Source: a virus
Virus record (IMG/VR): IMGVR_UViG_3300023094_000009
Location: 77,285-141,284 of that record
DNA length: 64,000 bases
Direction: 5' to 3' (one strand)
Of this stretch, positions 1-64,000 are shown one piece after another. Both the position numbers and the translations under genes were made by a program. The first letter of the stretch is position 1. The number at the start of each line of letters is the position of its first letter. The notes beneath the pieces were generated by a model that was given only the letters and a program-made list of their open reading frames with translations, ran no database searches and was not told where the DNA came from.

Positions 1-2265
1 TATTTGTTCAGTTGTTTTTTCTGGGTCTATGTTTCTTAATACTTCCTGTACATTGTGTTGATTAAATTCTTTTTCTAGGTCTTCTCTCTTTGCTTGGGGT
101 CTTAGCCTTTGAAGGATGTCGAGTTGATTTGTTAGCCTGTTATCCTCCATCAATTGCCTGTCCACACCATCTTCAAAATAGTAGGTAGCATTTCCCTTTT
201 CATCACGCGCAATGATACTTTTCTCAAACCTTCTCCAATTCTGTGCTTCATAGGATGTAGTGTAACCTTGAACCACATTCTTAAACATGGAAGAAGTTTG
301 GGTGTACATATCCTGAATAAACTTACCCAAAATCCCTAAGAAAGGACTTGCGCTCTGACTTAAAGGAGAAAACAATTTATGGAAAAATCCTACATCCTTG
401 CTCACAGCATCCAGATTATTTATGGTATTCTGTTTTTCCTGTTCAGACATGGTGGAATTATCAAGAAGATCATTCACCACTTCATCAGATACACCTGCCT
501 TACTTTCGTCCATTTCGATCTGCATAGTACCCATACGGCTCAAGATGTCATTGATATCCCTAACTACTGAATCAGCAGATTTCTTCTCGTTTGTCGTATT
601 AAATTCAGTTTGTTCTGCCCACCTTCTTAGTTCATTCAAGACTTGTGGGATATTGGTGTTATAAGCTTCAAAAATAGTGTAGTCCATTAGAGACATACCA
701 TTTGTTGGGATTCCGTTTGAAGTGGTAGTTTGGTTATCCTTATTTAAAATGTTGAGATTAGCTTTGATTGTGGAGTTTAGGCTATTTATGTTTTCGAGCT
801 TTGTCAGATTAGAAGAATCCTCTTCAACTCTTTCCAAAGTACCTATTAGATCTCCTGCGTTATGTTTCTTGAAGGTTTGCTGAATTTTATTCAACTCATT
901 AAATCCTTTATTTATGTCGCTGGCAATTTTATCATTAACAGTCAAGGAAAAATAAACATCATCCCCCAAATTAGATTCAGAGAAATTTGTATAATTTTCA
1001 TTGAGAATGTCTTTCCTTATGTTATTTACAAGATTGTTCAGAACGCTCTTATGTCTTTGAGTAAATCTGCTTGAAATGAAATCCAAAAATCTCTGCCACA
1101 ATGTTGCAACTTCGGACGTGAAAACATCTTCCTGAATGCTACGAGCCAAAACTTTCCCAAGAATCTCTTTTCTTACCTTGTTTTCAAGTTCAATCCCTGA
1201 ATACTCATCTGAATACTTGTTTCTGTAAACTTCTGCCCAATCCCTGTATTCTTGAGTGTCTTCCACCTCCATCATGGCAGATATGATAGAAGCCTGATCA
1301 TTGTAAGCTTCAACTGCTAGGTGGGCAACTTCCTCTGTAATGACATCTTGGATATTGACACCTTCTGCCAAAGCAACCACACGATTGCTTAAATCAATAA
1401 GTCCTGCTACATCTGTATCTTGTCCATGTCTCACAGTAAATGAGGCTCTATAATTATCCATAGTTGTTATGGAGATACCTAGAGAAGATAGGAAATTTAT
1501 CAGCTTAACTGTGTTCAGTTTGTTTTTAGGCGCGTTTGTGTTGTCTCTTATCTGATCAAATGTACGTGTCAGTAAGTCATTGGCTCGAAGATACAAGTCC
1601 TCTTTGTAGAGTACATCATCACGCTCCAATACTTTTTTAAGTTCAGTCTTGGAAACAACTTCAATCCCGCCATCTCTAGTGTAAACTGAAACGTAATCAG
1701 AAACAGGGTTTTCAATTGTAATGCTTCCGTCCTGTTCTACCATCACGTAGTTACCCAAAACTGAAGAAGCTTCATCTTGAAAAACTCGTGCCATCAAAAC
1801 TTTATCACGTACATAGTTTCCCTTACCCATCATTTTACCTTGGGTAAGTTTGTCTTCAATAACACCTTTTGCTATTTGGGAAGTGATGAATTTGTTGGTG
1901 GGGGTAAGCGATGTATTGAAAGTAGCTACACGTAAGAAACTGTTGTCTTGTGGATTAACAAAACCCAAGTCAAGTCGCCCTTCATTACCTGCAATAATAA
2001 TGTCTTCCAGATCTTCCAGAGTATTACCTTTCAAGTCTCTGAAATAAATCTTAGGCTCTCCTGTTGGGTAAGTGTTTGCACTTCCTGAATTATACAGAGC
2101 TTTCACTTCATCCGAATACGCATTGGAATATATTTGAAGAGCTATTTCAGGCGAATTGAAATAGATGTTGGAATTGATTGCTTCAAACAATTGGGATTCT
2201 TGTCCATCTTCTGTTTGTACAGAAATTATTTGACCTTGATTATTTCTTTCTACTCGACACGCCAT
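1..2265 (-). CDS. Giant virion cargo (ejected) protein, 3' end outside window; zincin-like domain
   Basis: Not in the ORF track. Hand translation from ATG 2265 (MACRVERNNQGQIISVQTEDGQESQLF...) gives 755 codons with no stop to the window edge. Contains TEEVAHLAVE (EEVAH at 1321-1335) and downstream KEILGKVLA, a zincin-like EExxH...E signature of crAss-like giant proteins. Confidence 0.8.
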   Translation of the reverse strand, partial: MACRVERNNQGQIISVQTEDGQESQLFEAINSNIYFNSPEIALQIYSNAYSDEVKALYNSGSANTYPTGEPKIYFRDLKGNTLEDLEDIIIAGNEGRLDLGFVNPQDNSFLRVATFNTSLTPTNKFITSQIAKGVIEDKLTQGKMMGKGNYVRDKVLMARVFQDEASSVLGNYVMVEQDGSITIENPVSDYVSVYTRDGGIEVVSKTELKKVLERDDVLYKEDLYLRANDLLTRTFDQIRDNTNAPKNKLNTVKLINFLSSLGISITTMDNYRASFTVRHGQDTDVAGLIDLSNRVVALAEGVNIQDVITEEVAHLAVEAYNDQASIISAMMEVEDTQEYRDWAEVYRNKYSDEYSGIELENKVRKEILGKVLARSIQEDVFTSEVATLWQRFLDFISSRFTQRHKSVLNNLVNNIRKDILNENYTNFSESNLGDDVYFSLTVNDKIASDINKGFNELNKIQQTFKKHNAGDLIGTLERVEEDSSNLTKLENINSLNSTIKANLNILNKDNQTTTSNGIPTNGMSLMDYTIFEAYNTNIPQVLNELRRWAEQTEFNTTNEKKSADSVVRDINDILSRMGTMQIEMDESKAGVSDEVVNDLLDNSTMSEQEKQNTINNLDAVSKDVGFFHKLFSPLSQSASPFLGILGKFIQDMYTQTSSMFKNVVQGYTTSYEAQNWRRFEKSIIARDEKGNATYYFEDGVDRQLMEDNRLTNQLDILQRLRPQAKREDLEKEFNQHNVQEVLRNIDPEKTTEQI

Positions 2266-2268
2266 CTG

Positions 2269-2655
2269 TTATAAATTATTTGCGATTGCCAGAACTTCTG
2301 CTTCTGTTTTTCTTGTGATTATTTTTACTTTTGCGCCGATTTTGGCGTTGTCCTCGTCTACTGTACTGAACAAGTTTCCACAAACTTTCCTTATTTCGTA
2401 TTTTGGCATGTTTGTTGTTTTAGAGAATCCCTTTTCGCGGATTATCCGGTATTTTAGATTCAATTTACCTATGGAAATAACTTCGCCTTTATTGAGGAAA
2501 GTCTTTAAGGTAATCACCCACTTTCCCTTTTCTAAATCCATTTCCTCTGCAACGTAAGTAATGTTCAAGCCAACTCTGCTGTCAACTAAAACGGTACGAG
2601 ATGGGTAATAGTTCCCAGTGTAAACAATTACAGGATCTTTTTTACATTCTTCCAT
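2269..2655 (-). CDS. Hypothetical protein (128 aa)
   Basis: Fills the gap between cargo genes; TAAATTTG promoter box 7 nt upstream. Confidence 0.65.
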   Translation of the reverse strand: MEECKKDPVIVYTGNYYPSRTVLVDSRVGLNITYVAEEMDLEKGKWVITLKTFLNKGEVISIGKLNLKYRIIREKGFSKTTNMPKYEIRKVCGNLFSTVDEDNAKIGAKVKIITRKTEAEVLAIANNL

Positions 2656-2662
2656 TTGTTTG

Positions 2663-2670
2663 CAAATTTA
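2663..2670 (-). promoter_or_regulatory. Bacteroidota -7 promoter box TAAATTTG
   Basis: Matches TAnnTTTG consensus; intergenic, just upstream of ATG 2655. Confidence 0.6.
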
Positions 2671-2685
2671 ATGAAATTAATTGAA

Positions 2686-4851
2686 TTACAATGCACATTC
2701 GTTGAATTCTTTTTGGATATTTTCTAATTCCGATTGAGGGTACAAATTGGTCATCTCTAAATTCGTGTCATTAACTGATTGCTTTGTGGTGACTTCTAAT
2801 GTCTCCATATTCACTTCTTGTGGAAGGATAGGCTCAATACTCCTGACAGCTGAATTCAGTTTTTGTTCTGCTCGGTTTCTGTTGAAAGAGAAATTTGTAT
2901 TTGTGTCGAAATAAACATTATTTTCCTCGACTCTGATTTGACCATAGATAGAGCCATCCACTGAATCCAAAAGTTTTCGGTAAATATTCTCTCCTGTTCT
3001 CAGGTACAAGTCTGTATTTGGAGCTGTTATAATGAACTCTTCATCTGAAATAAAATTACCCATCTGCAACTCCTTTACAGAATCTGGGTTATTTAAAGCT
3101 TCTAAATCTTCATTAATGTAGTCGTCTGTCTCTGTCAAAGTCTTGATTATTCCCTCTTTCTTTAGCTTTGCGTAATCTCTCAACTCTTTTTCAAAGCGGA
3201 TTCCTGTTACATCGACATTTGGATTACTTAAAGTTATGTCTGCATCTGTTATTGAAAAATATTTCAATATTTTATTGTAGACAGGTGTGTTGTTTGACTT
3301 CTGCTCCAATTGGTAAGCATAAAAATCAGATACGAATTCTGTTTTAAGATATTCAGGATTCTCCGCAAAGCTGGCTTGATTTGTACCTAAAGGAGAGTGG
3401 TCAAAAATAACTTGATAAAGAGAGATTTCTTCACCAAAACTGGAATCAAAGCCTATTTCTCTTGACTGTATAAACCTTCTTATTCCCTCTCTTGTGAATA
3501 TTTCGTTTTCTGCAAGTTTTAGGTTTTCTGTGTCAAAATACTTTGGATCAATATTAATGGTGTTTTCAAGGTATGCCCTATAAACTGCATCATAAAGATT
3601 TTCCAGTGAAGTTCTTTGAACTCTTTGATATAGTCCTGAGTTGTCAATTCTTATTAGTCCTGAATTTTCGAATAGCGCATCCTCACTAAAGTTTGTATCT
3701 ACCCTTACAATGTTCAGGGGTTTGTATTTTTCTGGAAGTGTTTCAAGTACGCTGTTCATAGGAGGTACTATCAGGGAATCTTTAATTAAGGAAAAGCTGT
3801 TAATATTTTCGTCCACCGGATTATTCAGCATACCAACTGTTGATCTTACCAAGTCAATTACTCCTTGCCTGTTTGAAAAGTTTTGTTCTATTCCTACTAC
3901 ATCAACATTGTATTGGAGGAGTTCACTTGTAGTTTCTTTTAACAGTTTTTTAATTGCCGACTTTTTATCATCCCAAACTTCCTCTTCAATGCTCTCTAGG
4001 AAATCTAGAGTTTCCTCTAATTCAACCGTATCTACATTTGCCAGAATAGTATTTCTTGTTGTGGTGAAGGTAGAAAGATTCCTTGAAGTGAATGTATTCC
4101 CATCAAAAAATAAGACAGGTACGTTAGTCTTGTCTTGAAGATAGTTAGTGATGCGATTGATAAAACTGCTTGAATCCAGTAACGCTGAAAACGCTGAATC
4201 AGCAATTGCTTTAACTAAAGAAGGCTTGGAAAAATCTCCATTAGCTGTATCAGAAATTGTTTTTATAATGTCTTGTTCATTGACAAAAGGAAATGTTCCA
4301 AATATTGTTTTTTCGGCTTCTGTGTCCTTGAACTTTGTGGTAGAAGTGAAGATTCGTGTATTGTCTGAAAATACATCAAAGTCCAGATTATAAACATTCA
4401 TTCTGGCAAGCAGATCCCTCATCTTATTAGGGTTGAGTGCTTCAATTTCTTCTTGTGAATAAATCCCACTTTTCAGGAGTCTTTTCTCATCAATTTCAAA
4501 GTACCCGTTAGGTTGGAACAGGGAGTTCATTCTTGTTGTCAAAGTGAATAAACTATCCATGCCCAAATCATTCATCATCATTCTTGATTGCTGAAGCTCA
4601 GATTCGGATAGAGTTTGAGTATTGTCAAAGTTGTCAATGTAACGTAGAACTTCTTCTACGCTTGGTATCATATCATCACCAAACATTTCACTCCACCCAT
4701 CCGTCTGAGTAACTGCCCATATTCTGAGAGCTTGGTCTGTGTCGCCAGTGAAGTCTAATGCTTGTTGGTATAAAGGAGAAATGGAGCCTTCCATATCAAA
4801 TACAGAAACAGCTCCATTAGTATTTACAACTCGACAACTTTTTATCATCAT
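2686..4851 (-). CDS. Virion cargo protein (721 aa)
   Basis: Long acidic ORF coupled to the upstream gene (ATGA overlap); N-terminal domain resembles that of the 1-2265 protein. Confidence 0.75.
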   Translation of the reverse strand: MMIKSCRVVNTNGAVSVFDMEGSISPLYQQALDFTGDTDQALRIWAVTQTDGWSEMFGDDMIPSVEEVLRYIDNFDNTQTLSESELQQSRMMMNDLGMDSLFTLTTRMNSLFQPNGYFEIDEKRLLKSGIYSQEEIEALNPNKMRDLLARMNVYNLDFDVFSDNTRIFTSTTKFKDTEAEKTIFGTFPFVNEQDIIKTISDTANGDFSKPSLVKAIADSAFSALLDSSSFINRITNYLQDKTNVPVLFFDGNTFTSRNLSTFTTTRNTILANVDTVELEETLDFLESIEEEVWDDKKSAIKKLLKETTSELLQYNVDVVGIEQNFSNRQGVIDLVRSTVGMLNNPVDENINSFSLIKDSLIVPPMNSVLETLPEKYKPLNIVRVDTNFSEDALFENSGLIRIDNSGLYQRVQRTSLENLYDAVYRAYLENTINIDPKYFDTENLKLAENEIFTREGIRRFIQSREIGFDSSFGEEISLYQVIFDHSPLGTNQASFAENPEYLKTEFVSDFYAYQLEQKSNNTPVYNKILKYFSITDADITLSNPNVDVTGIRFEKELRDYAKLKKEGIIKTLTETDDYINEDLEALNNPDSVKELQMGNFISDEEFIITAPNTDLYLRTGENIYRKLLDSVDGSIYGQIRVEENNVYFDTNTNFSFNRNRAEQKLNSAVRSIEPILPQEVNMETLEVTTKQSVNDTNLEMTNLYPQSELENIQKEFNECAL

Positions 4852-7800
4852 TTACAAAAATTGAAATTTTTAAGTCCTGCTTTTTCATTTACAGTGTTGA
4901 CTGCTGATTGTGTTGCTGACTTTTTCTTTTTATCCTGTGTTTCGGGCGTTTCCTCGATAACAGTTTCAATTGAAGCCAAGTCAAACTTGATTTTAGGACT
5001 TACAAAAGGGGCAGACATGTCCAGACTTATTGTTACATTTCCTATCAACGCCTCTGCAATGGAAGTTCTAGAATCATTCCACCCATCTACACTGCTAAGA
5101 TACTGCTTTTCGCTCAATTGGGAAAATAAGTTGTCAAAAGCTTCACTGCTCAATCCGTTGCCTAAATCAATGAAGGCATTCCCTGTCTGTGTTACATCTA
5201 TTCCAGCTCTGGCTAAAATTGAATTAAGTCGTATGGCTTTCTCTGATCCTTCCAAAGTCTCATTGTTGAACAACCCTTGGAATTCATTCAAATCAATTGG
5301 AGAAGCATTCCTAGACACTCTCACAGGGAAAGCAATATGTTTCACTCCTTGACGGATAATGACAACAGGTGTTTTTGAACTTCTGTTTGCAATAACTGCT
5401 GTGTTGATGAAAGTCTTGTCTATACTGTCAATGCTTGTTCTAGTGTAAAGCTTTCCATTCTGTACATAACCAATATCAGCAATCTTGTCTAGGTCTTGCT
5501 CCCTGATTGGTCTTGATTGTCTTAGAACCACATCTTCATCAATGATTGTATTGAAGTTAGGAAGTCCTGCATAGACGTTTTTAACCTTGATTGTGTATTC
5601 AGAAGGGGTTTCGTTATTGTTCAATATTAAGCTCATAAGAAAAGCATCATCGTTTGCAATTTCCCTTCTTAGAGATGCAAACTTTGAATCATCGCCCTTG
5701 AATCTTCCTGTATCGTCTCCTTTTGTTCCTTTCAATACTTGAACGTTGGCTGTATCTGCATTCATTGCTGTTATTCTCAGCTCTGTTGCAATTCTTGTCC
5801 TTAGTTCAGGAGAGATTCTTAAAGTTGTCGATTGGCTTTCCTTTGCCTCAATCGTGTTTTCTGCTTTCTCCCTGATTGTCGCCGTCAAATCCCTTACTTG
5901 TTGCGTCTTCTTGTTTATCTTGGATTGGTTTGCTGTTGTCTTTGGAAGATTGTTCAGACTAAGAAGTTCAGCTTGTAATTTTATTACAGTTTTGTTTTTA
6001 TTAAGGTTTTTCTGGAATTCCAGTTCTATTGCGTTCTCTCTCTGCTCATCCGTTATGATACTATTTGCATTCTCTCTGATTATGGCATCAAAGATAGACC
6101 TATTCCAATCATTGTTTGGATCAACAGCTAGTGTGAGGATCTCTCCGTCCCTTACATTGAAAACATCTTCCCTGCTTATATCATTATCGTAATCTGAATT
6201 GAGCGGAACCCAAGATTGAACTCCATCCATGGAAGTTACACTTTTCCTGATCATGGAATAGTAGGTGGAAGTTTCATCCACTGAGCTGGACGTTATCCGA
6301 ATTTTACCTGCCTGATTTATCCTGTCCACAATTTCTCTTGTAATCTTGAAAGCTTTGGTTACAGGATCTTCTTCAACTTCCGTTTCCAGAATTTCCACTC
6401 CGGTTAATGCTATGAAGGCATCTAAAGTGTAGTTGTGAATACTTGTCAATACCACTCCATTCTCTAAAACTTCTTGTGAAACTGCTACTTCATAGTTCTG
6501 CCCAACAGCTAGATTCCTGTTTTGGGATTTATTGACTATTCGTGCATCTTCAATCACTTCTTCGTCTGTTGCTTCTACTACATCAGGAGCGAAATCCACA
6601 GGACTGTTTTCAAGAGCGACCAATTGTTTTATCAAGTCTGAAAGTTCAAGCTGATCCCTTGTTGTACCTAAAATAGATATCCACTGATTAACTTGATTCT
6701 CTAGAGTTTCAAATTCATCCTGTTCGTCCAGAGTTAATGTTCCTTGATTTACTCTTTTCTTTAGTAGCTTTAGATAGCTTTTATACCCTTCACTTTCCAA
6801 GAATTTAAAAGGAGTTCTGAGGTCATTGTTTTCAGTTTCTTTTGCTTCGATTTCTTGTCTTCTGCTCTCAATTTCACTTTCGGTGTTAATTGGAACTACG
6901 CTGTCAACTACCTCTACAACTTCTGAATTTGTGAATAACTCAACCATTTTAGGGTTGGCTCTAAATTCACTTCCATTTCTATCCATTACAATAGTATCAC
7001 CATCAATAGCTGTCACTGTTGAGATCCTACCAGTGACATCTCTTAGAGTCTGTCCAACTTGAACTTCACTTGCATTTTCAATAGCTTGAGGTTGTCCTAT
7101 TTGTGTTATCTCAAATGTGGCACTCCTTCCATCACGGCTAACCTCTGTCAATAAACCTTTATCAACTGCTCTTTGGTGCATTGCTTGTGCTCCATCTCCT
7201 GCCGAAACTGTAGAAATGGTTGTCACGCCTTGATTACTCATAAGCTCAATCAGAGCTTCAAACATAATGCTTCCAGAGCCTTGACCCACTTCATTGGCTG
7301 AAATACCGTCAATCCTGAATTCTGTTGGAGAAATTAGTACTCCCGAAAGAAGTCCCAATTCATTCCTGAACTCATACAATGTGCCATCTTCTACTTCTGT
7401 GGTTATTGGTTCTCCTAGAATATTAGATTGCTCCTCGTCTACTTGAGGAGTTACTATTCCATTTTCAATGTCAGAAATCTCTTTCTGCAATTCCTCTATT
7501 CGAGATTGGTTTTCTCGTATTTTTCTTAAATTTTCGAGCGTAGGCTTGTTTGTAATTATATCAATTTCGTTGGTGATATCTTCAATAAGACTGCTTAATT
7601 CCTCAATGTTGTTAATTGCGATTCGTGCATTTGTTGGTGCAGATTCTATGCTGTCACCTGTATCCTCTATAGTAACTTCTTCTAATGGTAAAATTGCTTG
7701 TTGGCTTTCTTCTACCCGTCTTTGTATTGCATCATAAGCAAACTGTGCACGAAGCATTGACTCAATCTTGAATTTTTCCCTTTCAGACAAGTCCGTGTTT

Positions 7801-10505
7801 TCACTCAATATTTGCTCAAACTGAGTGATAAGGTCATCTCCCCTGTATCCAATTTTTTCAAGGATTGGATTGATTGTTGCCTCATTTGCTCTCAGTTCTT
7901 TTTTCGCCTCTTCCGACATTGAATACGGAGAGCCAAGAATTGAACTTATTAGTCCTTTGCCTTCCCTTGAAGAATAGAAATTGGTTGCTGCCATTCTTCG
8001 TATGGTATCTGAAGCATTTGCTTCTAAAGCCAAATACCCGTCAAACTGATCTAAAAGAAATTCCAACTCCCTTGCTTCTTTTGTCTTTCCTGTAGCTCTT
8101 AGGGTTTCTACATATTGATTTAGACTTGCATATCTTTCTGATAGTTGATTGATAGTGGGAACTTGTGAAGTTTCACCATAAGATATTGTTTCCAGCCTCT
8201 TGTTCAGAGCAGTTTCTAAAACTTCCTGCCTTGCGGTGCTCTTTATTAGCTGGTTTGATAGAGCAACTTGTTTTTTAGATAACTCCTTTGCCAGCACTTC
8301 ATTGCCCTCAACTGATTGCATCTGTGCTCCAACTTCTGCAATTGCCGTAGTAAGCTCAGCTATTTCATTCTTAGTCTGTTCATATTCTGCATAGGCATTG
8401 TCTTGTTCATTCTGTAATTCATTGAAGAACTTTAAAGTACTGTAAGCACCTTCCTCTCCTGTCAAGGCAGAAATGTTGTCTCCGATTGTATTTACAATGT
8501 CCCCTGCCTTGAAACCTTGCATAAGAGCCAAAGTGGTAGCATCTTTCAATTCAATTACTTGCCCATTAGGTAGTCTGGAATTTTCAATACCTAAAGATTC
8601 AACTGTCTTGTTTGCTTTCTGGTACAATGTGTAGTCCCTCTGGAATCCAGCCTTTAGGGAATCTTTGTACTCCCGAACCTGTGCTTCACTTTCAAATCCC
8701 AAATTTCTTTGCTGTTCCTGCGTGAATTCCAATCCATCAACAGAAGCTTCGAAATCTGCAATTGTATCTGCATATCCCTTCAATCCTTCGTTTGCTTTTA
8801 TGAAGGAATAGTTAATTGCAGAATCTTCAAGTATAGTAAACTCTGCCTGATTGGTCTCCTTTGTTATCTGAAAATTACCAATTGAGTTTGCCCTGTTCAA
8901 GTCACGGAATTTTCCAATGTACTTGTTATATTCTTCAACAGACTTGTCAATGGAGTTCAATTGGGATGCGTAGCTGTTTTTACCTAGCCCCTGAACTCCA
9001 AAAGATGCGCCTTCCATTCCTCTTACACCTAAAGCGGTGAGAGGTTTTGAAATTGCTGCGCCTACATTTCCTCCTGCAAGTCCTATAATACCTCCAATAA
9101 CCACTTCCTTAAGTCCTTCCTTGGTTGTATATTGCTCCACAAAAGATTCTTGAAGTGCATTGGCAAAGGAGTGGATATCGGCTGTTTTAGGATCATATTT
9201 TGCTTCCAAATACTTGGACATTGTTTTACCAAAAACTCCTTGCAAGCCTTCTTCAACCACACCCTCCCTTAAAACAGGCTTGGAAACATTTACCGCTCTG
9301 CCCAGCATTCTCTGCGCCTTCGTACCTTTGCTGAACACCTTGGTTCCGTCTGCCATTGTTGTCACTGACCTTCCAAGAATACCATCTTCAATTCCCAGCT
9401 TTGGAAACTTGATCATTTTCAGATCAAACATTTTTGAATACATTGCAAAGTTTGTAACAGAAAGTAGTGCAGCATTTGCTCCAAATACCTTGTTGGCGGT
9501 ACTCTCTGCATCTTTCATGAAGGTTGTCAGGTCTTCTGCTGTAGGTAATTCTCCATAGGTGGTTTGATAATCACTGACATATTTATCTACAGCATCAGTG
9601 TAGCTGTGACGTGCTTCCATTCCGGCTTCAAATCCAACAGACTGACCCAAGAACCTTGCTGTCTTGAATACTTCCCCTGTACTTGCTCCTACATTTGTAG
9701 CTGTTGCAAATTTATCAATTGAACTTCTATTCAGTCTTCTTAGTGCGCGGGTTCCTATTTCCCTTTCTGCAACTCTTGTTGTTGCGGATATAAGGTCATC
9801 TGCATTATTTCTTGCTACATTTACAGCTATGTTATCGGCTGATTTTGCAAGTCCTTTAATTCCAAGTCTTGCTCCTGCTTTGGCAAATGAACTTGGTAAA
9901 GATGCACCACCAGATAAAATTGCAAGAGGAACTTCACTCAATACTGTTCCTGCCACAAAAGCAAGCCCATTTCCTACATCATTGAACCAGAAGTTAGCTG
10001 TACCCATTTGTCCCAAAAGACTTTTGGCTTTTTCTTCATTTGAATAATAGTGTGCAAAGTTTCTGTCCAATCTTTTTGATTGCTCGTCAAGAAAATTGGA
10101 TGCGTCATTATCCCACAAAGCAGAAAGCTCTCCCTGTGAGATTGCACTTCCTAGTCCATAGGTTACTGTCGCTAAAGCATCAGCTGCTATGAGTCCTGTT
10201 TTTCCTAGGAATTTCGTTACACCATTTCCTGCTTTTTCTCCCCAGCTTTGTTGTTGGGCTAGACGATCTTCATTATCAAAAGCTCCAAGATAGTTGTCAT
10301 ATTTCAAAGCGGAAACCCCGTACCTATCTGTTTCAGCAACAGCAGAGGTGGGAACATCATACTTCACATTCTCAATCCTACCCTTATCCCAAGGCATGTC
10401 AAGGACTCCTGAATATTGGAAACCTTGGGGTTTTACAGCACCTCTTGTACCTCTTGATTGCAGATCTGCTTGTAGCTTATTTAAAACTTCTTCGTTTGTT
10501 GGCAT
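4848..10505 (-). CDS. Giant virion cargo/ejection protein (1885 aa) with hydrophobic N-terminal segments, coiled coils and a GNAT-like insert
   Basis: Gly/Ala-rich hydrophobic stretches (GLAFVAGTVLSEVPLAILSGG; VVIGGIIGLAGGNVGAA), coiled coils, position downstream of tail genes as in crAss-like phages. Confidence 0.75.
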   Translation of the reverse strand: MPTNEEVLNKLQADLQSRGTRGAVKPQGFQYSGVLDMPWDKGRIENVKYDVPTSAVAETDRYGVSALKYDNYLGAFDNEDRLAQQQSWGEKAGNGVTKFLGKTGLIAADALATVTYGLGSAISQGELSALWDNDASNFLDEQSKRLDRNFAHYYSNEEKAKSLLGQMGTANFWFNDVGNGLAFVAGTVLSEVPLAILSGGASLPSSFAKAGARLGIKGLAKSADNIAVNVARNNADDLISATTRVAEREIGTRALRRLNRSSIDKFATATNVGASTGEVFKTARFLGQSVGFEAGMEARHSYTDAVDKYVSDYQTTYGELPTAEDLTTFMKDAESTANKVFGANAALLSVTNFAMYSKMFDLKMIKFPKLGIEDGILGRSVTTMADGTKVFSKGTKAQRMLGRAVNVSKPVLREGVVEEGLQGVFGKTMSKYLEAKYDPKTADIHSFANALQESFVEQYTTKEGLKEVVIGGIIGLAGGNVGAAISKPLTALGVRGMEGASFGVQGLGKNSYASQLNSIDKSVEEYNKYIGKFRDLNRANSIGNFQITKETNQAEFTILEDSAINYSFIKANEGLKGYADTIADFEASVDGLEFTQEQQRNLGFESEAQVREYKDSLKAGFQRDYTLYQKANKTVESLGIENSRLPNGQVIELKDATTLALMQGFKAGDIVNTIGDNISALTGEEGAYSTLKFFNELQNEQDNAYAEYEQTKNEIAELTTAIAEVGAQMQSVEGNEVLAKELSKKQVALSNQLIKSTARQEVLETALNKRLETISYGETSQVPTINQLSERYASLNQYVETLRATGKTKEARELEFLLDQFDGYLALEANASDTIRRMAATNFYSSREGKGLISSILGSPYSMSEEAKKELRANEATINPILEKIGYRGDDLITQFEQILSENTDLSEREKFKIESMLRAQFAYDAIQRRVEESQQAILPLEEVTIEDTGDSIESAPTNARIAINNIEELSSLIEDITNEIDIITNKPTLENLRKIRENQSRIEELQKEISDIENGIVTPQVDEEQSNILGEPITTEVEDGTLYEFRNELGLLSGVLISPTEFRIDGISANEVGQGSGSIMFEALIELMSNQGVTTISTVSAGDGAQAMHQRAVDKGLLTEVSRDGRSATFEITQIGQPQAIENASEVQVGQTLRDVTGRISTVTAIDGDTIVMDRNGSEFRANPKMVELFTNSEVVEVVDSVVPINTESEIESRRQEIEAKETENNDLRTPFKFLESEGYKSYLKLLKKRVNQGTLTLDEQDEFETLENQVNQWISILGTTRDQLELSDLIKQLVALENSPVDFAPDVVEATDEEVIEDARIVNKSQNRNLAVGQNYEVAVSQEVLENGVVLTSIHNYTLDAFIALTGVEILETEVEEDPVTKAFKITREIVDRINQAGKIRITSSSVDETSTYYSMIRKSVTSMDGVQSWVPLNSDYDNDISREDVFNVRDGEILTLAVDPNNDWNRSIFDAIIRENANSIITDEQRENAIELEFQKNLNKNKTVIKLQAELLSLNNLPKTTANQSKINKKTQQVRDLTATIREKAENTIEAKESQSTTLRISPELRTRIATELRITAMNADTANVQVLKGTKGDDTGRFKGDDSKFASLRREIANDDAFLMSLILNNNETPSEYTIKVKNVYAGLPNFNTIIDEDVVLRQSRPIREQDLDKIADIGYVQNGKLYTRTSIDSIDKTFINTAVIANRSSKTPVVIIRQGVKHIAFPVRVSRNASPIDLNEFQGLFNNETLEGSEKAIRLNSILARAGIDVTQTGNAFIDLGNGLSSEAFDNLFSQLSEKQYLSSVDGWNDSRTSIAEALIGNVTISLDMSAPFVSPKIKFDLASIETVIEETPETQDKKKKSATQSAVNTVNEKAGLKNFNFCK

Positions 10506-10514
10506 AGTTATTTT

Positions 10515-10544
10515 CCCTTTGGCATTAAATCACTAAAATGTACC
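10515..10544 (+). repeat. Left terminal inverted repeat
   Basis: CCCTTTGGCATTAAATCACTAAAATGTACC versus reverse complement of right end CCCTTTGGCACTAATATACTAAAAAGCACC. Confidence 0.75.
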
Positions 10545-10588
10545 AGACAAAATGCTGATTTTTAGTCTTTTATGCGTATTTTTTTGAA

Positions 10589-10596
10589 TAAAGTTA
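10589..10596 (-). promoter_or_regulatory. Candidate outward-facing promoter (TAACTTTA) near the element left end
   Basis: TAnnTTTA variant also precedes genes at 19337 and 33177; points toward the 1885-aa gene. Confidence 0.35.
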
Positions 10597-10602
10597 TTAA
10601 TT

Positions 10603-11013
10603 TTATCTGATAAATCTGCCAAAAAAGACATTTCTTTCAGAGTTTATCGGATGTTTTTTTATCCATTCATCATATGTTTCTAACGAATCAAGTCTTTTTT
10701 CGAACTTGTCCATCCCTGAAGTGACAAATTCTTCTGAGTAATCCTGAAGGCATACATTATCTTCTCCCTGAATAAGCATGTCCATGCTGTCAACCTTGAA
10801 TTTGTAAGATTCTCCCAAGTAATGAAATTCGTATTCTGTCAGTTCTTTATATTTAACCTTGTTTTCTATTTCCCGCGCCAGAGAAGAAAGTTTGTCAGCA
10901 TCGTAACTTTCCTGTTTGCTTCTATGTAGTATTGTTCTTAAAATGCTACTTTTAAGTCCAGATTCCCGATCTTTGAACTGTCGGCGTACACTAACTGTAA
11001 ATTTATTTTCCAT
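10603..11013 (-). CDS. Hypothetical passenger protein (136 aa)
   Basis: ORF with natural charged composition inside the element. Confidence 0.65.
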   Translation of the reverse strand: MENKFTVSVRRQFKDRESGLKSSILRTILHRSKQESYDADKLSSLAREIENKVKYKELTEYEFHYLGESYKFKVDSMDMLIQGEDNVCLQDYSEEFVTSGMDKFEKRLDSLETYDEWIKKHPINSERNVFFGRFIR

Positions 11014-11311
11014 GAATGATTATGTTAAAGAAAGAGATGTTGAAAAAGCCACTGGCCTGAGAGCTATACACTATTCCTATCCTTCTGGACAAGGGCTCTT
11101 ATACCTAACTGGTTATTTCATTGTAGAGAGATTTAAGATCTCCTCTAAGCTAAGTCTGGATTATAAGCTGACTCAAATTCTCGATGTTGTTGATTATATC
11201 GAAACAGGTGTAGTTAAAAGTACAAAGGTATATTCTTTAGAAGGCGATGAACTGCTATTGTCATCTCAGAATCCCCTTCCACTATTACCTGAATATGTTG
11301 TAAAAGAATAG
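11012..11311 (+). CDS. Hypothetical passenger protein (99 aa, MNDYVKERD...)
   Basis: ATG at 11012 within track ORF 10916-11311; the upstream part is the antisense shadow of the 136-aa gene. Confidence 0.5.
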   Translation: MNDYVKERDVEKATGLRAIHYSYPSGQGLLYLTGYFIVERFKISSKLSLDYKLTQILDVVDYIETGVVKSTKVYSLEGDELLLSSQNPLPLLPEYVVKE

Positions 11312-11338
11312 CAACTACATTCTGTTGTCTTAAGGCGG

Positions 11339-11388
11339 GGTGTGAGATCACTTAAATGTACCAGCTAAGATACTGGTTTTTAGTTTTT
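11339..11388 (+). repeat. Internal direct copy of the element left end with conserved hairpin
   Basis: 11349-11388 CACTTAAATGTACCAGCTAAGATACTGGTTTTTAGTTTTT versus 10531-10570 CACTAAAATGTACCAGACAAAATGCTGATTTTTAGTCTTT (33/40). Confidence 0.75.
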
Positions 11389-12331
11389 AAGATTTATTCT
11401 GAATAGTGCTATTTTTTAACCAAATTTTGAAATGATTACTGCCAATGAATTTAAGGACTGTACTTTTGTCAAACAGTATAGTCAATAAGTGGTATGCTGT
11501 TAGTACATATTCTTGAAGATCTTGAGAGTCCTCTAAATCTTCAACACAAAGGCCTTGGCTTTTAGCCTCGATCCGATCAATCCTTCTTCCATGACTTTTC
11601 TTTTTGTGACCATCTACTGAACCACGGCTAAAGTGTGCAGAGACAGCTTCGCTTTTCTTTTTAGCTCCTGCTATCCCCTTAAATACATAACTCTCCAACC
11701 AATCTGCTACAATTTGTTCAGAATATTCAACAGCGTTTTGGGACTCTTGAAGCAATGCTGGCCCCATTGTTGAGAGTGTGGGTGCCCATAAGTGAGCTTG
11801 AACGCTATTTTCTAAAATATCCTGCTTTGCTCTTTCAAACTGATCAATTATGGCTAAAGCAGAAACAAAGCGTCCGTTAAGGTTCATTTGTGGATCAATT
11901 GGCCCTAATTGGCTTTGCCTTCCCATAATGATTCTATCACAAGAAAGACTTATCATAGTACCTGCGGACATCGCATAAGTAGGTATAATTACTTCAATAT
12001 CCTTAAATTTGGATCTAAGATACGAAACAATAGTTTCTGTCGCATTTGTAACTCCTCCAGGTGTATGGAGTAGTATGGTTAGACCTTTTGTGAAATCCAT
12101 TCCATGTATGACGGACATAAAGCCATTTATGTCCTCTGATGTAATTGATAAAGTCCCTTGATTTGCTGTGGGTTTTTGGAGAAAAGCTGAAGCATAAAAA
12201 ATCACATTCCTACCTTCCCTAAGTGTAGAGATTTTGTTAAGCTCTTTTACAAGGTTATCAACTAACCAGTTGACCACGACGTCTTTATCTAAAGTTTCTA
12301 CCTTGGAAACTAAATCTGTCCATGAAGGCAT
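11387..12331 (-). CDS. SDH-family (Clp/crotonase-fold, S49-like) serine protease
   Basis: Motifs LHTPGG, AMSAGTMI (catalytic Ser), LGPIDPQ (Asp), SHGRRI (His). Confidence 0.88.
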   Translation of the reverse strand: MPSWTDLVSKVETLDKDVVVNWLVDNLVKELNKISTLREGRNVIFYASAFLQKPTANQGTLSITSEDINGFMSVIHGMDFTKGLTILLHTPGGVTNATETIVSYLRSKFKDIEVIIPTYAMSAGTMISLSCDRIIMGRQSQLGPIDPQMNLNGRFVSALAIIDQFERAKQDILENSVQAHLWAPTLSTMGPALLQESQNAVEYSEQIVADWLESYVFKGIAGAKKKSEAVSAHFSRGSVDGHKKKSHGRRIDRIEAKSQGLCVEDLEDSQDLQEYVLTAYHLLTILFDKSTVLKFIGSNHFKIWLKNSTIQNKS

Positions 12332-12525
12332 TAGCGTAGTGTGATATTAAGTGGATAACTAGCGTCTCTGTACAACGATTCATCTTGTATACATTCCTTT
12401 GTAATTTGTAACAGATCATAGGAATTTAATTCAAGATATACATTGTATTGAGCTGATACCTCATTTAGTATCACTGTGATATCTTTATTTTTGGGATATT
12501 CTTTATTTGATTCGAGTGAATTCAT
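12331..12525 (-). CDS. Small protein translationally coupled to the SDH protease (64 aa)
   Basis: TAATG stop/start overlap with the protease gene. Confidence 0.65.
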   Translation of the reverse strand: MNSLESNKEYPKNKDITVILNEVSAQYNVYLELNSYDLLQITKECIQDESLYRDASYPLNITLR

Positions 12526-12610
12526 GTTATTCAGTGTGTTGGTTTCTGCAAAGAAACAATTTTTAAGTTATTGTTGGACTACCACTCATCACTAATTAAT
12601 GATATTTCTA

Positions 12611-12745
12611 TTACTTCTCTTTCTTAGGCTTCACCACAACCTTCTTCAGAACCTCGCTAAAGCCTTCCTTCAGTTCTTTGTCACCATACTTCTTGGTGAG
12701 CTGTTCGTCCGATAAAGCTTCTTTCTTTTTCTTCTTTTCTGCCAT
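12611..12745 (-). CDS. Small basic protein (44 aa) downstream of the transposase
   Basis: Hand-translated MAEKKKKKEALSDEQLTKKYGDKELKEGFSEVLKKVVVKPKKEK; TAAATTTA box a few nt upstream. Confidence 0.5.
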   Translation of the reverse strand: MAEKKKKKEALSDEQLTKKYGDKELKEGFSEVLKKVVVKPKKEK

Positions 12746-12851
12746 AGGGCTTAAATTTACTGAATCTGTTGCTTGACAGACATGTATTTAACTTCCATTT
12801 AACCTTTTAAAGGTACGGATAGTCCTTGTTTATTCCAAATAAATGGCTTTG

Positions 12852-13814
12852 TTATACATTTTTTGAAATGAGGTCTTTGTATTTCAGTCTTTTTTGTGCC
12901 ATTTTCACGAGAGAGTTATTAAACTTTTGCCCTGCGTTGTCTTCGCGCCCGTTGAACCGGAAAGACATCTCATCACAATACATCTGAAGATGCTTGCGGG
13001 AAACATGGAAATAGGTTCCCTTGATGCTCCTCTTTAAATGACTCCAGAAATTTTCTACATTGTTGCTTGAGAAACCGCTTTCCGTGGCATACTGTTTCAG
13101 GTTGTGGTTTACATACTGGTGGTCATAGTCTGCATTAAGTCCTGTGTATCCCATCCATTCATCTGTTACGATTGTAGCTCCGGCTTGCACCAGTTCTTTC
13201 ACCAGTGGCTTCAAAGTTTCTCCCTGCGTATTTGGAATAACTCTTGTATATATCTTGTTGTCCTGTATCATTCCAAACACTGGAGTTTTATCCTTGTAGG
13301 ATCTTCCTTGCGAATTTTTGACTTTCTTGTTTTTGTGGCGATTTTTGTTGCTGCCTCCTACAAAGCTCTCATCCATTGTAGCAACAGAAAGAGACTTTTC
13401 AGGAATAGCCTGAACATAGGATGCACGAAGCCTGCTTAACATGAACCAAGCAGTCTTTTGTGTAACTCCAAGGTCTTCTGCAAGCTGATAAGAACTGATT
13501 CCACGCTTGTGAGAAGCGAAAATAAATATGGCGATAAACCATGTCCTTAGAGGAATCGGGGAACTTTCAAATATGGTTCCCACTCTTATGGTGTATCTCT
13601 TTTTACATCCTCCGCATTTGTATAATCCGTTGAACTCTCCTTTTACATTCAGTTTGTATTGCTTTGTTTCCTTGCAATGAGGACACACTGGATTACCTTG
13701 CCAGATTGTGTTCTCAAGATATTCCCTGCAAGATGTTTCATCTGGCAATTGCTTCAGCATTTGAACTAATGATTTGAACTCTAGATTATACATAACTTCA
13801 AGTTTTAAATACAC
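12852..13814 (-). CDS. IS1595-family (ISXO2-like) DDE transposase; likely start ATG 13793
   Basis: Zn ribbon CPHC...CGGC, HTH GISSYQLAEDLGVTQKTAWFML, catalytic MDES, VTDE, NNVENFWS and YCDEMSFRFN motifs. Confidence 0.93.
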   Translation of the reverse strand: MYLKLEVMYNLEFKSLVQMLKQLPDETSCREYLENTIWQGNPVCPHCKETKQYKLNVKGEFNGLYKCGGCKKRYTIRVGTIFESSPIPLRTWFIAIFIFASHKRGISSYQLAEDLGVTQKTAWFMLSRLRASYVQAIPEKSLSVATMDESFVGGSNKNRHKNKKVKNSQGRSYKDKTPVFGMIQDNKIYTRVIPNTQGETLKPLVKELVQAGATIVTDEWMGYTGLNADYDHQYVNHNLKQYATESGFSSNNVENFWSHLKRSIKGTYFHVSRKHLQMYCDEMSFRFNGREDNAGQKFNNSLVKMAQKRLKYKDLISKNV

Positions 13815-13949
13815 TGAGAAGTTACGATATTTTACTGGAGTTCCCTAGCTTTTTAACATTAGTTACGTGTAATTATAATAAATTGTTATTTATCCACATT
13901 TCGTTTTTGATTAATATTCTGTCATATCTTTGATGAATAAATCATCCGA

Positions 13950-14546
13950 ATGTGTTATCAAGTAAGACAAACTTCAAGTAAAAAGGATATTGAAAGAAGG
14001 TTTAGTGCCGATTTCCTTACTGTTATTCCTGATTATCAGCGTGAAGAAGTGAGTGGTTTCACGCATCCAAAAATGCCTGTTATTGCTAACAGCATGGTTG
14101 ACAAAATACAGCTTTTTCAATGGGGACTGATTCCGCAGAACCAGAAAAATACACTGAATGCAAGAATTGAAACAATAAGGGAAAAACCGTCCTTCAGGAA
14201 TTTTGTAAACCAGAAATGTCTGATACTTGTTAATGGCTTCTATGAGTGGAAGCATGTACCGGGAGAGAGGCATGACAGACATAAATACCTTCTTTCGTTG
14301 CCTGACAACGGATCATTTGCTCTTGCGGGATTGTGGAGCGAATGGGAATTCCTGAATGGAGAGAAATATAGAACCTTTACCGTCATTACTACAGAAGCCC
14401 AAGGTATAATGAGAGAAATACACAATACTAAGCTCAGGATGCCTGTTATACTCAAAAGGGAAATTGAAATGGATTGGCTTATGGGTAAGCGTACAGCTAA
14501 GCTTCATACGGATTTGGTTGCTACCAAGATTTTCCCTTTATTCTAG
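13950..14546 (+). CDS. SOS response-associated peptidase (SRAP/YedK/HMCES family)
   Basis: Catalytic Cys2 (MCY), WGLIP, NARIET, GFYEWK, IHN..RMPVIL; TATCTTTG promoter at 13925-13932. Confidence 0.92.
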   Translation: MCYQVRQTSSKKDIERRFSADFLTVIPDYQREEVSGFTHPKMPVIANSMVDKIQLFQWGLIPQNQKNTLNARIETIREKPSFRNFVNQKCLILVNGFYEWKHVPGERHDRHKYLLSLPDNGSFALAGLWSEWEFLNGEKYRTFTVITTEAQGIMREIHNTKLRMPVILKREIEMDWLMGKRTAKLHTDLVATKIFPLF

Positions 14547-14773
14547 TTAAACAAATCTTTAAGCTCTACGTCCAGCGCTTTTGATATTTTGATAAGAGTC
14601 TTTACTGTTGGATTCTGTTTTCCGCGTTCAATCTCACCTAACTTGGATAATGGTACACCAGAATCAATGGATAAGTCAAGTTGCCTCATATCTTTTTCCA
14701 TACGAAGAAACTTAATCTTGTTCCCAAGATCTAACAAGTAGTGGTCATCATTCATTTGGGTACAATAAAGCAT
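14543..14773 (-). CDS. XRE-family HTH transcriptional regulator
   Basis: LGNKIKFLRMEKDMRQLDLS...LGEIERGKQNPTVKTLIKISKAL is a classic HTH_3 pattern. Confidence 0.92.
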   Translation of the reverse strand: MLYCTQMNDDHYLLDLGNKIKFLRMEKDMRQLDLSIDSGVPLSKLGEIERGKQNPTVKTLIKISKALDVELKDLFN

Positions 14774-14793
14774 ATTTAGTTGAAAGACAACAA

Positions 14794-14888
14794 CCCTTAT
14801 AAGGAATATAGGCTAATTTATATCCATTATTTTTAACACATAAAATAGTAATTTGTTTTATTTTTAACTATTAACACCCTTATAAGGG
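14794..14888. promoter_or_regulatory. Two palindromic operator-like sites CCCTTATAAGG(G/A)
   Basis: 14794-14805 and 14877-14888 in the divergent intergenic region; the second lies just upstream of TAACTTTG (14898-14905). Confidence 0.7.
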
Positions 14889-14951
14889 ATATTTGTCTAA
14901 CTTTGTATAGGTTTGACATACTTCAGTGTTAGGCTTTTATTGCCACTTATT

Positions 14952-15191
14952 ATGAAAAAGCTACTTATTATCACTTCAGTTTCTTTATTAATCCTCTCTT
15001 CCTGCAACAAGGACTACAATTGTGTCTGCTCGCTTTATAACGAACAAGGGCAAACCGTAGCAACTGAAGAATACAATTCAACTCAGTACAAGAAAAAGGA
15101 TAAAGACGAGGCAGAGAAGAGTTGCAAGGATCGCGATGTTGCGCCTAATGGGGCGTTCGGTGAAATGGGTCGTAAATGTGAGCTGAGATGA
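14952..15191 (+). CDS. Small lipoprotein
   Basis: ATG 14952: MKKLLIITSVSLLILSS-C lipobox; four more Cys in the mature part. Confidence 0.8.
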   Translation: MKKLLIITSVSLLILSSCNKDYNCVCSLYNEQGQTVATEEYNSTQYKKKDKDEAEKSCKDRDVAPNGAFGEMGRKCELR

Positions 15192-15760
15192 CATCTACAA
15201 AAACTATCAGAAATGATTTTACAAACGAGGAAAAACTTGCTTGTCTTACAGTACTTCACCTACTGATTGAATCAAGTGAGCCTCGATTTAAAAATACAAG
15301 AAAAGGTGTGCTTATTCATAATGCCAAACTATTTGGTGTGTATGACTTTATGTTAGAAGAATACATAGAAAATGTGACTTCAGAATCCTTGAAGAAAGAC
15401 TTATCATTAAGCAACACAAAAGTGGAGTATCTTATAGCTATGACTTATGAGATGCTAAACTCAGCAGGGTTTACCAAAAACGATATAGTGAACGCAGAAA
15501 ATCTATTCCTTAGAGCTGTAGGTGTAACTCCTGATGAACTTCATGCATCTTTAGAAAGAGTTAGAATTTTTACTAAAAAGTTTAACGAAAGGACTCATGC
15601 AAGTCAAGTACATCCTTCAAACAATGCTGTAAGTCGTACTTATCAAAGAATGGCAATTCAAGCTCAAGATCCTAATCAAAATAGCTTTTCTTTGAACAAC
15701 ATTGTATTCATTATTTTCACCGCTTTAGCTATTTTGGGTCTTGTAAGTCTGTGTAGCTAA
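15188..15760 (+). CDS. Membrane-anchored protein, possible TerB-like helical domain
   Basis: Helical pattern reminiscent of TerB/DjlA-N; C-terminal hydrophobic helix IVFIIFTALAILGLVSL. Confidence 0.55.
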   Translation: MTSTKTIRNDFTNEEKLACLTVLHLLIESSEPRFKNTRKGVLIHNAKLFGVYDFMLEEYIENVTSESLKKDLSLSNTKVEYLIAMTYEMLNSAGFTKNDIVNAENLFLRAVGVTPDELHASLERVRIFTKKFNERTHASQVHPSNNAVSRTYQRMAIQAQDPNQNSFSLNNIVFIIFTALAILGLVSLCS

Positions 15761-15797
15761 AAGCTTATTTTTGTGATAACTCTAAATAATAATCGCT

Positions 15798-16112
15798 ATG
15801 AAAGAAGAAAATTTGAAAACACTCAATGAAAAATACAACACTATTTTAAACGATTTTAAAACCTTCGCTGAAAATTATGAAGGTAAAAATCTTAGTGAAG
15901 ATTTCCAATCTGAGTTTAAGGAGCGGTACGACGATATTAGTTCTAGTTTTTCAGATATTATACGCAGACAAGTTAAAGTATCAAAAGAGGAGGGTGTTCA
16001 TGTTATAGAAAACCTTCCAATCTTAAAAAACATACACAGATTAAATAACATTCTTATGATGACATACGAAGCTTATTTAAAGGTCGCCTTCCATGAGAAG
16101 GCTGTAAACTAA
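15798..16112 (+). CDS. Hypothetical helical protein (104 aa)
   Basis: ORF with TATTTTTG promoter at 15766-15773. Confidence 0.65.
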   Translation: MKEENLKTLNEKYNTILNDFKTFAENYEGKNLSEDFQSEFKERYDDISSSFSDIIRRQVKVSKEEGVHVIENLPILKNIHRLNNILMMTYEAYLKVAFHEKAVN

Positions 16113-16304
16113 CTTAGGTGTCATAAAAACTCTCATAGGACTGTCTGATTCAATAAGCATCCTGTTCAAGCTAAATACCATATCTTGAATGCGTGTGTGC
16201 ATCAAGGTTTCTGGTGAATGTTTTGATTGTTGTTTTTTGATAAACTCTAAATGTTCTTCTGATTCGATTCCAACTGTGAATCTTTCAATATATTTTTCTT
16301 CCAT
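16077..16304 (-). CDS. Hypothetical protein (~75 aa), convergently overlapping the 104-aa gene
   Basis: ATG 16304 (MEEKYIERF...) preceded by A-rich leader; 36-bp tail-to-tail overlap. Confidence 0.45.
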   Translation of the reverse strand: MEEKYIERFTVGIESEEHLEFIKKQQSKHSPETLMHTRIQDMVFSLNRMLIESDSPMRVFMTPKLVYSLLMEGDL

Positions 16305-16348
16305 TTTTCGGCGAAATTCCGGCAAAAAACTGAAAAAACAACTTACGC

Positions 16349-16378
16349 GGTGCTTTTTAGTATATTAGTGCCAAAGGG
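16349..16378 (-). repeat. Right terminal inverted repeat
   Basis: GGTGCTTTTTAGTATATTAGTGCCAAAGGG, inverse of 10515-10544. Confidence 0.75.
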
Positions 16379-16399
16379 TTAATATAAATTTTGTTGATG

Positions 16400-16407
16400 C
16401 AAAGATA
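16400..16407 (-). promoter_or_regulatory. -7 promoter box TATCTTTG, probably the native promoter of the 1885-aa gene
   Basis: Perfect consensus, 21 bp outside the right inverted repeat, pointing into the element. Confidence 0.65.
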
Positions 16408-16449
16408 TGTATTTATCTTTGATGTGGTTGTTAATGAAATGTTATTTGT

Positions 16450-19317
16450 TTACTCTACTATAAATAAATTTTCCAAATACTTAGAAAATAATTCTTCTTT
16501 AATTTGCTTCGACTTTCCGTATATTTCAGGAACGTCCCCACTGACGGATAGAATCTCTTTACCTGTATCACCAATAGAAATTTCTTGTCCTTGGCTGTTT
16601 TTCATTACATAATGGTAAGTTTCACTACCTTCGATAGGCTTTACGTAAAACTTAGTATTACCGTCATAGAAGTTGTAAACGAGTGTATTGAGTTGTTGTA
16701 AGGCTTGTGGATTATTTGATGCTTGTCTCTGTGCCTCTTGAATATTATTAGTCAACAATGCGCTTGGCTTAGAATTCCTGCTGTCGCCTTTTGGGTAATT
16801 GGTGTACCCACTGGCACCCAACTCAATACTACCTGCCCTCTCTTTAAGAGTTGTGTTATATGGAGAGTTGTAATAGTCTGCTGCATTTATACCTAATTCC
16901 TTTGAAGTAAACATCAATGGAGTTGTACCATCTTTCATTGTAACTTTTTGCTTAACAGTCTTTTTTTCTTGACCTGTTCCAGTGGTTACATCTGTCCACA
17001 AAGTCCAATTATCCGTAACTCTCCCATCTTTTATTTCTGGATATAATTGAGGGATTCCTTTCGTATCAATTGCGTATTTGGTGGATATTAGTTTTTCTGT
17101 CTTAGATCCTGGTTGTATGTTTAGCGGTGTGTAACTTAATTCTACCGATTTATTAGCCATAGCCACAGAGGTCAGTCTGTTTACTGCTGACAATCTGGTA
17201 TTTAGTGTACCTCCTACATCACCCCATCCATCAGTCCACCCCAGACCTGATAGTTCTGTGTCTTGCGTGAATAGTGTTCCATACTCAGGATTATCACCAT
17301 TATCTCCTATCATATCTCCTCCGTACCCGTTCAAGCCAGATTCTTCTTTGGGAGGTAAGTATCTGCTTACAGCTGGCATTGTATTTACAGCTTTAACTCC
17401 TAATTTTTTTACAACCTCCTCCTGTAAAGAAGCATACATCTGTTGCTTTTGCCATGTCCCCGCTTTTACACCTTTATCTGATATAATACCTTTGGTTGTA
17501 TAAGTTTTCAAGGTCATTTCCTCTTCAGGAGTTAATTTCAATCCTTTGGTGGATTTGTACATGAGAAGTTTGTAATTGGATGTTTTTGCGCCTGGCATTA
17601 TTCCATCCTTATATATGTAATTTCCATTAGAGGATTTTTCAAAATAGAAATTCTCTTTGGTAAAGTTCAATCTTCTTTGCTGATCCCCACTTTCACTATA
17701 ATGCTTAACTAAATCAGCTGTTGTTGCATCTATCAGTTTAGTATATTCCTCCCTTGCCTTTCTTGTAGGGGCAGAACCATCTATCATTGTTTTTTTGAAG
17801 TTATCCAATGCAGTATAGACCTGTGCCCTATTCTGGTCATTTATGGTTATTTTTTTACCTGCAATTTCTATTTCTTGCAGAGTTCCAATATCTACATTTG
17901 TAAGATCCTGTACTAATTTCGCGGTGTTACCTTTACCCATAATGCCTCCAACCAAGTCATTCACGCCTTTGACAGCTTCTCTTTGAAATTCTGCCTCTCG
18001 TTGAGTTTGACTGTATTCCCCCCTTTCTTCACTTCCTATCACTTCAGAGGCTCCATATTGTATGTCACCTAAGTTTACTCCTGTGGCATTAGGATCAGCA
18101 AGAGTTCCGTCTTGCATTGCTTTTATCATATTAAGCTCTAGTTGTTGAGATCGTATCAACAATCCTTCTCTGCCCTGTTGCTCCATTTCTTGGGCATGTC
18201 TGACACTCTCTTCATACTTTCGTATATTGAGTTTTACATCTTCAACCTTAGTTTCCGTTATTCGGGGAGGTTGATAATTCAATGAAGTGAGATTTTCAAA
18301 TTCTACTTCCCTGTTAAATGTTTTGTATACATTTTGATATTTGACTGGATCTACAAATCCATTTTGGTCTATTACTTCACTGTCAAAGTTCCTTGTCTTG
18401 TTATTTTCAAGGGTCTGTGTCAATTCAGCTATTCTGCTCTGTACTTCTTGCTTGTCCCTTCCTTCAGGTAGTTTTCTCAACTCGCCTTCTAAAATATCTT
18501 TTTCCTGAGAAAGGCTTTTATTCAGATTATCATAGAGGCTGTTATAGTTATTTCGTAGGTTATCTACCACCATAGGATTGCTTTCATCGCCATACTTAGC
18601 CCAAGCATTTATATCCATTTGTCTTACCCCATCTTCTCCTATCTGAGCTAAAACAGCTTGTTTTAATCGGTTTTTATCTGTTGTTCCTTCATAGGTGTTT
18701 ACATAGTCGAAATAATAACCTCCATCTGCTCTTTGTACATATTTTGCATTGATACCTAAATTCTTCAAAGATTCTTGGAAGCTTTTATCCATCAATTTCT
18801 TAGGGTTATCAGAATAGGCAATAAAACCACCTCCGCCATTATATACAGCATTGGGATCTGTTGAATTCATGTAATCGTTCCATCCCTGTGAGGCATAAGC
18901 AAAGTTGACATCACTGTAACTTCCATCATTCTTTTTTCTTGCTTCCTGCCATTGAGGGACTTCCCCTTTATTTCTTAAAGCGGTTGATGCTACACCATTA
19001 TAAACCCTTTCATCAATACTTTCTTTCAGTTTTGACGTGAGTTGGTTCATGAGGGCTGGGTTTGATATGTCTCCTCCAGCAAATTGGTTTACGATATTGA
19101 CAGTTTGTTGTAGCCTTTCTTGGAAGTATTGTTTATCTATTGGTCTGGCAACTTCAATATCCAAGGCTAATTCTTCTTGCAAAGAAAGGAGTTTTTCTCT
19201 ATTTTCATTAACCTGTCCCTGCATTGAAGCCATCCCAAGCCTTAAAAGCTCCTTGTTACCAAAATGGAATAGCGGAATGCCACTGTAATTATTTAATGTT
19301 GAAACACTACTTGCCAT
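16450..19317 (-). CDS. Virion cargo protein (955 aa)
   Basis: Cys-free, helical N-terminus, position among crAss-like internal proteins. Confidence 0.75.
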   Translation of the reverse strand: MASSVSTLNNYSGIPLFHFGNKELLRLGMASMQGQVNENREKLLSLQEELALDIEVARPIDKQYFQERLQQTVNIVNQFAGGDISNPALMNQLTSKLKESIDERVYNGVASTALRNKGEVPQWQEARKKNDGSYSDVNFAYASQGWNDYMNSTDPNAVYNGGGGFIAYSDNPKKLMDKSFQESLKNLGINAKYVQRADGGYYFDYVNTYEGTTDKNRLKQAVLAQIGEDGVRQMDINAWAKYGDESNPMVVDNLRNNYNSLYDNLNKSLSQEKDILEGELRKLPEGRDKQEVQSRIAELTQTLENNKTRNFDSEVIDQNGFVDPVKYQNVYKTFNREVEFENLTSLNYQPPRITETKVEDVKLNIRKYEESVRHAQEMEQQGREGLLIRSQQLELNMIKAMQDGTLADPNATGVNLGDIQYGASEVIGSEERGEYSQTQREAEFQREAVKGVNDLVGGIMGKGNTAKLVQDLTNVDIGTLQEIEIAGKKITINDQNRAQVYTALDNFKKTMIDGSAPTRKAREEYTKLIDATTADLVKHYSESGDQQRRLNFTKENFYFEKSSNGNYIYKDGIMPGAKTSNYKLLMYKSTKGLKLTPEEEMTLKTYTTKGIISDKGVKAGTWQKQQMYASLQEEVVKKLGVKAVNTMPAVSRYLPPKEESGLNGYGGDMIGDNGDNPEYGTLFTQDTELSGLGWTDGWGDVGGTLNTRLSAVNRLTSVAMANKSVELSYTPLNIQPGSKTEKLISTKYAIDTKGIPQLYPEIKDGRVTDNWTLWTDVTTGTGQEKKTVKQKVTMKDGTTPLMFTSKELGINAADYYNSPYNTTLKERAGSIELGASGYTNYPKGDSRNSKPSALLTNNIQEAQRQASNNPQALQQLNTLVYNFYDGNTKFYVKPIEGSETYHYVMKNSQGQEISIGDTGKEILSVSGDVPEIYGKSKQIKEELFSKYLENLFIVE

Positions 19318-19392
19318 AGTTTGTTTTTGTAAGAGGTAAAATTAAGGTTTTCTAACTTTCTGTGCAAGAATATGTGTCAGTGGGTAATAAAA

Positions 19393-19422
19393 CAAAAAAG
19401 CCCCCGTTTTATTGGAGGCTTG
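19393..19422 (-). terminator. Rho-independent terminator
   Basis: AAGCCTCC-AATAAAAC-GGGGGCTT followed by T-run, right after the 712-aa gene. Confidence 0.75.
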
Positions 19423-19426
19423 TGGG

Positions 19427-21565
19427 TTATTGTTGACGTAAAACTCTTTCTGCGTAAGGGTTCACATTCCCTAGTTGAAACTGGTATTGAGGATCATAGT
19501 AGCTTCCTACCCCAAACATATCCAAAGAAACATCTGGATAGAGTGCATCAAGCCTGTTCATATCCATCACTTCCTGATAGTTATTAAGATTGATTGCCCT
19601 ATTAGCCATGAAGTAGTTATTTATGTCTTGTTGTGTATTACTTAGTCCCCTCAAAGCTCTTGCTTCATAGTTTAACCTGCTTTGAGTGTTGAATTGTTTT
19701 TCACTTGTATCCTGCCCGATATTGAATAATTCTGCGCTTGCAAAGTTTTGAGCATTCAATTGTGTAGCTTGTGTTATTGCATTTGATTCTGCTTGCTGAG
19801 AAGAAGCTACAACGTTGGCTAGAGTGGATGCTCTTTGAGAGGAAGGGAGAGAAGCTAGTTGTTGGGCTGCGAAATTTCTTTCCCTAGCTATATTCTGCAA
19901 CTGAGGCTCAATTCCCACCCTTACAGGATCAATTCTTTGCAGATCAATTGTAGCCAGACTTTCAGGTGACAATGCACTTGGAGGCGGTATCGAATCATCC
20001 GGCATGAAAAATCCTCGGGGTATTCTTGGTGCTGGTGTCCTTGCACCTGTAATATCATTTATAATTGGGTTTCCTTGTACATCTACCTGTGTTGACACAA
20101 CTGGTTCCTCTAGTTTTACCTGTGCTTGTAGCTGGTACTGCGCTATTGAGAAATCTGCCTCTGGCGGGAGGTTGGTGGAAAAGTCCTGAATCCTTGTCTG
20201 CGTCTCAGGAGAAAGTGTTTGAAGCACTTCTGGTCTTAATTGCTTGAGTGTTGTGATTCCTAGTTCTTTCAGTTTTTTAAGTTCCTCCGGTTTTACAAGG
20301 TTTACTCCAATAGAATAACGTCCTGAAGTAAAATCTCCAAGTTTCTGGTCGTAAGTACGGATACCTTTGTCAACTGTTGCATCCTGCGTAAAGGTTTCCT
20401 TTTGCAGATATCCTTGTGCCCTTTGCTTGTCCTGTGCTGAAAATCTTCCTGTCTGGTCTTCTGCAATCACTTTGGCACTTGTCTGCATCTGGTTGTTCAT
20501 GTCCTTCTGCAAGTCTCCAATCAACTGGTTCTGCTTATTGAGATTAATTCCCTTTTTCAAGCTTGGTTGTCCATTTTCTGAAAACTCTACCAAACCTTTA
20601 TATTCTGGTTTTTGAAGAATTGTAGGAAAGTTTGAATAAAGATACTGGATAGCCTGATTTGCTTCTACAATCCCATAGGCAGATGTATTTGCGCTCTGCT
20701 TATTTCGTGTGTTGTCAGCATAAGCGTTATCATTGTAGAAGGTTGTATAAGGAACTGTACCTCCACCCTGATACTTCTTGATCAATCCTTTTCCTACCAA
20801 ATGATCATAAGTCTTTCTTGGAGTCCATCCATATTTTGACGACAAATCATTTATTGTCTTCACTGTTCCTCCCAATTCAAATATTTCAGGTTGTGTAAGC
20901 TCATCTGGGTTTTGTTCAATGCTTACAGCTTCCTGTATAGTAGCATCTTCCGGTTGGTCTAAAAGTTCTTCTGGTACTTGATTTGGTTCAGCTACGTATT
21001 CTGTATCGATTGGTTTTCCTTTTTTAGCTTTTTCCTGCGAAGCAAACATTTCTGAAAACATTCCCTGCATAGCCTGATCCTTAACCTGCTTTTGCTTGGA
21101 TAATTCGTCTATCTGCTTTGTTATGTAAGAAGTATTTAGCTTGTAAGTTGCTTCGTCAATCTTAGGATTATCTATTTGTTTCTTCAATGAACTGAATGAA
21201 TCTTCAAGTTCTGTGAGGATTTTTGAGAGTCCGATCTTACGGGCATACTTGTCCATTACATCAGCGTAAGTATCTGTTGTTTTTACATTGGAGAGGTTGT
21301 AGTCTTCTTTCAGTTTTTTTACGTCCGATTTTTTTATTGTCGCGTTTTTAGTGTCTGAAAGGATGGAAGTCATTCCCGGCAAGATAAGATTCACTCCACC
21401 TCTTTTATGCTTCTCACCTAAAACTTGCAATACGCTCCCATCAGGTGTCATGACATATTCCCCACCTTCTGCATTTACATTTGGCTGGATTCCAACTCTA
21501 GGATCTAACTCTGAAATAAATCCTTCTGTCAGTAATTTTTCTAATTGAGGTTTCTTTCTTTCCAT
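19427..21565 (-). CDS. crAss-like internal cargo protein (712 aa)
   Basis: N-terminal NAEGGE...GEKHKRGGV motif of the EVEGGE...HExGGV type recalled from crAss-like cargo proteins; Q/A-rich C-terminus. Confidence 0.75.
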   Translation of the reverse strand: MERKKPQLEKLLTEGFISELDPRVGIQPNVNAEGGEYVMTPDGSVLQVLGEKHKRGGVNLILPGMTSILSDTKNATIKKSDVKKLKEDYNLSNVKTTDTYADVMDKYARKIGLSKILTELEDSFSSLKKQIDNPKIDEATYKLNTSYITKQIDELSKQKQVKDQAMQGMFSEMFASQEKAKKGKPIDTEYVAEPNQVPEELLDQPEDATIQEAVSIEQNPDELTQPEIFELGGTVKTINDLSSKYGWTPRKTYDHLVGKGLIKKYQGGGTVPYTTFYNDNAYADNTRNKQSANTSAYGIVEANQAIQYLYSNFPTILQKPEYKGLVEFSENGQPSLKKGINLNKQNQLIGDLQKDMNNQMQTSAKVIAEDQTGRFSAQDKQRAQGYLQKETFTQDATVDKGIRTYDQKLGDFTSGRYSIGVNLVKPEELKKLKELGITTLKQLRPEVLQTLSPETQTRIQDFSTNLPPEADFSIAQYQLQAQVKLEEPVVSTQVDVQGNPIINDITGARTPAPRIPRGFFMPDDSIPPPSALSPESLATIDLQRIDPVRVGIEPQLQNIARERNFAAQQLASLPSSQRASTLANVVASSQQAESNAITQATQLNAQNFASAELFNIGQDTSEKQFNTQSRLNYEARALRGLSNTQQDINNYFMANRAINLNNYQEVMDMNRLDALYPDVSLDMFGVGSYYDPQYQFQLGNVNPYAERVLRQQ

Positions 21566-22272
21566 TACATTGTTCCCCCTAAGTAGTTCGTATTCATGTA
21601 TTGCATTTGAGGGGTATAAAGTCTCAAAGCCATTTGTCTTCTTGCTTCTTCTGTTGCCCTTCCTGTTTGTTTTGCGTTTGCAAGTCCTGACAAGAAAGTC
21701 CTTCCTGCTCCAAGTCCAAGAGCTGTTGCTGAGGAAGCAACTCCAAGCCCTCTCCCTGTTGTTCCTCTTGGTGTCCCTATGAAGTTACCCAAACTGTACA
21801 AATCTGTTTGCAGGTTGCTTCCATAAGGGTTAAAGAAAGGCATCATTTGCCCGAAGAGGTTATTTTGTTCTGTGGATTGTTGTTCCCACGAATTCGGTGC
21901 AAGTGTAGTGTTTTCAGCTGTTGTTGGAGTATAAGTTTGATTCCATACATCCTGTACAGATCTGGGTTGAAGCCTCATTTCTTCTTCCATGGCAACAGGG
22001 GGAGTGTAAGTTGTCGCATAAGCGGGGTCTTGACTCATTCCTGTATTATTTGGGAGTGCCATTTCACTTGTGATGCCTGTTACACTCTGCGGAGCATTCA
22101 TGTTTATCTGAGGCTGATTTGTAGCCATTGTAGGATTGTACATCACAGGGGGAGTGTACATGGGATTGTAGGGGACTTGTTGTGTCATTGCTTGTCTACG
22201 TTGATTGTAGACTGCTTCCGAGATAAATCCCTGATCGTATTGTTCCTGTAAAAGTCTTAGTTGTTCTTCCAT
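21565..22272 (-). CDS. Low-complexity Q/M/P-rich virion protein with amphipathic C-terminus
   Basis: Coupled ORF; GLGVASSATALGLGAG segment. Confidence 0.7.
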   Translation of the reverse strand: MEEQLRLLQEQYDQGFISEAVYNQRRQAMTQQVPYNPMYTPPVMYNPTMATNQPQINMNAPQSVTGITSEMALPNNTGMSQDPAYATTYTPPVAMEEEMRLQPRSVQDVWNQTYTPTTAENTTLAPNSWEQQSTEQNNLFGQMMPFFNPYGSNLQTDLYSLGNFIGTPRGTTGRGLGVASSATALGLGAGRTFLSGLANAKQTGRATEEARRQMALRLYTPQMQYMNTNYLGGTM

Positions 22273-22273
22273 T

Positions 22274-23131
22274 TTATTCTTGTTTTAATTCTTGAAAAAT
22301 ACTTGGCATTTGAGGAAGGGAGGTTTGTACATTTATTTCCCCGATCTGTGGAATATTTTCTCCATTGTTTTGTTGTCCTTTTGCGTATTGTGCTAAATAT
22401 TGATTCTCTTCTTCTGAAGCCTGAAATACTTTTGCAAACTCCTGCTCTATTTGTTTTTCCCTTGTTTTCTCTGCTTGCGCTTCTTTCAGTTCGTTTCTTG
22501 CCTCGCTTTTCTCTTCTTTCTCCGCCCCGATAATTGATTTCTCTAATTCCTTAGTTGAAAATTCTTGTAGTGGCAGAATATTTGCCATGTCATAAGATTG
22601 TTCAACCTCTAAACCATGAGTATGTCCATCTCCTTCAAAATGCCCCATATCTTTCATATCCTGCGTTATGGGTTGACCTGTTTCAATCAATTGTTTGTAG
22701 GAATAAACAGGAGCGATGTTATCAATGTTAGCATACCTTTCCTTTACTTTCTTTGAATACCTTGAATCGGTTCCTACATGGAAATGAGCACCTGTTGCAC
22801 CTGTTTTCTCCATGATTGCAGGATCTGTTTCATCTATTATACCCAAATTATACTTTACTAGAAGTCCTAACCCTTCTGGTGTATTCATGAGGTAGGCATA
22901 GTCTTCTGTATGTGTGGCTGAAATGTCAAATGCCTCACCTTTTACATGCTTCGATTTGCTTCCTGCATTCCCCGCTCTTCCTGCTGGTCTTCTGCCACTT
23001 GTAAGGGTCAGGGTTTTTCCTGTTATATCCGTATATTCCTGCAAAAAACCTTGAACATTGGGAGCCAGTGCATTGTAATATTGCTTGTAAATTATTGAAG
23101 CATCCTTGACTCGTGTTTTTTCATTAGGCAT
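22274..23131 (-). CDS. Peptidase M15 (LAS Zn-metallopeptidase), virion-associated peptidoglycan hydrolase
   Basis: TSGRR, SKHVKGEAFD (HxxxxxxD) and HFHV (HxH) motifs. Confidence 0.85.
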   Translation of the reverse strand: MPNEKTRVKDASIIYKQYYNALAPNVQGFLQEYTDITGKTLTLTSGRRPAGRAGNAGSKSKHVKGEAFDISATHTEDYAYLMNTPEGLGLLVKYNLGIIDETDPAIMEKTGATGAHFHVGTDSRYSKKVKERYANIDNIAPVYSYKQLIETGQPITQDMKDMGHFEGDGHTHGLEVEQSYDMANILPLQEFSTKELEKSIIGAEKEEKSEARNELKEAQAEKTREKQIEQEFAKVFQASEEENQYLAQYAKGQQNNGENIPQIGEINVQTSLPQMPSIFQELKQE

Positions 23132-26100
23132 AGAAATCTCTATTAGTTATTCCAATTCGATAAAACATCTTGTATTGTGAAAACTCATCTTGTACAAGTC
23201 TGCTCAGGAAGTAATCCCCTCTCAACCTGTCTTTCCAATAAGTGTCATATTCCATGGCATCAGGATTCAATGTCTTGTTGATTTGAACATTATCATTAAT
23301 CCAGATCGGGAATCCTGACCTCTCATTTTTCACATGATTGTAGATGTAGTTAAAACTCCATCTTCCCTCAATTTCACTTTGCAGGATATCAGTTGCATCA
23401 GTATTTTGTTTAGGAAATTCGTCCCACTGGCTCATGTCATTTTCTTTCTCAATTGTAAGGTTTAACTGCCCTGTGTTTTGAAAGGAATTGTAAATATAAG
23501 CTTTATTGAAACCTTTATCAACTATATCAGCAAAATCATAATAATTGTAATACCTTCTCACCTGCAAATAAAATTCCATACTTTCAAATAGGGAATTTGT
23601 TGCATTAGTCTGTGAAGAGGTTTCTACAATAAAAGGATACAGACTGCCATAAAAAACTTGATATGAGTTGAACAAGGGGTGGTGTGTCCATAGTCCATTA
23701 TCTAATCCTGTGCTGTTAACTCCTGTCTGGAAATAATCCGTATATGAATTGTAGTAATTCGGGGTAAAAGAATAATAAGAAATCCATGTTTTAGTTATAG
23801 GTGAGTATGCCACTGTCCAGTGAGCTTTTTCAAAATAATCTTCATTCTCAAAGGATATTTGAGTGTAGTTTACTGGTGCAAAAACCTCCCTTGTGCATAT
23901 GTCGCAAACTTCATCTCCAACAGGTGTGAACCCTTCTGGGCATTCATAAACCACTTCTTCAAAAAATTCATCTTCAAACTCCGTGGAGTATATGTAGTTC
24001 AAGTCAGAGTAGCTTGTTGCATCTCTTAGTTCTTGTGCTGTGTTGTTTAAAATGGCTCCTCCAAACATTGCATCGGATCCTTGGTTAAGTCCTTCCAAAG
24101 TTACAATGTGACAACCTTCTGTCAGTCTATATGGATATATATGCACCTGACGAAATGTTTGTGCCAGATAGGCTCCGGGAGAACCAGTATGTTGAGGGCC
24201 AATTGCGGTTGCATCTGAGGTGAGGATAACAACTCCATCTACACTGAATCTGAATAGGTTGTCTGCTGCTAGAATTACGTAGTAGGTTTTAGTTTCTGGT
24301 ACATCAATCAAGGTAGATCCTCCATACCATACATTTAAGTCATAGGCTCCATCCACCCATTTTCCAAACTTAGTGGTGAGCCTGTTGGCTACAACTCCAC
24401 TTCCTGTCCAAAATAATTCAGGTAAAACTTCAAATGTGAATCCTGTTGGAGACATTACATTTACATTTGCTGTTCCATTTGAATTGTAAACTGAATATAG
24501 GGCAGGTTGTTGCATCCCATGCGCTGAATTACCAGCGTTTATGAGTGGAAATCCTTCACCTATTTGTATCTTTTCTGATTCTTCAACCATAACACATTGT
24601 CCATCAATCAAGGTATATCCTTCTGGACAAGATATCTCTCCTTCATAGAATCCCAATTCCTCCGAATAGTTTAAATCCTTTACTTTTGGAATGTAATCAA
24701 GCTTTGTAAGGAAAACCCTTTTTAGCCTGTCATCCCATCCCAAGGAAAGTCCAAGTCCTGCATAAGCCCTGTCCACATTTACTTGTGGGTAAGTTTGAAG
24801 GATTTTGAAGGGTAGATGTTCCTTGAACCATTTGTCCAAGCTAATGGAAATTTCAGGCATTTCTTTGGCATTAGGTGAAAGTTCAAAAACTTTTCCTCTT
24901 TTAGCGTCTGCCCAATAGTGTCCGAAGGGTGTACTCGTTATTGCCTTGTGCTGTGTTCCTCCATAACCTAAATCAGTCTTGTTAAAGTTTAATGCTCTTT
25001 CTACAAATATCCCTCCTATTCCAAGCTGTGAATTTGTTGATGTAAGCCTGTCTCGCAATTGGTCAACTGCTCCAAGGATGGATATTCCATCTGTAAATCT
25101 GAATAATATTTGCTCAGATTCAATTCCCCTCACATCAATTAAAGTTCCGTATTCATTGCTGAATCTGTAAAAGTCTAGAGCCTTGTAATTTAACCAAGGA
25201 CTTCTTGTAAGGGAGTTGTCATTGTCCTGTTGAGAGTATATAACAGCATTACTCAAGTCATCTTTTTTATCCCACAACTCCTTGCTATAATTTACAGGTA
25301 GCAGATCAGATAATTTTCTATGCACTCTGGATGAGAATATTCTGTTGTATCTGAATGTTTCTTTTTCGCGAATTGAAAACCTGTCTTCCTGAAGCCAATC
25401 AAGTGTATCATCAGCATTCGGATAGAAGTTTTCATGTTCTTCCACGCCTGCATACCTGTTCCAGCAATTCACTTCACTTTCCACCAAAAAGTATGGACAT
25501 CCAAAATAGTTGACAAGAAACTTGTTGTCATCCTTTATGTAGAATTCATTGTTATTGTTTTCCGTTACCCATTGACTGCCGTCCCATAAGCTATAAGCAC
25601 TCTTGATGTCAGGAAAGAGTAAGCCGGAAGCCGAGAAGGTGTCTTCTGCTGTCTTGAAATCTATGAATCCCCTCCCTATGTTGAATCCTGTATTAATGTT
25701 GAAATAACTTGAATACTTGAAGGGGGTGTCAAATTGTTGCTTGTAAGCTGTTTCTGTAAAGAATGGGAATTTCCTTACAACAGAGTGTCTTGTAATGTAG
25801 GTGTCTCCTCCATAAATGATTTCGCATTCATTGTCCTGATCTAAAACTCCACAATATCCTGTGTTGAGCCATGAAATGCTGTTTACTTCTCCATATTGGT
25901 TTGGAGTGTATTGCTTCATTGTCCCATAAGGAGAGTATGTATTTAATGTGTAAACACCTAGTTTTCCTGTTTCCTGTGTTGGAATATTTAATCTAGAGGT
26001 ATCATTGAATGAATAGTTGAAAGGATAGATGTCCTGTGTTTTGAAGAACACTGCTTTCTCTCTTTGAAAGTTGTTTACAAAGTATCTTGTTCCTGTTGTT

Positions 26101-29100
26101 TCTTGTGTCAGTCTTTTATTCCCCGTGTTTAGGTATGAGCTGATCTCAAGTCCTCTAAGGATAGAGTTTTGTGTAGTGTTTGGAGTAAAATTATAATATT
26201 GTCCTTCCGCAAGTCCTATATAAGCGTGATTGTATCCTGCCCCAAGTTGCTGGAAAGTATTTAGCCACTCATACCTATAGTTTCCAAATCTGAAAAGAGT
26301 TGAAATTGTGAATGATATACCAGCAGCAATTGCAGCAGCAACAGCTAAAGGTGCAGAAATTCCCCCTGCGGAACCTTGTACTAAAAGTGTAGATGCGAAT
26401 TCTAAAACTTCTGCCGTTACTTCCAAACCTGCCAAAGTTGTTGCCAATGTTCTGGAACGTCTTCCTAAGATGGAATATTTTGGATGATTTTTGTAAGGTG
26501 CAAATGAATTATAAGAAACTCCTGTCTGGTATCCGTCAATTCCTAGCTCAAATGTTAGTGTCGGATTTTCGTAGGATGTATCAGGCGACTGAAAGGAAAA
26601 CATAAAGTTTCCAACTTTTGATGCAGAATTTGCATTTAAATTGTCAAGTTGACGAGAATCATTTAACGGATAATTTTGATAATAGGTAGTCCCACCACTC
26701 CTTGCTACATCTACATAGCTCATCATATTGAATAGGATGCCTTTTGCTATGACACTTCTTTCAGTTGTTCTATCTCCCCGAAAAATTTCATAGCCCACAA
26801 TGTCATTTCTTTCTTCTATTGAGAGATATCCATTTGTCACTGCAATATCTAAAAATGAATTGATTGTTTCATTGTCAACAACAAATCCAATTGGATAAAT
26901 TATACTTTCATTAGAAATATTATCCACAGATGCAAAAGCGGACATGAATGGAGAAACAACATTACTTGGAAACTTGTAGTGCCTTATCTGCTTGTCCATG
27001 AAGTTGGCTTCAGAGGTGAAAACATAATTTCCATCTCCGTCAACTTGTGGTGCTGCACTTCCTCCTGTCACATAATAATCTTCAAAATCATCCCTTATGG
27101 ATGACAAAATGTCAGAAGGTTTTATTTTAATACCGCTACTGTCATATAATTCCTCATTACAAGGGTATTTAATTCCAGACTCCCAATAAGAAAATTTTCC
27201 ATATTGATACGGTATTGGATCGCAATCAGATAGTTCCTGAACCTCGTAAGTACATTCTGCTTCATAAGTGTACTCTTTTGCAAAGGTGATGCTGTCATAA
27301 GCTACCACAGAAGTGTAGATAACCTCTCTTTTATAAATAGCAAAGCACCCACAAGGCGGTTGCAATGTGTGATATTCTTCTTCGTTTGATTCCACCAAGA
27401 GCAAATCCCCTGTTACATTGGCAACAACAATTGTATCATACAAGTCTTCACTCATTCGGAGTGTTATTGTTGTTCCGGCTAGGTTGTGAAGAATCCCTTG
27501 AGCATTCCATCCTACAACACTGGCTGAATAAAAGTTTGCCGTAGTTGTAGCTAAATCTGTATTGAATGTTGCTGTATAAACATCGCCATCAATAGTTAAT
27601 GTTGATGTTCCTGAAGTTCCTGTTATATTTAGATCAAACTCATGATCACTTCGCATTGGTGAATCCACAACAATGTAAGCATTGCCTGTAAAGTCTGCAC
27701 TTTCAAGTTCTATAAACCTATCGGTGTCAACTAAATCTGTCAGATCTGTAATTATTCTACCATAAGCAGGTTTTTCAGTAAGGGTTGGGCATCCGTCAAA
27801 AACTGTAATCCTGACACTGTTAGAGGTGTTGTCATCCGTGGCATTGCAGATCACTTGACTTAACTCTACAATTATTCTATCAGACGTCAGAAACTGAGCC
27901 TGAAAGTATACAGCATTGCTGTGAAGGAATGGTTCAAATACATCTGATGTAAGTGTAACAGCTTGAGAAGTGATAAGTGGTGCTTTAGTTCCTATTGAAG
28001 CTTCATCTTTCAAGTGGTATCCTGTCCCTGCAACACCTGCAAAAAAGGTTTCAATTATTGGCGCAACATTACAGGAAGTGTTTGATGGAGTCGTCTTTTC
28101 ATTTACAGAAGATCCTGCCGGAAGTGCATTTTCAATTTCTGTGTCTGTAACAGGAGGTTCAACCAAAGAATCACAAGACTCTGGGGGAAGTATCTGCGGA
28201 TATTCACTTTGAGGAACACTTACATCCTCCACTCTTTGATTTTCCACACCTGTCACCACAATCACCTCACTCACCAAAGTCGGTTCTTCACAGGTATCTC
28301 CAAATTCAGGAATACATTCTTCATAGTAGGAGTCTTCTGTCAAGGCATCCTTAATGTCTGCCAAAGCAGGATCAGAGGAAGCTAGAATTTCTGCTCTGTT
28401 CTCCTCTATCCATTGTGCTATGCCTATACTGAATGATTCTGGAATTATTCCTTCCTCGATTACATGACCTTCTGCAAGACAGCTTTCTGTTTGAGTTATG
28501 ACTTGTTCTTCTGTTGTTGCGGTTCCTTGAGGGCATACTCCTTCTACTTCTGAGGTGTCATAGAATTGCCAAATCTTATTTCTTATCTCCTCTGAACAAT
28601 TAGATGCTGATGCAGTGATAGATAGATAGTTGGTGTCATCTTCTTCTACTTCGGCGATTTCTCCCGCAAGAGGGGGTCTTGGTATGAACAGGAAGTTTGG
28701 GGTCTTGTATCCTCCCCTTTTCTTGAATACAATTGACAGAGGGAATACTTCTTCTCGTGGATAAGTTTTGTAGTTGGCAGAAGCTATTCCATTTTTATAG
28801 AGTTTTTCCAGAGATCTGCTTGATCCCCACTTCACAAAAGAGCCTAAAAAGTTTACAATTGGTTGCAGGTTAATTTCTCTGTGAGGAGTAAGACCATGCT
28901 GAAAAAGGTATCCTCCAACATCTGAAAGCCCGTCTGCTGAAAGATAAACTGTCCTTCTTCTCAAAAGTTCCTCCACTGTCACCGTATCTCCGTTCTGGAT
29001 TGATGTCTGACTTGAAACCGTAAACTCTGTCTGGCTTGTGGAATAGATTCCATAAGGGATGTATATTGGCGCAGGATTGTTTCCTGACCTGTATATAATT

Positions 29101-30014
29101 ACAATTTTATAGAAATCATAATTTAGGTCAAGGTTACTAACTTCTACAGAGAAAGCCTGATTGGTTCTGTAATCAAGTGATGTCTGATCCAGTACATTAT
29201 TATTGTAATCAATTATTGAGACATAGTTTGTGAAGGCTATGTAGTCTGAAATCTCTTCTCCTGAAATTGTGGAGTAAGCCAAGGCAACCTCGTAAATACC
29301 AGACTGGAGATTTCCTCCTCCCTGAATTATTTTAGGATCGAGGCAAGGAAAGTTGTAAAGATTAAAAATTCTTATGTCATCGCATTTAAGGCATACAGCT
29401 GTACTTTCACCTGTACATTCATCTTTGTTGAAGAAGTAGTCAGCAATGTAATCCAGTTTAATGTATCTCTGAGGCTTTCCTATCTGCGTAAAATATAATT
29501 CGTCACCACTTATGGAATGACGGATAGAAACGTCTGTAACAGGTTCATTCAAGCTGAATCCCAAACAGCCTGTGCATTCTTCTAGTTCTTCACAATAATC
29601 AGATATGATGGTGATGTATTCGCATATACCTTCCTGAATTATGTTTTCAAGCCCATCCTCCACAACAACTGACAAGGTGCAATTGCATTCCTTGGTTACA
29701 ATCTGTGTTGGATCAAGCGTAAAGTTCATGTTGATGTATCCGATTTCTGAACATCCGGTTATTGGATTTGTCAGAAAGAAATATGTCCTGTTTCTTACTC
29801 GGTCATATTTATGTTTCACCACAAAATATCCATCCTTGAATCCTGTACATTTAAGATTCGAGGGTTCATTGACAAGAATTAAGTCCCCGTCTCCATGACC
29901 TTCCTGAATGTTTGCATTGAGGGCAAATGTGTATTCTTGTGCTGTAACTTCCGAGGGGTGAAAGTTTCTGTTCATTCCCTTCTTAGGAGTAATATTTTGT
30001 GATTTCTTAATCAT
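23124..30014 (-). CDS. Tail stabilisation / muzzle-like protein (2296 aa)
   Basis: Start KKGMNRNFHPSEV...YTFALNA; GGDTYI, YGGTQH, YWADAKRGKVF, WTVAYS...WISYYSF motifs typical of crAss-like stabilisation proteins; follows ring-protein genes. Confidence 0.8.
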   Translation of the reverse strand: MIKKSQNITPKKGMNRNFHPSEVTAQEYTFALNANIQEGHGDGDLILVNEPSNLKCTGFKDGYFVVKHKYDRVRNRTYFFLTNPITGCSEIGYINMNFTLDPTQIVTKECNCTLSVVVEDGLENIIQEGICEYITIISDYCEELEECTGCLGFSLNEPVTDVSIRHSISGDELYFTQIGKPQRYIKLDYIADYFFNKDECTGESTAVCLKCDDIRIFNLYNFPCLDPKIIQGGGNLQSGIYEVALAYSTISGEEISDYIAFTNYVSIIDYNNNVLDQTSLDYRTNQAFSVEVSNLDLNYDFYKIVIIYRSGNNPAPIYIPYGIYSTSQTEFTVSSQTSIQNGDTVTVEELLRRRTVYLSADGLSDVGGYLFQHGLTPHREINLQPIVNFLGSFVKWGSSRSLEKLYKNGIASANYKTYPREEVFPLSIVFKKRGGYKTPNFLFIPRPPLAGEIAEVEEDDTNYLSITASASNCSEEIRNKIWQFYDTSEVEGVCPQGTATTEEQVITQTESCLAEGHVIEEGIIPESFSIGIAQWIEENRAEILASSDPALADIKDALTEDSYYEECIPEFGDTCEEPTLVSEVIVVTGVENQRVEDVSVPQSEYPQILPPESCDSLVEPPVTDTEIENALPAGSSVNEKTTPSNTSCNVAPIIETFFAGVAGTGYHLKDEASIGTKAPLITSQAVTLTSDVFEPFLHSNAVYFQAQFLTSDRIIVELSQVICNATDDNTSNSVRITVFDGCPTLTEKPAYGRIITDLTDLVDTDRFIELESADFTGNAYIVVDSPMRSDHEFDLNITGTSGTSTLTIDGDVYTATFNTDLATTTANFYSASVVGWNAQGILHNLAGTTITLRMSEDLYDTIVVANVTGDLLLVESNEEEYHTLQPPCGCFAIYKREVIYTSVVAYDSITFAKEYTYEAECTYEVQELSDCDPIPYQYGKFSYWESGIKYPCNEELYDSSGIKIKPSDILSSIRDDFEDYYVTGGSAAPQVDGDGNYVFTSEANFMDKQIRHYKFPSNVVSPFMSAFASVDNISNESIIYPIGFVVDNETINSFLDIAVTNGYLSIEERNDIVGYEIFRGDRTTERSVIAKGILFNMMSYVDVARSGGTTYYQNYPLNDSRQLDNLNANSASKVGNFMFSFQSPDTSYENPTLTFELGIDGYQTGVSYNSFAPYKNHPKYSILGRRSRTLATTLAGLEVTAEVLEFASTLLVQGSAGGISAPLAVAAAIAAGISFTISTLFRFGNYRYEWLNTFQQLGAGYNHAYIGLAEGQYYNFTPNTTQNSILRGLEISSYLNTGNKRLTQETTGTRYFVNNFQREKAVFFKTQDIYPFNYSFNDTSRLNIPTQETGKLGVYTLNTYSPYGTMKQYTPNQYGEVNSISWLNTGYCGVLDQDNECEIIYGGDTYITRHSVVRKFPFFTETAYKQQFDTPFKYSSYFNINTGFNIGRGFIDFKTAEDTFSASGLLFPDIKSAYSLWDGSQWVTENNNNEFYIKDDNKFLVNYFGCPYFLVESEVNCWNRYAGVEEHENFYPNADDTLDWLQEDRFSIREKETFRYNRIFSSRVHRKLSDLLPVNYSKELWDKKDDLSNAVIYSQQDNDNSLTRSPWLNYKALDFYRFSNEYGTLIDVRGIESEQILFRFTDGISILGAVDQLRDRLTSTNSQLGIGGIFVERALNFNKTDLGYGGTQHKAITSTPFGHYWADAKRGKVFELSPNAKEMPEISISLDKWFKEHLPFKILQTYPQVNVDRAYAGLGLSLGWDDRLKRVFLTKLDYIPKVKDLNYSEELGFYEGEISCPEGYTLIDGQCVMVEESEKIQIGEGFPLINAGNSAHGMQQPALYSVYNSNGTANVNVMSPTGFTFEVLPELFWTGSGVVANRLTTKFGKWVDGAYDLNVWYGGSTLIDVPETKTYYVILAADNLFRFSVDGVVILTSDATAIGPQHTGSPGAYLAQTFRQVHIYPYRLTEGCHIVTLEGLNQGSDAMFGGAILNNTAQELRDATSYSDLNYIYSTEFEDEFFEEVVYECPEGFTPVGDEVCDICTREVFAPVNYTQISFENEDYFEKAHWTVAYSPITKTWISYYSFTPNYYNSYTDYFQTGVNSTGLDNGLWTHHPLFNSYQVFYGSLYPFIVETSSQTNATNSLFESMEFYLQVRRYYNYYDFADIVDKGFNKAYIYNSFQNTGQLNLTIEKENDMSQWDEFPKQNTDATDILQSEIEGRWSFNYIYNHVKNERSGFPIWINDNVQINKTLNPDAMEYDTYWKDRLRGDYFLSRLVQDEFSQYKMFYRIGITNRDFYA

Positions 30015-30889
30015 CTTCTTCTGCCAATAACTGTGTAAGCATTTACAATCTGATTATCTTGGTATGATATCTTGTTTCCAAGTCTCTTCCAGTTCAGGTT
30101 GTTTGATTTTACTTCTGTTTGCGCGTTATGTCTTGCAGATCTTTCTTCCTGCTTCCATGGAGCATACAGACTCATAAGTCCTGCCACATTTTCTCCATTT
30201 GCTATAATCATTTCCGCTGTGGAAATCTTTAGGCGTAATTCTAGATATCTTTCCAAGTATCCATTTGGTGATTCTGGGATTTCAAGATTACCTTCCTTGT
30301 CCACAGGGAATCCATTGTATCGGATATAAATGTCACCTTCCTGAAAGTTTGCCCTTAATTCTCCGTTTATGATTGTAATTTCATCCTTGTCGCAATCATC
30401 ATACATTTTTCTGTATCCATCGAGACAATGCTTCTTGTCAAATGATTTGCTTAGCTTTAGGTATTTACCTTTCCGGTAATCAAACTTTGCAACTGAATTC
30501 TTGAAGTAAACTTCTTTCCTTACATATTCATCTGTCACTTCATGGCAACAGTCTTGGCACTCATTCCATCTGTCCTTTATCTGCTTCTCGTTCTGAATAA
30601 ATCCTAGTCCAATCAATGTCCTGTATTCTATTCCTCCCATGTCACATTTCTCAGGAGTACACATCATGGCAAGAGATAGCTTAAAGAAATTGTGTGGCAG
30701 ATCAACTCTTCCATCCTTCAAGGTCAATACGTCTTCCTGCTGATAGCAGATATCGTTTCCAAAGGCTTTCAGTGACTGAATAATTTCTTTGTAAAGGTCA
30801 TCTTCATCCACTAGCCCTGCGGTATCGTATTTTGCAAATGTTTTTTTAGTCTGAGCTACAAGGGCATCTACATTTCCTTTTAAATCCAT
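30011..30889 (-). CDS. Tail tubular/ring (adaptor) protein
   Basis: Synteny directly upstream of the muzzle gene; NFQEGDIYIRYNGFPVDKEGNLEIP motif. Confidence 0.7.
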   Translation of the reverse strand: MDLKGNVDALVAQTKKTFAKYDTAGLVDEDDLYKEIIQSLKAFGNDICYQQEDVLTLKDGRVDLPHNFFKLSLAMMCTPEKCDMGGIEYRTLIGLGFIQNEKQIKDRWNECQDCCHEVTDEYVRKEVYFKNSVAKFDYRKGKYLKLSKSFDKKHCLDGYRKMYDDCDKDEITIINGELRANFQEGDIYIRYNGFPVDKEGNLEIPESPNGYLERYLELRLKISTAEMIIANGENVAGLMSLYAPWKQEERSARHNAQTEVKSNNLNWKRLGNKISYQDNQIVNAYTVIGRRR

Positions 30890-31323
30890 TTTGTTTTCTT
30901 TAGAGAATAGTGGAATGATTTATATCTTTTTCCGGCTTGGATGTTTTCTTTCAGTTTTTGTTTGTAGGCGCTTGAGAATGTCTTGTCCATCGTCCATTCT
31001 GATCTTGTCCTTACAGGGACATAGGTGGGGAAATATTGCCTGTTGTCAGTTTCAGTGCTGTAAATGTCTTTACTTACTCCAAAGGGATTCCACACCATCT
31101 TGCGCGGGCAGAGCCAGTTAAAGAAATATCCAAGACCTTTTATGTAAACACCTCCCTTTCTTTCCAGAGTCTCTTCAGCTATAATGTCAAAAAATTCCTT
31201 TACAACTTTAAAGTATTTATCTCTTCCCTGAATCTTGAATTCCTTATTTATAGTGTTCCTGTATAAGGTGTATTCTGGTTTTTCTTTTAGAGATCGGGGA
31301 ATGTATCGTTCTTCACCTGTCAT
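30880..31323 (-). CDS. IHF/HU-like protein
   Basis: Basic; GGVYIKGLGYF HU-like motif; position between ring genes as in crAss-like phages. Confidence 0.6.
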   Translation of the reverse strand: MTGEERYIPRSLKEKPEYTLYRNTINKEFKIQGRDKYFKVVKEFFDIIAEETLERKGGVYIKGLGYFFNWLCPRKMVWNPFGVSKDIYSTETDNRQYFPTYVPVRTRSEWTMDKTFSSAYKQKLKENIQAGKRYKSFHYSLKKTKWI

Positions 31324-32060
31324 CTAACTGTTGCTGATTTTTGATTCTCATCCATATTCGGATTTTCATCTTTTGGGATTGAAACCACTGTTGACATTAA
31401 TTCTTGTAAAGTCATTGCCCTTACATTTTCAAGTAGGAGATCTGTTATAGGAAATTTCATATCCCACAAAGACTTACAATCATCTTTTTTCTTCTTGTCT
31501 CCGCATCCACAGTCTTCCACTTCCTCTTCATTTATGGCAATCATTCGGATTTTAACTGCTTCAATGTATTCAGTGATGAAAAGGTGTCCGTCTTCTATAA
31601 AATAGAAATAATCGTTTCCCGGTTTCTTGTATTTTAATTTTTTGCGGTTTTTAATCAATTCTGGGGTGGATGAGATAAACTCAATACTGTCATCAATGGA
31701 GTTAATAGAGAAAATAGCAATACCTGTCCTTCCATAAATTGTTTCAGGTATTTTACTAGTGGACTTCATTAATGTATTGCAATTGCTCAAATCAACAGAA
31801 CAACATTCAATCCTGTCAACTTCTTCCATCTCAAAACAAGGGATGACAGAAATAAGATCAAAAGCATTTCTGAGCTTGAATTCATCTACTCTCTGTGCTA
31901 GAAGCATCTTTGCTTTTGACTTCCCTATGTGTAGAACGCTTCGTCTGCTAACCCACGTATCTTTGGACAACATTTTCAGCTCATTTATAATCCCTGATAC
32001 AAAATCACCATTTGTGGCACCTCCCATACTTGATGAGCTTCCTTTTAAATTATTTTTCAT
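31320..32060 (-). CDS. Tail ring/structural protein (alternative start 32027)
   Basis: YFYFIEDGHLFI and C-terminal PKDENPN motifs; synteny. Confidence 0.7.
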   Translation of the reverse strand: MKNNLKGSSSSMGGATNGDFVSGIINELKMLSKDTWVSRRSVLHIGKSKAKMLLAQRVDEFKLRNAFDLISVIPCFEMEEVDRIECCSVDLSNCNTLMKSTSKIPETIYGRTGIAIFSINSIDDSIEFISSTPELIKNRKKLKYKKPGNDYFYFIEDGHLFITEYIEAVKIRMIAINEEEVEDCGCGDKKKKDDCKSLWDMKFPITDLLLENVRAMTLQELMSTVVSIPKDENPNMDENQKSATVR

Positions 32061-33153
32061 AATTCTCTATTAGCGATTGCCCTCGCTGTTTAATTGTTAA
32101 ACTTGCTTCAAAGTCTGCATTACCTTCATGATTGCATTTTATACATTTGAAGCTCTCTTGTGTTTTTCTGTTCTCCTTTGAGATGTGTCCACACTTTGAG
32201 CATTCCTGTGAAGTGTATTTAGCATCTACCTTAATTACATTTGTTTTGTAAGATAAATATTTTCCAAATTTGTACCAACTGACATCCGAGATAGATTTTG
32301 AGTAATTCTTATCTTGAATCATTTCTGAAATTTTCAAGTCCTCTACAAAAACTGTTTGATAATTGTTAGCTAAACTTCTTGAGACTTTATGCAAGTAATC
32401 CTCTCTAACTCTCTGGATTTTTAAGTAAACTTTTTTTACTTTCTCCACCTCCTTGTAAAAATTATTAGATCCTTTTTTCTTTAGAGATAATTTTCTTTGA
32501 ACTTCAGCTAATTTATCTGCATATTTTTTGGTTGTTTTTATATTTTCAAAAAACTTACCCTCAGAGGTAGCTACAAAATGTTTAATTCCTAAATCAATTC
32601 CTACTTCTGCTTGATTCTTGCATTTTTGGACTTCATGGTCGGTAATTATTTGTAGGTAGTACCCATCTGCTTTTTTGACTACTCTTGCTAATTTTATGTT
32701 TCCACTTATTTCTCTGCTTTTAAATATTTTTATTTTTCCTATTTTAGGTAAGATAAATCTACCATCTTTTTCAAACCTTAAACTGTGATGATTAGTTTTA
32801 GTATTTCCTTGCTTGAATTCTATGGATTTCCAATCTTTCTTTTTAGCCCATTTTGGTGGATTTGTTTTAACACCTTTTTTTAAATCTGCATAAAATTTAT
32901 CGTATCCTCTATATAATCTTTCGATAATTCCTTGTAGTGTATGAGATTGGACACCCTTAATCCAAGTAAATTCCTTTTTTAGTGCAGGTAGTTGTTTCAT
33001 TAAATCAAACTTACCTAAGCTTAAACCTTGTGAATAAGCATATTCCTTTGTTTCTTTCGCTAAATTATACACACAACGAGTTGTATTTAAATGGTCTTCA
33101 AACTTTTGTGTTAAAGTATGGGTTGTTTTTATTTTAAAGGTGTATGTGAGCAT
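32050..33153 (-). CDS. tnpB: IS200/IS605-family RNA-guided endonuclease TnpB (solo, no tnpA)
   Basis: RCVYNLA N-terminus; RuvC GIDLG, VEDL, NADFEAS; Zn finger TSQECSKCGH...FKCIKCNH; visibly more AT-rich than flanks. Confidence 0.93.
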   Translation of the reverse strand: MLTYTFKIKTTHTLTQKFEDHLNTTRCVYNLAKETKEYAYSQGLSLGKFDLMKQLPALKKEFTWIKGVQSHTLQGIIERLYRGYDKFYADLKKGVKTNPPKWAKKKDWKSIEFKQGNTKTNHHSLRFEKDGRFILPKIGKIKIFKSREISGNIKLARVVKKADGYYLQIITDHEVQKCKNQAEVGIDLGIKHFVATSEGKFFENIKTTKKYADKLAEVQRKLSLKKKGSNNFYKEVEKVKKVYLKIQRVREDYLHKVSRSLANNYQTVFVEDLKISEMIQDKNYSKSISDVSWYKFGKYLSYKTNVIKVDAKYTSQECSKCGHISKENRKTQESFKCIKCNHEGNADFEASLTIKQRGQSLIENYEK

Positions 33154-33232
33154 TAGTTGGTTTAAAATCTTCTATGTAAAATTAGGAAGAAATTTACTCA
33201 TTTTAAAATTAATTACGTTTTACTACATAATC

Positions 33233-33260
33233 AAAAAGACCACTTTTGAGGGTGGTCTTT
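33233..33260 (-). terminator. Rho-independent terminator
   Basis: AAAGACCAC/GTGGTCTTT stem plus T-run after the 601-aa gene. Confidence 0.75.
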
Positions 33261-33288
33261 ATCTTATATTTTATAAATGAAAAAGTTT

Positions 33289-35094
33289 TTAGTATATCTT
33301 GATGGCTACAATTCCAGCCTCATTTACCCTGACATTTCCTAAACTAACTCCTCCTGCCAAACTTCCCCAGATTTCAATCACATCTCCTGTGGTAGCTGTT
33401 GTGTAGGTTATAGTTTGGATATCTGCATCTCCCGCTGTTTGAGTTAATAATGTGAGAATTGGAATGTTAAACACAGCTGTGGTGTTACTTAAGTCTCCTG
33501 CTGTATTATTAGTCCGTCTCAGCTTAAACGTTGCTGAATTTGCCACTAAAGTTGTAAGTCCTACATAATCTACTTTAACATTTGAGAGAATCAAGTATGT
33601 ACCTGCTGAAGGTAATGTAACTGTAGAGCTTGTTGTTCCACCTGAAATTTTAGCTGAACTGGTTGTTAGATTATAGCCAGTTCCTGTTAAATATCCTGAT
33701 GGGGAATTGCCAGAAGCTGGCGAAGAAGAAGGTGCTTGCCATGACACTGATGATCCGTTTGTGGAGAGCATTTTACCCGACTGTCCAGTTTGAGAAGGTA
33801 ATTCTATTTCATTTGTCACTGAGCCGTCTACTTCTGCTGTTAAATATACACTGTTATCATAACTAATTGTTGTCCCTGTTGCTTTAACAAATCCGGCTCC
33901 ATTTAACTGACTTTGTTTGCCGTTTACATTTGTAGTGAGTGTGTTTATGGAACTCATTGCTGCATTACTAGTCATAATTTTACCAGAAGGAAATGTATCT
34001 GATATAAGAGCATACTTAGCATCTGTTGCCGTTTTGGTGTAATAGTTTGTGTTGGCGGTTGCTGTTTTTAGATATGGTGACAGCATTGAAGATGTATCCG
34101 AAATATTCACTTTGAGATTCAAAGCTGTTTGAGTGGCAGTAGATACTGGCTTGGAAGCATCACTAGTATTATCTGCATTTCCAAGTCCTACTTGACCCTT
34201 ATTCATATTTGTCAATAATGATCCATTTCCTGTCTTCTTTAGGTATGGAGAGAGCATTGTTAAGCTATCTGAAATATGAACTGAAAGGGGATCGGTTTCT
34301 GCTGTTAAGAATCCTGACCCGTTTGTAAGTTGATTTGTGTTTGTCGGAATTGTAGGTTTATTTGTAAGATTATTGTAGTCTCCATTAAAAAGTGTCGGAA
34401 GACCGATCAAGTCAGAGTATAAACCACTTGTAGCTACAGTAGAGAAAGTAGGTTTGCCTGTAATAGCTGACCAACTCACTGAACTCAAATATCCATTCGG
34501 ATTTGTAGCCCCATTGTAGGGTGTATAACCAATAATCGGCTGATAAGTGGAGGATGCAATAACTGATGTCAGATATCCAGCAGAAGCATGATTACCCCAT
34601 CCAAAAGCTGTATTCCAATTGGTAACATTCGTTCCTGTAATTCCATGGGAAGGTGATGTTATCCATAAAGGATCTGTTTCAGTGTAGGAAGTCAGGTATG
34701 TTCCCTTCTTCTGCCATTTACTAGTTGTGTCCGTAATAAGCAGATACTTGCTTCCTAGAGCAGTTCTTAACACTGTCAGGGAGTCCTTTACCTGAATTGG
34801 GGTTGTAAAAGTGGTATAAGATATATTTTTTAATCTTCCTGATGGAGTAGAAATTACTAATCTGTTACCTGTTCCAGAAAGGTACTTGAATGCTACAGAG
34901 TCTTGGTGAAAATATACATAAATTGAATCTCTTAATTTAAACCAAACTTTTCTGTTTCCCGAAGTGCTTCCAGGAGACATGGTTCGATACATTTCATAGC
35001 TTCCATCAATAGTGTTTCCATTTGCTCCTGTAGCATTTTGAGAAAATGTATTTAATCCAAAAAGTAAAAATAATGCTAAAATTGTGTTCTTCAT
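33289..35094 (-). CDS. Tail-fibre-like protein with N-terminal signal peptide (601 aa)
   Basis: MKNTILALFLLFGLNTFS-Q; fibre motifs ETDP, WNTAFGWGNHASAGYLT, NKPTIPT, VGLGNADNTSDASKPVSTATQTAL. Confidence 0.75.
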   Translation of the reverse strand: MKNTILALFLLFGLNTFSQNATGANGNTIDGSYEMYRTMSPGSTSGNRKVWFKLRDSIYVYFHQDSVAFKYLSGTGNRLVISTPSGRLKNISYTTFTTPIQVKDSLTVLRTALGSKYLLITDTTSKWQKKGTYLTSYTETDPLWITSPSHGITGTNVTNWNTAFGWGNHASAGYLTSVIASSTYQPIIGYTPYNGATNPNGYLSSVSWSAITGKPTFSTVATSGLYSDLIGLPTLFNGDYNNLTNKPTIPTNTNQLTNGSGFLTAETDPLSVHISDSLTMLSPYLKKTGNGSLLTNMNKGQVGLGNADNTSDASKPVSTATQTALNLKVNISDTSSMLSPYLKTATANTNYYTKTATDAKYALISDTFPSGKIMTSNAAMSSINTLTTNVNGKQSQLNGAGFVKATGTTISYDNSVYLTAEVDGSVTNEIELPSQTGQSGKMLSTNGSSVSWQAPSSSPASGNSPSGYLTGTGYNLTTSSAKISGGTTSSTVTLPSAGTYLILSNVKVDYVGLTTLVANSATFKLRRTNNTAGDLSNTTAVFNIPILTLLTQTAGDADIQTITYTTATTGDVIEIWGSLAGGVSLGNVRVNEAGIVAIKIY

Positions 35095-35111
35095 CTATGT
35101 GTGTTGGTTGG

Positions 35112-35540
35112 TTACTCTTCAATTATTCCAGCGAGTCTTAAACTAGCTAATATTTTATTTAATGTTCCTTGTATATCAGAACCATCGTCATCAGGAATTG
35201 GAGGTTGTACTTCAAAAATGGAATTTATCACAGGATTTTGGGGATCTGTATTATCTACTAAATCGCCACTTATGCCCTGAACTCCCATTGACTGTTCAAT
35301 GTCTGCCATTGTAGCAACAGGATTGTCAGCAGAAAGGTTATTGCCATTTTGCATACCCAGAATCTGTGAAACTGTAAAATTCTCCAACCTGATAATTTCA
35401 TTGTCAGAATTTTTATAAGACAATCTTTCTGCGTCTGAACTGAAATATATTTCAAATCTTGAAGCTCTGTCATCAGATTTTCTACTGAACAACACATCTG
35501 TAAAATTACCTCTGTACTTCTTGTTCTTACTATTACCCAT
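35112..35540 (-). CDS. Small fibre-like structural protein
   Basis: VDNTDPQNPVIN and C-terminal LNKILASLRLAGII, a head-fibre-like ending. Confidence 0.55.
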   Translation of the reverse strand: MGNSKNKKYRGNFTDVLFSRKSDDRASRFEIYFSSDAERLSYKNSDNEIIRLENFTVSQILGMQNGNNLSADNPVATMADIEQSMGVQGISGDLVDNTDPQNPVINSIFEVQPPIPDDDGSDIQGTLNKILASLRLAGIIEE

Positions 35541-35542
35541 TT

Positions 35543-37255
35543 CTATTTATTTACTATAGTGTCAGAGATATTGCCTGTAGTTGTACTCATAATGTATCCG
35601 TTGTTCACATTATTTTGAATGTTGGAGTTTGCTGCGCCTATGTTGGATATATCTCCATTATTTCTGTTGTATTGAATATCTCCAGTATTTAAATTATTAC
35701 TTATACTTCCATTGTTAAGGTTGTTGGCAATATCTCCGCCGTTTGTATTCACAGCAAGTCTTCCAAGATTTGAATTATTTACAATAAAGCCGTCATTATC
35801 ATTTTCAGCTATGTCAGCTATGCAGGAGTTGTTTTTAATTGCCCCGTTATTTGTATTTGAGGCGATTTCACTTTCATTTGAATTACTGCTTATTTCTCCA
35901 TCATTAGAGTTACTATAGATAGCTCCTTTATTTGAATTACTGGCTATTTGACCATCATTAGAATTGTCATTTATATCTCCTAGATTTGTGTTTAGTGTGA
36001 TAAGCGAAGTATTTAAATTTTCTGATATACTTCCTAAATTACTGTTATACGTAATACTTCCAACATTACTGTTTGCATTAATGGTAGAAGTATTGGAGTT
36101 TCTCTCTATTGATCCCTCATTGGTATTATCATATATGCCAATACAAGTGTTATCAGCTATATTGCCGACATTGGAGTTATTCTGGAGTTCTCCTTGATTA
36201 GAATTGTTATGTATGTATCCTGTATTCGTATTGTCTCTGATATTTCTGCATGAGTTATAATATATGTCTCCAGCATTTGAATTTTTAGCAATTTCCCCCT
36301 GTAATTTATTACTATATATTAATGTTTCATTTGAATTATTGTAAATCCCAAAGCAATTATTATTGAAAATACTTGGATTGCCCCAATCTGTGATATCTAT
36401 AAAATTAAATGAAGAACCTAGACTATTGTTATTTAGATACCAATCAAAAGACATAATATTTCCCCTCTCATCCCATTGTTCACTAACCCAATCATGTGTA
36501 AAGTCATAAACACAACCAAAAGTTTTACTGGTATAATAGGTATCATTTGTTATAGGGATCAACACCCAATTTGTACTGTCTAAAGTTATATCATCATCCG
36601 CAGAACCTATATTCCCTGTAAGACTTCTCCATACTTTCCCTCCCCAAACAGCTACATCATTTATAGCAGGATTCAGGGAACTGTACCAAACTCCCATTAT
36701 TCCTGTTGCTGGAGTGTAATATGCACTCTTTACGATCCTCATTGTTCTTTCTCCTACACTGGAAAGGATATTATTTGCAAGAGCCTGAACAAAGATTCCT
36801 TTGTCGGTAATGCTGTATGTTACTCCTTCTATCAACTCTTCATCAGAAATAAGTGTTTCAGCTTCTGCGTATGTCACTTCTATGAAAAATGGTTCAGATT
36901 CACCTCCGTTACAGATATTATTGGTTGAAATAACTGTATTGGTAAGGTCTTCAACTACATCAATTCTGACCCCACCAAATTCACACACAACTCCTGCTGA
37001 TATAGCTGTAACTACAATATGTGCATCTGTTGACAGTGTTTGTTGTATCTGGCAGATTGTTTCTCCAAAAGTCTCCATGACCCTCGTAAGTTCATTCCCT
37101 TTTTCTACACCCAGACATTCAATATCTTTCCCACAATACAAAAGTCTCTCCTGACTGTTGCAGGGGTCACACTTTGGGGCGCATGTATTTGGTTTGTAGC
37201 AATTATTATGGTGTCCGTTATTGTGACAACTATGATTTCCGCATTTATTACACAT
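35543..37255 (-). CDS. Fibre/spike protein: Cys/His-rich N-terminus plus Asn-rich 9-aa repeat beta-solenoid
   Basis: Repeats N-S/T-N-x-G-x-I-x-x through the C-terminal part. Confidence 0.75.
   Translation of the reverse strand: MCNKCGNHSCHNNGHHNNCYKPNTCAPKCDPCNSQERLLYCGKDIECLGVEKGNELTRVMETFGETICQIQQTLSTDAHIVVTAISAGVVCEFGGVRIDVVEDLTNTVISTNNICNGGESEPFFIEVTYAEAETLISDEELIEGVTYSITDKGIFVQALANNILSSVGERTMRIVKSAYYTPATGIMGVWYSSLNPAINDVAVWGGKVWRSLTGNIGSADDDITLDSTNWVLIPITNDTYYTSKTFGCVYDFTHDWVSEQWDERGNIMSFDWYLNNNSLGSSFNFIDITDWGNPSIFNNNCFGIYNNSNETLIYSNKLQGEIAKNSNAGDIYYNSCRNIRDNTNTGYIHNNSNQGELQNNSNVGNIADNTCIGIYDNTNEGSIERNSNTSTINANSNVGSITYNSNLGSISENLNTSLITLNTNLGDINDNSNDGQIASNSNKGAIYSNSNDGEISSNSNESEIASNTNNGAIKNNSCIADIAENDNDGFIVNNSNLGRLAVNTNGGDIANNLNNGSISNNLNTGDIQYNRNNGDISNIGAANSNIQNNVNNGYIMSTTTGNISDTIVNK
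35645..36340 (-). repeat. Tandem 27-bp (9-aa) coding repeat, roughly 25 degenerate units
   Basis: NSNVGSITY NSNLGSISE NLNTSLITL NTNLGDIND NSNDGQIAS NSNKGAIYS ... Confidence 0.8.
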
Positions 37256-37256
37256 A

Positions 37257-37859
37257 TTACATTTTCTTTATTATCATTTTTATATAGTCTAGCTGAGGAG
37301 TTCCTCCGCTTATGTATGTTACTTTTAAATCGGGTATCAAGGTATCTCCCTGGGCCAGATTTACGTATAGCTTAGATGTAGTGGGATAATTTCCTGAGGA
37401 TGTCCTTAACTCTGAAGAGGCAAAGTTGCTTAGACTTGTACCAGGTGTATAGGCAGGAGTAGATGGTGTAGCACCATTAACACGCAACCCTAAAACCCAG
37501 TTTACTGCAAAACCACTGTCAACGGATATTGCTGTTTCCAAGTCAATCTCATACGTTCCTGCTCCTGTGCTTATAGTTTGTAGAAGAGCTGAGGAGTATG
37601 TGTTATCAGGATATGCTGTGTTTGTCCTCATCCATGTATTTGTAGTGAATGCACTAAAATCACCAGCCCACATTCTTGTTGCAACAAGAGGGGAACAATC
37701 ACACTCTGTGCAAACTGCTGTATTAATTTTACCTAATACAGTATTGAAGTCATCTCCCTTTTCTACATTAATGCATTCGAGCCTGTCCCCACAGTACTTA
37801 AGTGTAGGCTTTACTCCTCCTTTTGTCCCGCAACCACAATCTTTTTTCTTAGATGCCAT
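37257..37859 (-). CDS. Cys-rich N-terminus structural protein with beta-sandwich head (200 aa)
   Basis: Shares the YCG..(L/I)EC..VEKG motif with the 570-aa protein. Confidence 0.7.
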   Translation of the reverse strand: MASKKKDCGCGTKGGVKPTLKYCGDRLECINVEKGDDFNTVLGKINTAVCTECDCSPLVATRMWAGDFSAFTTNTWMRTNTAYPDNTYSSALLQTISTGAGTYEIDLETAISVDSGFAVNWVLGLRVNGATPSTPAYTPGTSLSNFASSELRTSSGNYPTTSKLYVNLAQGDTLIPDLKVTYISGGTPQLDYIKMIIKKM

Positions 37860-37861
37860 GT

Positions 37862-38680
37862 TTACTTCAGTTTTATTATGTCTTGTACTTTACTTTCTGG
37901 CGTAATATGAATTCCATTATTCTTGTAATATGATAAGAATCGGTTGATGTAGTTATTACCTGTCCTTGGGCTTGTCGCATATATTTTTACAAATTGATCA
38001 AGTTGCCCTGTATATATAAAATCATATCCCGGCAGATATGGAGACTTCCCTCCATAAGTTTTTGGATTATCATTTATTTCCTTTGAGTAATAAGGTTTTA
38101 TTAACTTTCTTTTCCCAAGTGGAAATGCAGAATGTTTTCCAGATGCAACCTTAAGAACATAATCCCGAAGAGCTAAAATTCCATCCTCAAGCGTGGGGAA
38201 TCTTCTTGTTGCTCCTGAATCTGTATTGCCTACATTTCCAGGGTTATTGGTATTGAAATTCTTTTCCCCGTAATCGTACCCCTCTTGCATTGCAATTGTA
38301 TTCATAAATAACTTAAGCCCTTTCGGATCATTAATTAGAACTTTTTCTGATGCGGGTAAGTACTTTTCCAACATTCCTTTGCTGAAGGTAATTGTTACTT
38401 CATCGTTGTAAGGAGCATCAGGATAAGTGCTTCCTTTGATTGTTACATTTTTGTATTTATCTGTTTTTGCCGTTTCCTCTTTTAAGAGAGCTACGTCTGA
38501 ACGGACATAGCCTTTTATCCCTTCTATTTTCACATTATACCACACCTTTCCATTATGTGGAGGTGTTGTAAGAATATATTCTGCCCCTTTCTTGTCAGTG
38601 ATTACGCTTACAATCTTAGAATCTGTGTCAGGTAACTGTCTTACATTTGTAGCTGAGCCTTTTGCAAATATTTTTTTCAT
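37862..38680 (-). CDS. Endolysin-like protein: SH3b cell-wall binding domain plus lysozyme-like catalytic domain
   Basis: Likely start ATG 38680 (ATGA overlap); TNVRQLPDTDSKIV...WYNVKIEGIKGYVRSD (SH3b); QEG...NNPGNVGN...FPTLEDGI...YA motif. Confidence 0.75.
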   Translation of the reverse strand: MKKIFAKGSATNVRQLPDTDSKIVSVITDKKGAEYILTTPPHNGKVWYNVKIEGIKGYVRSDVALLKEETAKTDKYKNVTIKGSTYPDAPYNDEVTITFSKGMLEKYLPASEKVLINDPKGLKLFMNTIAMQEGYDYGEKNFNTNNPGNVGNTDSGATRRFPTLEDGILALRDYVLKVASGKHSAFPLGKRKLIKPYYSKEINDNPKTYGGKSPYLPGYDFIYTGQLDQFVKIYATSPRTGNNYINRFLSYYKNNGIHITPESKVQDIIKLK

Positions 38681-39492
38681 ACGCCTCTGTTTAAATTTGT
38701 GTTCATTGTCTGAATCCCAAGGTATGATATTGTTCTTTCCTTCATTAATAAGGAATCTCCTATTGTACATCCTGAACATTCATTATCCATATAAACTGCT
38801 GATCCAAAAGTAGGATTCATTGCCCCTATCCATAAGTTAGCACTTGGAATTATACCTGTAGTAGGAGAGATAGTCTGTGCTATTATTTTCTCATTTTTCT
38901 GTATAACTCTGCCTTCCACAACAGAAACATTCCCCTGATAGAAATACTGGGAACCAATACTTGGTTCTATAACTGAAAATCTTGTAGAAAGATTACCATC
39001 ATCATAGATAACCTCGCTTCCGCCAGCTCGTTGTATAGCGAGTCCATATAAAGGATTTCCTGTTGATGTATCACCTACTCCAATGTTCCATCCATTTCCT
39101 ACAACTGCATTGGTTCTTGAAGAGAAACTTATGTTGTGGTCTGCCTGAAAATTTGTAAATTCTGTGGATATATTCAGACCTGTGTCTGCGTAAGCATTTA
39201 CACCATTTGGTTTTGCTCCTGTTGCAGAGTGAATCCATACTCCCGAAAAGCTTAACTGATATTGTGCAGGGTTTTTTAAATTAAATGAATGCGTAAAAGC
39301 AGAGCCTCCCACCATAGGATAAATAGCTTTGTACTTATTCCATATTCCATTTATTTTGTAAAACTTTACTAACCAATCAATCTGATCAATTATATCTGCA
39401 TCAGAGATACCTGTAGAATTTATAAAATTTTGTGTATCAGGATCTATTGGAGTAACTGAACTTCTTACCTTTATATATAAGTCGTTATTCAT
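38677..39492 (-). CDS. Virion protein with lectin/LamG-like beta-sandwich
   Basis: GIWNKYKAIYPMVGG...HSFNLKNP motif common in phage tail-associated proteins. Confidence 0.6.
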   Translation of the reverse strand: MNNDLYIKVRSSVTPIDPDTQNFINSTGISDADIIDQIDWLVKFYKINGIWNKYKAIYPMVGGSAFTHSFNLKNPAQYQLSFSGVWIHSATGAKPNGVNAYADTGLNISTEFTNFQADHNISFSSRTNAVVGNGWNIGVGDTSTGNPLYGLAIQRAGGSEVIYDDGNLSTRFSVIEPSIGSQYFYQGNVSVVEGRVIQKNEKIIAQTISPTTGIIPSANLWIGAMNPTFGSAVYMDNECSGCTIGDSLLMKERTISYLGIQTMNTNLNRGV

Positions 39493-40355
39493 ATTTTTTC
39501 AATGTCTAAAGTTATCACTGAAACACCATCAACAGAAACATCAATTTCATCACCAAAAATTATTGATGTGCCTAATGTGTAAGGAGTTCCGTTAACTTCT
39601 ATAACTGCCACTGGCGCGTTATTTACATCTGTCACACTATTTATCTTAAAATCATAAGGTGCATAGAGTGTGACATCTAGGGTCCCTTCCATGAAATCCA
39701 GAGTCCAACCATATTTTAAAACATAATCACTTTGAGCTAATGTGGAAGGCGTAACAAACTTATCGCTGTTTGTTCCAGTGTTAACTTCTGTCTGTGTAGC
39801 TTGATACGCACTTTTTTGGTAAATCCACTCTATACCATCAGAATAATAGAATCCTTCTGGGTAGTATGTTCCTCCAAGACTTCCGGGTAACCAAGCTGTT
39901 CCTTGACTGTTCTGTGTAATGTAGATTTGACCTTCCACTGTTGCCGGATCAGGAAGTGCTGAATAATTAGCTACAATTGTTGGATCTTCTTCATAATCTT
40001 CCAAATCTGAAAACCTTACAAATGGATCTGCTCCTCCGTTCTGAAATTCTTCAAGGTCATAGGCAGAGGGATCGAAGGGTACTCCTCCACCTGAATTAAA
40101 ATTTCCTGTGTTGTTCTGATAGAATTCTTCCCACTCTTCCAAGGAATACTGTGTCCCGTCTTCTTTTAGTATTTGGGTAAGTCGTAAAGTAACATTACAT
40201 CCCCAACCTCTTACATTTAAAATTTTATATGATCTTCTATTTTCTGTGTTCTGGATTACTCTTACGTCTTTAACCAATCCTGTCCAGATATGCTGTCCAT
40301 CTTCTGAGGTTATATAGATGTAGTTTCCAACTCTGAATATCCTGTATCGTTTCAT
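39489..40355 (-). CDS. Structural/fibre-like protein (288 aa)
   Basis: ATQTEVNTGTNSDKFVTPSTL fibre repeat; coupled ORF. Confidence 0.65.
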   Translation of the reverse strand: MKRYRIFRVGNYIYITSEDGQHIWTGLVKDVRVIQNTENRRSYKILNVRGWGCNVTLRLTQILKEDGTQYSLEEWEEFYQNNTGNFNSGGGVPFDPSAYDLEEFQNGGADPFVRFSDLEDYEEDPTIVANYSALPDPATVEGQIYITQNSQGTAWLPGSLGGTYYPEGFYYSDGIEWIYQKSAYQATQTEVNTGTNSDKFVTPSTLAQSDYVLKYGWTLDFMEGTLDVTLYAPYDFKINSVTDVNNAPVAVIEVNGTPYTLGTSIIFGDEIDVSVDGVSVITLDIEKI

Positions 40356-40643
40356 CTAAATTCTTTTTTCAAGCTCTGCAACTTTTTTGGTTAGATTTAC
40401 TATCAGTTCTTTATGCTCTCCCAGGGAAGTTTCACACGCTATCCTGTGTTCCCTCTCTTCATCAAGCATCTGATCGAGCTTAGCTAAAAGTTTAGAAGAA
40501 GTTTCAACTATTTGGTCAGTTCCTTTTGTAATTGCGTCTGTGTTTTCGTTTTTAGCTCTCTGTCGCCCTCCAAAACGCCACGCTGCCATAGTCGCCACCA
40601 ATCCTGTAATTCCTATTGCAATTTCTGTGTTATCCATGCTCAT
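40356..40643 (-). CDS. Membrane-anchored coiled-coil protein (holin-like)
   Basis: Single N-terminal hydrophobic helix then coiled coil. Confidence 0.55.
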   Translation of the reverse strand: MSMDNTEIAIGITGLVATMAAWRFGGRQRAKNENTDAITKGTDQIVETSSKLLAKLDQMLDEEREHRIACETSLGEHKELIVNLTKKVAELEKRI

Positions 40644-40960
40644 CAGCTCATTCTTATTTTTACAAATCCATCTGGCGTTTTATAAGGCTTGCCTACTTCT
40701 ACACCTCCTGCTGTTGCGGCTGCATCATTTGCATATATCTGCAAGGTGGCATAATCTATTTTTCTTCCTAAAGCAATCCATATACTCTTTATCCTTTGCT
40801 CTAAAGTCAGAATCAGCTTAGAGAGAAAGTCTCCCTGTACGATGCCAAAATATGTATTCTGATTCAAAACTACACACTCCTCAGATACAAATTCTCCATC
40901 GCAATCAATAGGTGAATTATCAACTTCTGGATCGCAATCCTTTCTACAATGTCGCGGCAT
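40643..40960 (-). CDS. Cys-containing small structural protein (105 aa)
   Basis: CV...GIVQGDFLSKLI motif; YANDAAATAGGVEVGKPY fibre motif. Confidence 0.65.
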   Translation of the reverse strand: MPRHCRKDCDPEVDNSPIDCDGEFVSEECVVLNQNTYFGIVQGDFLSKLILTLEQRIKSIWIALGRKIDYATLQIYANDAAATAGGVEVGKPYKTPDGFVKIRMS

Positions 40961-40962
40961 AT

Positions 40963-41700
40963 TTATTTAATTTTTTCAACAATCATCTTGACATAGTTCA
41001 ATACATATGTCGCTTCTGTTTGCTTTTTGGTGGAAAATCTTGCAATATCATTCGTCTGCATTTTAACTACAAACGTCACTGTATTGCTATTATAAGTCGT
41101 TACAAGAACCTGACTGAACAAACTGGTCAAAGGAGCAAATCCGTTCAAGCTTAATCCTACATTGAATGTAGCAGTGGTTTGATTTGAAGCATTTATTCCT
41201 AACTCAAATGTAAACTTGTAGGTTCCAGTTTTTGTAGCCTTGTATTGAAGTTCTGTTGCCGTTGAGTTTAACCAATCGGTTGTGGTTACATTAAGCGTAG
41301 TTGAATAGGCATCAAACTTCTTTAGGATTTCACAGCAAGTGTCGTCCTCACAATTTTCCTCTCCGCAATTGTTACAATTCTCTGGAACTTCTTCCCCATC
41401 AAGACGTTTAACTATATCACAAAGAAGGCTTTCATGAGCACCTACAACATCTTTCAATGTCAAGCCCCTATCTGAATCTGATACCTCATATTCTAGGCAA
41501 CAGCCAAATTCAGAAAAATTTAAATCCTCTGTAGTCTGATCAATGGCTACTGTGAGGTCTTCAATTACTTCTTCTACATTCAGGCAATCATCTTCGTCCA
41601 GAGTAGAATTTTCACGTAGGATTCCTTCATAGTCTACACATCGTGCATTTATTGTTGGAAAACATCTGTCAGATAATTCTGGCTTACATTTTTTTGCCAT
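40963..41700 (-). CDS. Cys-rich structural protein with C-terminal beta-sandwich (245 aa)
   Basis: NARCVDYEG motif; C-terminus (LNYVKMIVEKIK) resembles that of the 200-aa protein (LDYIKMIIKKM). Confidence 0.7.
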   Translation of the reverse strand: MAKKCKPELSDRCFPTINARCVDYEGILRENSTLDEDDCLNVEEVIEDLTVAIDQTTEDLNFSEFGCCLEYEVSDSDRGLTLKDVVGAHESLLCDIVKRLDGEEVPENCNNCGEENCEDDTCCEILKKFDAYSTTLNVTTTDWLNSTATELQYKATKTGTYKFTFELGINASNQTTATFNVGLSLNGFAPLTSLFSQVLVTTYNSNTVTFVVKMQTNDIARFSTKKQTEATYVLNYVKMIVEKIK

Positions 41701-41929
41701 ACCTCTTTATTTTTTGTTCTATTGTTTTTATATGGTCTTCTGTAAGATAGCACGGCTCTTGGCAGTAAATATTGTCTAGAAATATGAGTTCACTTATTTC
41801 ACATTCTGTTGGAGGACATCCAACTTTAAATCTTCTGAATTTTTCCAGTTGGTTGTGAGAGTAAATCAGAGCTTCTGTTATAACTCTCCTCAAGTCATGC
41901 CTCAATATGTCCTGTGTGCTATTCTCCAT
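41684..41929 (-). CDS. Hypothetical protein (81 aa)
   Basis: Overlapping ORF within the operon. Confidence 0.65.
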   Translation of the reverse strand: MENSTQDILRHDLRRVITEALIYSHNQLEKFRRFKVGCPPTECEISELIFLDNIYCQEPCYLTEDHIKTIEQKIKRYGKKM

Positions 41930-42179
41930 TGATGCTGTCCTTTAGTGTTTGGATAAACTCATTTGAGGGGCAGAACTTGGAATTTGTCAAGAGGTTTGCT
42001 ATCTCTGTTGCAGTTGTTAGCAGGTATTCCTTTCTTGTGAGGTCTATTGTACTGTTAGCTTTTATTAGAGCTGTTTTTTTCAGTTCTTTTAGCTTATTCC
42101 TTTTGTTGGGGCAGTCTATGCTATTCGCTCCATAAAGCAAGGAATTTTTTTTCTTTTTGGCGCATGCTGAACATCCCAT
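41919..42179 (-). CDS. Small Cys-containing protein (86 aa)
   Basis: MGCSAC start; within the operon. Confidence 0.65.
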   Translation of the reverse strand: MGCSACAKKKKNSLLYGANSIDCPNKRNKLKELKKTALIKANSTIDLTRKEYLLTTATEIANLLTNSKFCPSNEFIQTLKDSINGE

Positions 42180-42180
42180 A

Positions 42181-42696
42181 TCACTGACAATTTTTGCAAT
42201 TAATAATCTTATCTAATGCTTTTCTTGCCACTCGGTAGGCATAGTTAGCATCTTTAATCAATCCTTTTCTATTATAGGCTTCTGCCACTTTTTTCTGAAA
42301 TTCTATTTCCAGCAAATCCTTTCTCTGACAATCCGTACACTCTCTGCTCAAAGCTTCAATGTAAGCGATGTCTAAATCCCTTTGCAGAATATCTAGCTTC
42401 AAGTAATCATACTCAACAAAGAACTTGTCTGGTGAAGCCTTGATGAGAACGTGATAGAGTCCATCTGGCAATTCCACTGAAGGACAAGTATCATCACAGA
42501 TCATATCCAAAGAGGAAGCGTCATAAGAAGTATCCTGCTTGTAGAAATATCTCTTCACTGGCGAAGAATAGCCCGGCATCGTGATTTCTATTACAGCAGG
42601 TTTATCCTGAGCAATACCCCAACAAGACAAGTCTTGAATATGCAGAAAATATAAGTCACTGCTTATACGAAAGTCTATTTCTATGTTAGGATTCAT
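42181..42696 (-). CDS. Structural protein (171 aa)
   Basis: LPDGLY motif; TAATTTTA box 4 nt upstream. Confidence 0.7.
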   Translation of the reverse strand: MNPNIEIDFRISSDLYFLHIQDLSCWGIAQDKPAVIEITMPGYSSPVKRYFYKQDTSYDASSLDMICDDTCPSVELPDGLYHVLIKASPDKFFVEYDYLKLDILQRDLDIAYIEALSRECTDCQRKDLLEIEFQKKVAEAYNRKGLIKDANYAYRVARKALDKIINCKNCQ

Positions 42697-42771
42697 GTTA
42701 TAAAATTAAGGGATTTTTATGGTAATCTAAAATAAATGGATAATGTGTCTATTTAGAATTTATTTGCTTTT

Positions 42772-43302
42772 TTAAAACTTATTCCCGAGAACATATCCTA
42801 CAACAAGTCCTGCAACACCTCCTTCAAGTCTTCCTTTCCACCTGTTTTTCTTGGATGTTTTCTTTTCCTTTTCAACATCTTGCTTCAAGCCTGAAATTTC
42901 ATCCTTGTAAACTATTTTAACCAAAGAATCATTCTTAATAACTCCCTGTTGTGTACTAATGACGAATTCTTGCTTATCAATTATTGTGTCTTGTTTCAGA
43001 ACTGTCTCTAAACAAGTTTTTCTTAGCAGGTAGGTGGATGTATCTGCTTTCTGGTACAGAAGTGAATCAAGAGTTCTTCTTAGTTGTATGTAGTCTTGTC
43101 CTTCCTGTATATATTTAATTTCAGATAGAGTTTTATATATTTCAGTCTTTTTTCCTGCGCTCTCTTCTTCAATTGCTTGGACTATTGGTGACTCTTTTAT
43201 CTTGACTTCTTTTTTATTTCCCGCCAGAAATAAAATGAGCATCAACGTCCCAAAAATAAGTCCAATAATTCCTATCGCGGGTAATATTTTATCCTTCCAC
43301 AT
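42772..43302 (-). CDS. Spanin-like membrane protein
   Basis: N-terminal TM helix, coiled coil, C-terminal hydrophobic Gly-rich helix; next to holin. Confidence 0.55.
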   Translation of the reverse strand: MWKDKILPAIGIIGLIFGTLMLILFLAGNKKEVKIKESPIVQAIEEESAGKKTEIYKTLSEIKYIQEGQDYIQLRRTLDSLLYQKADTSTYLLRKTCLETVLKQDTIIDKQEFVISTQQGVIKNDSLVKIVYKDEISGLKQDVEKEKKTSKKNRWKGRLEGGVAGLVVGYVLGNKF

Positions 43303-43516
43303 CTTGTTTTGATTTTTTGTCCCAAACTGTAAGTCCCAGAGTTACAGCAGTTAGCATTAAAAGACCCTCGAAAACATATTCTTTGGTTTCTAGTTTAAAT
43401 ACTACAGGAAGGACAATCTCGTATACTAGTGCTCCTGTGAAAGCAAAGAATGCTGTCAATGATTTTCTTGACCATACTCCTGCTTTATTCTTTAGTGTAT
43501 CTCTGATTATTTTCAT
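43289..43516 (-). CDS. Putative holin (2 TM helices)
   Basis: 75 aa, WSRKSLTAFF then two hydrophobic helices, charged C-terminus. Confidence 0.65.
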   Translation of the reverse strand: MKIIRDTLKNKAGVWSRKSLTAFFAFTGALVYEIVLPVVFKLETKEYVFEGLLMLTAVTLGLTVWDKKSKQDVEG

Positions 43517-43530
43517 TAGATTTTATTTTA

Positions 43531-43568
43531 AAAGAAAAAGGGCAGGTTATTAGCCCACCCTTCTCTTT
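43531..43568 (-). terminator. Rho-independent terminator
   Basis: AAGGGTGGGC...ACCTGCCCTT followed by T-rich run after the 844-aa gene. Confidence 0.65.
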
Positions 43569-43582
43569 GTTTATTTTACTTT

Positions 43583-46117
43583 CTAGTTTGCTTGCACAAT
43601 TGGGGCATTTGCTGCTGCTGCTAATCGGAACAATTCAGTCTCTAGTGGTGCTTCGTCTCCCAATGGAATCAGATAGCTGTAAGAGAGGTCGTTTCCGTTA
43701 TCTGTGTGTCCAAACCCTTGAGTGTACTTGCTTGGATTCATTACAATCTGGTATTCCACCATTTGTGTAAAGTTATCAAACATTACAGATTCTCTTCCAA
43801 GCATTCTGCGTCTCAATACAGATTCTTCTTTAGGAAAACCTTGGAAGTAAATTGAACTTTCGTTTTCACGATCTCTTAGGTTTCCTGCAAGCATATCTCT
43901 TCCTTTTTTCAAAGAAGTACGCTCTACGTTAACTGTTTTGAAGTCGTTTCCAGCAATAGCCATGTCAACATATCCTTCATAGCCTTCAACTGCGAATCCG
44001 GCTGCAACTTTGATGCTTACAGAATCCTCAATAAAAGGGACTTTGTACATCAAACACATGTCTGGATCAAGTGTGAAGAGCTTAGCGCGGATTCGAATAC
44101 CACAAGCACAATCCACTGATGGAGTTGACTCTGCAATATCTTTCCACTCTACATCCAAGAAAGGTTGTGGACGGTCAGCACTGTAAAGATCCCTGAATAC
44201 AGGAGAACATTCTTCACAAGTGATGTTTGTTGGCACTGTAATCAAGTACTGGTTGCGGCATCCAATTCCTGCTGCTACAATTGCTGCGATTGAAACCAAA
44301 GCCCCTGAAACTGTACCTGCCAAGTTAGTTACTACGTTGGCGATTGTTGGTGCTCCAAGTGTGTTTGGAATTGAGAATGTCAACACTCCTGCATTTGCCA
44401 CCACTGCAATTCCTAGTCCTGCCAAAGTAGCACTGTGAGTGGTTACAAAGTTATTTGCAGATGTTGTGAGGTTTGTAGTAAATGTAGCCAAGTAGTTAAC
44501 TGAATTGATTGCTACGTTTGCTGTCCCAGAAGTACCTGTTAGAGTGACAGAATATGCTGTTTTTGGAACTGCTCCTGCTGTGGAAACTATACCTGTAAGA
44601 TTTGTAGCTGTGTTTGCAATAGTTGGATTACCCAAGGCTGTTGGTACTACGAACTTCAAGATTCCTCCTGCTGATGTAACTGTAATTCCCAAGTCCGCTA
44701 AAGCTGTTCCATGCAAAGTGACAAAGTTTGTGGCTGTTGTTGTAAGGTCTGTTGCAAAAGTTGCAAGATAAGGATCTCCATCAATTGTCACCGTTGCAGT
44801 ACCTGAAGTACCTGTCAGGAGAATTAGAGATGAAGTCAACTCACTGGCTGGAGCCAATTCAACTGTGTACTCTGGATAAGCTGCTTGCAACTCTTCCAAA
44901 TAATCACCTCCACAATCAGGATCTTTCAAGTCAATTGTAAACTGCTTGGTAGATGCCTGACAAGTGTCACCTTCAATCCAAGAAATCTCAACTGGATCTG
45001 CATCTGGTGCACAAATCGCCATTGCTTCGCCTACCAAGTCAATCCTCATTGTAGGATAGGTAGTTTGCAAAGTTGTAAGTTGAGTAGCATTCAACAAAGC
45101 GGTTGTCTTAACTGTGTAAGTCCCGATGTTGTCACTACCGCCTTGTCTCACCATTGTTCCACCCACTGCTCCTGGAATTGTTGGGGCTAGAGTTGCGCCA
45201 TCATCATTGATAGTGAAAGAATAGATATAACCTCCTGCAACCAAAGTGTATTCTGCTGGACACTCATCACATTCTGCCATAATTGAACGGAAGGTGATTT
45301 CTACATCTGCTGGTGGTTCAGCTGTTGGAACCATTGTTTGATAGATGGAAATAGATCCTCTTCGTCCAATACGAAACACTGGTGTATCTGTTTGACTCTG
45401 GATGATTGCCAATGATTGTGCATCACCGAGATCGCAATTTTCAAGAGTGTAGAATGTGAATTCATCTTCTCCGATTGGATTATCACAAGAATAGATTGGA
45501 GTGATTTCCAAGATTTCTTTTAGTTTGTATCCTCCACCTGCTTGACGTTCCTTCATTCGCTCAATCAAATTGTCAATGATTGGTTTACATGGGAGCGGTG
45601 TACAAGGATCTTCATCCAAACAAGAGTTGAAAGGAAGTAAGTTACCAACTGGTTCGGAGATGATAATTTTCTCCATGTTTGTGTTACCGCCTCTCCACGG
45701 CATTGAACCTCCATCAAGTTCCATCACAATCGTGAAGTTTTTGTCTGAAGTTGTGAAATCAATTCCTGTGGTCAAATCTGCACCACCGTTATAACCAATA
45801 ACCCACTCATCCACTTTCACTTCATTGCTTACAGGACGGGCTACACGTACTTCCTTAATATCTTCCAGGGCAAAGAACTGTGTAGAACCTGCTCCATAAA
45901 CATAGGAACGTGAGTTTACCCTTTTGTCTGAACCAACTTCAATCTTGAAGTACTTCTGGTTTTTTGGTACATTTAGGTTAGTGGCGTGTCGCAATCCTGT
46001 TGATAGAGGATTTTGAGTTGTTACTACCATTAATTCTCCATCTACCAAGTTAGCATTGTCGCCTGTTTGCTTCACTGCTGTTACAAAGGATGAAAAATTT
46101 GATTCTTTGTTAATCAT
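43583..46117 (-). CDS. Cys-rich structural (auxiliary capsid/decoration-like) protein with two ~76-aa TGTSG repeats
   Basis: Downstream of capsid genes, followed by a terminator; internal duplication at ~44315-44818. Confidence 0.65.
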   Translation of the reverse strand: MINKESNFSSFVTAVKQTGDNANLVDGELMVVTTQNPLSTGLRHATNLNVPKNQKYFKIEVGSDKRVNSRSYVYGAGSTQFFALEDIKEVRVARPVSNEVKVDEWVIGYNGGADLTTGIDFTTSDKNFTIVMELDGGSMPWRGGNTNMEKIIISEPVGNLLPFNSCLDEDPCTPLPCKPIIDNLIERMKERQAGGGYKLKEILEITPIYSCDNPIGEDEFTFYTLENCDLGDAQSLAIIQSQTDTPVFRIGRRGSISIYQTMVPTAEPPADVEITFRSIMAECDECPAEYTLVAGGYIYSFTINDDGATLAPTIPGAVGGTMVRQGGSDNIGTYTVKTTALLNATQLTTLQTTYPTMRIDLVGEAMAICAPDADPVEISWIEGDTCQASTKQFTIDLKDPDCGGDYLEELQAAYPEYTVELAPASELTSSLILLTGTSGTATVTIDGDPYLATFATDLTTTATNFVTLHGTALADLGITVTSAGGILKFVVPTALGNPTIANTATNLTGIVSTAGAVPKTAYSVTLTGTSGTANVAINSVNYLATFTTNLTTSANNFVTTHSATLAGLGIAVVANAGVLTFSIPNTLGAPTIANVVTNLAGTVSGALVSIAAIVAAGIGCRNQYLITVPTNITCEECSPVFRDLYSADRPQPFLDVEWKDIAESTPSVDCACGIRIRAKLFTLDPDMCLMYKVPFIEDSVSIKVAAGFAVEGYEGYVDMAIAGNDFKTVNVERTSLKKGRDMLAGNLRDRENESSIYFQGFPKEESVLRRRMLGRESVMFDNFTQMVEYQIVMNPSKYTQGFGHTDNGNDLSYSYLIPLGDEAPLETELFRLAAAANAPIVQAN

Positions 46118-46168
46118 ATTTTACTTTTGTTAAATTTATTAATTTGTGTGTTTTTGGGGGAAATATTT

Positions 46169-46837
46169 TTATAGTCCGAAGAGTTCGCTGTTTGCTATCT
46201 GGTAGCTTGTTGTATCACCACTTGACATTGAGAACAACTTGACCATAGCCATCACTACTATTGGGACTGCACTTTCTGGAAGTTCTGTGTCTATATCTTG
46301 TGATTCAGTTTTGTCAAGGTGTTTGTACCCAGCAATATCTGCGTCTGGAATCTCCCGATAGTAACTTAATTGTACTTCTGAAAGATTAAAATCTATGTCT
46401 TTGTAGACTGTTAAACCATCTTGTGACATCAAGTACAAAGTTTCTCGGGCGAGAAAGGATGGTTTTGTGAAATTATCGAAAAGGTATTGGTGTACGTTCT
46501 CTGATTTAATCTCATGCGCTAAAAGTATTTTATTCTTACAATTAGCCTTTGTTGCTTTTATTGTGACATTTGAAAATTCAAAATAATCTTCTGGTTTTTC
46601 GTATGTCGTGTATGTTTCACTTTCTTCTGAAACGGATAAAGGCTTGTTTAGAGTAAGGAAAGGAGCCAACATTCTGATGGCATCCTCATTCCTTTTTTCT
46701 AATATGTAATTCTGAAATCGCTTGGTTACAAAATTGAATAGTAATATAAACCTTGCTGTGTCTACATTCAGTTTGTTATTTGTAGCATTCTTTTCAATTA
46801 GTAACCTAAATTGGTCACGGATTTCTTTAACTTTCAT
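46169..46837 (-). CDS. Head-tail ring/adaptor-like protein
   Basis: FTKPSF, LSYYREIP...ELPE motifs; crAss-like position two genes after the capsid gene. Confidence 0.6.
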   Translation of the reverse strand: MKVKEIRDQFRLLIEKNATNNKLNVDTARFILLFNFVTKRFQNYILEKRNEDAIRMLAPFLTLNKPLSVSEESETYTTYEKPEDYFEFSNVTIKATKANCKNKILLAHEIKSENVHQYLFDNFTKPSFLARETLYLMSQDGLTVYKDIDFNLSEVQLSYYREIPDADIAGYKHLDKTESQDIDTELPESAVPIVVMAMVKLFSMSSGDTTSYQIANSELFGL

Positions 46838-47777
46838 CCAACATTAGGGTTTTTTTAAGATCTTGGAGTTCCTTGTTTTCAGAACTGTTTACTTTCTCTG
46901 CTGCGTTTGCAATTGAAGTTCCCAATTCATTGTCACCAAAGTAAATCACTTCGCCAAGCTTTTCAAACCCACTTCCTGACTTTCTCAGTTTTTGTTTGAT
47001 GATGGTGTAAAGTTTTAACTCTTCTGCTGGTTTTTCTGTTGCTGACAAGAACTTTGATCTTGCATTGGTTTGTGGAAGAATGACTTCCCAGAAGTATTCA
47101 TAGATGATGTCATCGTCTACCTCTTTACTGATGTTTGTGGCATCAATGTAATCAAATACGTCAATAAGGAATGATCGTTTTGATTCAAGCAGTGTAGTAA
47201 ACACTTTAGTGGCTTTTGCCTTCTCTCTTACAACAGTGTCTTTTGCTTTTCTCTCGCCGATCAAGTCTTGAGCGATGTATTTAGCGTTGCTGTATTCAGA
47301 GGAATTGTAATTAGCTGAGTGTGCAACTTTTCCCCGCAAAAGCATGAGGTAAAACTTGAACCTTGATTCTGGAAGTGACATATCGAAAATATCATCTTCC
47401 TCAAAATTGAATTTGTATTTGTCGTAGAAATCCAGATCTCCCTTAAGGATAGATTCAGAAATATTAACTTGCTTTGCAAAAGGCTTCAGGACATTTTTAA
47501 CTACATCTGCAACTGTTGCTTTTGCTTCATCCTGCTTAAATTTGTAGTAGATTGAAGTTTCTTCAAAACCTACATCATACTGTCCTCCGTTAGGGTGTCC
47601 TGCTGATTCAACAAATTGTGCTGAAACTGAGTCTCCAATTCCTGGAAGTTTGCTCCAGCCTTTTTCTACGAATTCCTTTGGGGCATCATCATCCCTTTTG
47701 TGTGCTATCTTAAATCGTGAATCTTCAAATACTTCAAATTCACCCCACTTGTACAGTAATTTTCTTTCTTTGCTCAT
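46827..47777 (-). CDS. Head-module protein (316 aa)
   Basis: Immediately after the capsid gene; TACTTTTG promoter at 47795-47802. Confidence 0.7.
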   Translation of the reverse strand: MSKERKLLYKWGEFEVFEDSRFKIAHKRDDDAPKEFVEKGWSKLPGIGDSVSAQFVESAGHPNGGQYDVGFEETSIYYKFKQDEAKATVADVVKNVLKPFAKQVNISESILKGDLDFYDKYKFNFEEDDIFDMSLPESRFKFYLMLLRGKVAHSANYNSSEYSNAKYIAQDLIGERKAKDTVVREKAKATKVFTTLLESKRSFLIDVFDYIDATNISKEVDDDIIYEYFWEVILPQTNARSKFLSATEKPAEELKLYTIIKQKLRKSGSGFEKLGEVIYFGDNELGTSIANAAEKVNSSENKELQDLKKTLMLDES

Positions 47778-47845
47778 AAAGTTTTCTTATGTTGCAAAAG
47801 TACCATAACATACACACCTGTACAAAAAAATGTATTATTTGGTAA

Positions 47846-47886
47846 GATTATCAGGAGGAAATCCAATCGACTCCCTCCGAATAATC
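47846..47886 (-). terminator. Stem-loop after major capsid gene
   Basis: GATTATC-A-GGAGGAAATC / GACTCCCTCC-GAATAATC imperfect inverted repeat; no clear U-tract. Confidence 0.5.
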
Positions 47887-47893
47887 GGTTTAT

Positions 47894-49657
47894 TTATCGA
47901 GCGTAAGTGTTGTCCACTTCGATGATGACATTAGCTGTTGTGTCGAGCATCAACATACCGGAGTGAATAGATACCCAGAACTCCTGACCCATGTATTTCA
48001 AAGCACTTTTGATGTTTGAAACCTGCACCCCGTCATTCATACGTCCTTGCTCATGTCCCCAGATGATGTGTCCAAACTTTGGTTTAACATAGTAAAGATT
48101 GGCTTTTTTATTTCCTCCTTCTACCAGTTTAGCGTTACGTGTTCGCGCTGTTACATTTACTGTGCTTGGATTGTCCATTCCTTCAATCATCAAAGAGTAG
48201 GAAGTTTTCTGGAATCCGCCAAGACCAACAAATCCGTCAATCACTGTGTTGTTTGAAGTGAAGCCTTTAAAGTCAAATGAAGGATCATGTTTAAATGTAA
48301 CCCAACCAACTCCCGGAAGCTGTGCAGTTCTGATCTTAGGCATCCCAACTGTAAGGTTGTTCAAGTCACCTGTGATAAGCTGTCTTCCGCCGTTGTTTAA
48401 ATAACCCATTGTACCTGTAAGGATACCCGGCAATTCACCCAAGCGATTGATTGAATATGTATCAAGCAATCTTTCTCCGTTCATAACTGCCATCTCACCA
48501 CCAATAAAAGTGATTCGTCTTTCATCAAGAGGTGTGTCAGAATTTTTGTAGTAGTAGGAAGCAGCCTCCTGCAAGTGGCTTACGTTCAATGCTCCCGGAC
48601 GTGGATAAGTGATAATCTTACCTCTACGTGCTTGGAACCAAGCTCCTTCTGTAATACGGATAACTCCGTTTGCTGTATGGATGGTTTCTGCTGTTGCAAA
48701 CATGTTCATGAAAGATTCCATGCGGTATGCTTCTGCCAATGCCAATACTTCCAAAGTATTTGATACACGTGACAACTGAAGGTTCCTGTCTGAATCAAGT
48801 CTACCTGTGATAAACAATCCTCGACGGTCGTAACCACCAATTTTGTCCATTTGCTGTTCCCATCTGTCCAAAGTCTCACGGGCAATTTTACCTGCACCAT
48901 AAGTCATCTTGTTACCTCCTGATTTTGTCCAAGCTGCGGTAACACCTTGCTGAGAACCCAAATGCCATTCCATTGAAATATAACCCGGTTCAGCATTGAA
49001 TCCATTAACTGTTGACCACTGCTGATCGTATTCTGCCTGTGGACGACCCAATTTAACCCATTGCGTACCTGCACGAAGCGGTTGACGAGGGAAATCTTTC
49101 TGTGCACTCTGGGAGTTGTAGATCAAGTAAACTTTCCATTTATCTCCTTCTGGCACTACACCACCTTTTTCGCGGGATACATGTACTTGGAAACTTGAGT
49201 TTACATCATATTTCATGATATCACCTGCTGTTGGAGGTTTATCAAAATATACAAAGAATGGTGCTCCACCCACTCCAATGAATTCTGACTGGAAATCTGA
49301 ATCCTGCACCACTGTAAAGTACTCAGAAGATTTTGAAGGAATTGCCAAATCGTAAGTCACTGCCTGATCTTCATCATCCAGTTCCAACACTGCATTTGTC
49401 TTCAACATATCTGCCATTGTGTTCTTTGTTACAAGTCCACTCGTAGCCATAAGTTCAATAACTCCCAGATACTTCTCATGATCTCCACCCCTGTAATCTT
49501 CCTTTGTCAGGAAGTGGGTCAGTGTTTTTGCTTTGTCCGCGAAACCTTCTTTCAACCAACCCGCTTTAGGAGCCATGAAACCAGTTACGTTGTCGCCATT
49601 GATAGACTGACCTAATCCGTAAAGATGTAGGAATTCGTCACTTTTAATTACTGCCAT
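47894..49657 (-). CDS. Major capsid protein (587 aa)
   Basis: Order terminase-portal-acidic scaffold-this gene; size and beta-rich C-terminus consistent with a crAss-like capsid protein. Confidence 0.72.
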   Translation of the reverse strand: MAVIKSDEFLHLYGLGQSINGDNVTGFMAPKAGWLKEGFADKAKTLTHFLTKEDYRGGDHEKYLGVIELMATSGLVTKNTMADMLKTNAVLELDDEDQAVTYDLAIPSKSSEYFTVVQDSDFQSEFIGVGGAPFFVYFDKPPTAGDIMKYDVNSSFQVHVSREKGGVVPEGDKWKVYLIYNSQSAQKDFPRQPLRAGTQWVKLGRPQAEYDQQWSTVNGFNAEPGYISMEWHLGSQQGVTAAWTKSGGNKMTYGAGKIARETLDRWEQQMDKIGGYDRRGLFITGRLDSDRNLQLSRVSNTLEVLALAEAYRMESFMNMFATAETIHTANGVIRITEGAWFQARRGKIITYPRPGALNVSHLQEAASYYYKNSDTPLDERRITFIGGEMAVMNGERLLDTYSINRLGELPGILTGTMGYLNNGGRQLITGDLNNLTVGMPKIRTAQLPGVGWVTFKHDPSFDFKGFTSNNTVIDGFVGLGGFQKTSYSLMIEGMDNPSTVNVTARTRNAKLVEGGNKKANLYYVKPKFGHIIWGHEQGRMNDGVQVSNIKSALKYMGQEFWVSIHSGMLMLDTTANVIIEVDNTYAR

Positions 49658-49684
49658 AGTTTGTTTTTATTCTTTTTTGTGTTT

Positions 49685-50800
49685 TTAGTTTCCAATATTG
49701 AATGTCAATTCGTTGTCAACAACCTTTTCAAAGTTTGTCCTATTTGAAGTTGGCTGTTTTGTAAGCCTTGTCATAGTAATTTTCTTAGCTACATCAAGTT
49801 TATCTTTATTGGTTTCTTCTTTTGTTTTTACTTTTAGATATTCTGCCCTGTCATAAAAGAAGAGAGCTAAATCAGCTGCATCTTCAGGGTTGTTGCGTTG
49901 TAGTTGATATTCGGCATCCATTGCTGTCAATCTGGTTTTATTCCCCCCAGCATCTTCAACATATTCTGTTGCGAATTTTTTCAATTTGGAAATCTGCACA
50001 TCTTTAGTAATTCCTTGCCTTGTTTTAAAAGCCTCCACCAAATTTTTACTGAATTCCTTGTGAGCTTTCTCTTGATTCTTTATTCCTTGCTCTGCTCGTT
50101 CCTTGGCTAATTCAACCTCCTTTTTAAAGGCTACCTCTAAAGCTTCTTTTGCCTTAATGGCTCTGTCTTCCAGAAAACCTTTATTTTTGAGTGCTTCAAT
50201 TGTCAGGTCAATATCAGAAGGCTCCGTACCTTTTTGAGTGTAATACTCAACTAAGATCTGCTCCTGTCCCTCCTCTGTTGAAACATCCATTTGGGATAGA
50301 GGTTCGAGATATTCCTTATGAAGCTTGATGAGTTCATTGGGATTCCCGTTTCGGGCAATGACATCAATAATTTCTTTTTGAGCTTGCTCCAGATTCTTGG
50401 TGGAAATAGAATTACTCTTGATCTCCTCCAACTCTCCTTCATGCTTGTTCTTTATAAGCTGAACCACTGTTTTAAGGTCAAGCTCATCTTTTTCCAAGTC
50501 AAGGGTTTTTATTTCCCCGTTCTCATCTTCGATTTCGATCTGATACCCATCCAGAAATTCTTTGGCAATATCCTTAATGTAAGAGGGTGTTTCTACAACT
50601 ACTTTAGGGACTGCTGGTGGTAATTCTTGTTGCTCCTCTTTTTCCACTAACACCTCTACTTCTTTTTCCTCTTCTTCAATTTCACCTAATTGAATTGATG
50701 TTGTAGGCTGTTCTGTGTTTGGGTTTACTTGCTTATTATGTTCTTCTGGAACTGAATCCAGATTGAATGAACCAAAGAAAGGCTGTTCTCCATTTTCCAT
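49685..50800 (-). CDS. Acidic scaffold-like protein
   Basis: E-rich helical protein between portal and capsid genes. Confidence 0.65.
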   Translation of the reverse strand: MENGEQPFFGSFNLDSVPEEHNKQVNPNTEQPTTSIQLGEIEEEEKEVEVLVEKEEQQELPPAVPKVVVETPSYIKDIAKEFLDGYQIEIEDENGEIKTLDLEKDELDLKTVVQLIKNKHEGELEEIKSNSISTKNLEQAQKEIIDVIARNGNPNELIKLHKEYLEPLSQMDVSTEEGQEQILVEYYTQKGTEPSDIDLTIEALKNKGFLEDRAIKAKEALEVAFKKEVELAKERAEQGIKNQEKAHKEFSKNLVEAFKTRQGITKDVQISKLKKFATEYVEDAGGNKTRLTAMDAEYQLQRNNPEDAADLALFFYDRAEYLKVKTKEETNKDKLDVAKKITMTRLTKQPTSNRTNFEKVVDNELTFNIGN

Positions 50801-50888
50801 GCGAAATTATTTATTTATTTTTGATTTAAAAATTATATTTGTTTTTCAAGATTTTAAAAAGAATCTATATGTTTTTTCTATATAGATT

Positions 50889-52775
50889 TTAATTCTTGTT
50901 TATGATGTTACCTTGTTGCTGAACTTCTATTCCTTTTTCTCTTATGTCAAGTTCTCTTTGTTTTAGTGAGAGTTCGTTTAATGCTCCCATCTTCTTTGCA
51001 TTTATTTCTTCTTGTTTCAGATCAAGTTTTTGAAGTTCTTCTGCGTGTCTGTTGTTTTCCTTTGTGGCGAGAATACTTGTCTTGGCAGCATCTTGAATTA
51101 TTGCCACCTGCCTTCCATCTGCATCATTGTCAACAGCTCTTCCTAAAGCATCAATTTCTTCAACTCGGATTCTATTTGCCCTGTCTTTATCTTTAGACAG
51201 TTCTTCTCGTTGCCACTGTGCTTCGTTATTCTGATTCTGGAGTTCTGCCTGACGTTGGATTTCTGACATCCTGTTTTGATTTTCAAGCTGTGCTCTTTGC
51301 TGTGCAAGTGCCCTTTCTTCTGTTGCCACCTGAATAAGCTCTGAGAATGCATCTGTTGAGATTAGTTTTCCTAACATAAGTGCATCGCCTCCCATTGTAT
51401 TCTGACTTAGGAGATATTGCTTAAGGCTTTCAAATTCTTTTCTCTTGCGTGAATCATCACTCACTGTAAGACCCATTCTCCTAAAAGAGAAATCTGGATC
51501 ATCGGATACACTTGCCCAAGTGAGTTCATTGTATCCGTTTGTATAGTATAGGCTCTTGTCCAGATTTTGTGCCTGCATCCAGTGAGCAATATTCAGGTGT
51601 TGAATCTTGTCTTCCTTTACGAAGCAATTGAAATCATCAAATACTTGTGCCAGCTGATCGTTCATGCTTTCATTGCTGAGAGCCAAACCTTCCTTGTTGA
51701 CATATTTTTCAGCTGACAATGCTTGTCCCGGATTTATTCCTATCACTCCATAAGCTTCCATCTTTGCCCTGTCCGCCACCTGTGTCCTCCATTGTATACC
51801 TTGAAAGTCTGTCAGGTTTACAGGTTGGTGCTGATTGTAGATTGAAGATCCTCCTGAAACATTGTCTGGATTTGTTTGTATAGGTAAGAATTTTGACCTC
51901 TTAGCCAAGTTCCTCATCTGAATGATAGCATCTTCAATGTCTTCTCCGTTTTCTCGGAAATGAGACGGAATACTGTTCACATCAATTGTATCAAACATTC
52001 CAACATCCGTTTCTGCAATCTGGCGGATTCCATTCATCATTAGATTGAACATCTCCTGATGAGGAGAAATCTTGGAAGCCAAAGAAGTTTTTACAATTCC
52101 TGTTACAGGTCTTTTATTATCAAAGGTTGATAAATCCGTAATCTGATTTTCGTGGCGGTCAAATCTCAAATAGAGAGGTTCTTCCAGATATCCTCCCTGA
52201 ATCTTGATAGCCTGATATGTATAAGGCTTACTTTGCCAGACAAGAGTATTTAATTCAAACTCTTTTATCATGTCATTATAAGATTCCTTTATTGTTTGCT
52301 TTATTTCATATTCTTTCAGGAAATCTCCTAGAATATCTTCTGTCACTACATCTGTCTGAGGATTTCCGTATTCATCCTCCCAAGTCAGCCATCCAATTTT
52401 CTCGTGCACTTCAATGTAACATTCTGTGATCTGACAAAGATCTTGACGTATGGAGAATCTTCTTTCCATTTTTTGTGCGCCGTACAAACTGAATGTACCT
52501 GCTCCAGACCTGTTTCTTGGAATAAATCTTGGAGTAGTTTCCCATTCGCCTGATTCATGGTTTGGAAAGTATTGGAGTCCCATAGGAAGTCCTGTCATGT
52601 CCTCCATTTTCTGAGCTACACGTACATCCTGATAATGTGGATATGGAGCCCAATTTTTTGAGTGGAAGTTGTCCCTCATTGCTTTCTGGGGAGATTCCAT
52701 GTTGTACATTTCTCCCATCAGGTCTTTCCATCTTGCATCACCACCCAAAACTGATCTCTTTTCTTTTTCAGTCAT
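50889..52775 (-). CDS. Portal protein, C-terminal part (frameshift-split)
   Basis: Reading frame is open upstream past 52819 (HKTPNQAVSEYGHFMTEK); SKISPHQEMFNLMMN motif, Q-rich coiled-coil tail ending NKN. Confidence 0.75.
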   Translation of the reverse strand: MTEKEKRSVLGGDARWKDLMGEMYNMESPQKAMRDNFHSKNWAPYPHYQDVRVAQKMEDMTGLPMGLQYFPNHESGEWETTPRFIPRNRSGAGTFSLYGAQKMERRFSIRQDLCQITECYIEVHEKIGWLTWEDEYGNPQTDVVTEDILGDFLKEYEIKQTIKESYNDMIKEFELNTLVWQSKPYTYQAIKIQGGYLEEPLYLRFDRHENQITDLSTFDNKRPVTGIVKTSLASKISPHQEMFNLMMNGIRQIAETDVGMFDTIDVNSIPSHFRENGEDIEDAIIQMRNLAKRSKFLPIQTNPDNVSGGSSIYNQHQPVNLTDFQGIQWRTQVADRAKMEAYGVIGINPGQALSAEKYVNKEGLALSNESMNDQLAQVFDDFNCFVKEDKIQHLNIAHWMQAQNLDKSLYYTNGYNELTWASVSDDPDFSFRRMGLTVSDDSRKRKEFESLKQYLLSQNTMGGDALMLGKLISTDAFSELIQVATEERALAQQRAQLENQNRMSEIQRQAELQNQNNEAQWQREELSKDKDRANRIRVEEIDALGRAVDNDADGRQVAIIQDAAKTSILATKENNRHAEELQKLDLKQEEINAKKMGALNELSLKQRELDIREKGIEVQQQGNIINKN

Positions 52776-53632
52776 GAAGTGTCCATATTCTGAGACGGCT
52801 TGGTTTGGTGTCTTGTGTGGAATCTTCCTACATATTGGAAGTTGTTAAGGTAGAGTTCTCCCATGTCGCGGGAGTGAAACACTTCCCTTGAATCCCATAC
52901 GAATGTTTTATAGGTGTCGTAGACTACTTTCGTGATCTTTGCACATAGTCCTGTCAGTAGGTATTGTTTGAACAGTTCTTTATATTGCTCATTAAATTTT
53001 AGTGTTTCTCCGTCCCTTTCCAGAATTTTCTCTCCCCACTGGATTCCCAGAGTCTTGAAGTTGGGGAATTCCTGCATCAGTTTTACAATCTTTGGAGTAA
53101 ACTGTTGTTCGATTGCCTGAAGCTGTTGTTGGTATTGCTGTTCCTGCTCTGGCGTTTCAAATTGCTGACCTGCATCAATATTTATTCCTTGTTGGGCAGC
53201 GCCTAGTTTTACAGCATTTGAAATAATCTCGCTTGCAATCTTGGTGATCTCTCCTTTCTTGTAATTGAGAAATTCATTTTCTGATACCTCTCCTGTTTCA
53301 GTGACGTGGAACTTGTCTTGAAATGCAAGAAATTTTCCAACCAAGGCGTTGATGATTGCACCCAGAATATCGTAGTGACGAATATATGTTGGAATATCCA
53401 AGTCATTATTTATAAAATCAAACGCTTTATCATATCCCGGAATCATCTCCCTCAATTCCCGCGAAGAAAGTGTTCCATCATACATGTCATAAAAATCCTG
53501 ATACTTTTCAAGATTCTCCAGATACTGCTTGAATCCTTCATTTTCCAGAACATCTAAAACAGCTATCTTGTAGTCCTTGCTGATAAGCTTTTTATAGGGT
53601 ACATTGATTAGAGGAGGTAATTCGTACTTCAT
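52772..53632 (-). CDS. Portal protein, N-terminal part (frameshift-split)
   Basis: IRHYDILGAIINALVG motif typical of crAss-like portals; directly after terminase; TAGCTTTG promoter 53637-53644. Confidence 0.75.
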   Translation of the reverse strand: MKYELPPLINVPYKKLISKDYKIAVLDVLENEGFKQYLENLEKYQDFYDMYDGTLSSRELREMIPGYDKAFDFINNDLDIPTYIRHYDILGAIINALVGKFLAFQDKFHVTETGEVSENEFLNYKKGEITKIASEIISNAVKLGAAQQGINIDAGQQFETPEQEQQYQQQLQAIEQQFTPKIVKLMQEFPNFKTLGIQWGEKILERDGETLKFNEQYKELFKQYLLTGLCAKITKVVYDTYKTFVWDSREVFHSRDMGELYLNNFQYVGRFHTRHQTKPSQNMDTS

Positions 53633-53690
53633 TCCACAAAGCTAATGAATCTCCACTTCTTATTAAAAAATATGTACTTTCCTGCAAGTT

Positions 53691-56600
53691 TTAGAAGTTT
53701 TTTGCCTTGCTTTTTGCGAAGTTTGAATGCTTCGTTCTAGGTTTTGAAAACATGTCCCTGTTGTATTTTTCTACGTGCTGATCTTCAGGCATTATATTCT
53801 TGGAATCCATATGGCGCGCAAGAAGTAAAGCCCATCCAAAAGCAAAAATTCTATCGTAGTTTCCTGTCCCAAATTTGAAATCGAGCATCTCCTGCAACAG
53901 CATTGGATCATCAATCAAATCTATTCCAGTGTTGACTATTGGGAGTCCTGTCTCAGGGTTGAATCCTATGGTGAAAGTCTGCTGTGTATACTGTATTACA
54001 GTTTCTAATAATATCTTTACATTCCATTGATGGGGGTATGTGCCAAACTTGTAGTTGGATGCTGTTACGCTCTTCTTTTTGGTAGATAGATCTCCATGAG
54101 GATTTATAAATGGATGAAGGTATTGGTAGGCATCCACTTTAATGATGTCTTCCAAGTATGATACGAAGCTCATATCCGCAGCCTCCAAGTTACATATAGC
54201 CTGTGTTGCCCTGATAAGTTTCTCCCATTTTGAGTGCATTTCCCTGTGTGTTGGAGGTCTTTCTGTAAGGCAAGCTACAATCCTTTCCAGAGGCATATTG
54301 AGCGTCCTCCTTTGAAGTACATACAATGCTCCCAAAGATTCAGTTGTGGCGTCAGCAGACTTGTAATCATCTGCTCCTGATACAAACTTGTACTTTGGTG
54401 GAATATTTGTTGGGAATCCCTCAAAGATCATGAAAGGAGCAGAAATATTCTTCTTGTACCCTCTTTCTGCAATTGGTTTATCAGATTGGAATGTAGTTTC
54501 TATCTTGTCGTTCTTGTGGTCAACTTCAATGTCAACAAGCGTATATTTGGGATGTTCTTTCAGTTCTCTCAGCTTCTTTGTAATTGCTTCCGAGTTGAAT
54601 GGATTAACTTTACTTGTTAGGAAGGAGTCGTCGATGCACATTGGATAGTACATCCTTTGCTTAGTTTTAACAGTTTCGTCAGAGGCATTGTCGAGTCGGT
54701 GTTGGAATGCCTCCTTAGTCGCTTTCCAATCAGTAACATTGATGGGAAGATTATTAAGTTCTTCACTTTTAAATTGGTTCTTGGTGAACTCTCCAAAAGT
54801 TTTCAGGAGTTTGGGTTCATTCTCTCTATAAGACATTTGCCCGGGAACAAAAATACCAAATTTTCTCCCTATATCCTCTTTCCATGTGATGTGTTCATCG
54901 GGAACCATGTTGTTCAATAAATCCCAATTCATTACGAGCAAATCATAGTCTTTTGGATTGCATAACATTGTCTTCGCACCTTCGCTAAGTGTCTCATTGC
55001 CACCGGTGCCTGCAAGGATATAGGTGAATAAGCTCTTATTTTGATACTTAAAAGATACCTTCGCTGACTCTAGTATAGGAATCCCGTTGTATTTCCCACA
55101 ATTATGCGTAACGATGCAATCTGTGGTTAAAAATAATTTACTTTTATTATCTACCTTGATGCAATAAGCTTGCTTCTCTCCGACAGCTTTTATTTCTTTT
55201 ATAGATACTCTTTTAAAATTGAATATTTTTGGTACTATCAAATTCTTTTTTCTTTCTATTTTAAATAATTCTGTATTGTCAGACCAAACTGTAACACCAT
55301 AGGAAACTTTATTGAGATTTCCTTTTCTAGTCCGTTGCCTTTTATGGATTGAACAAGTCATTCCTAAAGAATACACCAATTGTTTAAATCCCTCAACAAT
55401 TTTTTCATTGGTGTTAGTAAATACCGTGGAAGAAAATAGTTTTCCATTTTCAGAAGTGGCTACATTAACATGACCATCACTATCTAAAAGTCCTGCTAAT
55501 AAGTCTGTTCTTTGCTTTACACTACCATACAGGTATTCATCTGGAATATGTTTATTTCCATATATGCCCAATTTTCTTAAATCTACAACTAATTTTTTAG
55601 CATAATAATGCAGGTTATCCCCTCTATCTACTATTTCATAATATTTACTGTATTCCTCAATAACTTCATTATCTTTTGTACAAAATCTACCCCCTTTCGA
55701 GTCGCCGTCACCTAAGTGATAGCCTAATATATATGGGTCTACAAGGAAATCTTTATGTTCCCTTATAATGGGCTCACAAAGTGGAATATAAAAAGGATTG
55801 CTTTTTGTTTTTTTGTCTATAAGCTCTTGTGTGGTTAACGTTCTTAATGTATTAGATTTATTATAAACCGTCCACAAATGATCCGCTGATGACTCCACTT
55901 TCCTCCCATCAGATAAAGTGAATTCATACATAGGAACTACCCCTACATTAATTTTATCCAATACAGTTGTTAGTTCTCCGTCATCTCCATATATTTCATC
56001 TCCAATGGATATTCCTTCCATTGTTATTTCTTTTTCGCGCGAATGTAGAATAGAATCGAAAGCCAGAGCTTCATCCATCACATACCCAATCGGTGTAAGT
56101 CCCGCTCCCTTTTCCGAAGCTTTTTCCGCTCCACCATCAGCATTGATGATCCTTAATTGAGATTTGATAAATTCTTCATTGTTTTGAAGGGAGTTTCCAA
56201 ACACTACGTCCGTATCTTTCCAATCTCCCGAACCCCTCAAAATATTCAGCTTGAAAGCAGGATGAATGTTGCTCATGCTTGTTGTCACCATGTCACGGAT
56301 GGAGGACAGGTCATTACCCTCCTTATATACAAGCATTGAAGTTCCATCCTTTGTAAGGTGAGTCCAGTGTTTCATGCTTCCTATGAATGTAGACTTTGCG
56401 AATCCCCTAGTCCCCCACATGCAGAAGCCCAATCCATCCCTTACAGCCTCTTTATAACATTCCATCAGATAATAGGTGTTATCATCCAGAGGGGCTGTCA
56501 TAATGGACTTGGTGAGTGTATGTGGATTGATGATGTTTGTCTTGAAAAAGTTGATGTGAAAGTACATCCATCCTGACATCTGATATCCTCCAAGGTTTAT

Positions 56601-56747
56601 CCCGTTCTTTATCTTGTCATATTCATTTAAGTAGAATTGTATTGTTGAAGGTTGTTGTTCCCATAGTTGTTTTCTTGCATCCCATTTAGGAATGTCTCTT
56701 GGGTTCATGTTTATGAAGAGTTCCTTTGATTGTTTGAATGTGTCCAT
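53691..56747 (-). CDS. terL: Terminase large subunit containing an intein
   Basis: Walker A GTRGFAKS, Walker B YVMDE, nuclease GADDY and NYDR motifs. Confidence 0.9.
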   Translation of the reverse strand: MDTFKQSKELFINMNPRDIPKWDARKQLWEQQPSTIQFYLNEYDKIKNGINLGGYQMSGWMYFHINFFKTNIINPHTLTKSIMTAPLDDNTYYLMECYKEAVRDGLGFCMWGTRGFAKSTFIGSMKHWTHLTKDGTSMLVYKEGNDLSSIRDMVTTSMSNIHPAFKLNILRGSGDWKDTDVVFGNSLQNNEEFIKSQLRIINADGGAEKASEKGAGLTPIGYVMDEALAFDSILHSREKEITMEGISIGDEIYGDDGELTTVLDKINVGVVPMYEFTLSDGRKVESSADHLWTVYNKSNTLRTLTTQELIDKKTKSNPFYIPLCEPIIREHKDFLVDPYILGYHLGDGDSKGGRFCTKDNEVIEEYSKYYEIVDRGDNLHYYAKKLVVDLRKLGIYGNKHIPDEYLYGSVKQRTDLLAGLLDSDGHVNVATSENGKLFSSTVFTNTNEKIVEGFKQLVYSLGMTCSIHKRQRTRKGNLNKVSYGVTVWSDNTELFKIERKKNLIVPKIFNFKRVSIKEIKAVGEKQAYCIKVDNKSKLFLTTDCIVTHNCGKYNGIPILESAKVSFKYQNKSLFTYILAGTGGNETLSEGAKTMLCNPKDYDLLVMNWDLLNNMVPDEHITWKEDIGRKFGIFVPGQMSYRENEPKLLKTFGEFTKNQFKSEELNNLPINVTDWKATKEAFQHRLDNASDETVKTKQRMYYPMCIDDSFLTSKVNPFNSEAITKKLRELKEHPKYTLVDIEVDHKNDKIETTFQSDKPIAERGYKKNISAPFMIFEGFPTNIPPKYKFVSGADDYKSADATTESLGALYVLQRRTLNMPLERIVACLTERPPTHREMHSKWEKLIRATQAICNLEAADMSFVSYLEDIIKVDAYQYLHPFINPHGDLSTKKKSVTASNYKFGTYPHQWNVKILLETVIQYTQQTFTIGFNPETGLPIVNTGIDLIDDPMLLQEMLDFKFGTGNYDRIFAFGWALLLARHMDSKNIMPEDQHVEKYNRDMFSKPRTKHSNFAKSKAKNF
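55101..56069 (-). mobile_element. Class-3 intein (323 aa) with LAGLIDADG homing endonuclease
   Basis: DE|ALAFDS...SSADHLW...AYCIKV...VTHN|C; LGYHLGDG and LAGLLDSDG motifs. Confidence 0.9.
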
Positions 56748-56795
56748 TTTTGTCTTGTTTTCAGTTCTTCTTTTCCGGCGATTTTGGGAAATGCG

Positions 56796-56821
56796 AAAAG
56801 GGCGTTGATTAGTACGCCCTT
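56796..56821 (-). terminator. Terminator-like hairpin upstream of terL
   Basis: AAGGGCGT-ACTAATCA-ACGCCCTTTT on the minus strand. Confidence 0.55.
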
Positions 56822-56844
56822 AATTCTTCACATCTTATTTAAGA

Positions 56845-57315
56845 CTAGTCTTTTTGCTCCAAGTATTCCTTTAGCCTTCTTTTTTCATCTTCTACTCGGA
56901 AATCAAACATTGCTTTCATTTCGTTGGAGTCGCGCAAAACCATTTTACCATCAATCAACTCATAATTCATTCTCATGAATGATCTGACTTTTGAAATTTC
57001 TGAAGCTTCCTCTTCTGTCAAATCCAATGATGTTCCTGACAAATTTGCCACTCTTTCAAGCTCTACAATACCCATCCACATATTGGATAGATCAATTGAA
57101 GACAAGCTGTGGTCACGTGCAATCCTCATGTTGTTTTCGATATCTGGTTCAAGAGATTCATATGTAACACCTTCCTGATTGAGTTTCAGATTGAAGTCTT
57201 CACTTGCTTTTTCCACCTCCTTTACTTTCTCTACAACAAACTCGTTGTAGATTCTGGCTTCCTTCAATAATGTCTTTAGTCTGTTCTTTAGAATTGATTC
57301 TTCTGTTTTGCTCAT
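56845..57315 (-). CDS. Hypothetical helical protein (possible terminase small subunit)
   Basis: Directly upstream of terL; function inferred from position only. Confidence 0.6.
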   Translation of the reverse strand: MSKTEESILKNRLKTLLKEARIYNEFVVEKVKEVEKASEDFNLKLNQEGVTYESLEPDIENNMRIARDHSLSSIDLSNMWMGIVELERVANLSGTSLDLTEEEASEISKVRSFMRMNYELIDGKMVLRDSNEMKAMFDFRVEDEKRRLKEYLEQKD

Positions 57316-57318
57316 TTT

Positions 57319-57558
57319 TTATTTTTTATTTATCCACTGTTTAAATTCCTCCTCTGTATCGTGTGCTTCATCAGTTTCATTAATGATGGCTTGATGAATT
57401 GCTTCCAAGAAGTTTTCATCGCTCATCTGGAACAAGTTTTTCCTGCTCAGGTCTGACGCAACCATAACTGAATACATAAGAGTCCCAATTGAATAGTTTG
57501 GATAGAGCAAGGAGAAATTCACCATTGCCTTCATAATATCTTTTTTTCCTTTTCTCAT
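57319..57558 (-). CDS. Hypothetical protein (79 aa)
   Basis: Coupled ORF. Confidence 0.65.
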   Translation of the reverse strand: MRKGKKDIMKAMVNFSLLYPNYSIGTLMYSVMVASDLSRKNLFQMSDENFLEAIHQAIINETDEAHDTEEEFKQWINKK

Positions 57559-58211
57559 TTAACATTGAATTTAACAGTGATTACAGAAGTTGAATCTGCT
57601 TGATTTTTGTTTGCGAAGTACATGTAGAATTTCACACTTTGATTGTCTCTTATTTCTTTTGTCGCCGTGGATAGCGTCATGTTGCAGGTAATTGTTCCAT
57701 CTGCATTGTTTACAACATCTGCCATAAGGCATCCGCAACCCGTATTGACTCTTTTTAAAGATTTCTGTTTGGATTTTGTCGTGACTTGGAGATTGAATGT
57801 ATGTACCTCTGCCTTTTTCATATCAGGTACTTTCAGGATGTATTGATCTTCAATATCCAGATACACTGTACTTACACCCTCTCCGCCTTCAACTTTTATG
57901 CTCTTGTCGAATGCTTCCAAACGTTTCCATTTTCCAACGGGACACTCCTCTCCTTTTTGCGAACACTTTTTGTAAGTGAAGCAGGTACAGAGTTTACAGT
58001 TTCCTTCACCATCACTTTTCAGAGGAGCAATCTTGTTCAAAGCTTCTGCCACTGCACTCTTGAAAGTAGATGATTGATCAGGATTTTCTACACTATTGTT
58101 TGTATTGTATTCACATCCGTCACAGATAGCCTTTCTCTCTTTGTACCACTCTTGCTCTTCTGGTGGTTTCTCCGTGTAGGCGTTGTATATTCTACTTATT
58201 TTGTTGTTCAT
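57555..58211 (-). CDS. Cys-cluster (Zn-binding) protein with C-terminal DUF1573-like Ig domain
   Basis: RKAICDGC...CKLCTC...KC...ECPVGKW; RVNTGCGC motif. Confidence 0.7.
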   Translation of the reverse strand: MNNKISRIYNAYTEKPPEEQEWYKERKAICDGCEYNTNNSVENPDQSSTFKSAVAEALNKIAPLKSDGEGNCKLCTCFTYKKCSQKGEECPVGKWKRLEAFDKSIKVEGGEGVSTVYLDIEDQYILKVPDMKKAEVHTFNLQVTTKSKQKSLKRVNTGCGCLMADVVNNADGTITCNMTLSTATKEIRDNQSVKFYMYFANKNQADSTSVITVKFNVK

Positions 58212-58623
58212 TGTATATTTTATTTTGAAACTTTTCTAATTCACTGTGAGTCATACCCATTCTGAAATACATCCGGTTTATTCTTGGAGTTTTCAAGACT
58301 TTTATTCTGAGGTAGGCTTGAGTGAAGATTAATGAACTCATAACCTTCATCTTGTTCACCAACCTTCTGTATCGGTTATTGTCCTGATATCTGCTATGCC
58401 TTTTGACATTGTGTGAAAGCATATTCTGATTGCAGTACATATATCCTAGATCTGGACTTAGCTGGATTTTGAAAATATCTTCCGAATCCTGCATCTGAAT
58501 CAGTCTTTTTACTATGTAGGTGGTGTTCTCCTGAATTATTTCCAGAGGAATCCCTAGTCGTTCAGAAAGTTTCTTGTCAATGTCCTTTTTTGTTGCTAGA
58601 CTCTTCTCAGCTTTTGTGTCCAT
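58192..58623 (-). CDS. HU/IHF-like DNA-binding protein
   Basis: KKDIDKKLSERLGIP...IQLSPDLGYM pattern. Confidence 0.55.
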   Translation of the reverse strand: MDTKAEKSLATKKDIDKKLSERLGIPLEIIQENTTYIVKRLIQMQDSEDIFKIQLSPDLGYMYCNQNMLSHNVKRHSRYQDNNRYRRLVNKMKVMSSLIFTQAYLRIKVLKTPRINRMYFRMGMTHSELEKFQNKIYNEQQNK

Positions 58624-59044
58624 CTGAAAGATTCATTTTAATGCAGAATTGACCCTCTTTAACTCCACTCTGCTCCCTACCATTCAAAAACAAATAATAT
58701 TGCCTCAGAAGCTTTAATTCCATGCAAAATTCGTTTTCTGATTCCTTCATCTCGCCTTTTTTCAGCAGTTTTAAATCTCTCAAGGATTTATTTGCTGAAT
58801 TTACGTCTGCTTCATCAGTTTTTGCCAGAAGTTTGTATACGTCTTTCCCTTTCTTGAAATCCTTTCCATCACCAAAGCGGATGTATATGGCAAGCATTGT
58901 AATATGTTTTTTGCTTGGAAGCTTTCTGAGGTCGCCTTTGAGAAACTTGTAAAAACACTGTGTGTAAACCATTTTCTCCACCCAATCATCCTCGCTATTA
59001 CTCTTGATAGGTAAGAATAATATGTCTTGTGCAGGTTTATCCAT
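58607..59044 (-). CDS. Hypothetical protein (likely start ATG 59044)
   Basis: TACTTTTG box (59049-59056) lies within the TTG-start extension, favouring the MDKPAQ start. Confidence 0.65.
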   Translation of the reverse strand: MDKPAQDILFLPIKSNSEDDWVEKMVYTQCFYKFLKGDLRKLPSKKHITMLAIYIRFGDGKDFKKGKDVYKLLAKTDEADVNSANKSLRDLKLLKKGEMKESENEFCMELKLLRQYYLFLNGREQSGVKEGQFCIKMNLSDGHKS

Positions 59045-59048
59045 GAGA

Positions 59049-59150
59049 CAAAAGTACAATAAACATTTGAATTTAACAAGTACTTTAACATATTATTAAC
59101 ATTTTAATTTAAAATATATTTGTATGGTTCAAAATTTCTACGTATCTTTG
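59049..59150. promoter_or_regulatory. Divergent promoter pair at the strand switch
   Basis: Minus TACTTTTG 59049-59056; plus TTTG (59119-59122)-N20-TATCTTTG (59143-59150), the full Bacteroidota -33/-7 consensus. Confidence 0.75.
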
Positions 59151-59190
59151 CGCGTGAATAAGGATTTTTTCGCGGAAAAACAAACAAAAA

Positions 59191-59418
59191 ATGGAAAGAA
59201 ACGACACATTGGGATTATTAGAATTTAAAAATGAGTTAATTTTTGAAGCAGATTTAAGTGATTCGTTTATAGAAAATAATGAAGATTTTCTCAACCGGAT
59301 AGCCTACGAGTATTATCACAACTATACTTTCCGTCTATATCCAATCAGGCACTATGGAGAGATGCTTACAATCCTCATTGAAGTCTCTACGGATAATGAA
59401 ATCTGTTTTAATTGCTAA
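59191..59418 (+). CDS. Hypothetical protein (75 aa)
   Basis: A-rich leader, downstream of a consensus promoter. Confidence 0.65.
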   Translation: MERNDTLGLLEFKNELIFEADLSDSFIENNEDFLNRIAYEYYHNYTFRLYPIRHYGEMLTILIEVSTDNEICFNC

Positions 59419-59459
59419 TTTGTTTTTATATTAGAGAATAATTTACTACTTTTGTGCTT

Positions 59460-59586
59460 CGTAAAGTTTTAGTTGGTAATAGCCGATTGATTGAAACTTT
59501 GAAAGATATTTAAGAACAATCCCCTTTATTAATTTAATTTTCCGTCGGCTATTTTAGGAAAGTTACTTTATTAGAGGGGATTTTTA
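59460..59586 (+). ncRNA. Structured 5' leader (terminator-like hairpin with pseudoknot-capable loop)
   Basis: Promoter TACTTTTG 59447-59454; stems 59518-59525/59575-59582 and 59535-59543/59557-59565; loop 59545-59553 complementary to 59478-59486. Confidence 0.6.
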
Positions 59587-59593
59587 TGTTTTT

Positions 59594-60775
59594 ATGTTTC
59601 AGATTATTGAAAATTGGGAAAAAAGAAAAGTAATAGATTCAATTTCTATTGAGGGTTTGGTGGAGAGGGTGAGAAACCCCAGTAAGGACTTCCTTGAAAA
59701 AGTGGAAGAGATAAGAAAATATCCACGTAAGTCAAAACAATACGAAAATATAAAGAAAACGCTTCCTTGCTTTACTACAGCATTTAATTTTAATGGTTAC
59801 ATTTCAAATAAGAATTTAGGGAAGGCTACAGGGTATTTATATCTTGACATTGACAATGTAGATGAAATTAAACTAGATCACCCTTCTGTGGTTTTCTACT
59901 GTAAGTCTATCTCAGGCAAGGGGTACAGCATTATTGTCGGAGTTAAGGGAGTGACACCAGAGAACATAAAAGAAGCTACGAGAGCAGTAGCCCAAGAGTT
60001 GGACATAGAGTTGGATGAAGGGGCAATATCCAAAGATAGACTAACTATACTTAGCTATGATGTCAATTCGTATTATAATCCAGATCACACCTATCTATAC
60101 TATTCAAATAATGAAGTAAATTGTACCCCCAATAGTAACATAACATTACTTACTTATATTAGTAACGACTATAAAGGGTACAAAATTAGGAAAAATAACC
60201 TCTCTGATATTACAGAAAAGATTGATTTCAAGGGTGAACTTTTTAAGAAATTTGAAGGTGATAAGGTAGGATATACAACCTTAACTACACCATTCAATGA
60301 AGTTAAGGAAGGTAAGAGGAATTGTACCATGAATACGATATGTTATCTTATGAAAGGATTAAATACAGACCTAGATAAACAATCTACTTTGTCATACTTA
60401 CAATCTATAAATTCTGCCAAGTTCTTCCCACCTCTTGAAGATAATGAACTTCAGGCAATAATTGATTCAATATTTAAAATAGAATCCATTGTACTTTATC
60501 CGAATACGTTTAGGACGTATCTGTACAATCCTGACTACTCTTTGACCACTAAAGAAAAAAGGTCTCTTACTATGAAAGCCATACATAAGGAACGAAGGGA
60601 TAAAACTTCTTCAGAGATAGAGGCTTGTATTGATGCTTGGGATTTTTCATTAGGGAAAATAACACATAGAAAGTTAGTAACTATAAGTAAGAAAAATAAA
60701 AAAACTATTGCTAGGTATTATCCTCAATTAAAACAAAAAATTAACATATTAAACTTGTCACAGTCAAATAAATAG
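59594..60775 (+). CDS. BT4734/VirE-N-like primase-polymerase with PriCT-1 domain
   Basis: KKTLPCFT, TGYLYLDID, SISGKG; GKRNCTM...PPLEDNELQAIIDS. Confidence 0.78.
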   Translation: MFQIIENWEKRKVIDSISIEGLVERVRNPSKDFLEKVEEIRKYPRKSKQYENIKKTLPCFTTAFNFNGYISNKNLGKATGYLYLDIDNVDEIKLDHPSVVFYCKSISGKGYSIIVGVKGVTPENIKEATRAVAQELDIELDEGAISKDRLTILSYDVNSYYNPDHTYLYYSNNEVNCTPNSNITLLTYISNDYKGYKIRKNNLSDITEKIDFKGELFKKFEGDKVGYTTLTTPFNEVKEGKRNCTMNTICYLMKGLNTDLDKQSTLSYLQSINSAKFFPPLEDNELQAIIDSIFKIESIVLYPNTFRTYLYNPDYSLTTKEKRSLTMKAIHKERRDKTSSEIEACIDAWDFSLGKITHRKLVTISKKNKKTIARYYPQLKQKINILNLSQSNK

Positions 60776-60800
60776 ACTAATTTTACCAAAAATATTAAAT

Positions 60801-61061
60801 ATGATAATAACGACACCAATTTATTTTGTTACAATTAAGGGGGATTATAAAGAACAAGCTACTAAGAGGGGTAAGACAATTATCGCTAGTTATGAACCTC
60901 ACATTGACAGCACCTATATTGTATCAGAAGCAGATGTTGTAGATATTTCTGATTATGTTGTTTCTTATTACAAATCAATGCACAAAAATATCAGAAAAAG
61001 AGATATGACTATAATTCATTCTCTAGAAGGGATTAATTTTATTTCATTAAACGCAAATTAA
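60801..61061 (+). CDS. Hypothetical protein (86 aa)
   Basis: ORF in plus-strand operon. Confidence 0.6.
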   Translation: MIITTPIYFVTIKGDYKEQATKRGKTIIASYEPHIDSTYIVSEADVVDISDYVVSYYKSMHKNIRKRDMTIIHSLEGINFISLNAN

Positions 61062-61062
61062 T

Positions 61063-61308
61063 ATGGGACGAGCAACAGAAGCGTTAGCCTATTTAAATTC
61101 ATCCACTGAGGATTGGCAAAAAGGAAGAATAAGCAATCAAAGGTTATCAAGTTTCACAATTACAGAAGAATCAAAACTTGTAAGACGTTGGTATAGATAT
61201 GGCGAAAATAAGTCTTTTGCGGACTACTTGAAAATGGTTGAGAAAAACGAAGGAATCAAGGTAAGTAATTATTGTTTTGATTCACTTATTTCTGCGAAAA
61301 ATGATTAA
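61063..61308 (+). CDS. Hypothetical protein (81 aa)
   Basis: Closely spaced ORF in operon. Confidence 0.6.
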   Translation: MGRATEALAYLNSSTEDWQKGRISNQRLSSFTITEESKLVRRWYRYGENKSFADYLKMVEKNEGIKVSNYCFDSLISAKND

Positions 61309-61747
61309 AATCATAGAAAATGGAAGTCTATTTGAATCTGAATGCCAAACCTTAGTCAATACAGTAAATTGCATTGGTGTCATGGGCAAAGGTATTGCTT
61401 TGGAATTTAAGAACAGATATCCGTCAATGTTCAAGGAATATAGGATACTCTGTAATCAGAAAAAACTTGACATAGGAAAACTCTGGATTTATAAAGCACA
61501 GGATAAATGGATTTTAAATTTTCCTACAAAATATGATTGGAGAATGCCTAGCAGGAATGAGTACTTGGAGAGAGGTTTACAGAAGTTCTTAGACACTTAT
61601 AAATCTAAAGGTATAGCTTCTATTGCTTTCCCCCTTTTGGGCGCGAGTAATGGAGGAATTGACCCAGAGGTATCATTAGGAATTATGAAGTCATATTTAG
61701 ATAAGTGTGATATTCCAGTGGAAATATATTTAAATAAAAAGAGATGA
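61301..61747 (+). CDS. DarG-like macrodomain (ADP-ribosyl glycohydrolase)
   Basis: GSLF...LVNTVNCIGVMGKGIALEFK...NFPTK...SIAFPLLGASNGG; likely ATG 61301. Confidence 0.88.
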   Translation: MIKIIENGSLFESECQTLVNTVNCIGVMGKGIALEFKNRYPSMFKEYRILCNQKKLDIGKLWIYKAQDKWILNFPTKYDWRMPSRNEYLERGLQKFLDTYKSKGIASIAFPLLGASNGGIDPEVSLGIMKSYLDKCDIPVEIYLNKKR

Positions 61748-62085
61748 GGTTCAAAAAGATTAGGCACTTCTTTCAGTTTTTTAGGTTTAAGCTGGATATG
61801 AGGAAGTCAGAGAACGAAGCTTTAAGGTGGGCAAAAGGTACATCGTATGATTTGACGCGACAAGAAAAGAAAGAATTCAGAAATAAAGTGACTTGGAACA
61901 GCTACAAGCAGAGAAATACATATTGGTATGTAAAGAATGGTAATATAGTTATGGAGTATCTTTATGATAAGCCAACAATACCTATTGCAGAAGAGTGTGA
62001 AATAAAAGCTACTGAGATTGAAGAAATGTATGAGGTACATATGGAGGAATTTCAGCAAAAAAGACTGAAAAACAAGGAAAAATAA
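61744..62085 (+). CDS. Hypothetical protein (113 aa)
   Basis: ATGA-coupled ORF. Confidence 0.6.
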   Translation: MRFKKIRHFFQFFRFKLDMRKSENEALRWAKGTSYDLTRQEKKEFRNKVTWNSYKQRNTYWYVKNGNIVMEYLYDKPTIPIAEECEIKATEIEEMYEVHMEEFQQKRLKNKEK

Positions 62086-62133
62086 CAAAAAACTAACACT
62101 ACACCTAAAACAAAAACGTTATCTTTGTAACCT

Positions 62134-62451
62134 ATGAGAAATATATTCACAACACTAAACGAACAGACAGGAAAAATGAATTTCTATACATCTAATGATG
62201 AAAATGTAGAAGATTTCTTTCAGTTTGTTTCTGAAGATTTGAAGCCTAGCAAGATTGAACTCGTTGAATGTTTACAACAGTTGACAGGAAAATGGCATAG
62301 GTTTTCAAGTAGGATACCTTTAGAAGCCTATTCAGAATTGAGTTTGCTTGACTCTCCAAAAATAAAAAATATGGATCTGATTCACGCTAAACACAGGAAT
62401 GGAGGAGGTCAGATTTGGCTGGGGTATTGGAATGATGGTGTGATGGGATGA
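62134..62451 (+). CDS. Hypothetical protein (105 aa)
   Basis: TATCTTTG box at 62120-62127. Confidence 0.65.
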   Translation: MRNIFTTLNEQTGKMNFYTSNDENVEDFFQFVSEDLKPSKIELVECLQQLTGKWHRFSSRIPLEAYSELSLLDSPKIKNMDLIHAKHRNGGGQIWLGYWNDGVMG

Positions 62452-62831
62452 TTAGAAAATACTCCAAGAAAGGTTTAGAGAAGAGAAAAGCCGAACGAGA
62501 AGGTTTTCCAGAGTTCTTCCAGAAGCACATAGAGATAGCTAGAAATTCATATTGCGAAGAATGTGGTCAAAGACTTACAGGAGATGTTTCTGAGATCGCA
62601 CACTGCCTTCCTAAGTCTTATTTCAAATCAGTTAGTACTTCAGATCTGAATGTTTTGTACCTTTGTGGTAGATTTTCTGCAAATCAGTGCCATTCGAATT
62701 ACGATAACGGCGCGGTAGAAAAAGTGAAACAAATGAAAATCTACCCAAAAGTAAAAGAAATCTTTCAACAACTGAAACCAGAAATAACAGAAACAATCAA
62801 TTACAAAGTTTATCAAAAATACGAAGATTAA
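62448..62831 (+). CDS. HNH/NinG-like Zn-binding nuclease
   Basis: CEECG...AHCLPK...NVLYLC...CHSNYD. Confidence 0.7.
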   Translation: MIRKYSKKGLEKRKAEREGFPEFFQKHIEIARNSYCEECGQRLTGDVSEIAHCLPKSYFKSVSTSDLNVLYLCGRFSANQCHSNYDNGAVEKVKQMKIYPKVKEIFQQLKPEITETINYKVYQKYED

Positions 62832-62834
62832 GAT

Positions 62835-63818
62835 ATGTCTACATTAGAAGAAGTATTAAAGAAATTGAATAAAGGAAAAGCAGAACAAGATCAAGTAAAG
62901 AAGGTATCAGAGATTGATACGCTAAATTTGGATTTTTGTTCTTCGGGTAGTGCATACCTAGACTTGTACATGAATCACTCAGTGATTCCTTTAGGTGCAA
63001 TGACATTGCTCACAGGCTGGGAGGGAAGCGGAAAGAGTAGTATTGCTTTGATTGTAGCTAAACAGTTGCAAGATCAGACAGGAAAAACTATTGTGGTTTT
63101 GGATGGAGAGCAAACTATTACAGACAGTCATGTAGAAAGATTCGGATTAGACAAAGAGAGACTTATTGTTTACAAGGATTCTGTATTGGAGAATATGCTT
63201 GATACCGCAGAAGCTTTTTCTCAAAGTGAAGAAGTGGGTGGAATTGTTATTGATTCTATTAAAGCCTTTTATTCAGCTTCTGTTGAAGCTAAATCAGCTG
63301 AGGATTTCCATATAGGTCTCGAAGCCAAGAAACTAGGCACAAGGCTTCCGATTATAAACGCAAATTGCGCTCGAAGAAAGACTGCATTAATCGTATTAAA
63401 TCAATGGAGAGAGAATCCGGGAGTGATGCACGGAGATACGAAGGTATTGCCTGGTGGACAGTTCAATAAGTATATGCCCTTCACACACCTCGATTTTACC
63501 AAAAAAGACTTGATTAGAGACGAGAAGAAGAATGTCATAGGGCATAAGCTAGATGTAAGAATTAAGAAGAGTAAGGGAGGCGCATTTGACAAAAAAGAAG
63601 TTGTAACTCTAAACTTTTATTATGAAGGTGGGTTCAACGAAATTGACGAGTATTCTCAAATCTTTTGCGAATTAGGTATTGGAAAAGTGGGAGGTGCAGG
63701 ATGGATTACATTTCCTGTGAAAAATGGTGAAGAAAAGAAAGTACAAGGAACTGATAAACTAGCTGAATTTCTCAAAGAGAATCCTGAAGATTTCCAATTC
63801 CTAAAAGATCAACTATGA
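62835..63818 (+). CDS. recA: RecA/UvsX-like recombinase
   Basis: SSGSAYLD, Walker A GWEGSGKS, Walker B IVIDS, LNQWRE...PGG. Confidence 0.88.
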   Translation: MSTLEEVLKKLNKGKAEQDQVKKVSEIDTLNLDFCSSGSAYLDLYMNHSVIPLGAMTLLTGWEGSGKSSIALIVAKQLQDQTGKTIVVLDGEQTITDSHVERFGLDKERLIVYKDSVLENMLDTAEAFSQSEEVGGIVIDSIKAFYSASVEAKSAEDFHIGLEAKKLGTRLPIINANCARRKTALIVLNQWRENPGVMHGDTKVLPGGQFNKYMPFTHLDFTKKDLIRDEKKNVIGHKLDVRIKKSKGGAFDKKEVVTLNFYYEGGFNEIDEYSQIFCELGIGKVGGAGWITFPVKNGEEKKVQGTDKLAEFLKENPEDFQFLKDQL

Positions 63819-64000
63819 GACCTCTAGAAGATATAATCACTGAATTTGAAGAACAAAGATTAAATCTAAAAGCTTTTACTTCAAATGGAGATAACAATAA
63901 AGATACCCTTATAGAATTCCAACATAGATTTCTTGAATTAAAGTCAGATTTAAGGTATTGGCATGTTAAGATGGTAGGAGCCTCTGATAAGCGAGGGGAT
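63815..64000 (+). CDS. Hypothetical protein, truncated by window end
   Basis: ATGA-coupled to the recA-like gene; open to the edge (MRPLEDIITEFEEQ...). Confidence 0.65.
   Translation, partial: MRPLEDIITEFEEQRLNLKAFTSNGDNNKDTLIEFQHRFLELKSDLRYWHVKMVGASDKRGD

Follow-up and report, generated by a model that had tools for sequence, protein, structure and literature searches.

The window analysed here is a 64,000-nucleotide stretch of an IMG/VR virus record (IMGVR_UViG_3300023094_000009, positions 77,285 to 141,284), and its left end carries three cargo genes on the minus strand, which we call A, B and C. Gene A (4848..10505) encodes a giant cargo protein of 1885 aa that belongs to the crAss001 gp47/phi14:2 gp67 family, gene B (2686..4851) encodes a middle cargo protein of 721 aa, and gene C (1..2265) encodes a member of the crAss001 gp49/phi14:2 gp65 family, of whose 1895 aa the first 755 fall within the window. 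The full C gene spans genome positions 73862-79549, with the remainder lying left of the window edge. The start of B overlaps the stop of A (ATGA). The genome is AT-rich.

The sole cysteine of A is its penultimate residue (residue 1884, codon 4856..4854; the protein ends in ...FCK). B has Cys 6 (codon 4836..4834) and Cys 719 (codon 2697..2695; end ...CAL) and none besides, and the only cysteine of C is residue 3 (codon 2259..2257; start MAC). A sequence-only reading of this DNA had named the same four positions and they are confirmed here, in the case of C now over the full 1895 aa read from the whole genome. Together, the three proteins contain 4 cysteines in 4501 residues, every one at a chain end, or tip, that faces the neighbouring protein: A has a cysteine at its C-terminal tip (C-tip) only, B at both tips and C at its N-terminal tip (N-tip) only. 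Given the average cysteine content of the window's proteins (1.0%), ~45 would be expected in the 4501 residues (P(<=4) ~5e-15), and the chance that all 4 would sit <=6 residues from a terminus is ~4e-9.

Four cargo-like proteins of 955, 712, 235 and 285 aa are encoded upstream of A (16450..23131, minus strand). All four are free of cysteine, as the same reading had reported, and the homologues of upstream cargo proteins in relatives (998/973 aa; 739/895/974 aa) are likewise Cys-free; the 712-aa protein matches phi17:2 gp041. Between these genes and A lies an insertion of ~6 kb (10603..16112, no strand assigned) with a 136-aa ORF, an SDH-type ClpP-like protease, an IS1595 transposase, an SRAP peptidase and two small ORFs. 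The homologue of the 955-aa protein adjoins A directly in the relatives L001, L002 and phi17:2, and the insertion is outside the chain of proteins considered below. A 128-aa ORF between B and C (2269..2655, minus strand) has Cys 4 and Cys 92, neither of which is kept in relatives: a weak homologue in L002 (130 aa) is without cysteine, and phi17:2 gp037 has Cys 13 and Cys 22. This ORF is probably outside the chain as well. The outer structural proteins had been described as very rich in cysteine. This holds for a 2296-aa protein with 36 Cys and for a number of small virion proteins in which Cys makes up 3-5% of residues, and cysteine is also present in the window's portal-region and tail proteins, but a 587-aa capsid-like protein, a 601-aa fibre-like protein and several other structural proteins have none.

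Terminal cysteines in the A, B and C families

The A family was tallied over representatives less than 50% identical to each other, 114 of them full-length (209,022 residues). These 114 proteins contain exactly 114 cysteines, one apiece, located 0-7 residues from the C-terminus. A C-tip Cys was found in 148 of the 150 A representatives, and the remaining two are fragments. The C-tip Cys of A is invariant (alignment A3), and no sequence examined has a cysteine at the N-terminus. In 20 representatives, 134-1809 residues extend past the conserved domain, and here the cysteine is at the new C-terminus and not at the domain end. By tblastn, gp47 (E 5e-7) and gp67 (E 4e-4) match A in its N-terminal region, phi17:2 gp039 aligns with A at E 2.5e-61, and A matches phrog_32390; no PDB relative of A was found by sequence.

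In the C family, none of 75 distinct IMG/VR homologues lacks an N-tip Cys, and 31 of 32 database homologues have one, the lone exception being a miscalled start. A cysteine at the C-terminus is found in no complete C-family protein examined. crAss001 gp49 matches C in the genome (tblastn; E 1e-5) and matches members of the C family at E 1e-13 to 1e-140. An AF2 model of the first 400 residues of C (mean pLDDT 70) places Cys 3 just ahead of the first strand, and a Foldseek search of the PDB with this model gave no match below E 0.25. None of the window's A, B and C has an informative Pfam match.

The middle protein gave no match among INPHARED phages (tblastn) or in a single-sequence scan of IMG/VR, and a word-indexed search returned 2 homologues only. 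Cys 6 of B is invariant across 9 homologues. B corresponds to the N-terminal ~720-aa module of longer B proteins (1838 and 2357 aa), which have their second cysteine at their own C-terminus. Comparison of the N-terminal heads of B and C by hhalign (probability 49%, E 1.8e-4) gives moderate support for homology between them. B occupies the place held in true crassviruses by the virion RNA polymerase, and B itself is without a DFDxD motif or sequence similarity to gp66 or gp50; no two-barrel RNAP homologue was detected by tblastn in the whole 141-kb genome.

Fused and rearranged relatives

The same arrangement of cysteines is found in distant phages, cultured ones among them. In phi14:2, the cysteine of gp67 is the last residue, the RNAP gp66 has only Cys 3 and a penultimate Cys, and gp65 has only Cys 3. 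crAss001 (gp47, gp50 and gp49), DAC15 and phi17:2 follow the same scheme, as do L010, L011, L080, L086 and L095. Conservation of the terminal cysteines in orthologues, one of the checks that the sequence-only reading had proposed, extends down to ~23% identity. The fused relatives that it had suggested looking for also exist, and they lack the Cys pair at the fused junction. In Fpv1, where A and the RNAP are fused in gp33 (4401 aa), the single Cys is penultimate, and gp34 has Cys 3. In p-crAssphage gp44 and crAss002 gp33, where the RNAP and C are fused, tip cysteines are kept only at the boundary between A and the fusion, and no internal cysteine is conserved between the two proteins. L096 has no B, and there the C-tip of A faces the N-tip of C. 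Every lineage checked has as many N-tips as C-tips: 2:2, 1:1 where genes are fused or B has been lost, and 3:3 in L002.

The A-type gene of crAss001 and DAC15 is encoded on the opposite strand, and a distance of 3-7 kb separates B from C in epsilon crAss-like phages. That the rule is kept with genes on opposite strands or kilobases apart indicates that it is not an effect at the nucleotide level, and rules out an artefact of translational coupling. These rearrangements also bear on the earlier proposal that the C-terminal Cys of one protein bonds to the N-terminal Cys of the next in gene order. Tips that are only ever facing, and equal numbers of N-tips and C-tips, fit the N-to-C pairing, but gene order is not the determinant, as crAss001, DAC15 and the epsilon phages illustrate. 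Overall, a rule that is found in all relatives checked and that shifts upon fusion suggests a previously undescribed end-to-end tether, probably a disulfide, although the loss of tip cysteines upon fusion also fits any role that needs just a free chain end.

A proposed tether and its alternatives

Selection keeps A, B and C free of cysteine, sparing a single one wherever a chain end faces its neighbour. Since the ejected proteins of phage N4 have no cysteine at all, avoidance can be regarded as the baseline and the tips as the exception. By homology to proteins that virion mass spectrometry found in phi14:2 and crAss001, the three proteins are most likely packed and injected by a crAss-like phage; the crAss001 data include an unreduced sample (PMC10172136), and the virion-protein annotation of phi17:2 is by similarity to phi4:1 proteins. 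The sequence data favor a model in which bonds between facing tips, most simply disulfides, connect the proteins into one thread, and we consider this probable. The C-terminus of A would be tied covalently to the N-terminus of B and the C-terminus of B to the N-terminus of C, resulting in a thread of ~4500 residues that would amount to a split polyprotein. With cysteines few residues from the termini, the joined product would be almost linear and thus could go unfolded through a narrow tail channel, and having no other cysteines it would avoid branches or loops. The bonds would probably form after leaving the reducing host cell, and single-file ejection would be followed by reduction in the cytoplasm of the next host. 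For Crassvirales and their relatives as a whole, we see about an even chance that, within the particle, single disulfides at the tips rejoin the giant injected proteins C- to N-terminus, forming a redox-cleavable thread that would leave the capsid single file at fixed stoichiometry and separate, or become activated, in the reducing cytoplasm. We did not find the pattern described in the literature on crass cargo, ejection proteins and disulfides, Crassvirales and cysteine, or polyvalent proteins.

Several observations count against the tether. Two B homologues, P0002 and P0003, have 297 or 118 aa after the Cys that corresponds to the C-tip, so that a tethered protein would carry a side branch, and 1-3 extra internal cysteines are present in crAss001 gp50, DAC15 gp63 and the B and C proteins of the epsilon lineage. 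Assembly of gut phages takes place in a reducing cytoplasm, and the medium around them is low in oxygen, which argues against easy oxidation. No match to a sulfhydryl oxidase of the Erv1 family was found in the genome, and the only thioredoxin candidate is an ORF below threshold and far from the window. Disulfides have nevertheless been seen in crassvirus particles, in the tail of crAss001 (PMC10172136).

One alternative is that each tip cysteine acts alone, as a chain-end anchor to the portal, the tail lumen or a small protein, or in A-A and C-C homodimers. Such bonds are open to any single exposed Cys, the window's portal-region and tail proteins could supply partners, and fusion would remove the free end, so that loss of the cysteine would follow here too. 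Independent tips leave unexplained, however, both the absence of Cys at the N-terminus of A and the C-terminus of C in all complete sequences examined and the parity of N-tips and C-tips, while the other cargo proteins offer no Cys partner; we therefore regard them as unlikely. The facing tips could also be paired by something other than a disulfide, such as a bridging metal ion or another thiol-based cross-link. Parity and facing tips are silent on chemistry, and an anoxic gut and a reducing cytoplasm disfavor easy oxidation. On the other hand, each tip has one Cys with no conserved His, Asp or second Cys nearby, two thiolates alone make a poor metal site, and disulfides are already documented for crAss001 virions, making this chemistry distinctly improbable. 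A single metal or cluster site built from all four cysteines is ruled out, since fused lineages retain only two tip cysteines.

A different topology, in which B is closed on itself (Cys 6 with Cys 719) and the C-tip of A is bonded to the N-tip of C, would give the same parity as a linear chain, and A does face C directly in L096. The natural fusions are A with B (Fpv1) or B with C (p-crAssphage, crAss002) and never A with C, and a circle of 721-2400 residues could not be threaded single file; we consider this arrangement very unlikely. Even slighter is the prospect that the tip cysteines work after ejection, either sensing redox state so as to activate the proteins in the cytoplasm or serving as sites of host modification. 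The phi14:2 RNAP is indeed packaged in a self-inhibited state, but a sensor needs no place <=7 residues from the chain end in 114 of 114 proteins, and need not follow the terminus when domains are added. The scheme also stays the same between phages whose middle protein is an RNAP and the window, whose middle protein has no detectable RNAP homology. That the pattern arose by chance, or follows from composition, gene calling or translational coupling, has nothing more than the AT-rich genome in its favor and is refuted by the probabilities of placement and depletion in the window alone and by conservation across 150 representatives, on opposite strands and over kilobase gaps.

Two known uses of a terminal cysteine were also tried and rejected. 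A split intein calls for ~100 aa of N-intein behind the end Cys of the first protein and, in front of the Cys of the second, a C-intein that ends in HN. The cysteines here are 0-7 residues away from the C-terminus or, at the N-terminus, at residues 3-6, so there is no room for intein halves, and no Pfam intein match was found. A lipoprotein lipobox does not fit either, as the Cys at residue 3-6 is preceded directly by Met and by small or basic residues, and a hydrophobic stretch ahead of it is missing.

No viruses are more abundant in the human gut than crAss-like phages. The structural papers leave open by what means over half a megadalton of their protein, RNA polymerase included, is ejected through the narrow tail (PMC10172136, PMC13434306). 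A conserved tether from tip to tip, if true, would explain the fixed order and stoichiometry of the cargo, the free fusion and splitting of cargo genes in evolution, and why the cargo is otherwise stripped of cysteine; a redox-cleavable thread would represent a new viral way of packaging and delivering proteins. The tip-Cys rule also serves as an annotation marker, correcting start codons (crAss002 gp33, P0009 and L050) and spotting members of the cargo chain in divergent phages beyond the reach of sequence similarity.

Comparison with known systems

In translocated AB toxins an interchain disulfide joins two chains outside the cytoplasm and is reduced after passage through a narrow channel, and the disulfide between pVIc and the adenovirus protease uses a penultimate Cys inside the virion. 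Neither has homology to the window's proteins, and they connect a pair of chains, or a peptide with an enzyme, rather than the termini of giant proteins into a thread, so the likeness is one of principle only. The giant N4 proteins gp50 (vRNAP), gp51 and gp52 are, like those of the window, packaged in the virion and avoid cysteine (0 in 4294 residues), and they are ejected via a short tail. N4 differs in having one 3500-aa chain and no tip cysteines, and belongs to an unrelated family (PMC13434306). [quoted passage not shown] That paper mentions neither cysteine nor disulfides.

The closest cultured relatives are the Cellulophaga phages phi17:2 and phi4:1 (Lightbulbvirus), where gp039-gp038-gp037-gp036 have the same gene order, with a small ORF ahead of C and a middle protein that is again short (517 aa). 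At ~23% identity, these phages and the window still share the tip-Cys rule. They differ in their marine host, and the window's phage has the 6-kb insertion between the cargo genes and A. The RNAP-associated cargo block of Crassvirales (gp67-gp66-gp65 of phi14:2, gp47-gp50-gp49 of crAss001) resembles the window in having giant virion proteins after the muzzle and cargo genes, and its tip-Cys scheme is identical; the papers on phi14:2 and crAss001 do not mention cysteines. The block differs in its middle protein, where gp66 is the virion RNA polymerase and the window's protein, of only 721 aa, has no detectable two-barrel RNAP homology or DFDxD. The same domains in the same order are found in Fpv1 gp33 (A and RNAP) and in p-crAssphage gp44 and crAss002 gp33 (RNAP and C), with a peptide bond in place of the window's two facing cysteines.

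Cysteine placement in the cargo block

The window forms the final 64 kb of a 141,284-bp IMG/VR virus record that is ~95% complete. On the minus strand, PHROG matches indicate a late module of crAss-like type: terminase, portal, capsid-like proteins, tail proteins and a Cys-rich virion protein of 2296 aa. Proteins of 285, 235, 712 and 955 aa come next, then a ~6-kb insertion and three giant putative cargo proteins, A, B and C. A (10505..4848, minus strand, 1885 aa) is followed by B (4851..2686, minus strand, 721 aa), whose ATG overlaps the stop of A; after a 128-aa ORF comes C, also on the minus strand, which extends past the window edge and measures 1895 aa in the full genome. The Cys positions claimed from the sequence alone were exact: residue 1884 of 1885 in A, 6 and 719 of 721 in B and 3 of 1895 in C, with nothing else. 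The four upstream proteins (955, 712, 235 and 285 aa) are likewise Cys-free, as had been claimed. Against a mean Cys content of 1.0% in the window's proteins, four Cys in the 4501 residues of A, B and C has P ~5e-15, and the placement of all four at most 6 residues from a terminus (tip Cys) has P ~4e-9.

The insertion between the 955-aa cargo gene and A (10603-16112), missing from the related loci L001 and L002 and from phi17:2, carries an SDH-type ClpP-like serine protease (11387-12331), an IS1595-family transposase (12852-13814), an SRAP (SOS-response associated peptidase; 13950-14546, plus strand, 198 aa, PF02586 E 1e-40) and several small ORFs. The SRAP peptidase begins Met-Cys, and the SRAP family has its catalytic Cys at the N-terminus; this residue is unconnected with the cargo tip Cys. 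A TnpB-like protein (OrfB_IS605 plus Cas12f1-like TNB domain) is encoded at 32050-33153 (minus strand) amid the virion structural module. The portal region (50889-53632, minus strand) consists of two ORFs of 286 and 628 aa with a 4-base overlap; the portal PHROG match falls on the first ORF only and is restricted to the N-terminal third, and the gene could be split or frameshifted, or its C-terminal part could have diverged. Outside the window, ~13 kb of the full genome record (~12000-25000) shows no ATG-started ORF of at least 150 aa on either strand; numerous small genes, RNA genes or a different genetic code could account for this.

A, B and C are members of a known block. crAss001 gp47 (E 5e-7) and phi14:2 gp67 (E 4e-4) match the N-terminal part of A, crAss001 gp49 matches C (C-family members reach E 1e-140 against it), and among cultured phages the nearest are phi17:2 and phi4:1, both from Cellulophaga, and gut phage csAssE-Sib. 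B occupies the slot of the virion RNA polymerase (phi14:2 gp66, crAss001 gp50); we found no similarity of B to either polymerase, no DFDxD motif in B and no RNAP homologue across the genome. Relatives have longer middle proteins (1838 and 2357 aa), of which B matches the N-terminal ~720 residues; one of them has weak GNAT and ART-PolyVal matches. Helicase, ddrB-ParB, LPD23 and Kinase-PolyVal domains occur in relatives of A and C, which gives the block in this lineage the look of injected 'polyvalent' proteins in split form (PMC5512222). B and C may share homology over their N-terminal ~55 residues (hhalign probability 49%).

Conservation of tip Cys

The tip Cys that the sequence-only reading expected in orthologues were kept in all three families. 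A profile from the last 300 residues of A gave 324 cluster representatives (mutual identity <50%). Among the best 150, 148 have a Cys in the last 8 residues, the other two being fragments truncated inside the conserved domain, and each of the 114 full-length proteins (1276-3427 aa; 209,022 residues in total) has a single Cys 0-7 residues from the end. Where 134-1809 residues extend beyond the conserved domain (20 representatives), the lone Cys is found at the extended C-terminus instead of where the domain ends, indicating that selection acts on the chain end as such. C-family database homologues have Cys at residue 3-6 in 31 of 32 cases, the exception beginning at an internal Met; in IMG/VR the N-tip Cys is present in 75 of 75 distinct proteins (80 loci; one GTG start), with internal Cys at 0.13%. 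Cys 6 of B is invariant in nine homologues, and two B homologues extend 118 or 297 aa beyond the second Cys. A few internal Cys are present in some lineages.

The same scheme is found in cultured phages. In phi14:2, the sole Cys of A-type gp67 (1797 aa) is the last residue, the middle gp66 RNAP (2180 aa) has only Cys 3 and 2179, and C-type gp65 (1421 aa) only Cys 3. The corresponding crAss001 proteins have only Cys 2339 of 2341 (gp47), Cys 5, 1334 and 2404 of 2412 (gp50) and only Cys 5 (gp49). Across its last 1412 residues, DAC15 gp61 (A-type, other strand) has a single Cys, placed 2 residues from the C-terminus; the middle gp63 RNAP has Cys 5 and a last-residue Cys with three internal, and C-type gp62 has Cys 4 and one more. 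In phi17:2, Cys is the last residue of A-type gp039, residue 4 and the penultimate residue of middle gp038, and residue 3 of C-type gp036. The annotation of csAssE-Sib (L004, OR575929, 17190-23592) divides the C-family gene into two overlapping CDS (281 and 1885 aa); this record may contain a frameshift or miscall, since IMG/VR relatives have a single 2140-aa ORF with the same Cys-5 start.

Fusions, losses and pairing of facing ends

A search for fused relatives, proposed with the original idea, found Fpv1, p-crAssphage and crAss002, where tip Cys remain only at the unfused boundary. Fpv1 gp33, an A plus RNAP fusion of 4401 aa, has one Cys, the penultimate residue, and the next protein has Cys 3. 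In p-crAssphage gp44 and crAss002 gp33 the RNAP is fused to a C-family part; the protein before has a penultimate Cys, the fusion begins with Cys 3 (in crAss002 with the start moved to Met 33), and no internal Cys is conserved between the two. For crAss002 gp33 (L090, NC_055828, 9088-9190), the true start probably lies 32 codons downstream of the annotated one, at Met 33, where the protein begins Met-Ser-Cys as is usual for the family and seen in p-crAssphage gp44. In locus L096, without B, the last-residue Cys of A faces Cys 3 of C. L002 has an extra 93-aa protein between B and C (11944-12225) with Cys 3 and Cys 89 at its two tips, which may add a further small link to the chain.

That tip Cys disappear on fusion is also compatible with any function that needs a free end. 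In each fusion, loss or addition, the number of N-tip Cys equals that of C-tip Cys, and we found no Cys at the A N-terminus in the sequences examined or at the C C-terminus in complete C-family proteins. This parity and the Cys-free outer ends favour pairing of facing ends, N to C, over an independent role for each tip. In epsilon crAss-like loci the scheme is kept with 3-7 kb separating B and C, which excludes translational coupling and other causes at the nucleotide level.

A putative disulfide tether

For pairing of facing ends, the simplest chemistry is a disulfide, as the sequence-only reading had proposed between the C-terminal Cys of one protein and the N-terminal Cys of the next. The crAss001 tail contains disulfides, and the structural work requires these proteins to pass a narrow channel in unfolded form (PMC10172136). 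With tip Cys a few residues from the termini, the joined chain would be nearly linear, and with no other Cys present it would neither loop nor branch; both properties would suit such passage. A ends in ~45 residues that are rich in Lys, show little conservation and resemble a flexible tail, and structure prediction places Cys 3 of C immediately ahead of the opening strand of an N-terminal domain modelled with confidence. A search of the genome for an Erv1-type oxidase gave no hit.

Tip Cys are unmentioned in the phi14:2 RNAP paper, the crAss001 atlas (PMC10172136), the 2026 N4 paper (PMC13434306), the epsilon crAss paper and the polyvalent-protein paper (PMC5512222), and targeted literature searches found no description of the pattern. 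If true, a tether through tip Cys would add something new to a known cargo block. In phage N4 (NC_008720 34523-47523; L093/L094), gp50 vRNAP (3500 aa), gp51 and gp52 have no Cys in 4294 residues, and gp53, the next gene, has four. Cys avoidance may therefore be general among proteins ejected through podovirus tails, so that the crAss-type Cys stand out: the N4 ejected proteins are without any, whereas crAss-type cargo carries them at the tips.

Follow-up and report, generated by a model that had tools for sequence, protein, structure and literature searches.

The DNA analysed here (the window, 64,000 nucleotides) belongs to the 141-kb genome of a Bacteroidota phage, in which a 5.85-kb transposon of the IS1595 family, carrying about ten passenger genes, is located in a 3-base gap between two virion genes. 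The features of the locus are listed in Table 1. The nearest isolates of this phage are the Cellulophaga phages phi4:1 and phi17:2 (genus Lightbulbvirus; 36%), followed by the gut phage csAssE-Sib (34%). The label "crAss-like", used in the original prediction, seems only loosely true; the only signal of this kind is a weak crAss_MUZ Pfam match, found on the homologue of a 2296-aa protein in a related phage contig, L163.

Table 1. Features of the insertion locus (positions in the window).
Feature	Position	Strand	Remarks
1885-aa virion protein gene	4848..10505	-	immediately downstream of the insert; ATG at 10505; N-terminus intact (MPTNEEVL...)
Spacer between the 1885-aa ATG and the transposon end	10506..10520	.	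15 nt: 9-nt leader AGTTATTTT + CCCTTT
Left terminal inverted repeat GGCATTAAATCACTAAAATGTACC	10521..10544	+	24 bp; end distal to the transposase start
Left subterminal segment	10529..10570	+	duplicated at 11347-11388 (42 nt, 83% identical)
136-aa passenger ORF	10603..11013	-	in a ~820-bp cassette between the two left-end copies
Internal partial left-end duplicate	11347..11388	+	inner 16 nt of the repeat + 26 subterminal nt; outer 8 nt degenerate
314-aa SDH-type Clp-fold serine protease, passenger	11387..12331	-	PF01972 3.5e-18; phrog_11747 1e-72
64-aa ORF	12331..12525	-	stop overlaps the protease start
41-aa lysine-rich ORF	12623..12745	-	directly downstream of the transposase; part of the conserved core
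Promoter-like 26-mer	12767..12792	-	sole genomic paralogue (20/26) of the sequence beyond the right end
IS1595-family transposase	12852..13814	-	zinc ribbon + DDE domain; probable start ATG at 13793 (313 aa)
198-aa SRAP (SOS-response-associated peptidase), passenger	13950..14546	+	PF02586 9.7e-41
76-aa XRE-type helix-turn-helix regulator	14543..14773	-	PF01381 1.1e-10
79-aa putative lipoprotein, 190-aa TerB-like protein (lead only) and 104-aa ORF, passengers	14952..16112	+	
75-aa ORF, possible gene	16077..16304	-	first ORF downstream of the outside TATCTTTG box
Right terminal inverted repeat GGCACTAATATACTAAAAAGCACC	16349..16372	-	24 bp; side upstream of the transposase
Spacer between the transposon end and the 955-aa stop codon	16373..16449	-	77 nt; AAAGGG + perfect TATCTTTG box
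955-aa virion gene	16450..19317	-	upstream of the insert; C-terminus intact (...ENLFIVE)

The analysis of the flanking genes allowed the insertion site to be defined. The 1885-aa protein, which matches phrog_32390, shares 36% identity across 411 aa (E 3e-58) with gp038 of phi4:1, a structural protein with MS/MS support; the 955-aa protein has relatives at 39-74% identity and a weak, syntenic match to phi4:1 gp039. In five related phage lineages the homologues of the two genes are just 2-4 nt apart, and in the cultured phage phi4:1 they overlap by 14 nt. These empty sites place the insert, about 5.94 kb long, inside a stop-AAT-ATG spacer of 3 nt and bear out the predicted clean insertion between two virion genes. 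Both neighbouring proteins are intact, the N-terminus of the 1885-aa protein aligning with those of its relatives P0019 and P0020 and the C-terminus of the 955-aa protein with those of its own relatives; in all the relatives examined the two genes are translationally coupled.

All the positions reported in the original prediction proved correct: the ATG at 10505 on the minus strand; the CCCTTTGGCA repeat beginning 9 nt from it, at 10515; the perfect TATCTTTG box (minus strand, 16400-16407), 21 nt from the end of the inverted CCCTTTGGCA copy at 16378; and an outward-facing TAACTTTA box (minus strand, 10589-10596). The 141-kb genome contains exactly two copies of CCCTTTGGCA, those at these two positions. 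The proposed extent (10505-16407) does contain a mobile element, whose true ends, set by comparison with related elements (GG...CC), are 10521 and 16372 (5852 bp); the CCCTTT and the outer TATT fall beyond them. The longest inverted repeat in the region 9500-17500 is formed by 10509-10544 and 16349-16384 (36 nt, 78% complementary), and when the insert is delimited independently by the empty sites, its outermost 100 nt give an inverted match score of 15, a value that none of 2000 shuffles reached (highest 14.5). The ends consist of inverted repeats 24 bp long, with the pattern GGCAyTrAyATAyT....TGTACC, identical to each other at 18/24 positions; the right one reads AGCACC versus TGTACC in the clade. 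When a matrix built from ten foreign ends only was run over the 141-kb genome, the right end was the best match (21.6) and the left one the second-best (19.8), in inverted orientation around the transposase. The internal duplicate of the left end scores below 10 with the same matrix and is therefore a copy of the element's own end and not of the family consensus. The left subterminal segment shows no folding advantage over shuffled sequence (z -0.6).

The transposase, the only copy in the genome, has an uninterrupted reading frame and scores above the cut-offs for PF12762 (1.2e-42, 146 bits, cut-off 27), PF12760 (9.7e-12, 45 bits, cut-off 25.4) and NF033547 of NCBIfam (189 bits, cut-off 75). 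This, together with the passengers located inside the repeats, confirms the predicted cargo-bearing IS1595-family transposon. In an alignment of 18 related sequences, the enzyme keeps 74/74 invariant columns, including D141, D211 and E247. In the transposase tree it falls inside a clade, supported at 99%, which mixes phage and bacterial contexts. The conserved core is narrow: L181, whose transposase is 83% identical, has in common with the window only this gene and the 41-aa ORF (75% DNA identity, from 12621 to 13890), the latter being detected by tblastn at 71% in L181 and 59% in L182. The promoter-like 26-mer is partly conserved in L181.

The same type of repeat flanks 14 related elements of 2.6-5.5 kb in Bacteroidota chromosomes and viral contigs; hence, as predicted, these repeats are associated with IS1595 transposases elsewhere. 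They surround the closest transposase relatives (L083, L084, L086, L182, L183 and L185, whose ends align with the left end of the window element) as well as L005, L007, L010, L017, L064, L087, L089 and L092. The ISNwi1-type subgroup of the IS1595 family is characterized by ends of the form ggnnatTAT and by an 8-bp duplication, and the ends of the relatives, which read GGCAATTATATAC or GGCAATAATATA, fit this consensus; perfect, abutting 8-bp target duplications are present in 10 of the 14. Some of these elements are located in viral contigs (L084/L085, 4021 bp; L086, 3523 bp; L083, 4759 bp; L185, 3424 bp), others in bacterial DNA (L182, L183, L017, L007 and L010, the last from Prevotella sp. 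CAG:755, 5459 bp). Their transposases are 47-67% identical to that of the window, with which they share the end consensus, the long cargo-bearing form and the frequent occurrence of XRE-type HTH genes (found also in L083, L181 and L185). Their cargo, however, is different: an N6 methyltransferase with specificity subunits in L084 and L086, PvuRts1I-like/SRA restriction enzymes in L010 and L017, and a UDG-superfamily protein in L087. The clade is associated with Bacteroidota, its members (all of 2.6-5.9 kb) make 8-bp duplications in AT-rich targets of both bacterial chromosomes and phage genomes, and their cargo as a rule varies while the core is conserved; related copies move genes for restriction and methylation between the chromosomes of Bacteroidota and the phages of these bacteria.

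Most of these relatives, unlike the window copy, have perfect duplications and near-identical repeats, and therefore look recently mobile. Their mobility also appears from the sequences of L087 and L089, two closely similar elements, of 4557 and 4712 bp, that occupy different sites and have different duplications, and of the contigs L184 and L186, which break exactly at the element ends. In the window, the 8-mers abutting the ends (TTCCCTTT versus AAAGGGTT) match at 2/8 positions, with offsets of 0-4 nt doing no better, and no direct repeat is present outside the CCCTTTGGCA copies, where the 8-mers are GTTATTTT and TTAATATA; the lack of a target-site duplication had been correctly noticed. No second copy of the element was found in the 141-kb genome, nor, anywhere, any near-identical copy of the island proteins, which at 90% identity have no partner in a set of about 15 billion proteins, so that mobility of this copy is unsupported. 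Its single-copy state, the divergence of its repeats and the missing duplication suggest that it is probably a fixed island of accessory genes, no longer jumping.

Between 10545 and 16348 the element carries the SRAP, the SDH-type protease, the XRE regulator, the lipoprotein, the TerB-like protein and several uncharacterised ORFs. The protease also matches the NCBIfam model Clp_like_SDH (1.7e-23), under the cut-off of that model, and the putative lipoprotein displays a signal peptide and a Cys in its translation; the TerB-like candidate has TerB neighbours in a protein atlas, with a feature score of 0.86 and a TM-score of about 0.5. Neither the 136-aa nor the 64-aa ORF matched any family in Pfam, PHROGs, PADLOC or NCBIfam, and the 75-aa ORF matched none in PHROGs, PADLOC or NCBIfam. 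TAnnTTTG boxes precede three or four passengers in all, lying 17 nt upstream of the SRAP gene and 24-46 nt upstream of the 79-aa and 104-aa ORFs. The passengers might be expressed from these boxes, which would represent their own Bacteroidota-type promoters. The 1885-aa gene may now be transcribed by read-through from the upstream operon and from the seven island genes that have the same orientation, and its translation would start independently at its own ATG, since the coupling to the 955-aa gene would have been lost. The outward TAACTTTA box, proposed as a re-supplied promoter, does exist; the conserved G at the end of the Bacteroidota -7 motif is missing from it, and the box is weak evidence for a promoter. 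The GC content is slightly lower inside the island (0.31-0.37) than in the flanks (about 0.40).

The original prediction placed the element between a virion gene and its promoter. The absence of a promoter between the genes in the five relatives and phi4:1 contradicts this, and the promoter-like stretch cannot be regarded as the ancestral promoter of the 1885-aa gene. The two spacers have no counterpart in the empty-site relatives, whose junction is TAA AAT ATG, and the TATCTTTG stretch outside the repeat was found only in the window phage and in L163, beside the same transposon end. In L163, whose neighbouring protein is 74% identical, the same 65-nt stretch is followed by TTAACCCTTTGG and by a diverged repeat start; the contig stops 19 nt into the repeat, and the phage probably harbors a complete element. 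Since this junction is common to two phages with such divergent neighbouring proteins, the insertion seems to be old, tolerated and inherited since before the two lineages split, which speaks against the "switch or lesion" on virion production envisaged at first. Likewise, the suggested "prolonged residence in the host" does not follow, in that related elements occur in both phage and bacterial DNA and a search of the phage revealed no tyrosine integrase.

On the whole, the region 10521-16372 is very likely (a probability of roughly 0.85) a single IS1595-family transporter IS of a Bacteroidota-associated clade, whose insertion has been inherited since before the split from L163 and which is now probably a fixed island of accessory genes. 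The transporter insertion sequences (tIS) of the IS1595 family were described by Siguier, Gagnevin and Chandler (2009), as cited in PMC3129680. The window element adds one member to this known type, with which it shares the single DDE transposase with an N-terminal zinc ribbon, the short repeats starting with GG, the passengers inside the repeats and a size in the kilobase range; the 8-bp AT-rich target duplications are seen in its relatives. It differs from the tIS in lacking a duplication, in its diverged repeats, in having cargo on both sides of the transposase, in its length (5.85 kb) and in its location, which is not a chromosome or plasmid but the virion operon of a phage. As in phage morons and accessory islands, putatively autonomously promoted accessory genes (TAnnTTTG boxes) lie between essential late genes that are left undisrupted; unlike in morons, the vehicle can be identified as a DDE transposon with defined ends.

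Some observations count against this reading: the target duplication is missing, the repeats match each other at 18/24 positions only, the element has no second copy in the genome, and the flanks (10506..10520 and 16373-16384) are mutually inverted, matching at 10/12 positions, which is not a product of canonical DDE transposition. A two-step history, representing a modified form of the model first proposed, would account for the inverted flanks: a short segment with a promoter, some 80 nt long and palindromic at its centre (TATTAACCCTTT/AAAGGGAAAATA), arose or inserted first between the two virion genes, and the transposon then landed in that centre, which put it between a lineage-specific promoter and the 1885-aa gene and directed the outside promoter into the element. 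Both the TATCTTTG box and the 65-nt stretch are indeed external to the canonical ends and conserved in L163, the joined flanks give a leader of about 36 nt and form the 10/12 inverted pair, and a 7-nt direct repeat, AAATAAC, brackets the entire 5.94-kb insert. However, this repeat could have arisen by chance in AT-rich DNA (estimate about 0.1), the five relatives and phi4:1 have no intergenic promoter at the junction, a search for a genome with the 80-nt segment and without the transposon found none, and the sole paralogue of the outside stretch is part of the element itself, where it precedes the 41-aa ORF, hinting at a transposon rather than a phage origin. Such a history is possible, though we consider it the less probable course.

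A wider proposal, which we regard as speculative and unlikely, is that the clade is a dedicated shuttle of conflict genes (restriction enzymes, protective methyltransferases, DNA-repair and possible exclusion genes), moving in both directions between Bacteroidota chromosomes and large lytic phages. The window copy would have been domesticated as a permanent island, rewiring a once-coupled virion operon, and its palindromic, duplication-free junction would reflect a non-canonical insertion into a hairpin-forming site.

It is very improbable that the region is a moron region built by recombination, in which the transposase is just one resident gene and the outer repeats are not its ends. The transposase relatives do share no passengers with the window except the 41-aa ORF and a weak HTH match, no duplication is present and one end is partly duplicated internally; yet the repeats fit a family-specific 24-bp consensus as the two best matches in the genome, they lie no more than 15 and 77 nt from the insertion borders, which were defined independently, a variable cargo is usual in the clade and a search for different, tighter transposase ends found none, so that this reading is largely refuted. 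An active switch, in which excision or inversion of the element turns production of the 1885-aa protein on and off, might be suggested by the position in an essential-looking virion operon, by inverted repeats that could support inversion and by the inward-pointing outside box; the diverged (18/24) repeats of a single-copy element, the junction conserved over a deep divergence, end hairpins that fold no better than shuffled sequence and the failure to find an invertase or integrase make it extremely unlikely. Finally, the joining of a bacterial transposon into a phage contig by the assembler, conceivable for a metagenome record with a GC drop inside the island, has a nearly negligible probability, given that both flanks continue one operon in register with intact gene ends, that the same proteins occur on a contig of 141,284 or 141,294 bp in JGI, Logan and ENA sources, and that the same junction was found in L163, which comes from another sample.

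The inherited transporter IS is not the only kind of mobile element tolerated between virion genes of this phage lineage. Insertions of the IS200/IS605 type, carrying TnpB, are located in the same virion operon in the window (32050-33153) and in L164 (5741-6940); unlike the element described here, they belong to another transposon family and consist of a single gene without cargo.

The window comprises the 3′-terminal 64 kb of an IMG/VR virus record of 141,284 bp. Through the locus under study runs an extended operon of very large genes on the minus strand, in which the two genes for the 955-aa and 1885-aa virion proteins are separated by 5.94 kb harboring some eleven smaller ORFs in both orientations (Table). 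The relatives of the 955-aa protein retrieved from public assemblies share 39–74% identity with it; close relatives were absent from IMG/VR and the JGI metagenomes, and a megablast search for near-identical DNA in phage records gave no match. In five lineages (P0003, P0004/L175, P0005/L164, P0008/L177, and P0010/L179, where P indicates the relative of the flanking protein and L its contig), the 1885-aa homologue is the gene after the 955-aa homologue, with just 2–4 nt from stop to start and the junction TAA AAT ATG. The nearest isolates are the Cellulophaga phages phi4:1 and phi17:2 (genus Lightbulbvirus), and the term "crAss-like" used in the original prediction applies only loosely; the syntenic pair in the cultured phi4:1, gp039 and gp038, both annotated as structural on the basis of MS/MS proteomics, overlaps by 14 nt. 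Since the 955-aa protein at its C-terminus and the 1885-aa protein at its N-terminus both align as far as the ends of their relatives, these empty sites indicate that about 5.94 kb were inserted precisely in a 3-nt spacer, leaving both genes undamaged. The idea that the insertion had separated a virion gene from its promoter is not supported: the two genes are coupled in every empty-site relative, and thus no ancestral promoter existed between them. No tyrosine integrase was found in the phage.

Table. Position of the features of the window and, where an L-number is given, of related loci in their own coordinates.
Feature	Coordinates	Strand	Remarks
1885-aa gene	4848–10505	minus	virion operon
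955-aa gene	16450–19317	minus	virion operon
Longest inverted pair of the region	10509–10544 / 16349–16384
TAACTTTA box	10589–10596	minus	faces the 1885-aa gene
Partial left-end duplicate	11347–11388		83% over 42 nt
IS1595-family transposase	12852–13814	minus	DDE_Tnp_IS1595 (1.2e-42) and family zinc ribbon
SRAP peptidase			passenger
XRE-type HTH regulator			passenger
SDH-type Clp-fold protease and 64-aa partner			passengers
Putative lipoprotein			passenger
TerB-like protein			passenger, lead only
Several ORFs			passengers, function unassigned
TATCTTTG box	16400–16407	minus	outside the right end
TnpB/OrfB-type transposase, 367 aa	32050–33153	minus	phrog_506 (1.4e-87); PF07282 at 32092–32277
Large terminase, 1018 aa	53691–56747	minus	LAGLIDADG/Hom_end segment, residues 401–488
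L083, aligning ends	5192/9950		transposase 67% identical
L084, aligning ends	5937/9957		cargo: N6 methyltransferase and type I specificity subunit
L086, aligning ends	4958/8480		cargo: fused methyltransferase-specificity protein
L087			cargo: UDG-superfamily protein
L010 (Prevotella sp. CAG:755)	4741–10199		cargo: PvuRts1I-like/SRA modification-dependent restriction enzyme
L017 (Bacteroidales)	5121–10400		cargo: PvuRts1I-like/SRA modification-dependent restriction enzyme
L164, OrfB_IS605 gene	5741–6940		between two other virion genes
L185, transporter IS	7900–11323		3424 bp

The 10-bp core of the longest inverted pair occurs at only these two sites genome-wide, and the inverted match in the terminal 100 nt of the insert surpassed 2000 of 2000 shuffles. 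The repeats sit kilobases from the transposase, not immediately around it; local alignment of the sequence tight around that gene (12400–14100) and in 70 relatives gave nothing above chance, and at the DNA level, other transposase loci resemble the window only in the transposase gene. The search for the repeats elsewhere disclosed a common end type of 24 bp, GGCAyTrAyATAyT....TGTACC, flanking elements with IS1595 transposases, including some in Bacteroidota genomes. When a scoring matrix derived from ten foreign ends, with the window left out, was run on the 141-kb genome, positions 16372 (21.6) and 10521 (19.8) ranked first and second, inverted around the only IS1595 transposase of the genome (scores in shuffled genomes, 10.5–19.6). 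The 8-bp duplications abutting the related elements place the termini at GG/CC. On the basis of the shared ends, the abutting duplications, and the matrix ranking, the element is therefore 10521–16372 (5852 bp). The coordinates of the original prediction were all correct when checked against the sequence, and its cargo-bearing IS1595 transposon between virion genes holds, with the ends refined to these two positions. The third-best match, GGAATTGACTTACTTGAATATTCC (score 17.0; G000:C1:30772, outside the window), lies far from any transposase and may be either a chance match or a solo end. CCCTTTGGCA was rejected as a general phage motif, having just two exact copies in the genome, and so were the subterminal hairpins as terminators or structured sites, whose folds do not surpass those of shuffled sequences (z, −1.3 to +1.1); a partial duplicate of the left end is the better reading of the duplicated "hairpin".

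The transposase scores 189 bits against NCBIfam NF033547 (cut-off 75) and retains each of the 74 columns that are invariant in an alignment with 17 relatives. Defence-system models (PADLOC) gave only generic HTH matches. L181, whose transposase is 83% identical, has in common with the window only the transposase, its upstream 76 nt, and a downstream 41-aa lysine-rich ORF; the DNA identity of this core is 75%, and the remaining cargo is different. In the comparison with transposase relatives, the cargo shared with the window is limited to the 41-aa ORF and to weak HTH and lipoprotein matches. The internal duplicate of the left end bounds an 820-bp cassette holding a 136-aa ORF, which suggests that the element grew either through duplication of an end or through recombination of copies. 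Within this cassette (10603–11311), the minus-strand 136-aa ORF and a plus-strand ORF (10916–11311; 99 aa if starting at the ATG at 11012) run divergently from a single CATG and jointly fill the space between the duplicated segments; in other assemblies, gene callers give a 60-aa product instead.

Among the closest transposase relatives, the same end type flanks, at kilobase spacing, L083, L084, and L086, along with L182, L183, and L185, retrieved by protein search, and eight further elements from Bacteroidota genomes (Prevotella, Cryptobacteroides, Myroides, and Bacteroidales), one Saccharibacteria genome, and viral contigs. The IS1595 family is known to generate an 8-bp target duplication, and the relatives agree: perfect 8-bp direct repeats, always AT-rich, abut both ends in 10 of 14 related elements. 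L010 and L017 both show perfect duplications, L010 with perfect 24-bp repeats as well. All the related elements are long (2.6–5.5 kb) and carry cargo, in several cases for restriction, methylation, or repair. This is the "transporter IS" type known for the IS1595 family and described in PMC3129680 with reference to Siguier et al. 2009.

The tree of the transposases groups the window with L181; the two then join the pairs L083+L182 and L183+L185 (support 96–99%), each pair combining a viral contig with a bacterial-type context, where "viral" is the IMG/VR label and may include prophages. All the named-genome rows of the surrounding 23-row clade are Bacteroidota. The L185 element has perfectly identical 24-bp repeats and no target duplication, and is located in a small-gene region of a distantly related phage (131.7-kb contig) encoding a 38% homologue of the 1885-aa protein; the contig L186, from another sample, begins exactly at its end.

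As originally noted, the window element has no target duplication, the abutting 8-mers matching at 2/8 positions. Its repeats are 18/24 identical, with the near-invariant TGTACC changed to AGCACC on one side; it is present in one copy in the genome, and no 90% relative of any island protein was found among about 15 billion proteins. For all these reasons, this copy looks immobile. The 12 nt beyond one end recur in inverted form beyond the other (10/12), CCCTTT and AAAGGG abutting the termini, and L163, the contig of the 74% relative of the 955-aa protein, from the Logan sample SRR28413666, also shows this flank on the side that is visible. Such inverted flanks cannot result from a staggered 8-bp cut; possible explanations are a non-canonical insertion into the center of an existing palindrome, a repeat simply longer in this lineage, or a later rearrangement. 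The 7-nt direct repeat AAATAAC that brackets the entire insert could be due to chance.

The stretch with TATCTTTG, outside the element, is present only in the window and in L163, whose contig runs through an identical stretch of 65 nt into TTAACCCTTTGG and the start of a diverged repeat, where it terminates. Since the junction is common to both, the insertion is old and inherited, which argues against the proposal that it acts as a switch or lesion on virion production. The 26-mer around TATCTTTG has a single genome paralogue, located inside the island between the transposase and the 41-aa ORF; it was thus rejected as a general phage promoter consensus. As this paralogue lies in the element and is partly conserved in L181, the outside stretch may derive from transposon DNA; alternatively, it may be a lineage-specific promoter older than the insertion. 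Collection scans with the window-specific repeat and junction patterns gave zero matches. At 16400–16421, two perfect TATCTTTG boxes form a back-to-back near-palindrome (CAAAGATA TGTATT TATCTTTG); of these two boxes, L163 retains only the one that faces inward. The similarity between 12740–12795 and 16373–16420 extends through AAATTTA and CCCT(A/T)TGGCA, the internal copy of the latter containing the start codon of the 41-aa ORF, and may have been left behind by a second copy of the element or by recombination at GGCA.

As to expression, TAnnTTTG boxes lie 17–46 nt upstream of the SRAP gene, the lipoprotein gene, and a 104-aa ORF, and the passengers probably function as autonomous accessory genes transcribed by the polymerase of the host. 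The loss of coupling and the 5.9 kb of foreign transcription units upstream raise the question of how the 1885-aa protein is expressed. Since 7 of 11 island ORFs are co-oriented with the virion operon, the mRNA of the 1885-aa gene would most simply arise by read-through, both from these ORFs and from the operon, and translation of this gene would now have to start independently. The TAACTTTA box, in which the conserved G is missing, provides weak evidence of a promoter.

Insertion sequences are generally regarded as uncommon and detrimental in the genomes of lytic phages. In this phage, an element laden with cargo has persisted through deep divergence within a virion operon, with its neighbors undamaged. 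The element is real and well delimited, and represents an ordinary case of a transposon type already known; its place is unusual and informative. Together with its relatives, it represents a vehicle defined by sequence (24-bp end consensus, 8-bp AT-rich targets), by which genes for restriction, methylation, and repair could move between Bacteroidota and their phages. The end consensus is ready for use in the annotation of such elements in viromes from the gut and the environment, and the pattern of the clade, with shared ends, 8-bp targets, this type of cargo, and interleaved phage and bacterial contexts, is worth following up.

The virion operon appears to have tolerated mobile elements repeatedly. 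A second, unrelated transposase, of the TnpB/OrfB type, is located in the same structural-gene region, and an OrfB_IS605 gene is inserted between two other virion genes in L164 (Table). The homing-endonuclease segment of the large terminase resembles an intein or the insertion of an endonuclease domain.

Follow-up and report, generated by a model that had tools for sequence, protein, structure and literature searches.

The window analyzed here is a stretch of 64,000 nucleotides of virus DNA and corresponds to bases 77285–141284 of a record of 141,284 bp. The record represents a large Bacteroidota phage distantly related to csAssE-Sib and to the Cellulophaga phages phi17:2 and phi4:1, and the terminase, tail fibre, and virion proteins are encoded on its minus strand. 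Two neighboring virion genes, for proteins of 1885 and 955 amino acids, are separated in the window by positions 10506–16449. In phi17:2 and csAssE-Sib, a ~975-aa gene ends within the homologue of the 1885-aa gene, and the N-terminus of the product of this ~975-aa gene is colinear in alignment with the 955-aa protein of the window. In two metagenomic relatives that are closer (63% and 58% identity), 3–5 nt separate the stop codon from the start of the next gene. Positions 10506–16449 were assigned as DNA inserted into the virion gene block because the homologues of the flanking genes overlap or lie this close together in the relatives. The insert splits the giant 1885-aa virion gene from its upstream neighbor, and expression of this gene must therefore now rely on read-through or on a promoter within the element. 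The features of the locus are presented in Table 1.

Table 1. Genes, repeats, and flanks at the locus (positions in the window; matrix rank refers to a position matrix built from the ends of related elements)
Feature	Positions	Strand	Remarks
1885-aa virion gene	4848–10505		right-end side of the element, beyond end B
12-nt flank outside the right tip	10509–10520	.	inverted complement, 10/12, of 16373–16384
End B, outer right terminal inverted repeat, 24 bp	10521–10544	+	tip starts GGCA; matrix rank 2; functional-looking partner of C
Hairpin B	10532–10566	-	formed between the inner half of the repeat and subterminal bases: 7-bp outer stem, 3-nt bulge, 5-bp inner stem, 8-nt loop
136-aa ORFan gene	10603–11013	-	one homologue, 69% identity, on a 520-bp contig
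99-aa ORFan gene	11012–11311	+	frame and residues conserved on the opposite strand of contig L095; called as a gene in an identical assembly
X, decayed left-end-like repeat	11314–11337	-	15/24 matches to B; matrix rank 300
End A, inner same-orientation copy of the right terminal repeat	11339–11362	+	degenerate tip; 19/24 to B, 13/24 to C; matrix rank 115
Hairpin A	11350–11384	-	plus-strand inner stem 11360–11377 and T-rich tail terminator-like, 49 nt past the 99-aa gene
ClpP-like SDH-type serine protease, cargo	11387–12331	-	PF01972, E 3.5e-18; phrog_11747
64-aa ORF, cargo	12331–12525	-	end overlaps the start of the protease gene
44-aa lysine-rich ORF	12611–12745	-	downstream of the transposase gene; tblastn matches in L006, L007, L014
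IS1595-family DDE transposase, N-terminal zinc ribbon	12852–13814	-	PF12762, E 1.2e-42, 146 bits; PF12760, 45 bits
SRAP (SOS-response-associated peptidase) family protein, cargo	13950–14546	+	PF02586, E 9.7e-41
XRE-type helix-turn-helix regulator	14543–14773	-	PF01381; homologues in L006, L007, L009, L030, L050
Further cargo ORFs	14913–16304		92 aa (lipoprotein-like, homologue in L006), 190 aa, and 104 aa on +; ~75 aa on -
Hairpin C, weak left-end counterpart	16329–16361	+	only the A/T outer stem kept; as DNA no better than shuffles
End C, left terminal inverted repeat	16349–16372	-	matrix rank 1; 18/24 matches to B
77-nt flank, end C to the stop of the 955-aa virion gene	16373–16449	.	conserved in the closest related phage
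955-aa virion protein gene	16450–19317		left-end side of the element, beyond end C

The IS1595-family transposase is the only one of its kind in the phage, and all of the invariant columns of a 27-member alignment are present in its sequence. The other ORFs of the insert, about 10 within 10521–16372, have no part in transposition and are passenger genes. The XRE, 44-aa, and 92-aa genes recur beside related transposases; the protease gene, the SRAP gene, and the two ORFan genes do not.

The ORFan genes occupy the 768 bp between two repeated sites. This segment had been described in the initial annotation as a cassette with the 136-aa gene only, and the divergent 99-aa gene had been missed. The start codons of the two genes overlap on opposite strands within four bases (11011–11014). 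Both genes are conserved on a single contig of 520 bp (L095), the only homologue among 5.8 billion proteins, and this contig does not include the ends of an element. A 3-nt insertion separates the two start codons in L095. Pfam, PHROGs, PADLOC, and the Atlas were searched for the function of the two genes and gave no family, defence-system, or structural lead.

The insertion site was compared with that of the closest related phage (L096:11908–11998), in which the homologue of the 955-aa protein is 74% identical. The 77-nt flank beyond end C is common to both phages, and after it, at the same junction, the relative has an IS1595-type end that has diverged. The contig of the relative stops 19 nt into this end, so the comparison covers only that part of its element. 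The shared position of these ends makes the insertion seem old; it seems that an IS1595-type element has been present there since before the divergence of the two phages, or that this position is a hot spot. There is no polymorphism to exploit, because another assembly of the phage (L181) agrees with the window at 100% over the whole locus. No close viral loci were obtained with the protease and the 955-aa protein as queries, and blastn with the region as query returned no match in the phage collection. The virion block of these phages accommodates more than one kind of mobile element. In related phages (L097:4741–5940, L098, and L099) an IS605 OrfB/TnpB (Cas12f-like) gene is located between virion genes, two genes upstream of the homologue of the 955-aa gene.

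Terminal repeats of the inserted element

The initial annotation called attention to two direct copies of a hairpin-forming site on the minus strand. Both copies were recovered without mismatches at 10532–10566 and 11350–11384 with a degenerate pattern of 35 nt, which gave 0 matches in 100 shuffles and only these 2 matches in the whole 141,284-bp record. The copies were extended to 42 nt by a repeat search (10529–10570 and 11347–11388; 83% identity; spacing of 818 bp), and the shared unit measured from the tip of the element has 11 differences over 50 nt. As had been claimed, one copy reaches into the stop codon of the SDH-protease gene (ORF end at 11387) and the other is found 32–36 nt past the 136-aa ORF (end at 10603). 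The proposed stem, 3-nt bulge, and 8-nt loop of variable sequence were confirmed as well. Exact-pattern scans of viral and metagenome collections for the hairpin and for the end gave chance matches only; the match in L003 is located within a coding region and that in L094 is eukaryote-like, and both were discarded.

The sites are homologous to one another and represent right ends of IS1595-family transporter IS (tIS), each composed of a 24-bp terminal inverted repeat and ~26 subterminal bases. This identity of the repeat had not been recognized in the initial annotation, and neither an inverted third copy (16349–16372) nor a decayed end-like sequence (11314–11337) had been noted. The outer and inner right-end copies are denoted as B and A, the inverted third copy at the left end as C, and the decayed sequence as X. 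The outer pair, B and C, bounds an element of 5,852 bp (10521–16372) with one intact DDE transposase gene and ~10 passenger genes. The whole insert is bracketed by an inverted repeat of 36 nt (10509–10544 versus 16349–16384) that was obtained in the repeat search.

A position matrix built from the ends of relatives only was used to rank the 282,522 positions of the phage. End C ranks 1st and end B ranks 2nd, and A and X follow at ranks 115 and 300, respectively. End B is nearer to the family consensus than A, and its tip is homologous to the tip of an element found in two other contigs (L007 and L008), where the tip was defined by comparison and not by experiment.

No 8-bp target duplication was found around B–C, A–C, or B–X at any of the tip offsets tried. 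A single 6/8 match, asymmetric by 1 nt, was attributed to chance. The 12-nt flanks outside the two tips are inverted complements of one another, for which possible origins are a palindromic target, a repeat that is longer in this lineage, or the remnant of an older element. Since the insertion seems old, a decayed target duplication is possible, but age would not account for the palindromic flanks.

The element agrees with the tIS of the IS1595 family in its single zinc-ribbon DDE transposase, in repeats that start with GG, in the passengers held inside, and in size (2–8 kb), and 8-bp duplications are found in its relatives. The terminal inverted repeats of the family, ~20–40 bp, are matched by B and C (24 bp, 18/24). 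This copy is unlike the known tIS in its location in a phage virion block, in its palindromic flanks without a recognizable target duplication, and in an extra internal right end that abuts a decayed left end. The IS1595-family tIS include the ISfinder subgroups with a plus sign and ISNha5. What appeared to be a new cassette system is thus a documented case of a known element type with exactly defined ends, and the locus belongs to ordinary transposon biology.

Related elements

The ends of the family were defined with related loci. Two contigs (L007 and L008) have different left flanks and are 100% identical from exactly the start of a 24-nt tip that is homologous to 10521–10544, and an inverted copy of this tip is present at the other end of the element. 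An 8-bp target duplication is found at L007:2125–2161 and 6873–6904, where the five extra bases before the left tip repeat the first five bases of the tip. The same element, at 100% identity, is located in a phage context in L007 and beside a T9SS-type S8 peptidase gene in L008. The element of L009 has inverted 24-bp ends with a perfect 8-bp target duplication at both tips.

Loci with a transposase homologue were then surveyed for inverted pairs of 24-mers with a perfect direct repeat of 8 bp at their outer edges. Such ends were found in ~50 of the 80 viral loci (L014–L093) and in 45 of the 80 loci from Bacteroidota genomes (L100–L179). The related elements have sizes of 1.8–6 kb, relative to ~0.95 kb for the transposase gene. 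The group is assigned as a widespread set of IS1595-family IS with passenger genes, that is, transporter IS, because these sizes are well above that of the transposase gene. The target duplications of the related elements are A/T-rich, and an XRE gene is often present.

According to the literature, transporter IS are found in the IS1595 and IS66 families only. In the literature searched, no description was found of cargo-carrying IS1595-family elements as common in Bacteroidota and their phages.

The initial annotation raised the idea of arrays of the site with variable genes between them. None of the 97 related elements with defined ends has an array of more than two sites; the most that is found is two normal ends and one stray copy, and the single copy of the right end in related elements goes against a cassette system. 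A covariance model of the three ends was used to search 2.4 Mb around 166 related transposase genes and returned no further convincing sites, the two weak matches being generic hairpins and not ends.

Inner junction and origin of the extra end

The differences between A and B are concentrated in two places. Four of the first 8 tip bases differ, as do 4 of the 8 loop bases, and elsewhere there are 3 differences in 34 positions (p = 0.002). The tip of A is faced by the tip of X across 1 bp, and X starts 2 nt past the stop codon of the 99-aa gene. A match of 15/24 to B is reached at only 71 of the 282,522 positions (2.5e-4). If a separate element had been positioned beside A, its opposite end would be expected at 11312–11338, and X is found there in the predicted orientation. 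The probability of finding X by chance is ~0.003 with ~13 offsets allowed; the match is weak (15/24), and X was found after the hypothesis was formed. A facing, tip-to-tip pair of ends is present in 1 of the 97 elements with defined ends, and the same scan detected none in the other 96. A partner end and a target duplication for A were looked for within the element and were not found.

From this arrangement we propose, with moderate confidence, that the element arose by the fusion of two transposon units positioned end to end, that is, by accretion of units and not by site-specific capture of a cassette. In this reading the additional inner end is most likely the point of attachment of a small element with two genes. 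The first unit would be an autonomous element of 5,034 bp (11339–16372) with ends A and C. The second would be a transposase-less mini-element of 817 bp (10521–11337) with ends B and X and the two divergent ORFan genes. The two units would have been located end to end in the same orientation before they fused. After joining, the transposase would act on B and C as the outermost ends, and the inner ends A and X, thereby released from selection, would have decayed. The repeat body and the stems would be kept, probably as transposase-binding sequence, with drift in the tip and loop. Nested ends left by successive insertions had been offered as a second reading in the initial annotation, and this reading fits the data: both sites are terminal inverted repeats of the IS1595 family, with a decayed opposite end abutting the inner one.

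The proposed second unit resembles MITE-like elements and abutted IS copies in having no transposase, inverted end-like bounds, and a tip 1 bp from that of its neighbor. It is unlike them in that the 817-bp unit carries two genes and has one badly decayed end (X), and neither a second copy nor a duplication was found. No free-standing copy of the mini-element was found either.

An alternative route to the same order of parts is end skipping as in ISEcp1. The ancestral element would have ended at A, directly after the last cargo gene, and the transposase, in an earlier location, would have used a B-like sequence 818 bp further on and mobilized the two genes. The order of left end, transposase, own right end, captured DNA, and second right end is that expected for one-ended capture with a surrogate end, which is a route for an IS to gain adjacent genes and is known for ISEcp1 and ISCR. 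In those systems, however, the outer end is a poor surrogate, whereas B is the second-best match to the family matrix in the genome, is far better than A, and is fully homologous to it, with the similarity continuing 26 nt past the terminal repeat into the subterminal sequence. The remnant of opposite polarity at the inner junction, X, is not predicted by end skipping. ISEcp1-like units are also flanked by a target duplication, and none is found here. We regard this origin as unlikely.

Changes within a resident element were also considered. The right end may have been duplicated in tandem and the two genes inserted later, or related elements with different cargo may have recombined in co-infecting phages. 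A tandem pair of right ends is known from L033 (11824–11886), where the two ends are 39 nt apart with no gene between them; other extra ends in the family are rare and amount to a single marginal match inside an element plus a few marginal ones with 6 mismatches. Long residence, as suggested by the IS1595-type end that the closest related phage has at this junction, is consistent with such changes, as is a cargo that differs from that of L006, the nearest relative of the transposase. The facing of A by X is left unexplained by these events, and no trace of a recombination partner was found, and we judge them to be somewhat less probable than capture by end skipping.

The hairpins at the sites could have another meaning, and their structure was analyzed at the level of RNA, DNA, and the family. 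The RNA folding of the minus strand gave −12.8 and −9.5 kcal/mol for the two copies (z of −2.9 and −2.6, respectively). The folding as single-stranded DNA is weak, with −4.6 and −4.3 kcal/mol (z of −1.6 and −1.95). A heptamer within the repeat's inner half pairs with its complement ~20 nt further in to give the outer stem, and this pairing is kept at all three ends; the inner stem is present in A and B only. None of the 12 pairs changes on both sides, which is equal to the result for shuffled controls, although the comparison of three sequences has low power. The complementarity between the repeat body and subterminal sequence was measured for 98 distinct family ends, and the mean longest stem is 4.72 versus 4.43 ± 0.08 for the permutation control, a small excess. 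No bias for inward-facing T-runs (terminators) was detected at the family ends.

These results suggest that the hairpin would be a by-product of the sequence of the end itself, through the complementarity between a subterminal heptamer and the inner half of the repeat. As judged from sequence comparison, the conservation of the stems in A and B reflects common descent and probably a constraint on the transposase-binding sequence, and not selection for structure. The hairpin of copy A may serve as a secondary terminator for the 99-aa gene.

The reading of the sites as regulatory hairpins of the phage that flank a moron, either as terminators, as 5′ leaders, or as promoter-plus-stem-loops (PeSLs), is improbable. 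Copy A does score as terminator-like on the plus strand 49 nt past the 99-aa gene, and copy B is located in the leader of the 1885-aa gene. The PeSL cassettes of T4-type phages are also comparable, with short repeated structured motifs that flank small, shuffled accessory ORFs and can give small circles (PMC2839356, PMC4122927). PeSLs, however, occur in many copies per genome at the boundaries of early genes and are not transposon ends, whereas the motif has three copies in 141 kb here, all of them ends of one element, and the other intergenic regions are without it. The weak folding as DNA, which for end C is no better than that of shuffles, the lack of compensatory changes, and the lack of a T-run bias in the family argue against a regulatory role as well.

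The integron-like system suggested in the initial annotation, in which a DDE transposase would capture gene-plus-hairpin cassettes at a fixed site, is rejected: a gene unit followed by an imperfect palindrome with a variable center, twice in a row, does recall attC cassettes, but there is no integrase, attI, or array beyond two sites, the palindrome is part of the terminal repeat of the transposon itself, repeated sites enclosing variable genes were found in none of the related elements, and no match to the tyrosine recombinase family PF00589 was found in the whole phage with a search in which all of the control genomes match.

The fusion of two units has a possible general implication. Transporter IS might gain passengers by the tip-to-tip docking of a mini-element, followed by decay of the inner ends to leave one larger cargo transposon, in this case within a phage virion operon. 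We put this route forward tentatively, since the fusion-type junction is a single example among the 97 elements. The abutted, decayed inner ends would be one concrete example of how transporter IS may gain passenger genes. If the route were general, elements of this type would grow by modular accretion and would shuttle ORFan genes between Bacteroidota and their phages.

Two minor observations were made on genes outside of the element. In L007 (7458–10398) a GIY-YIG/NUMOD homing-endonuclease-like gene is located between two pieces of a ribonucleotide reductase gene. The large terminase subunit encoded in the window (53691–56747) is unusually long at 1018 amino acids, and terminase families match two separate stretches of the protein (residues ~241–550 and 569–1002).
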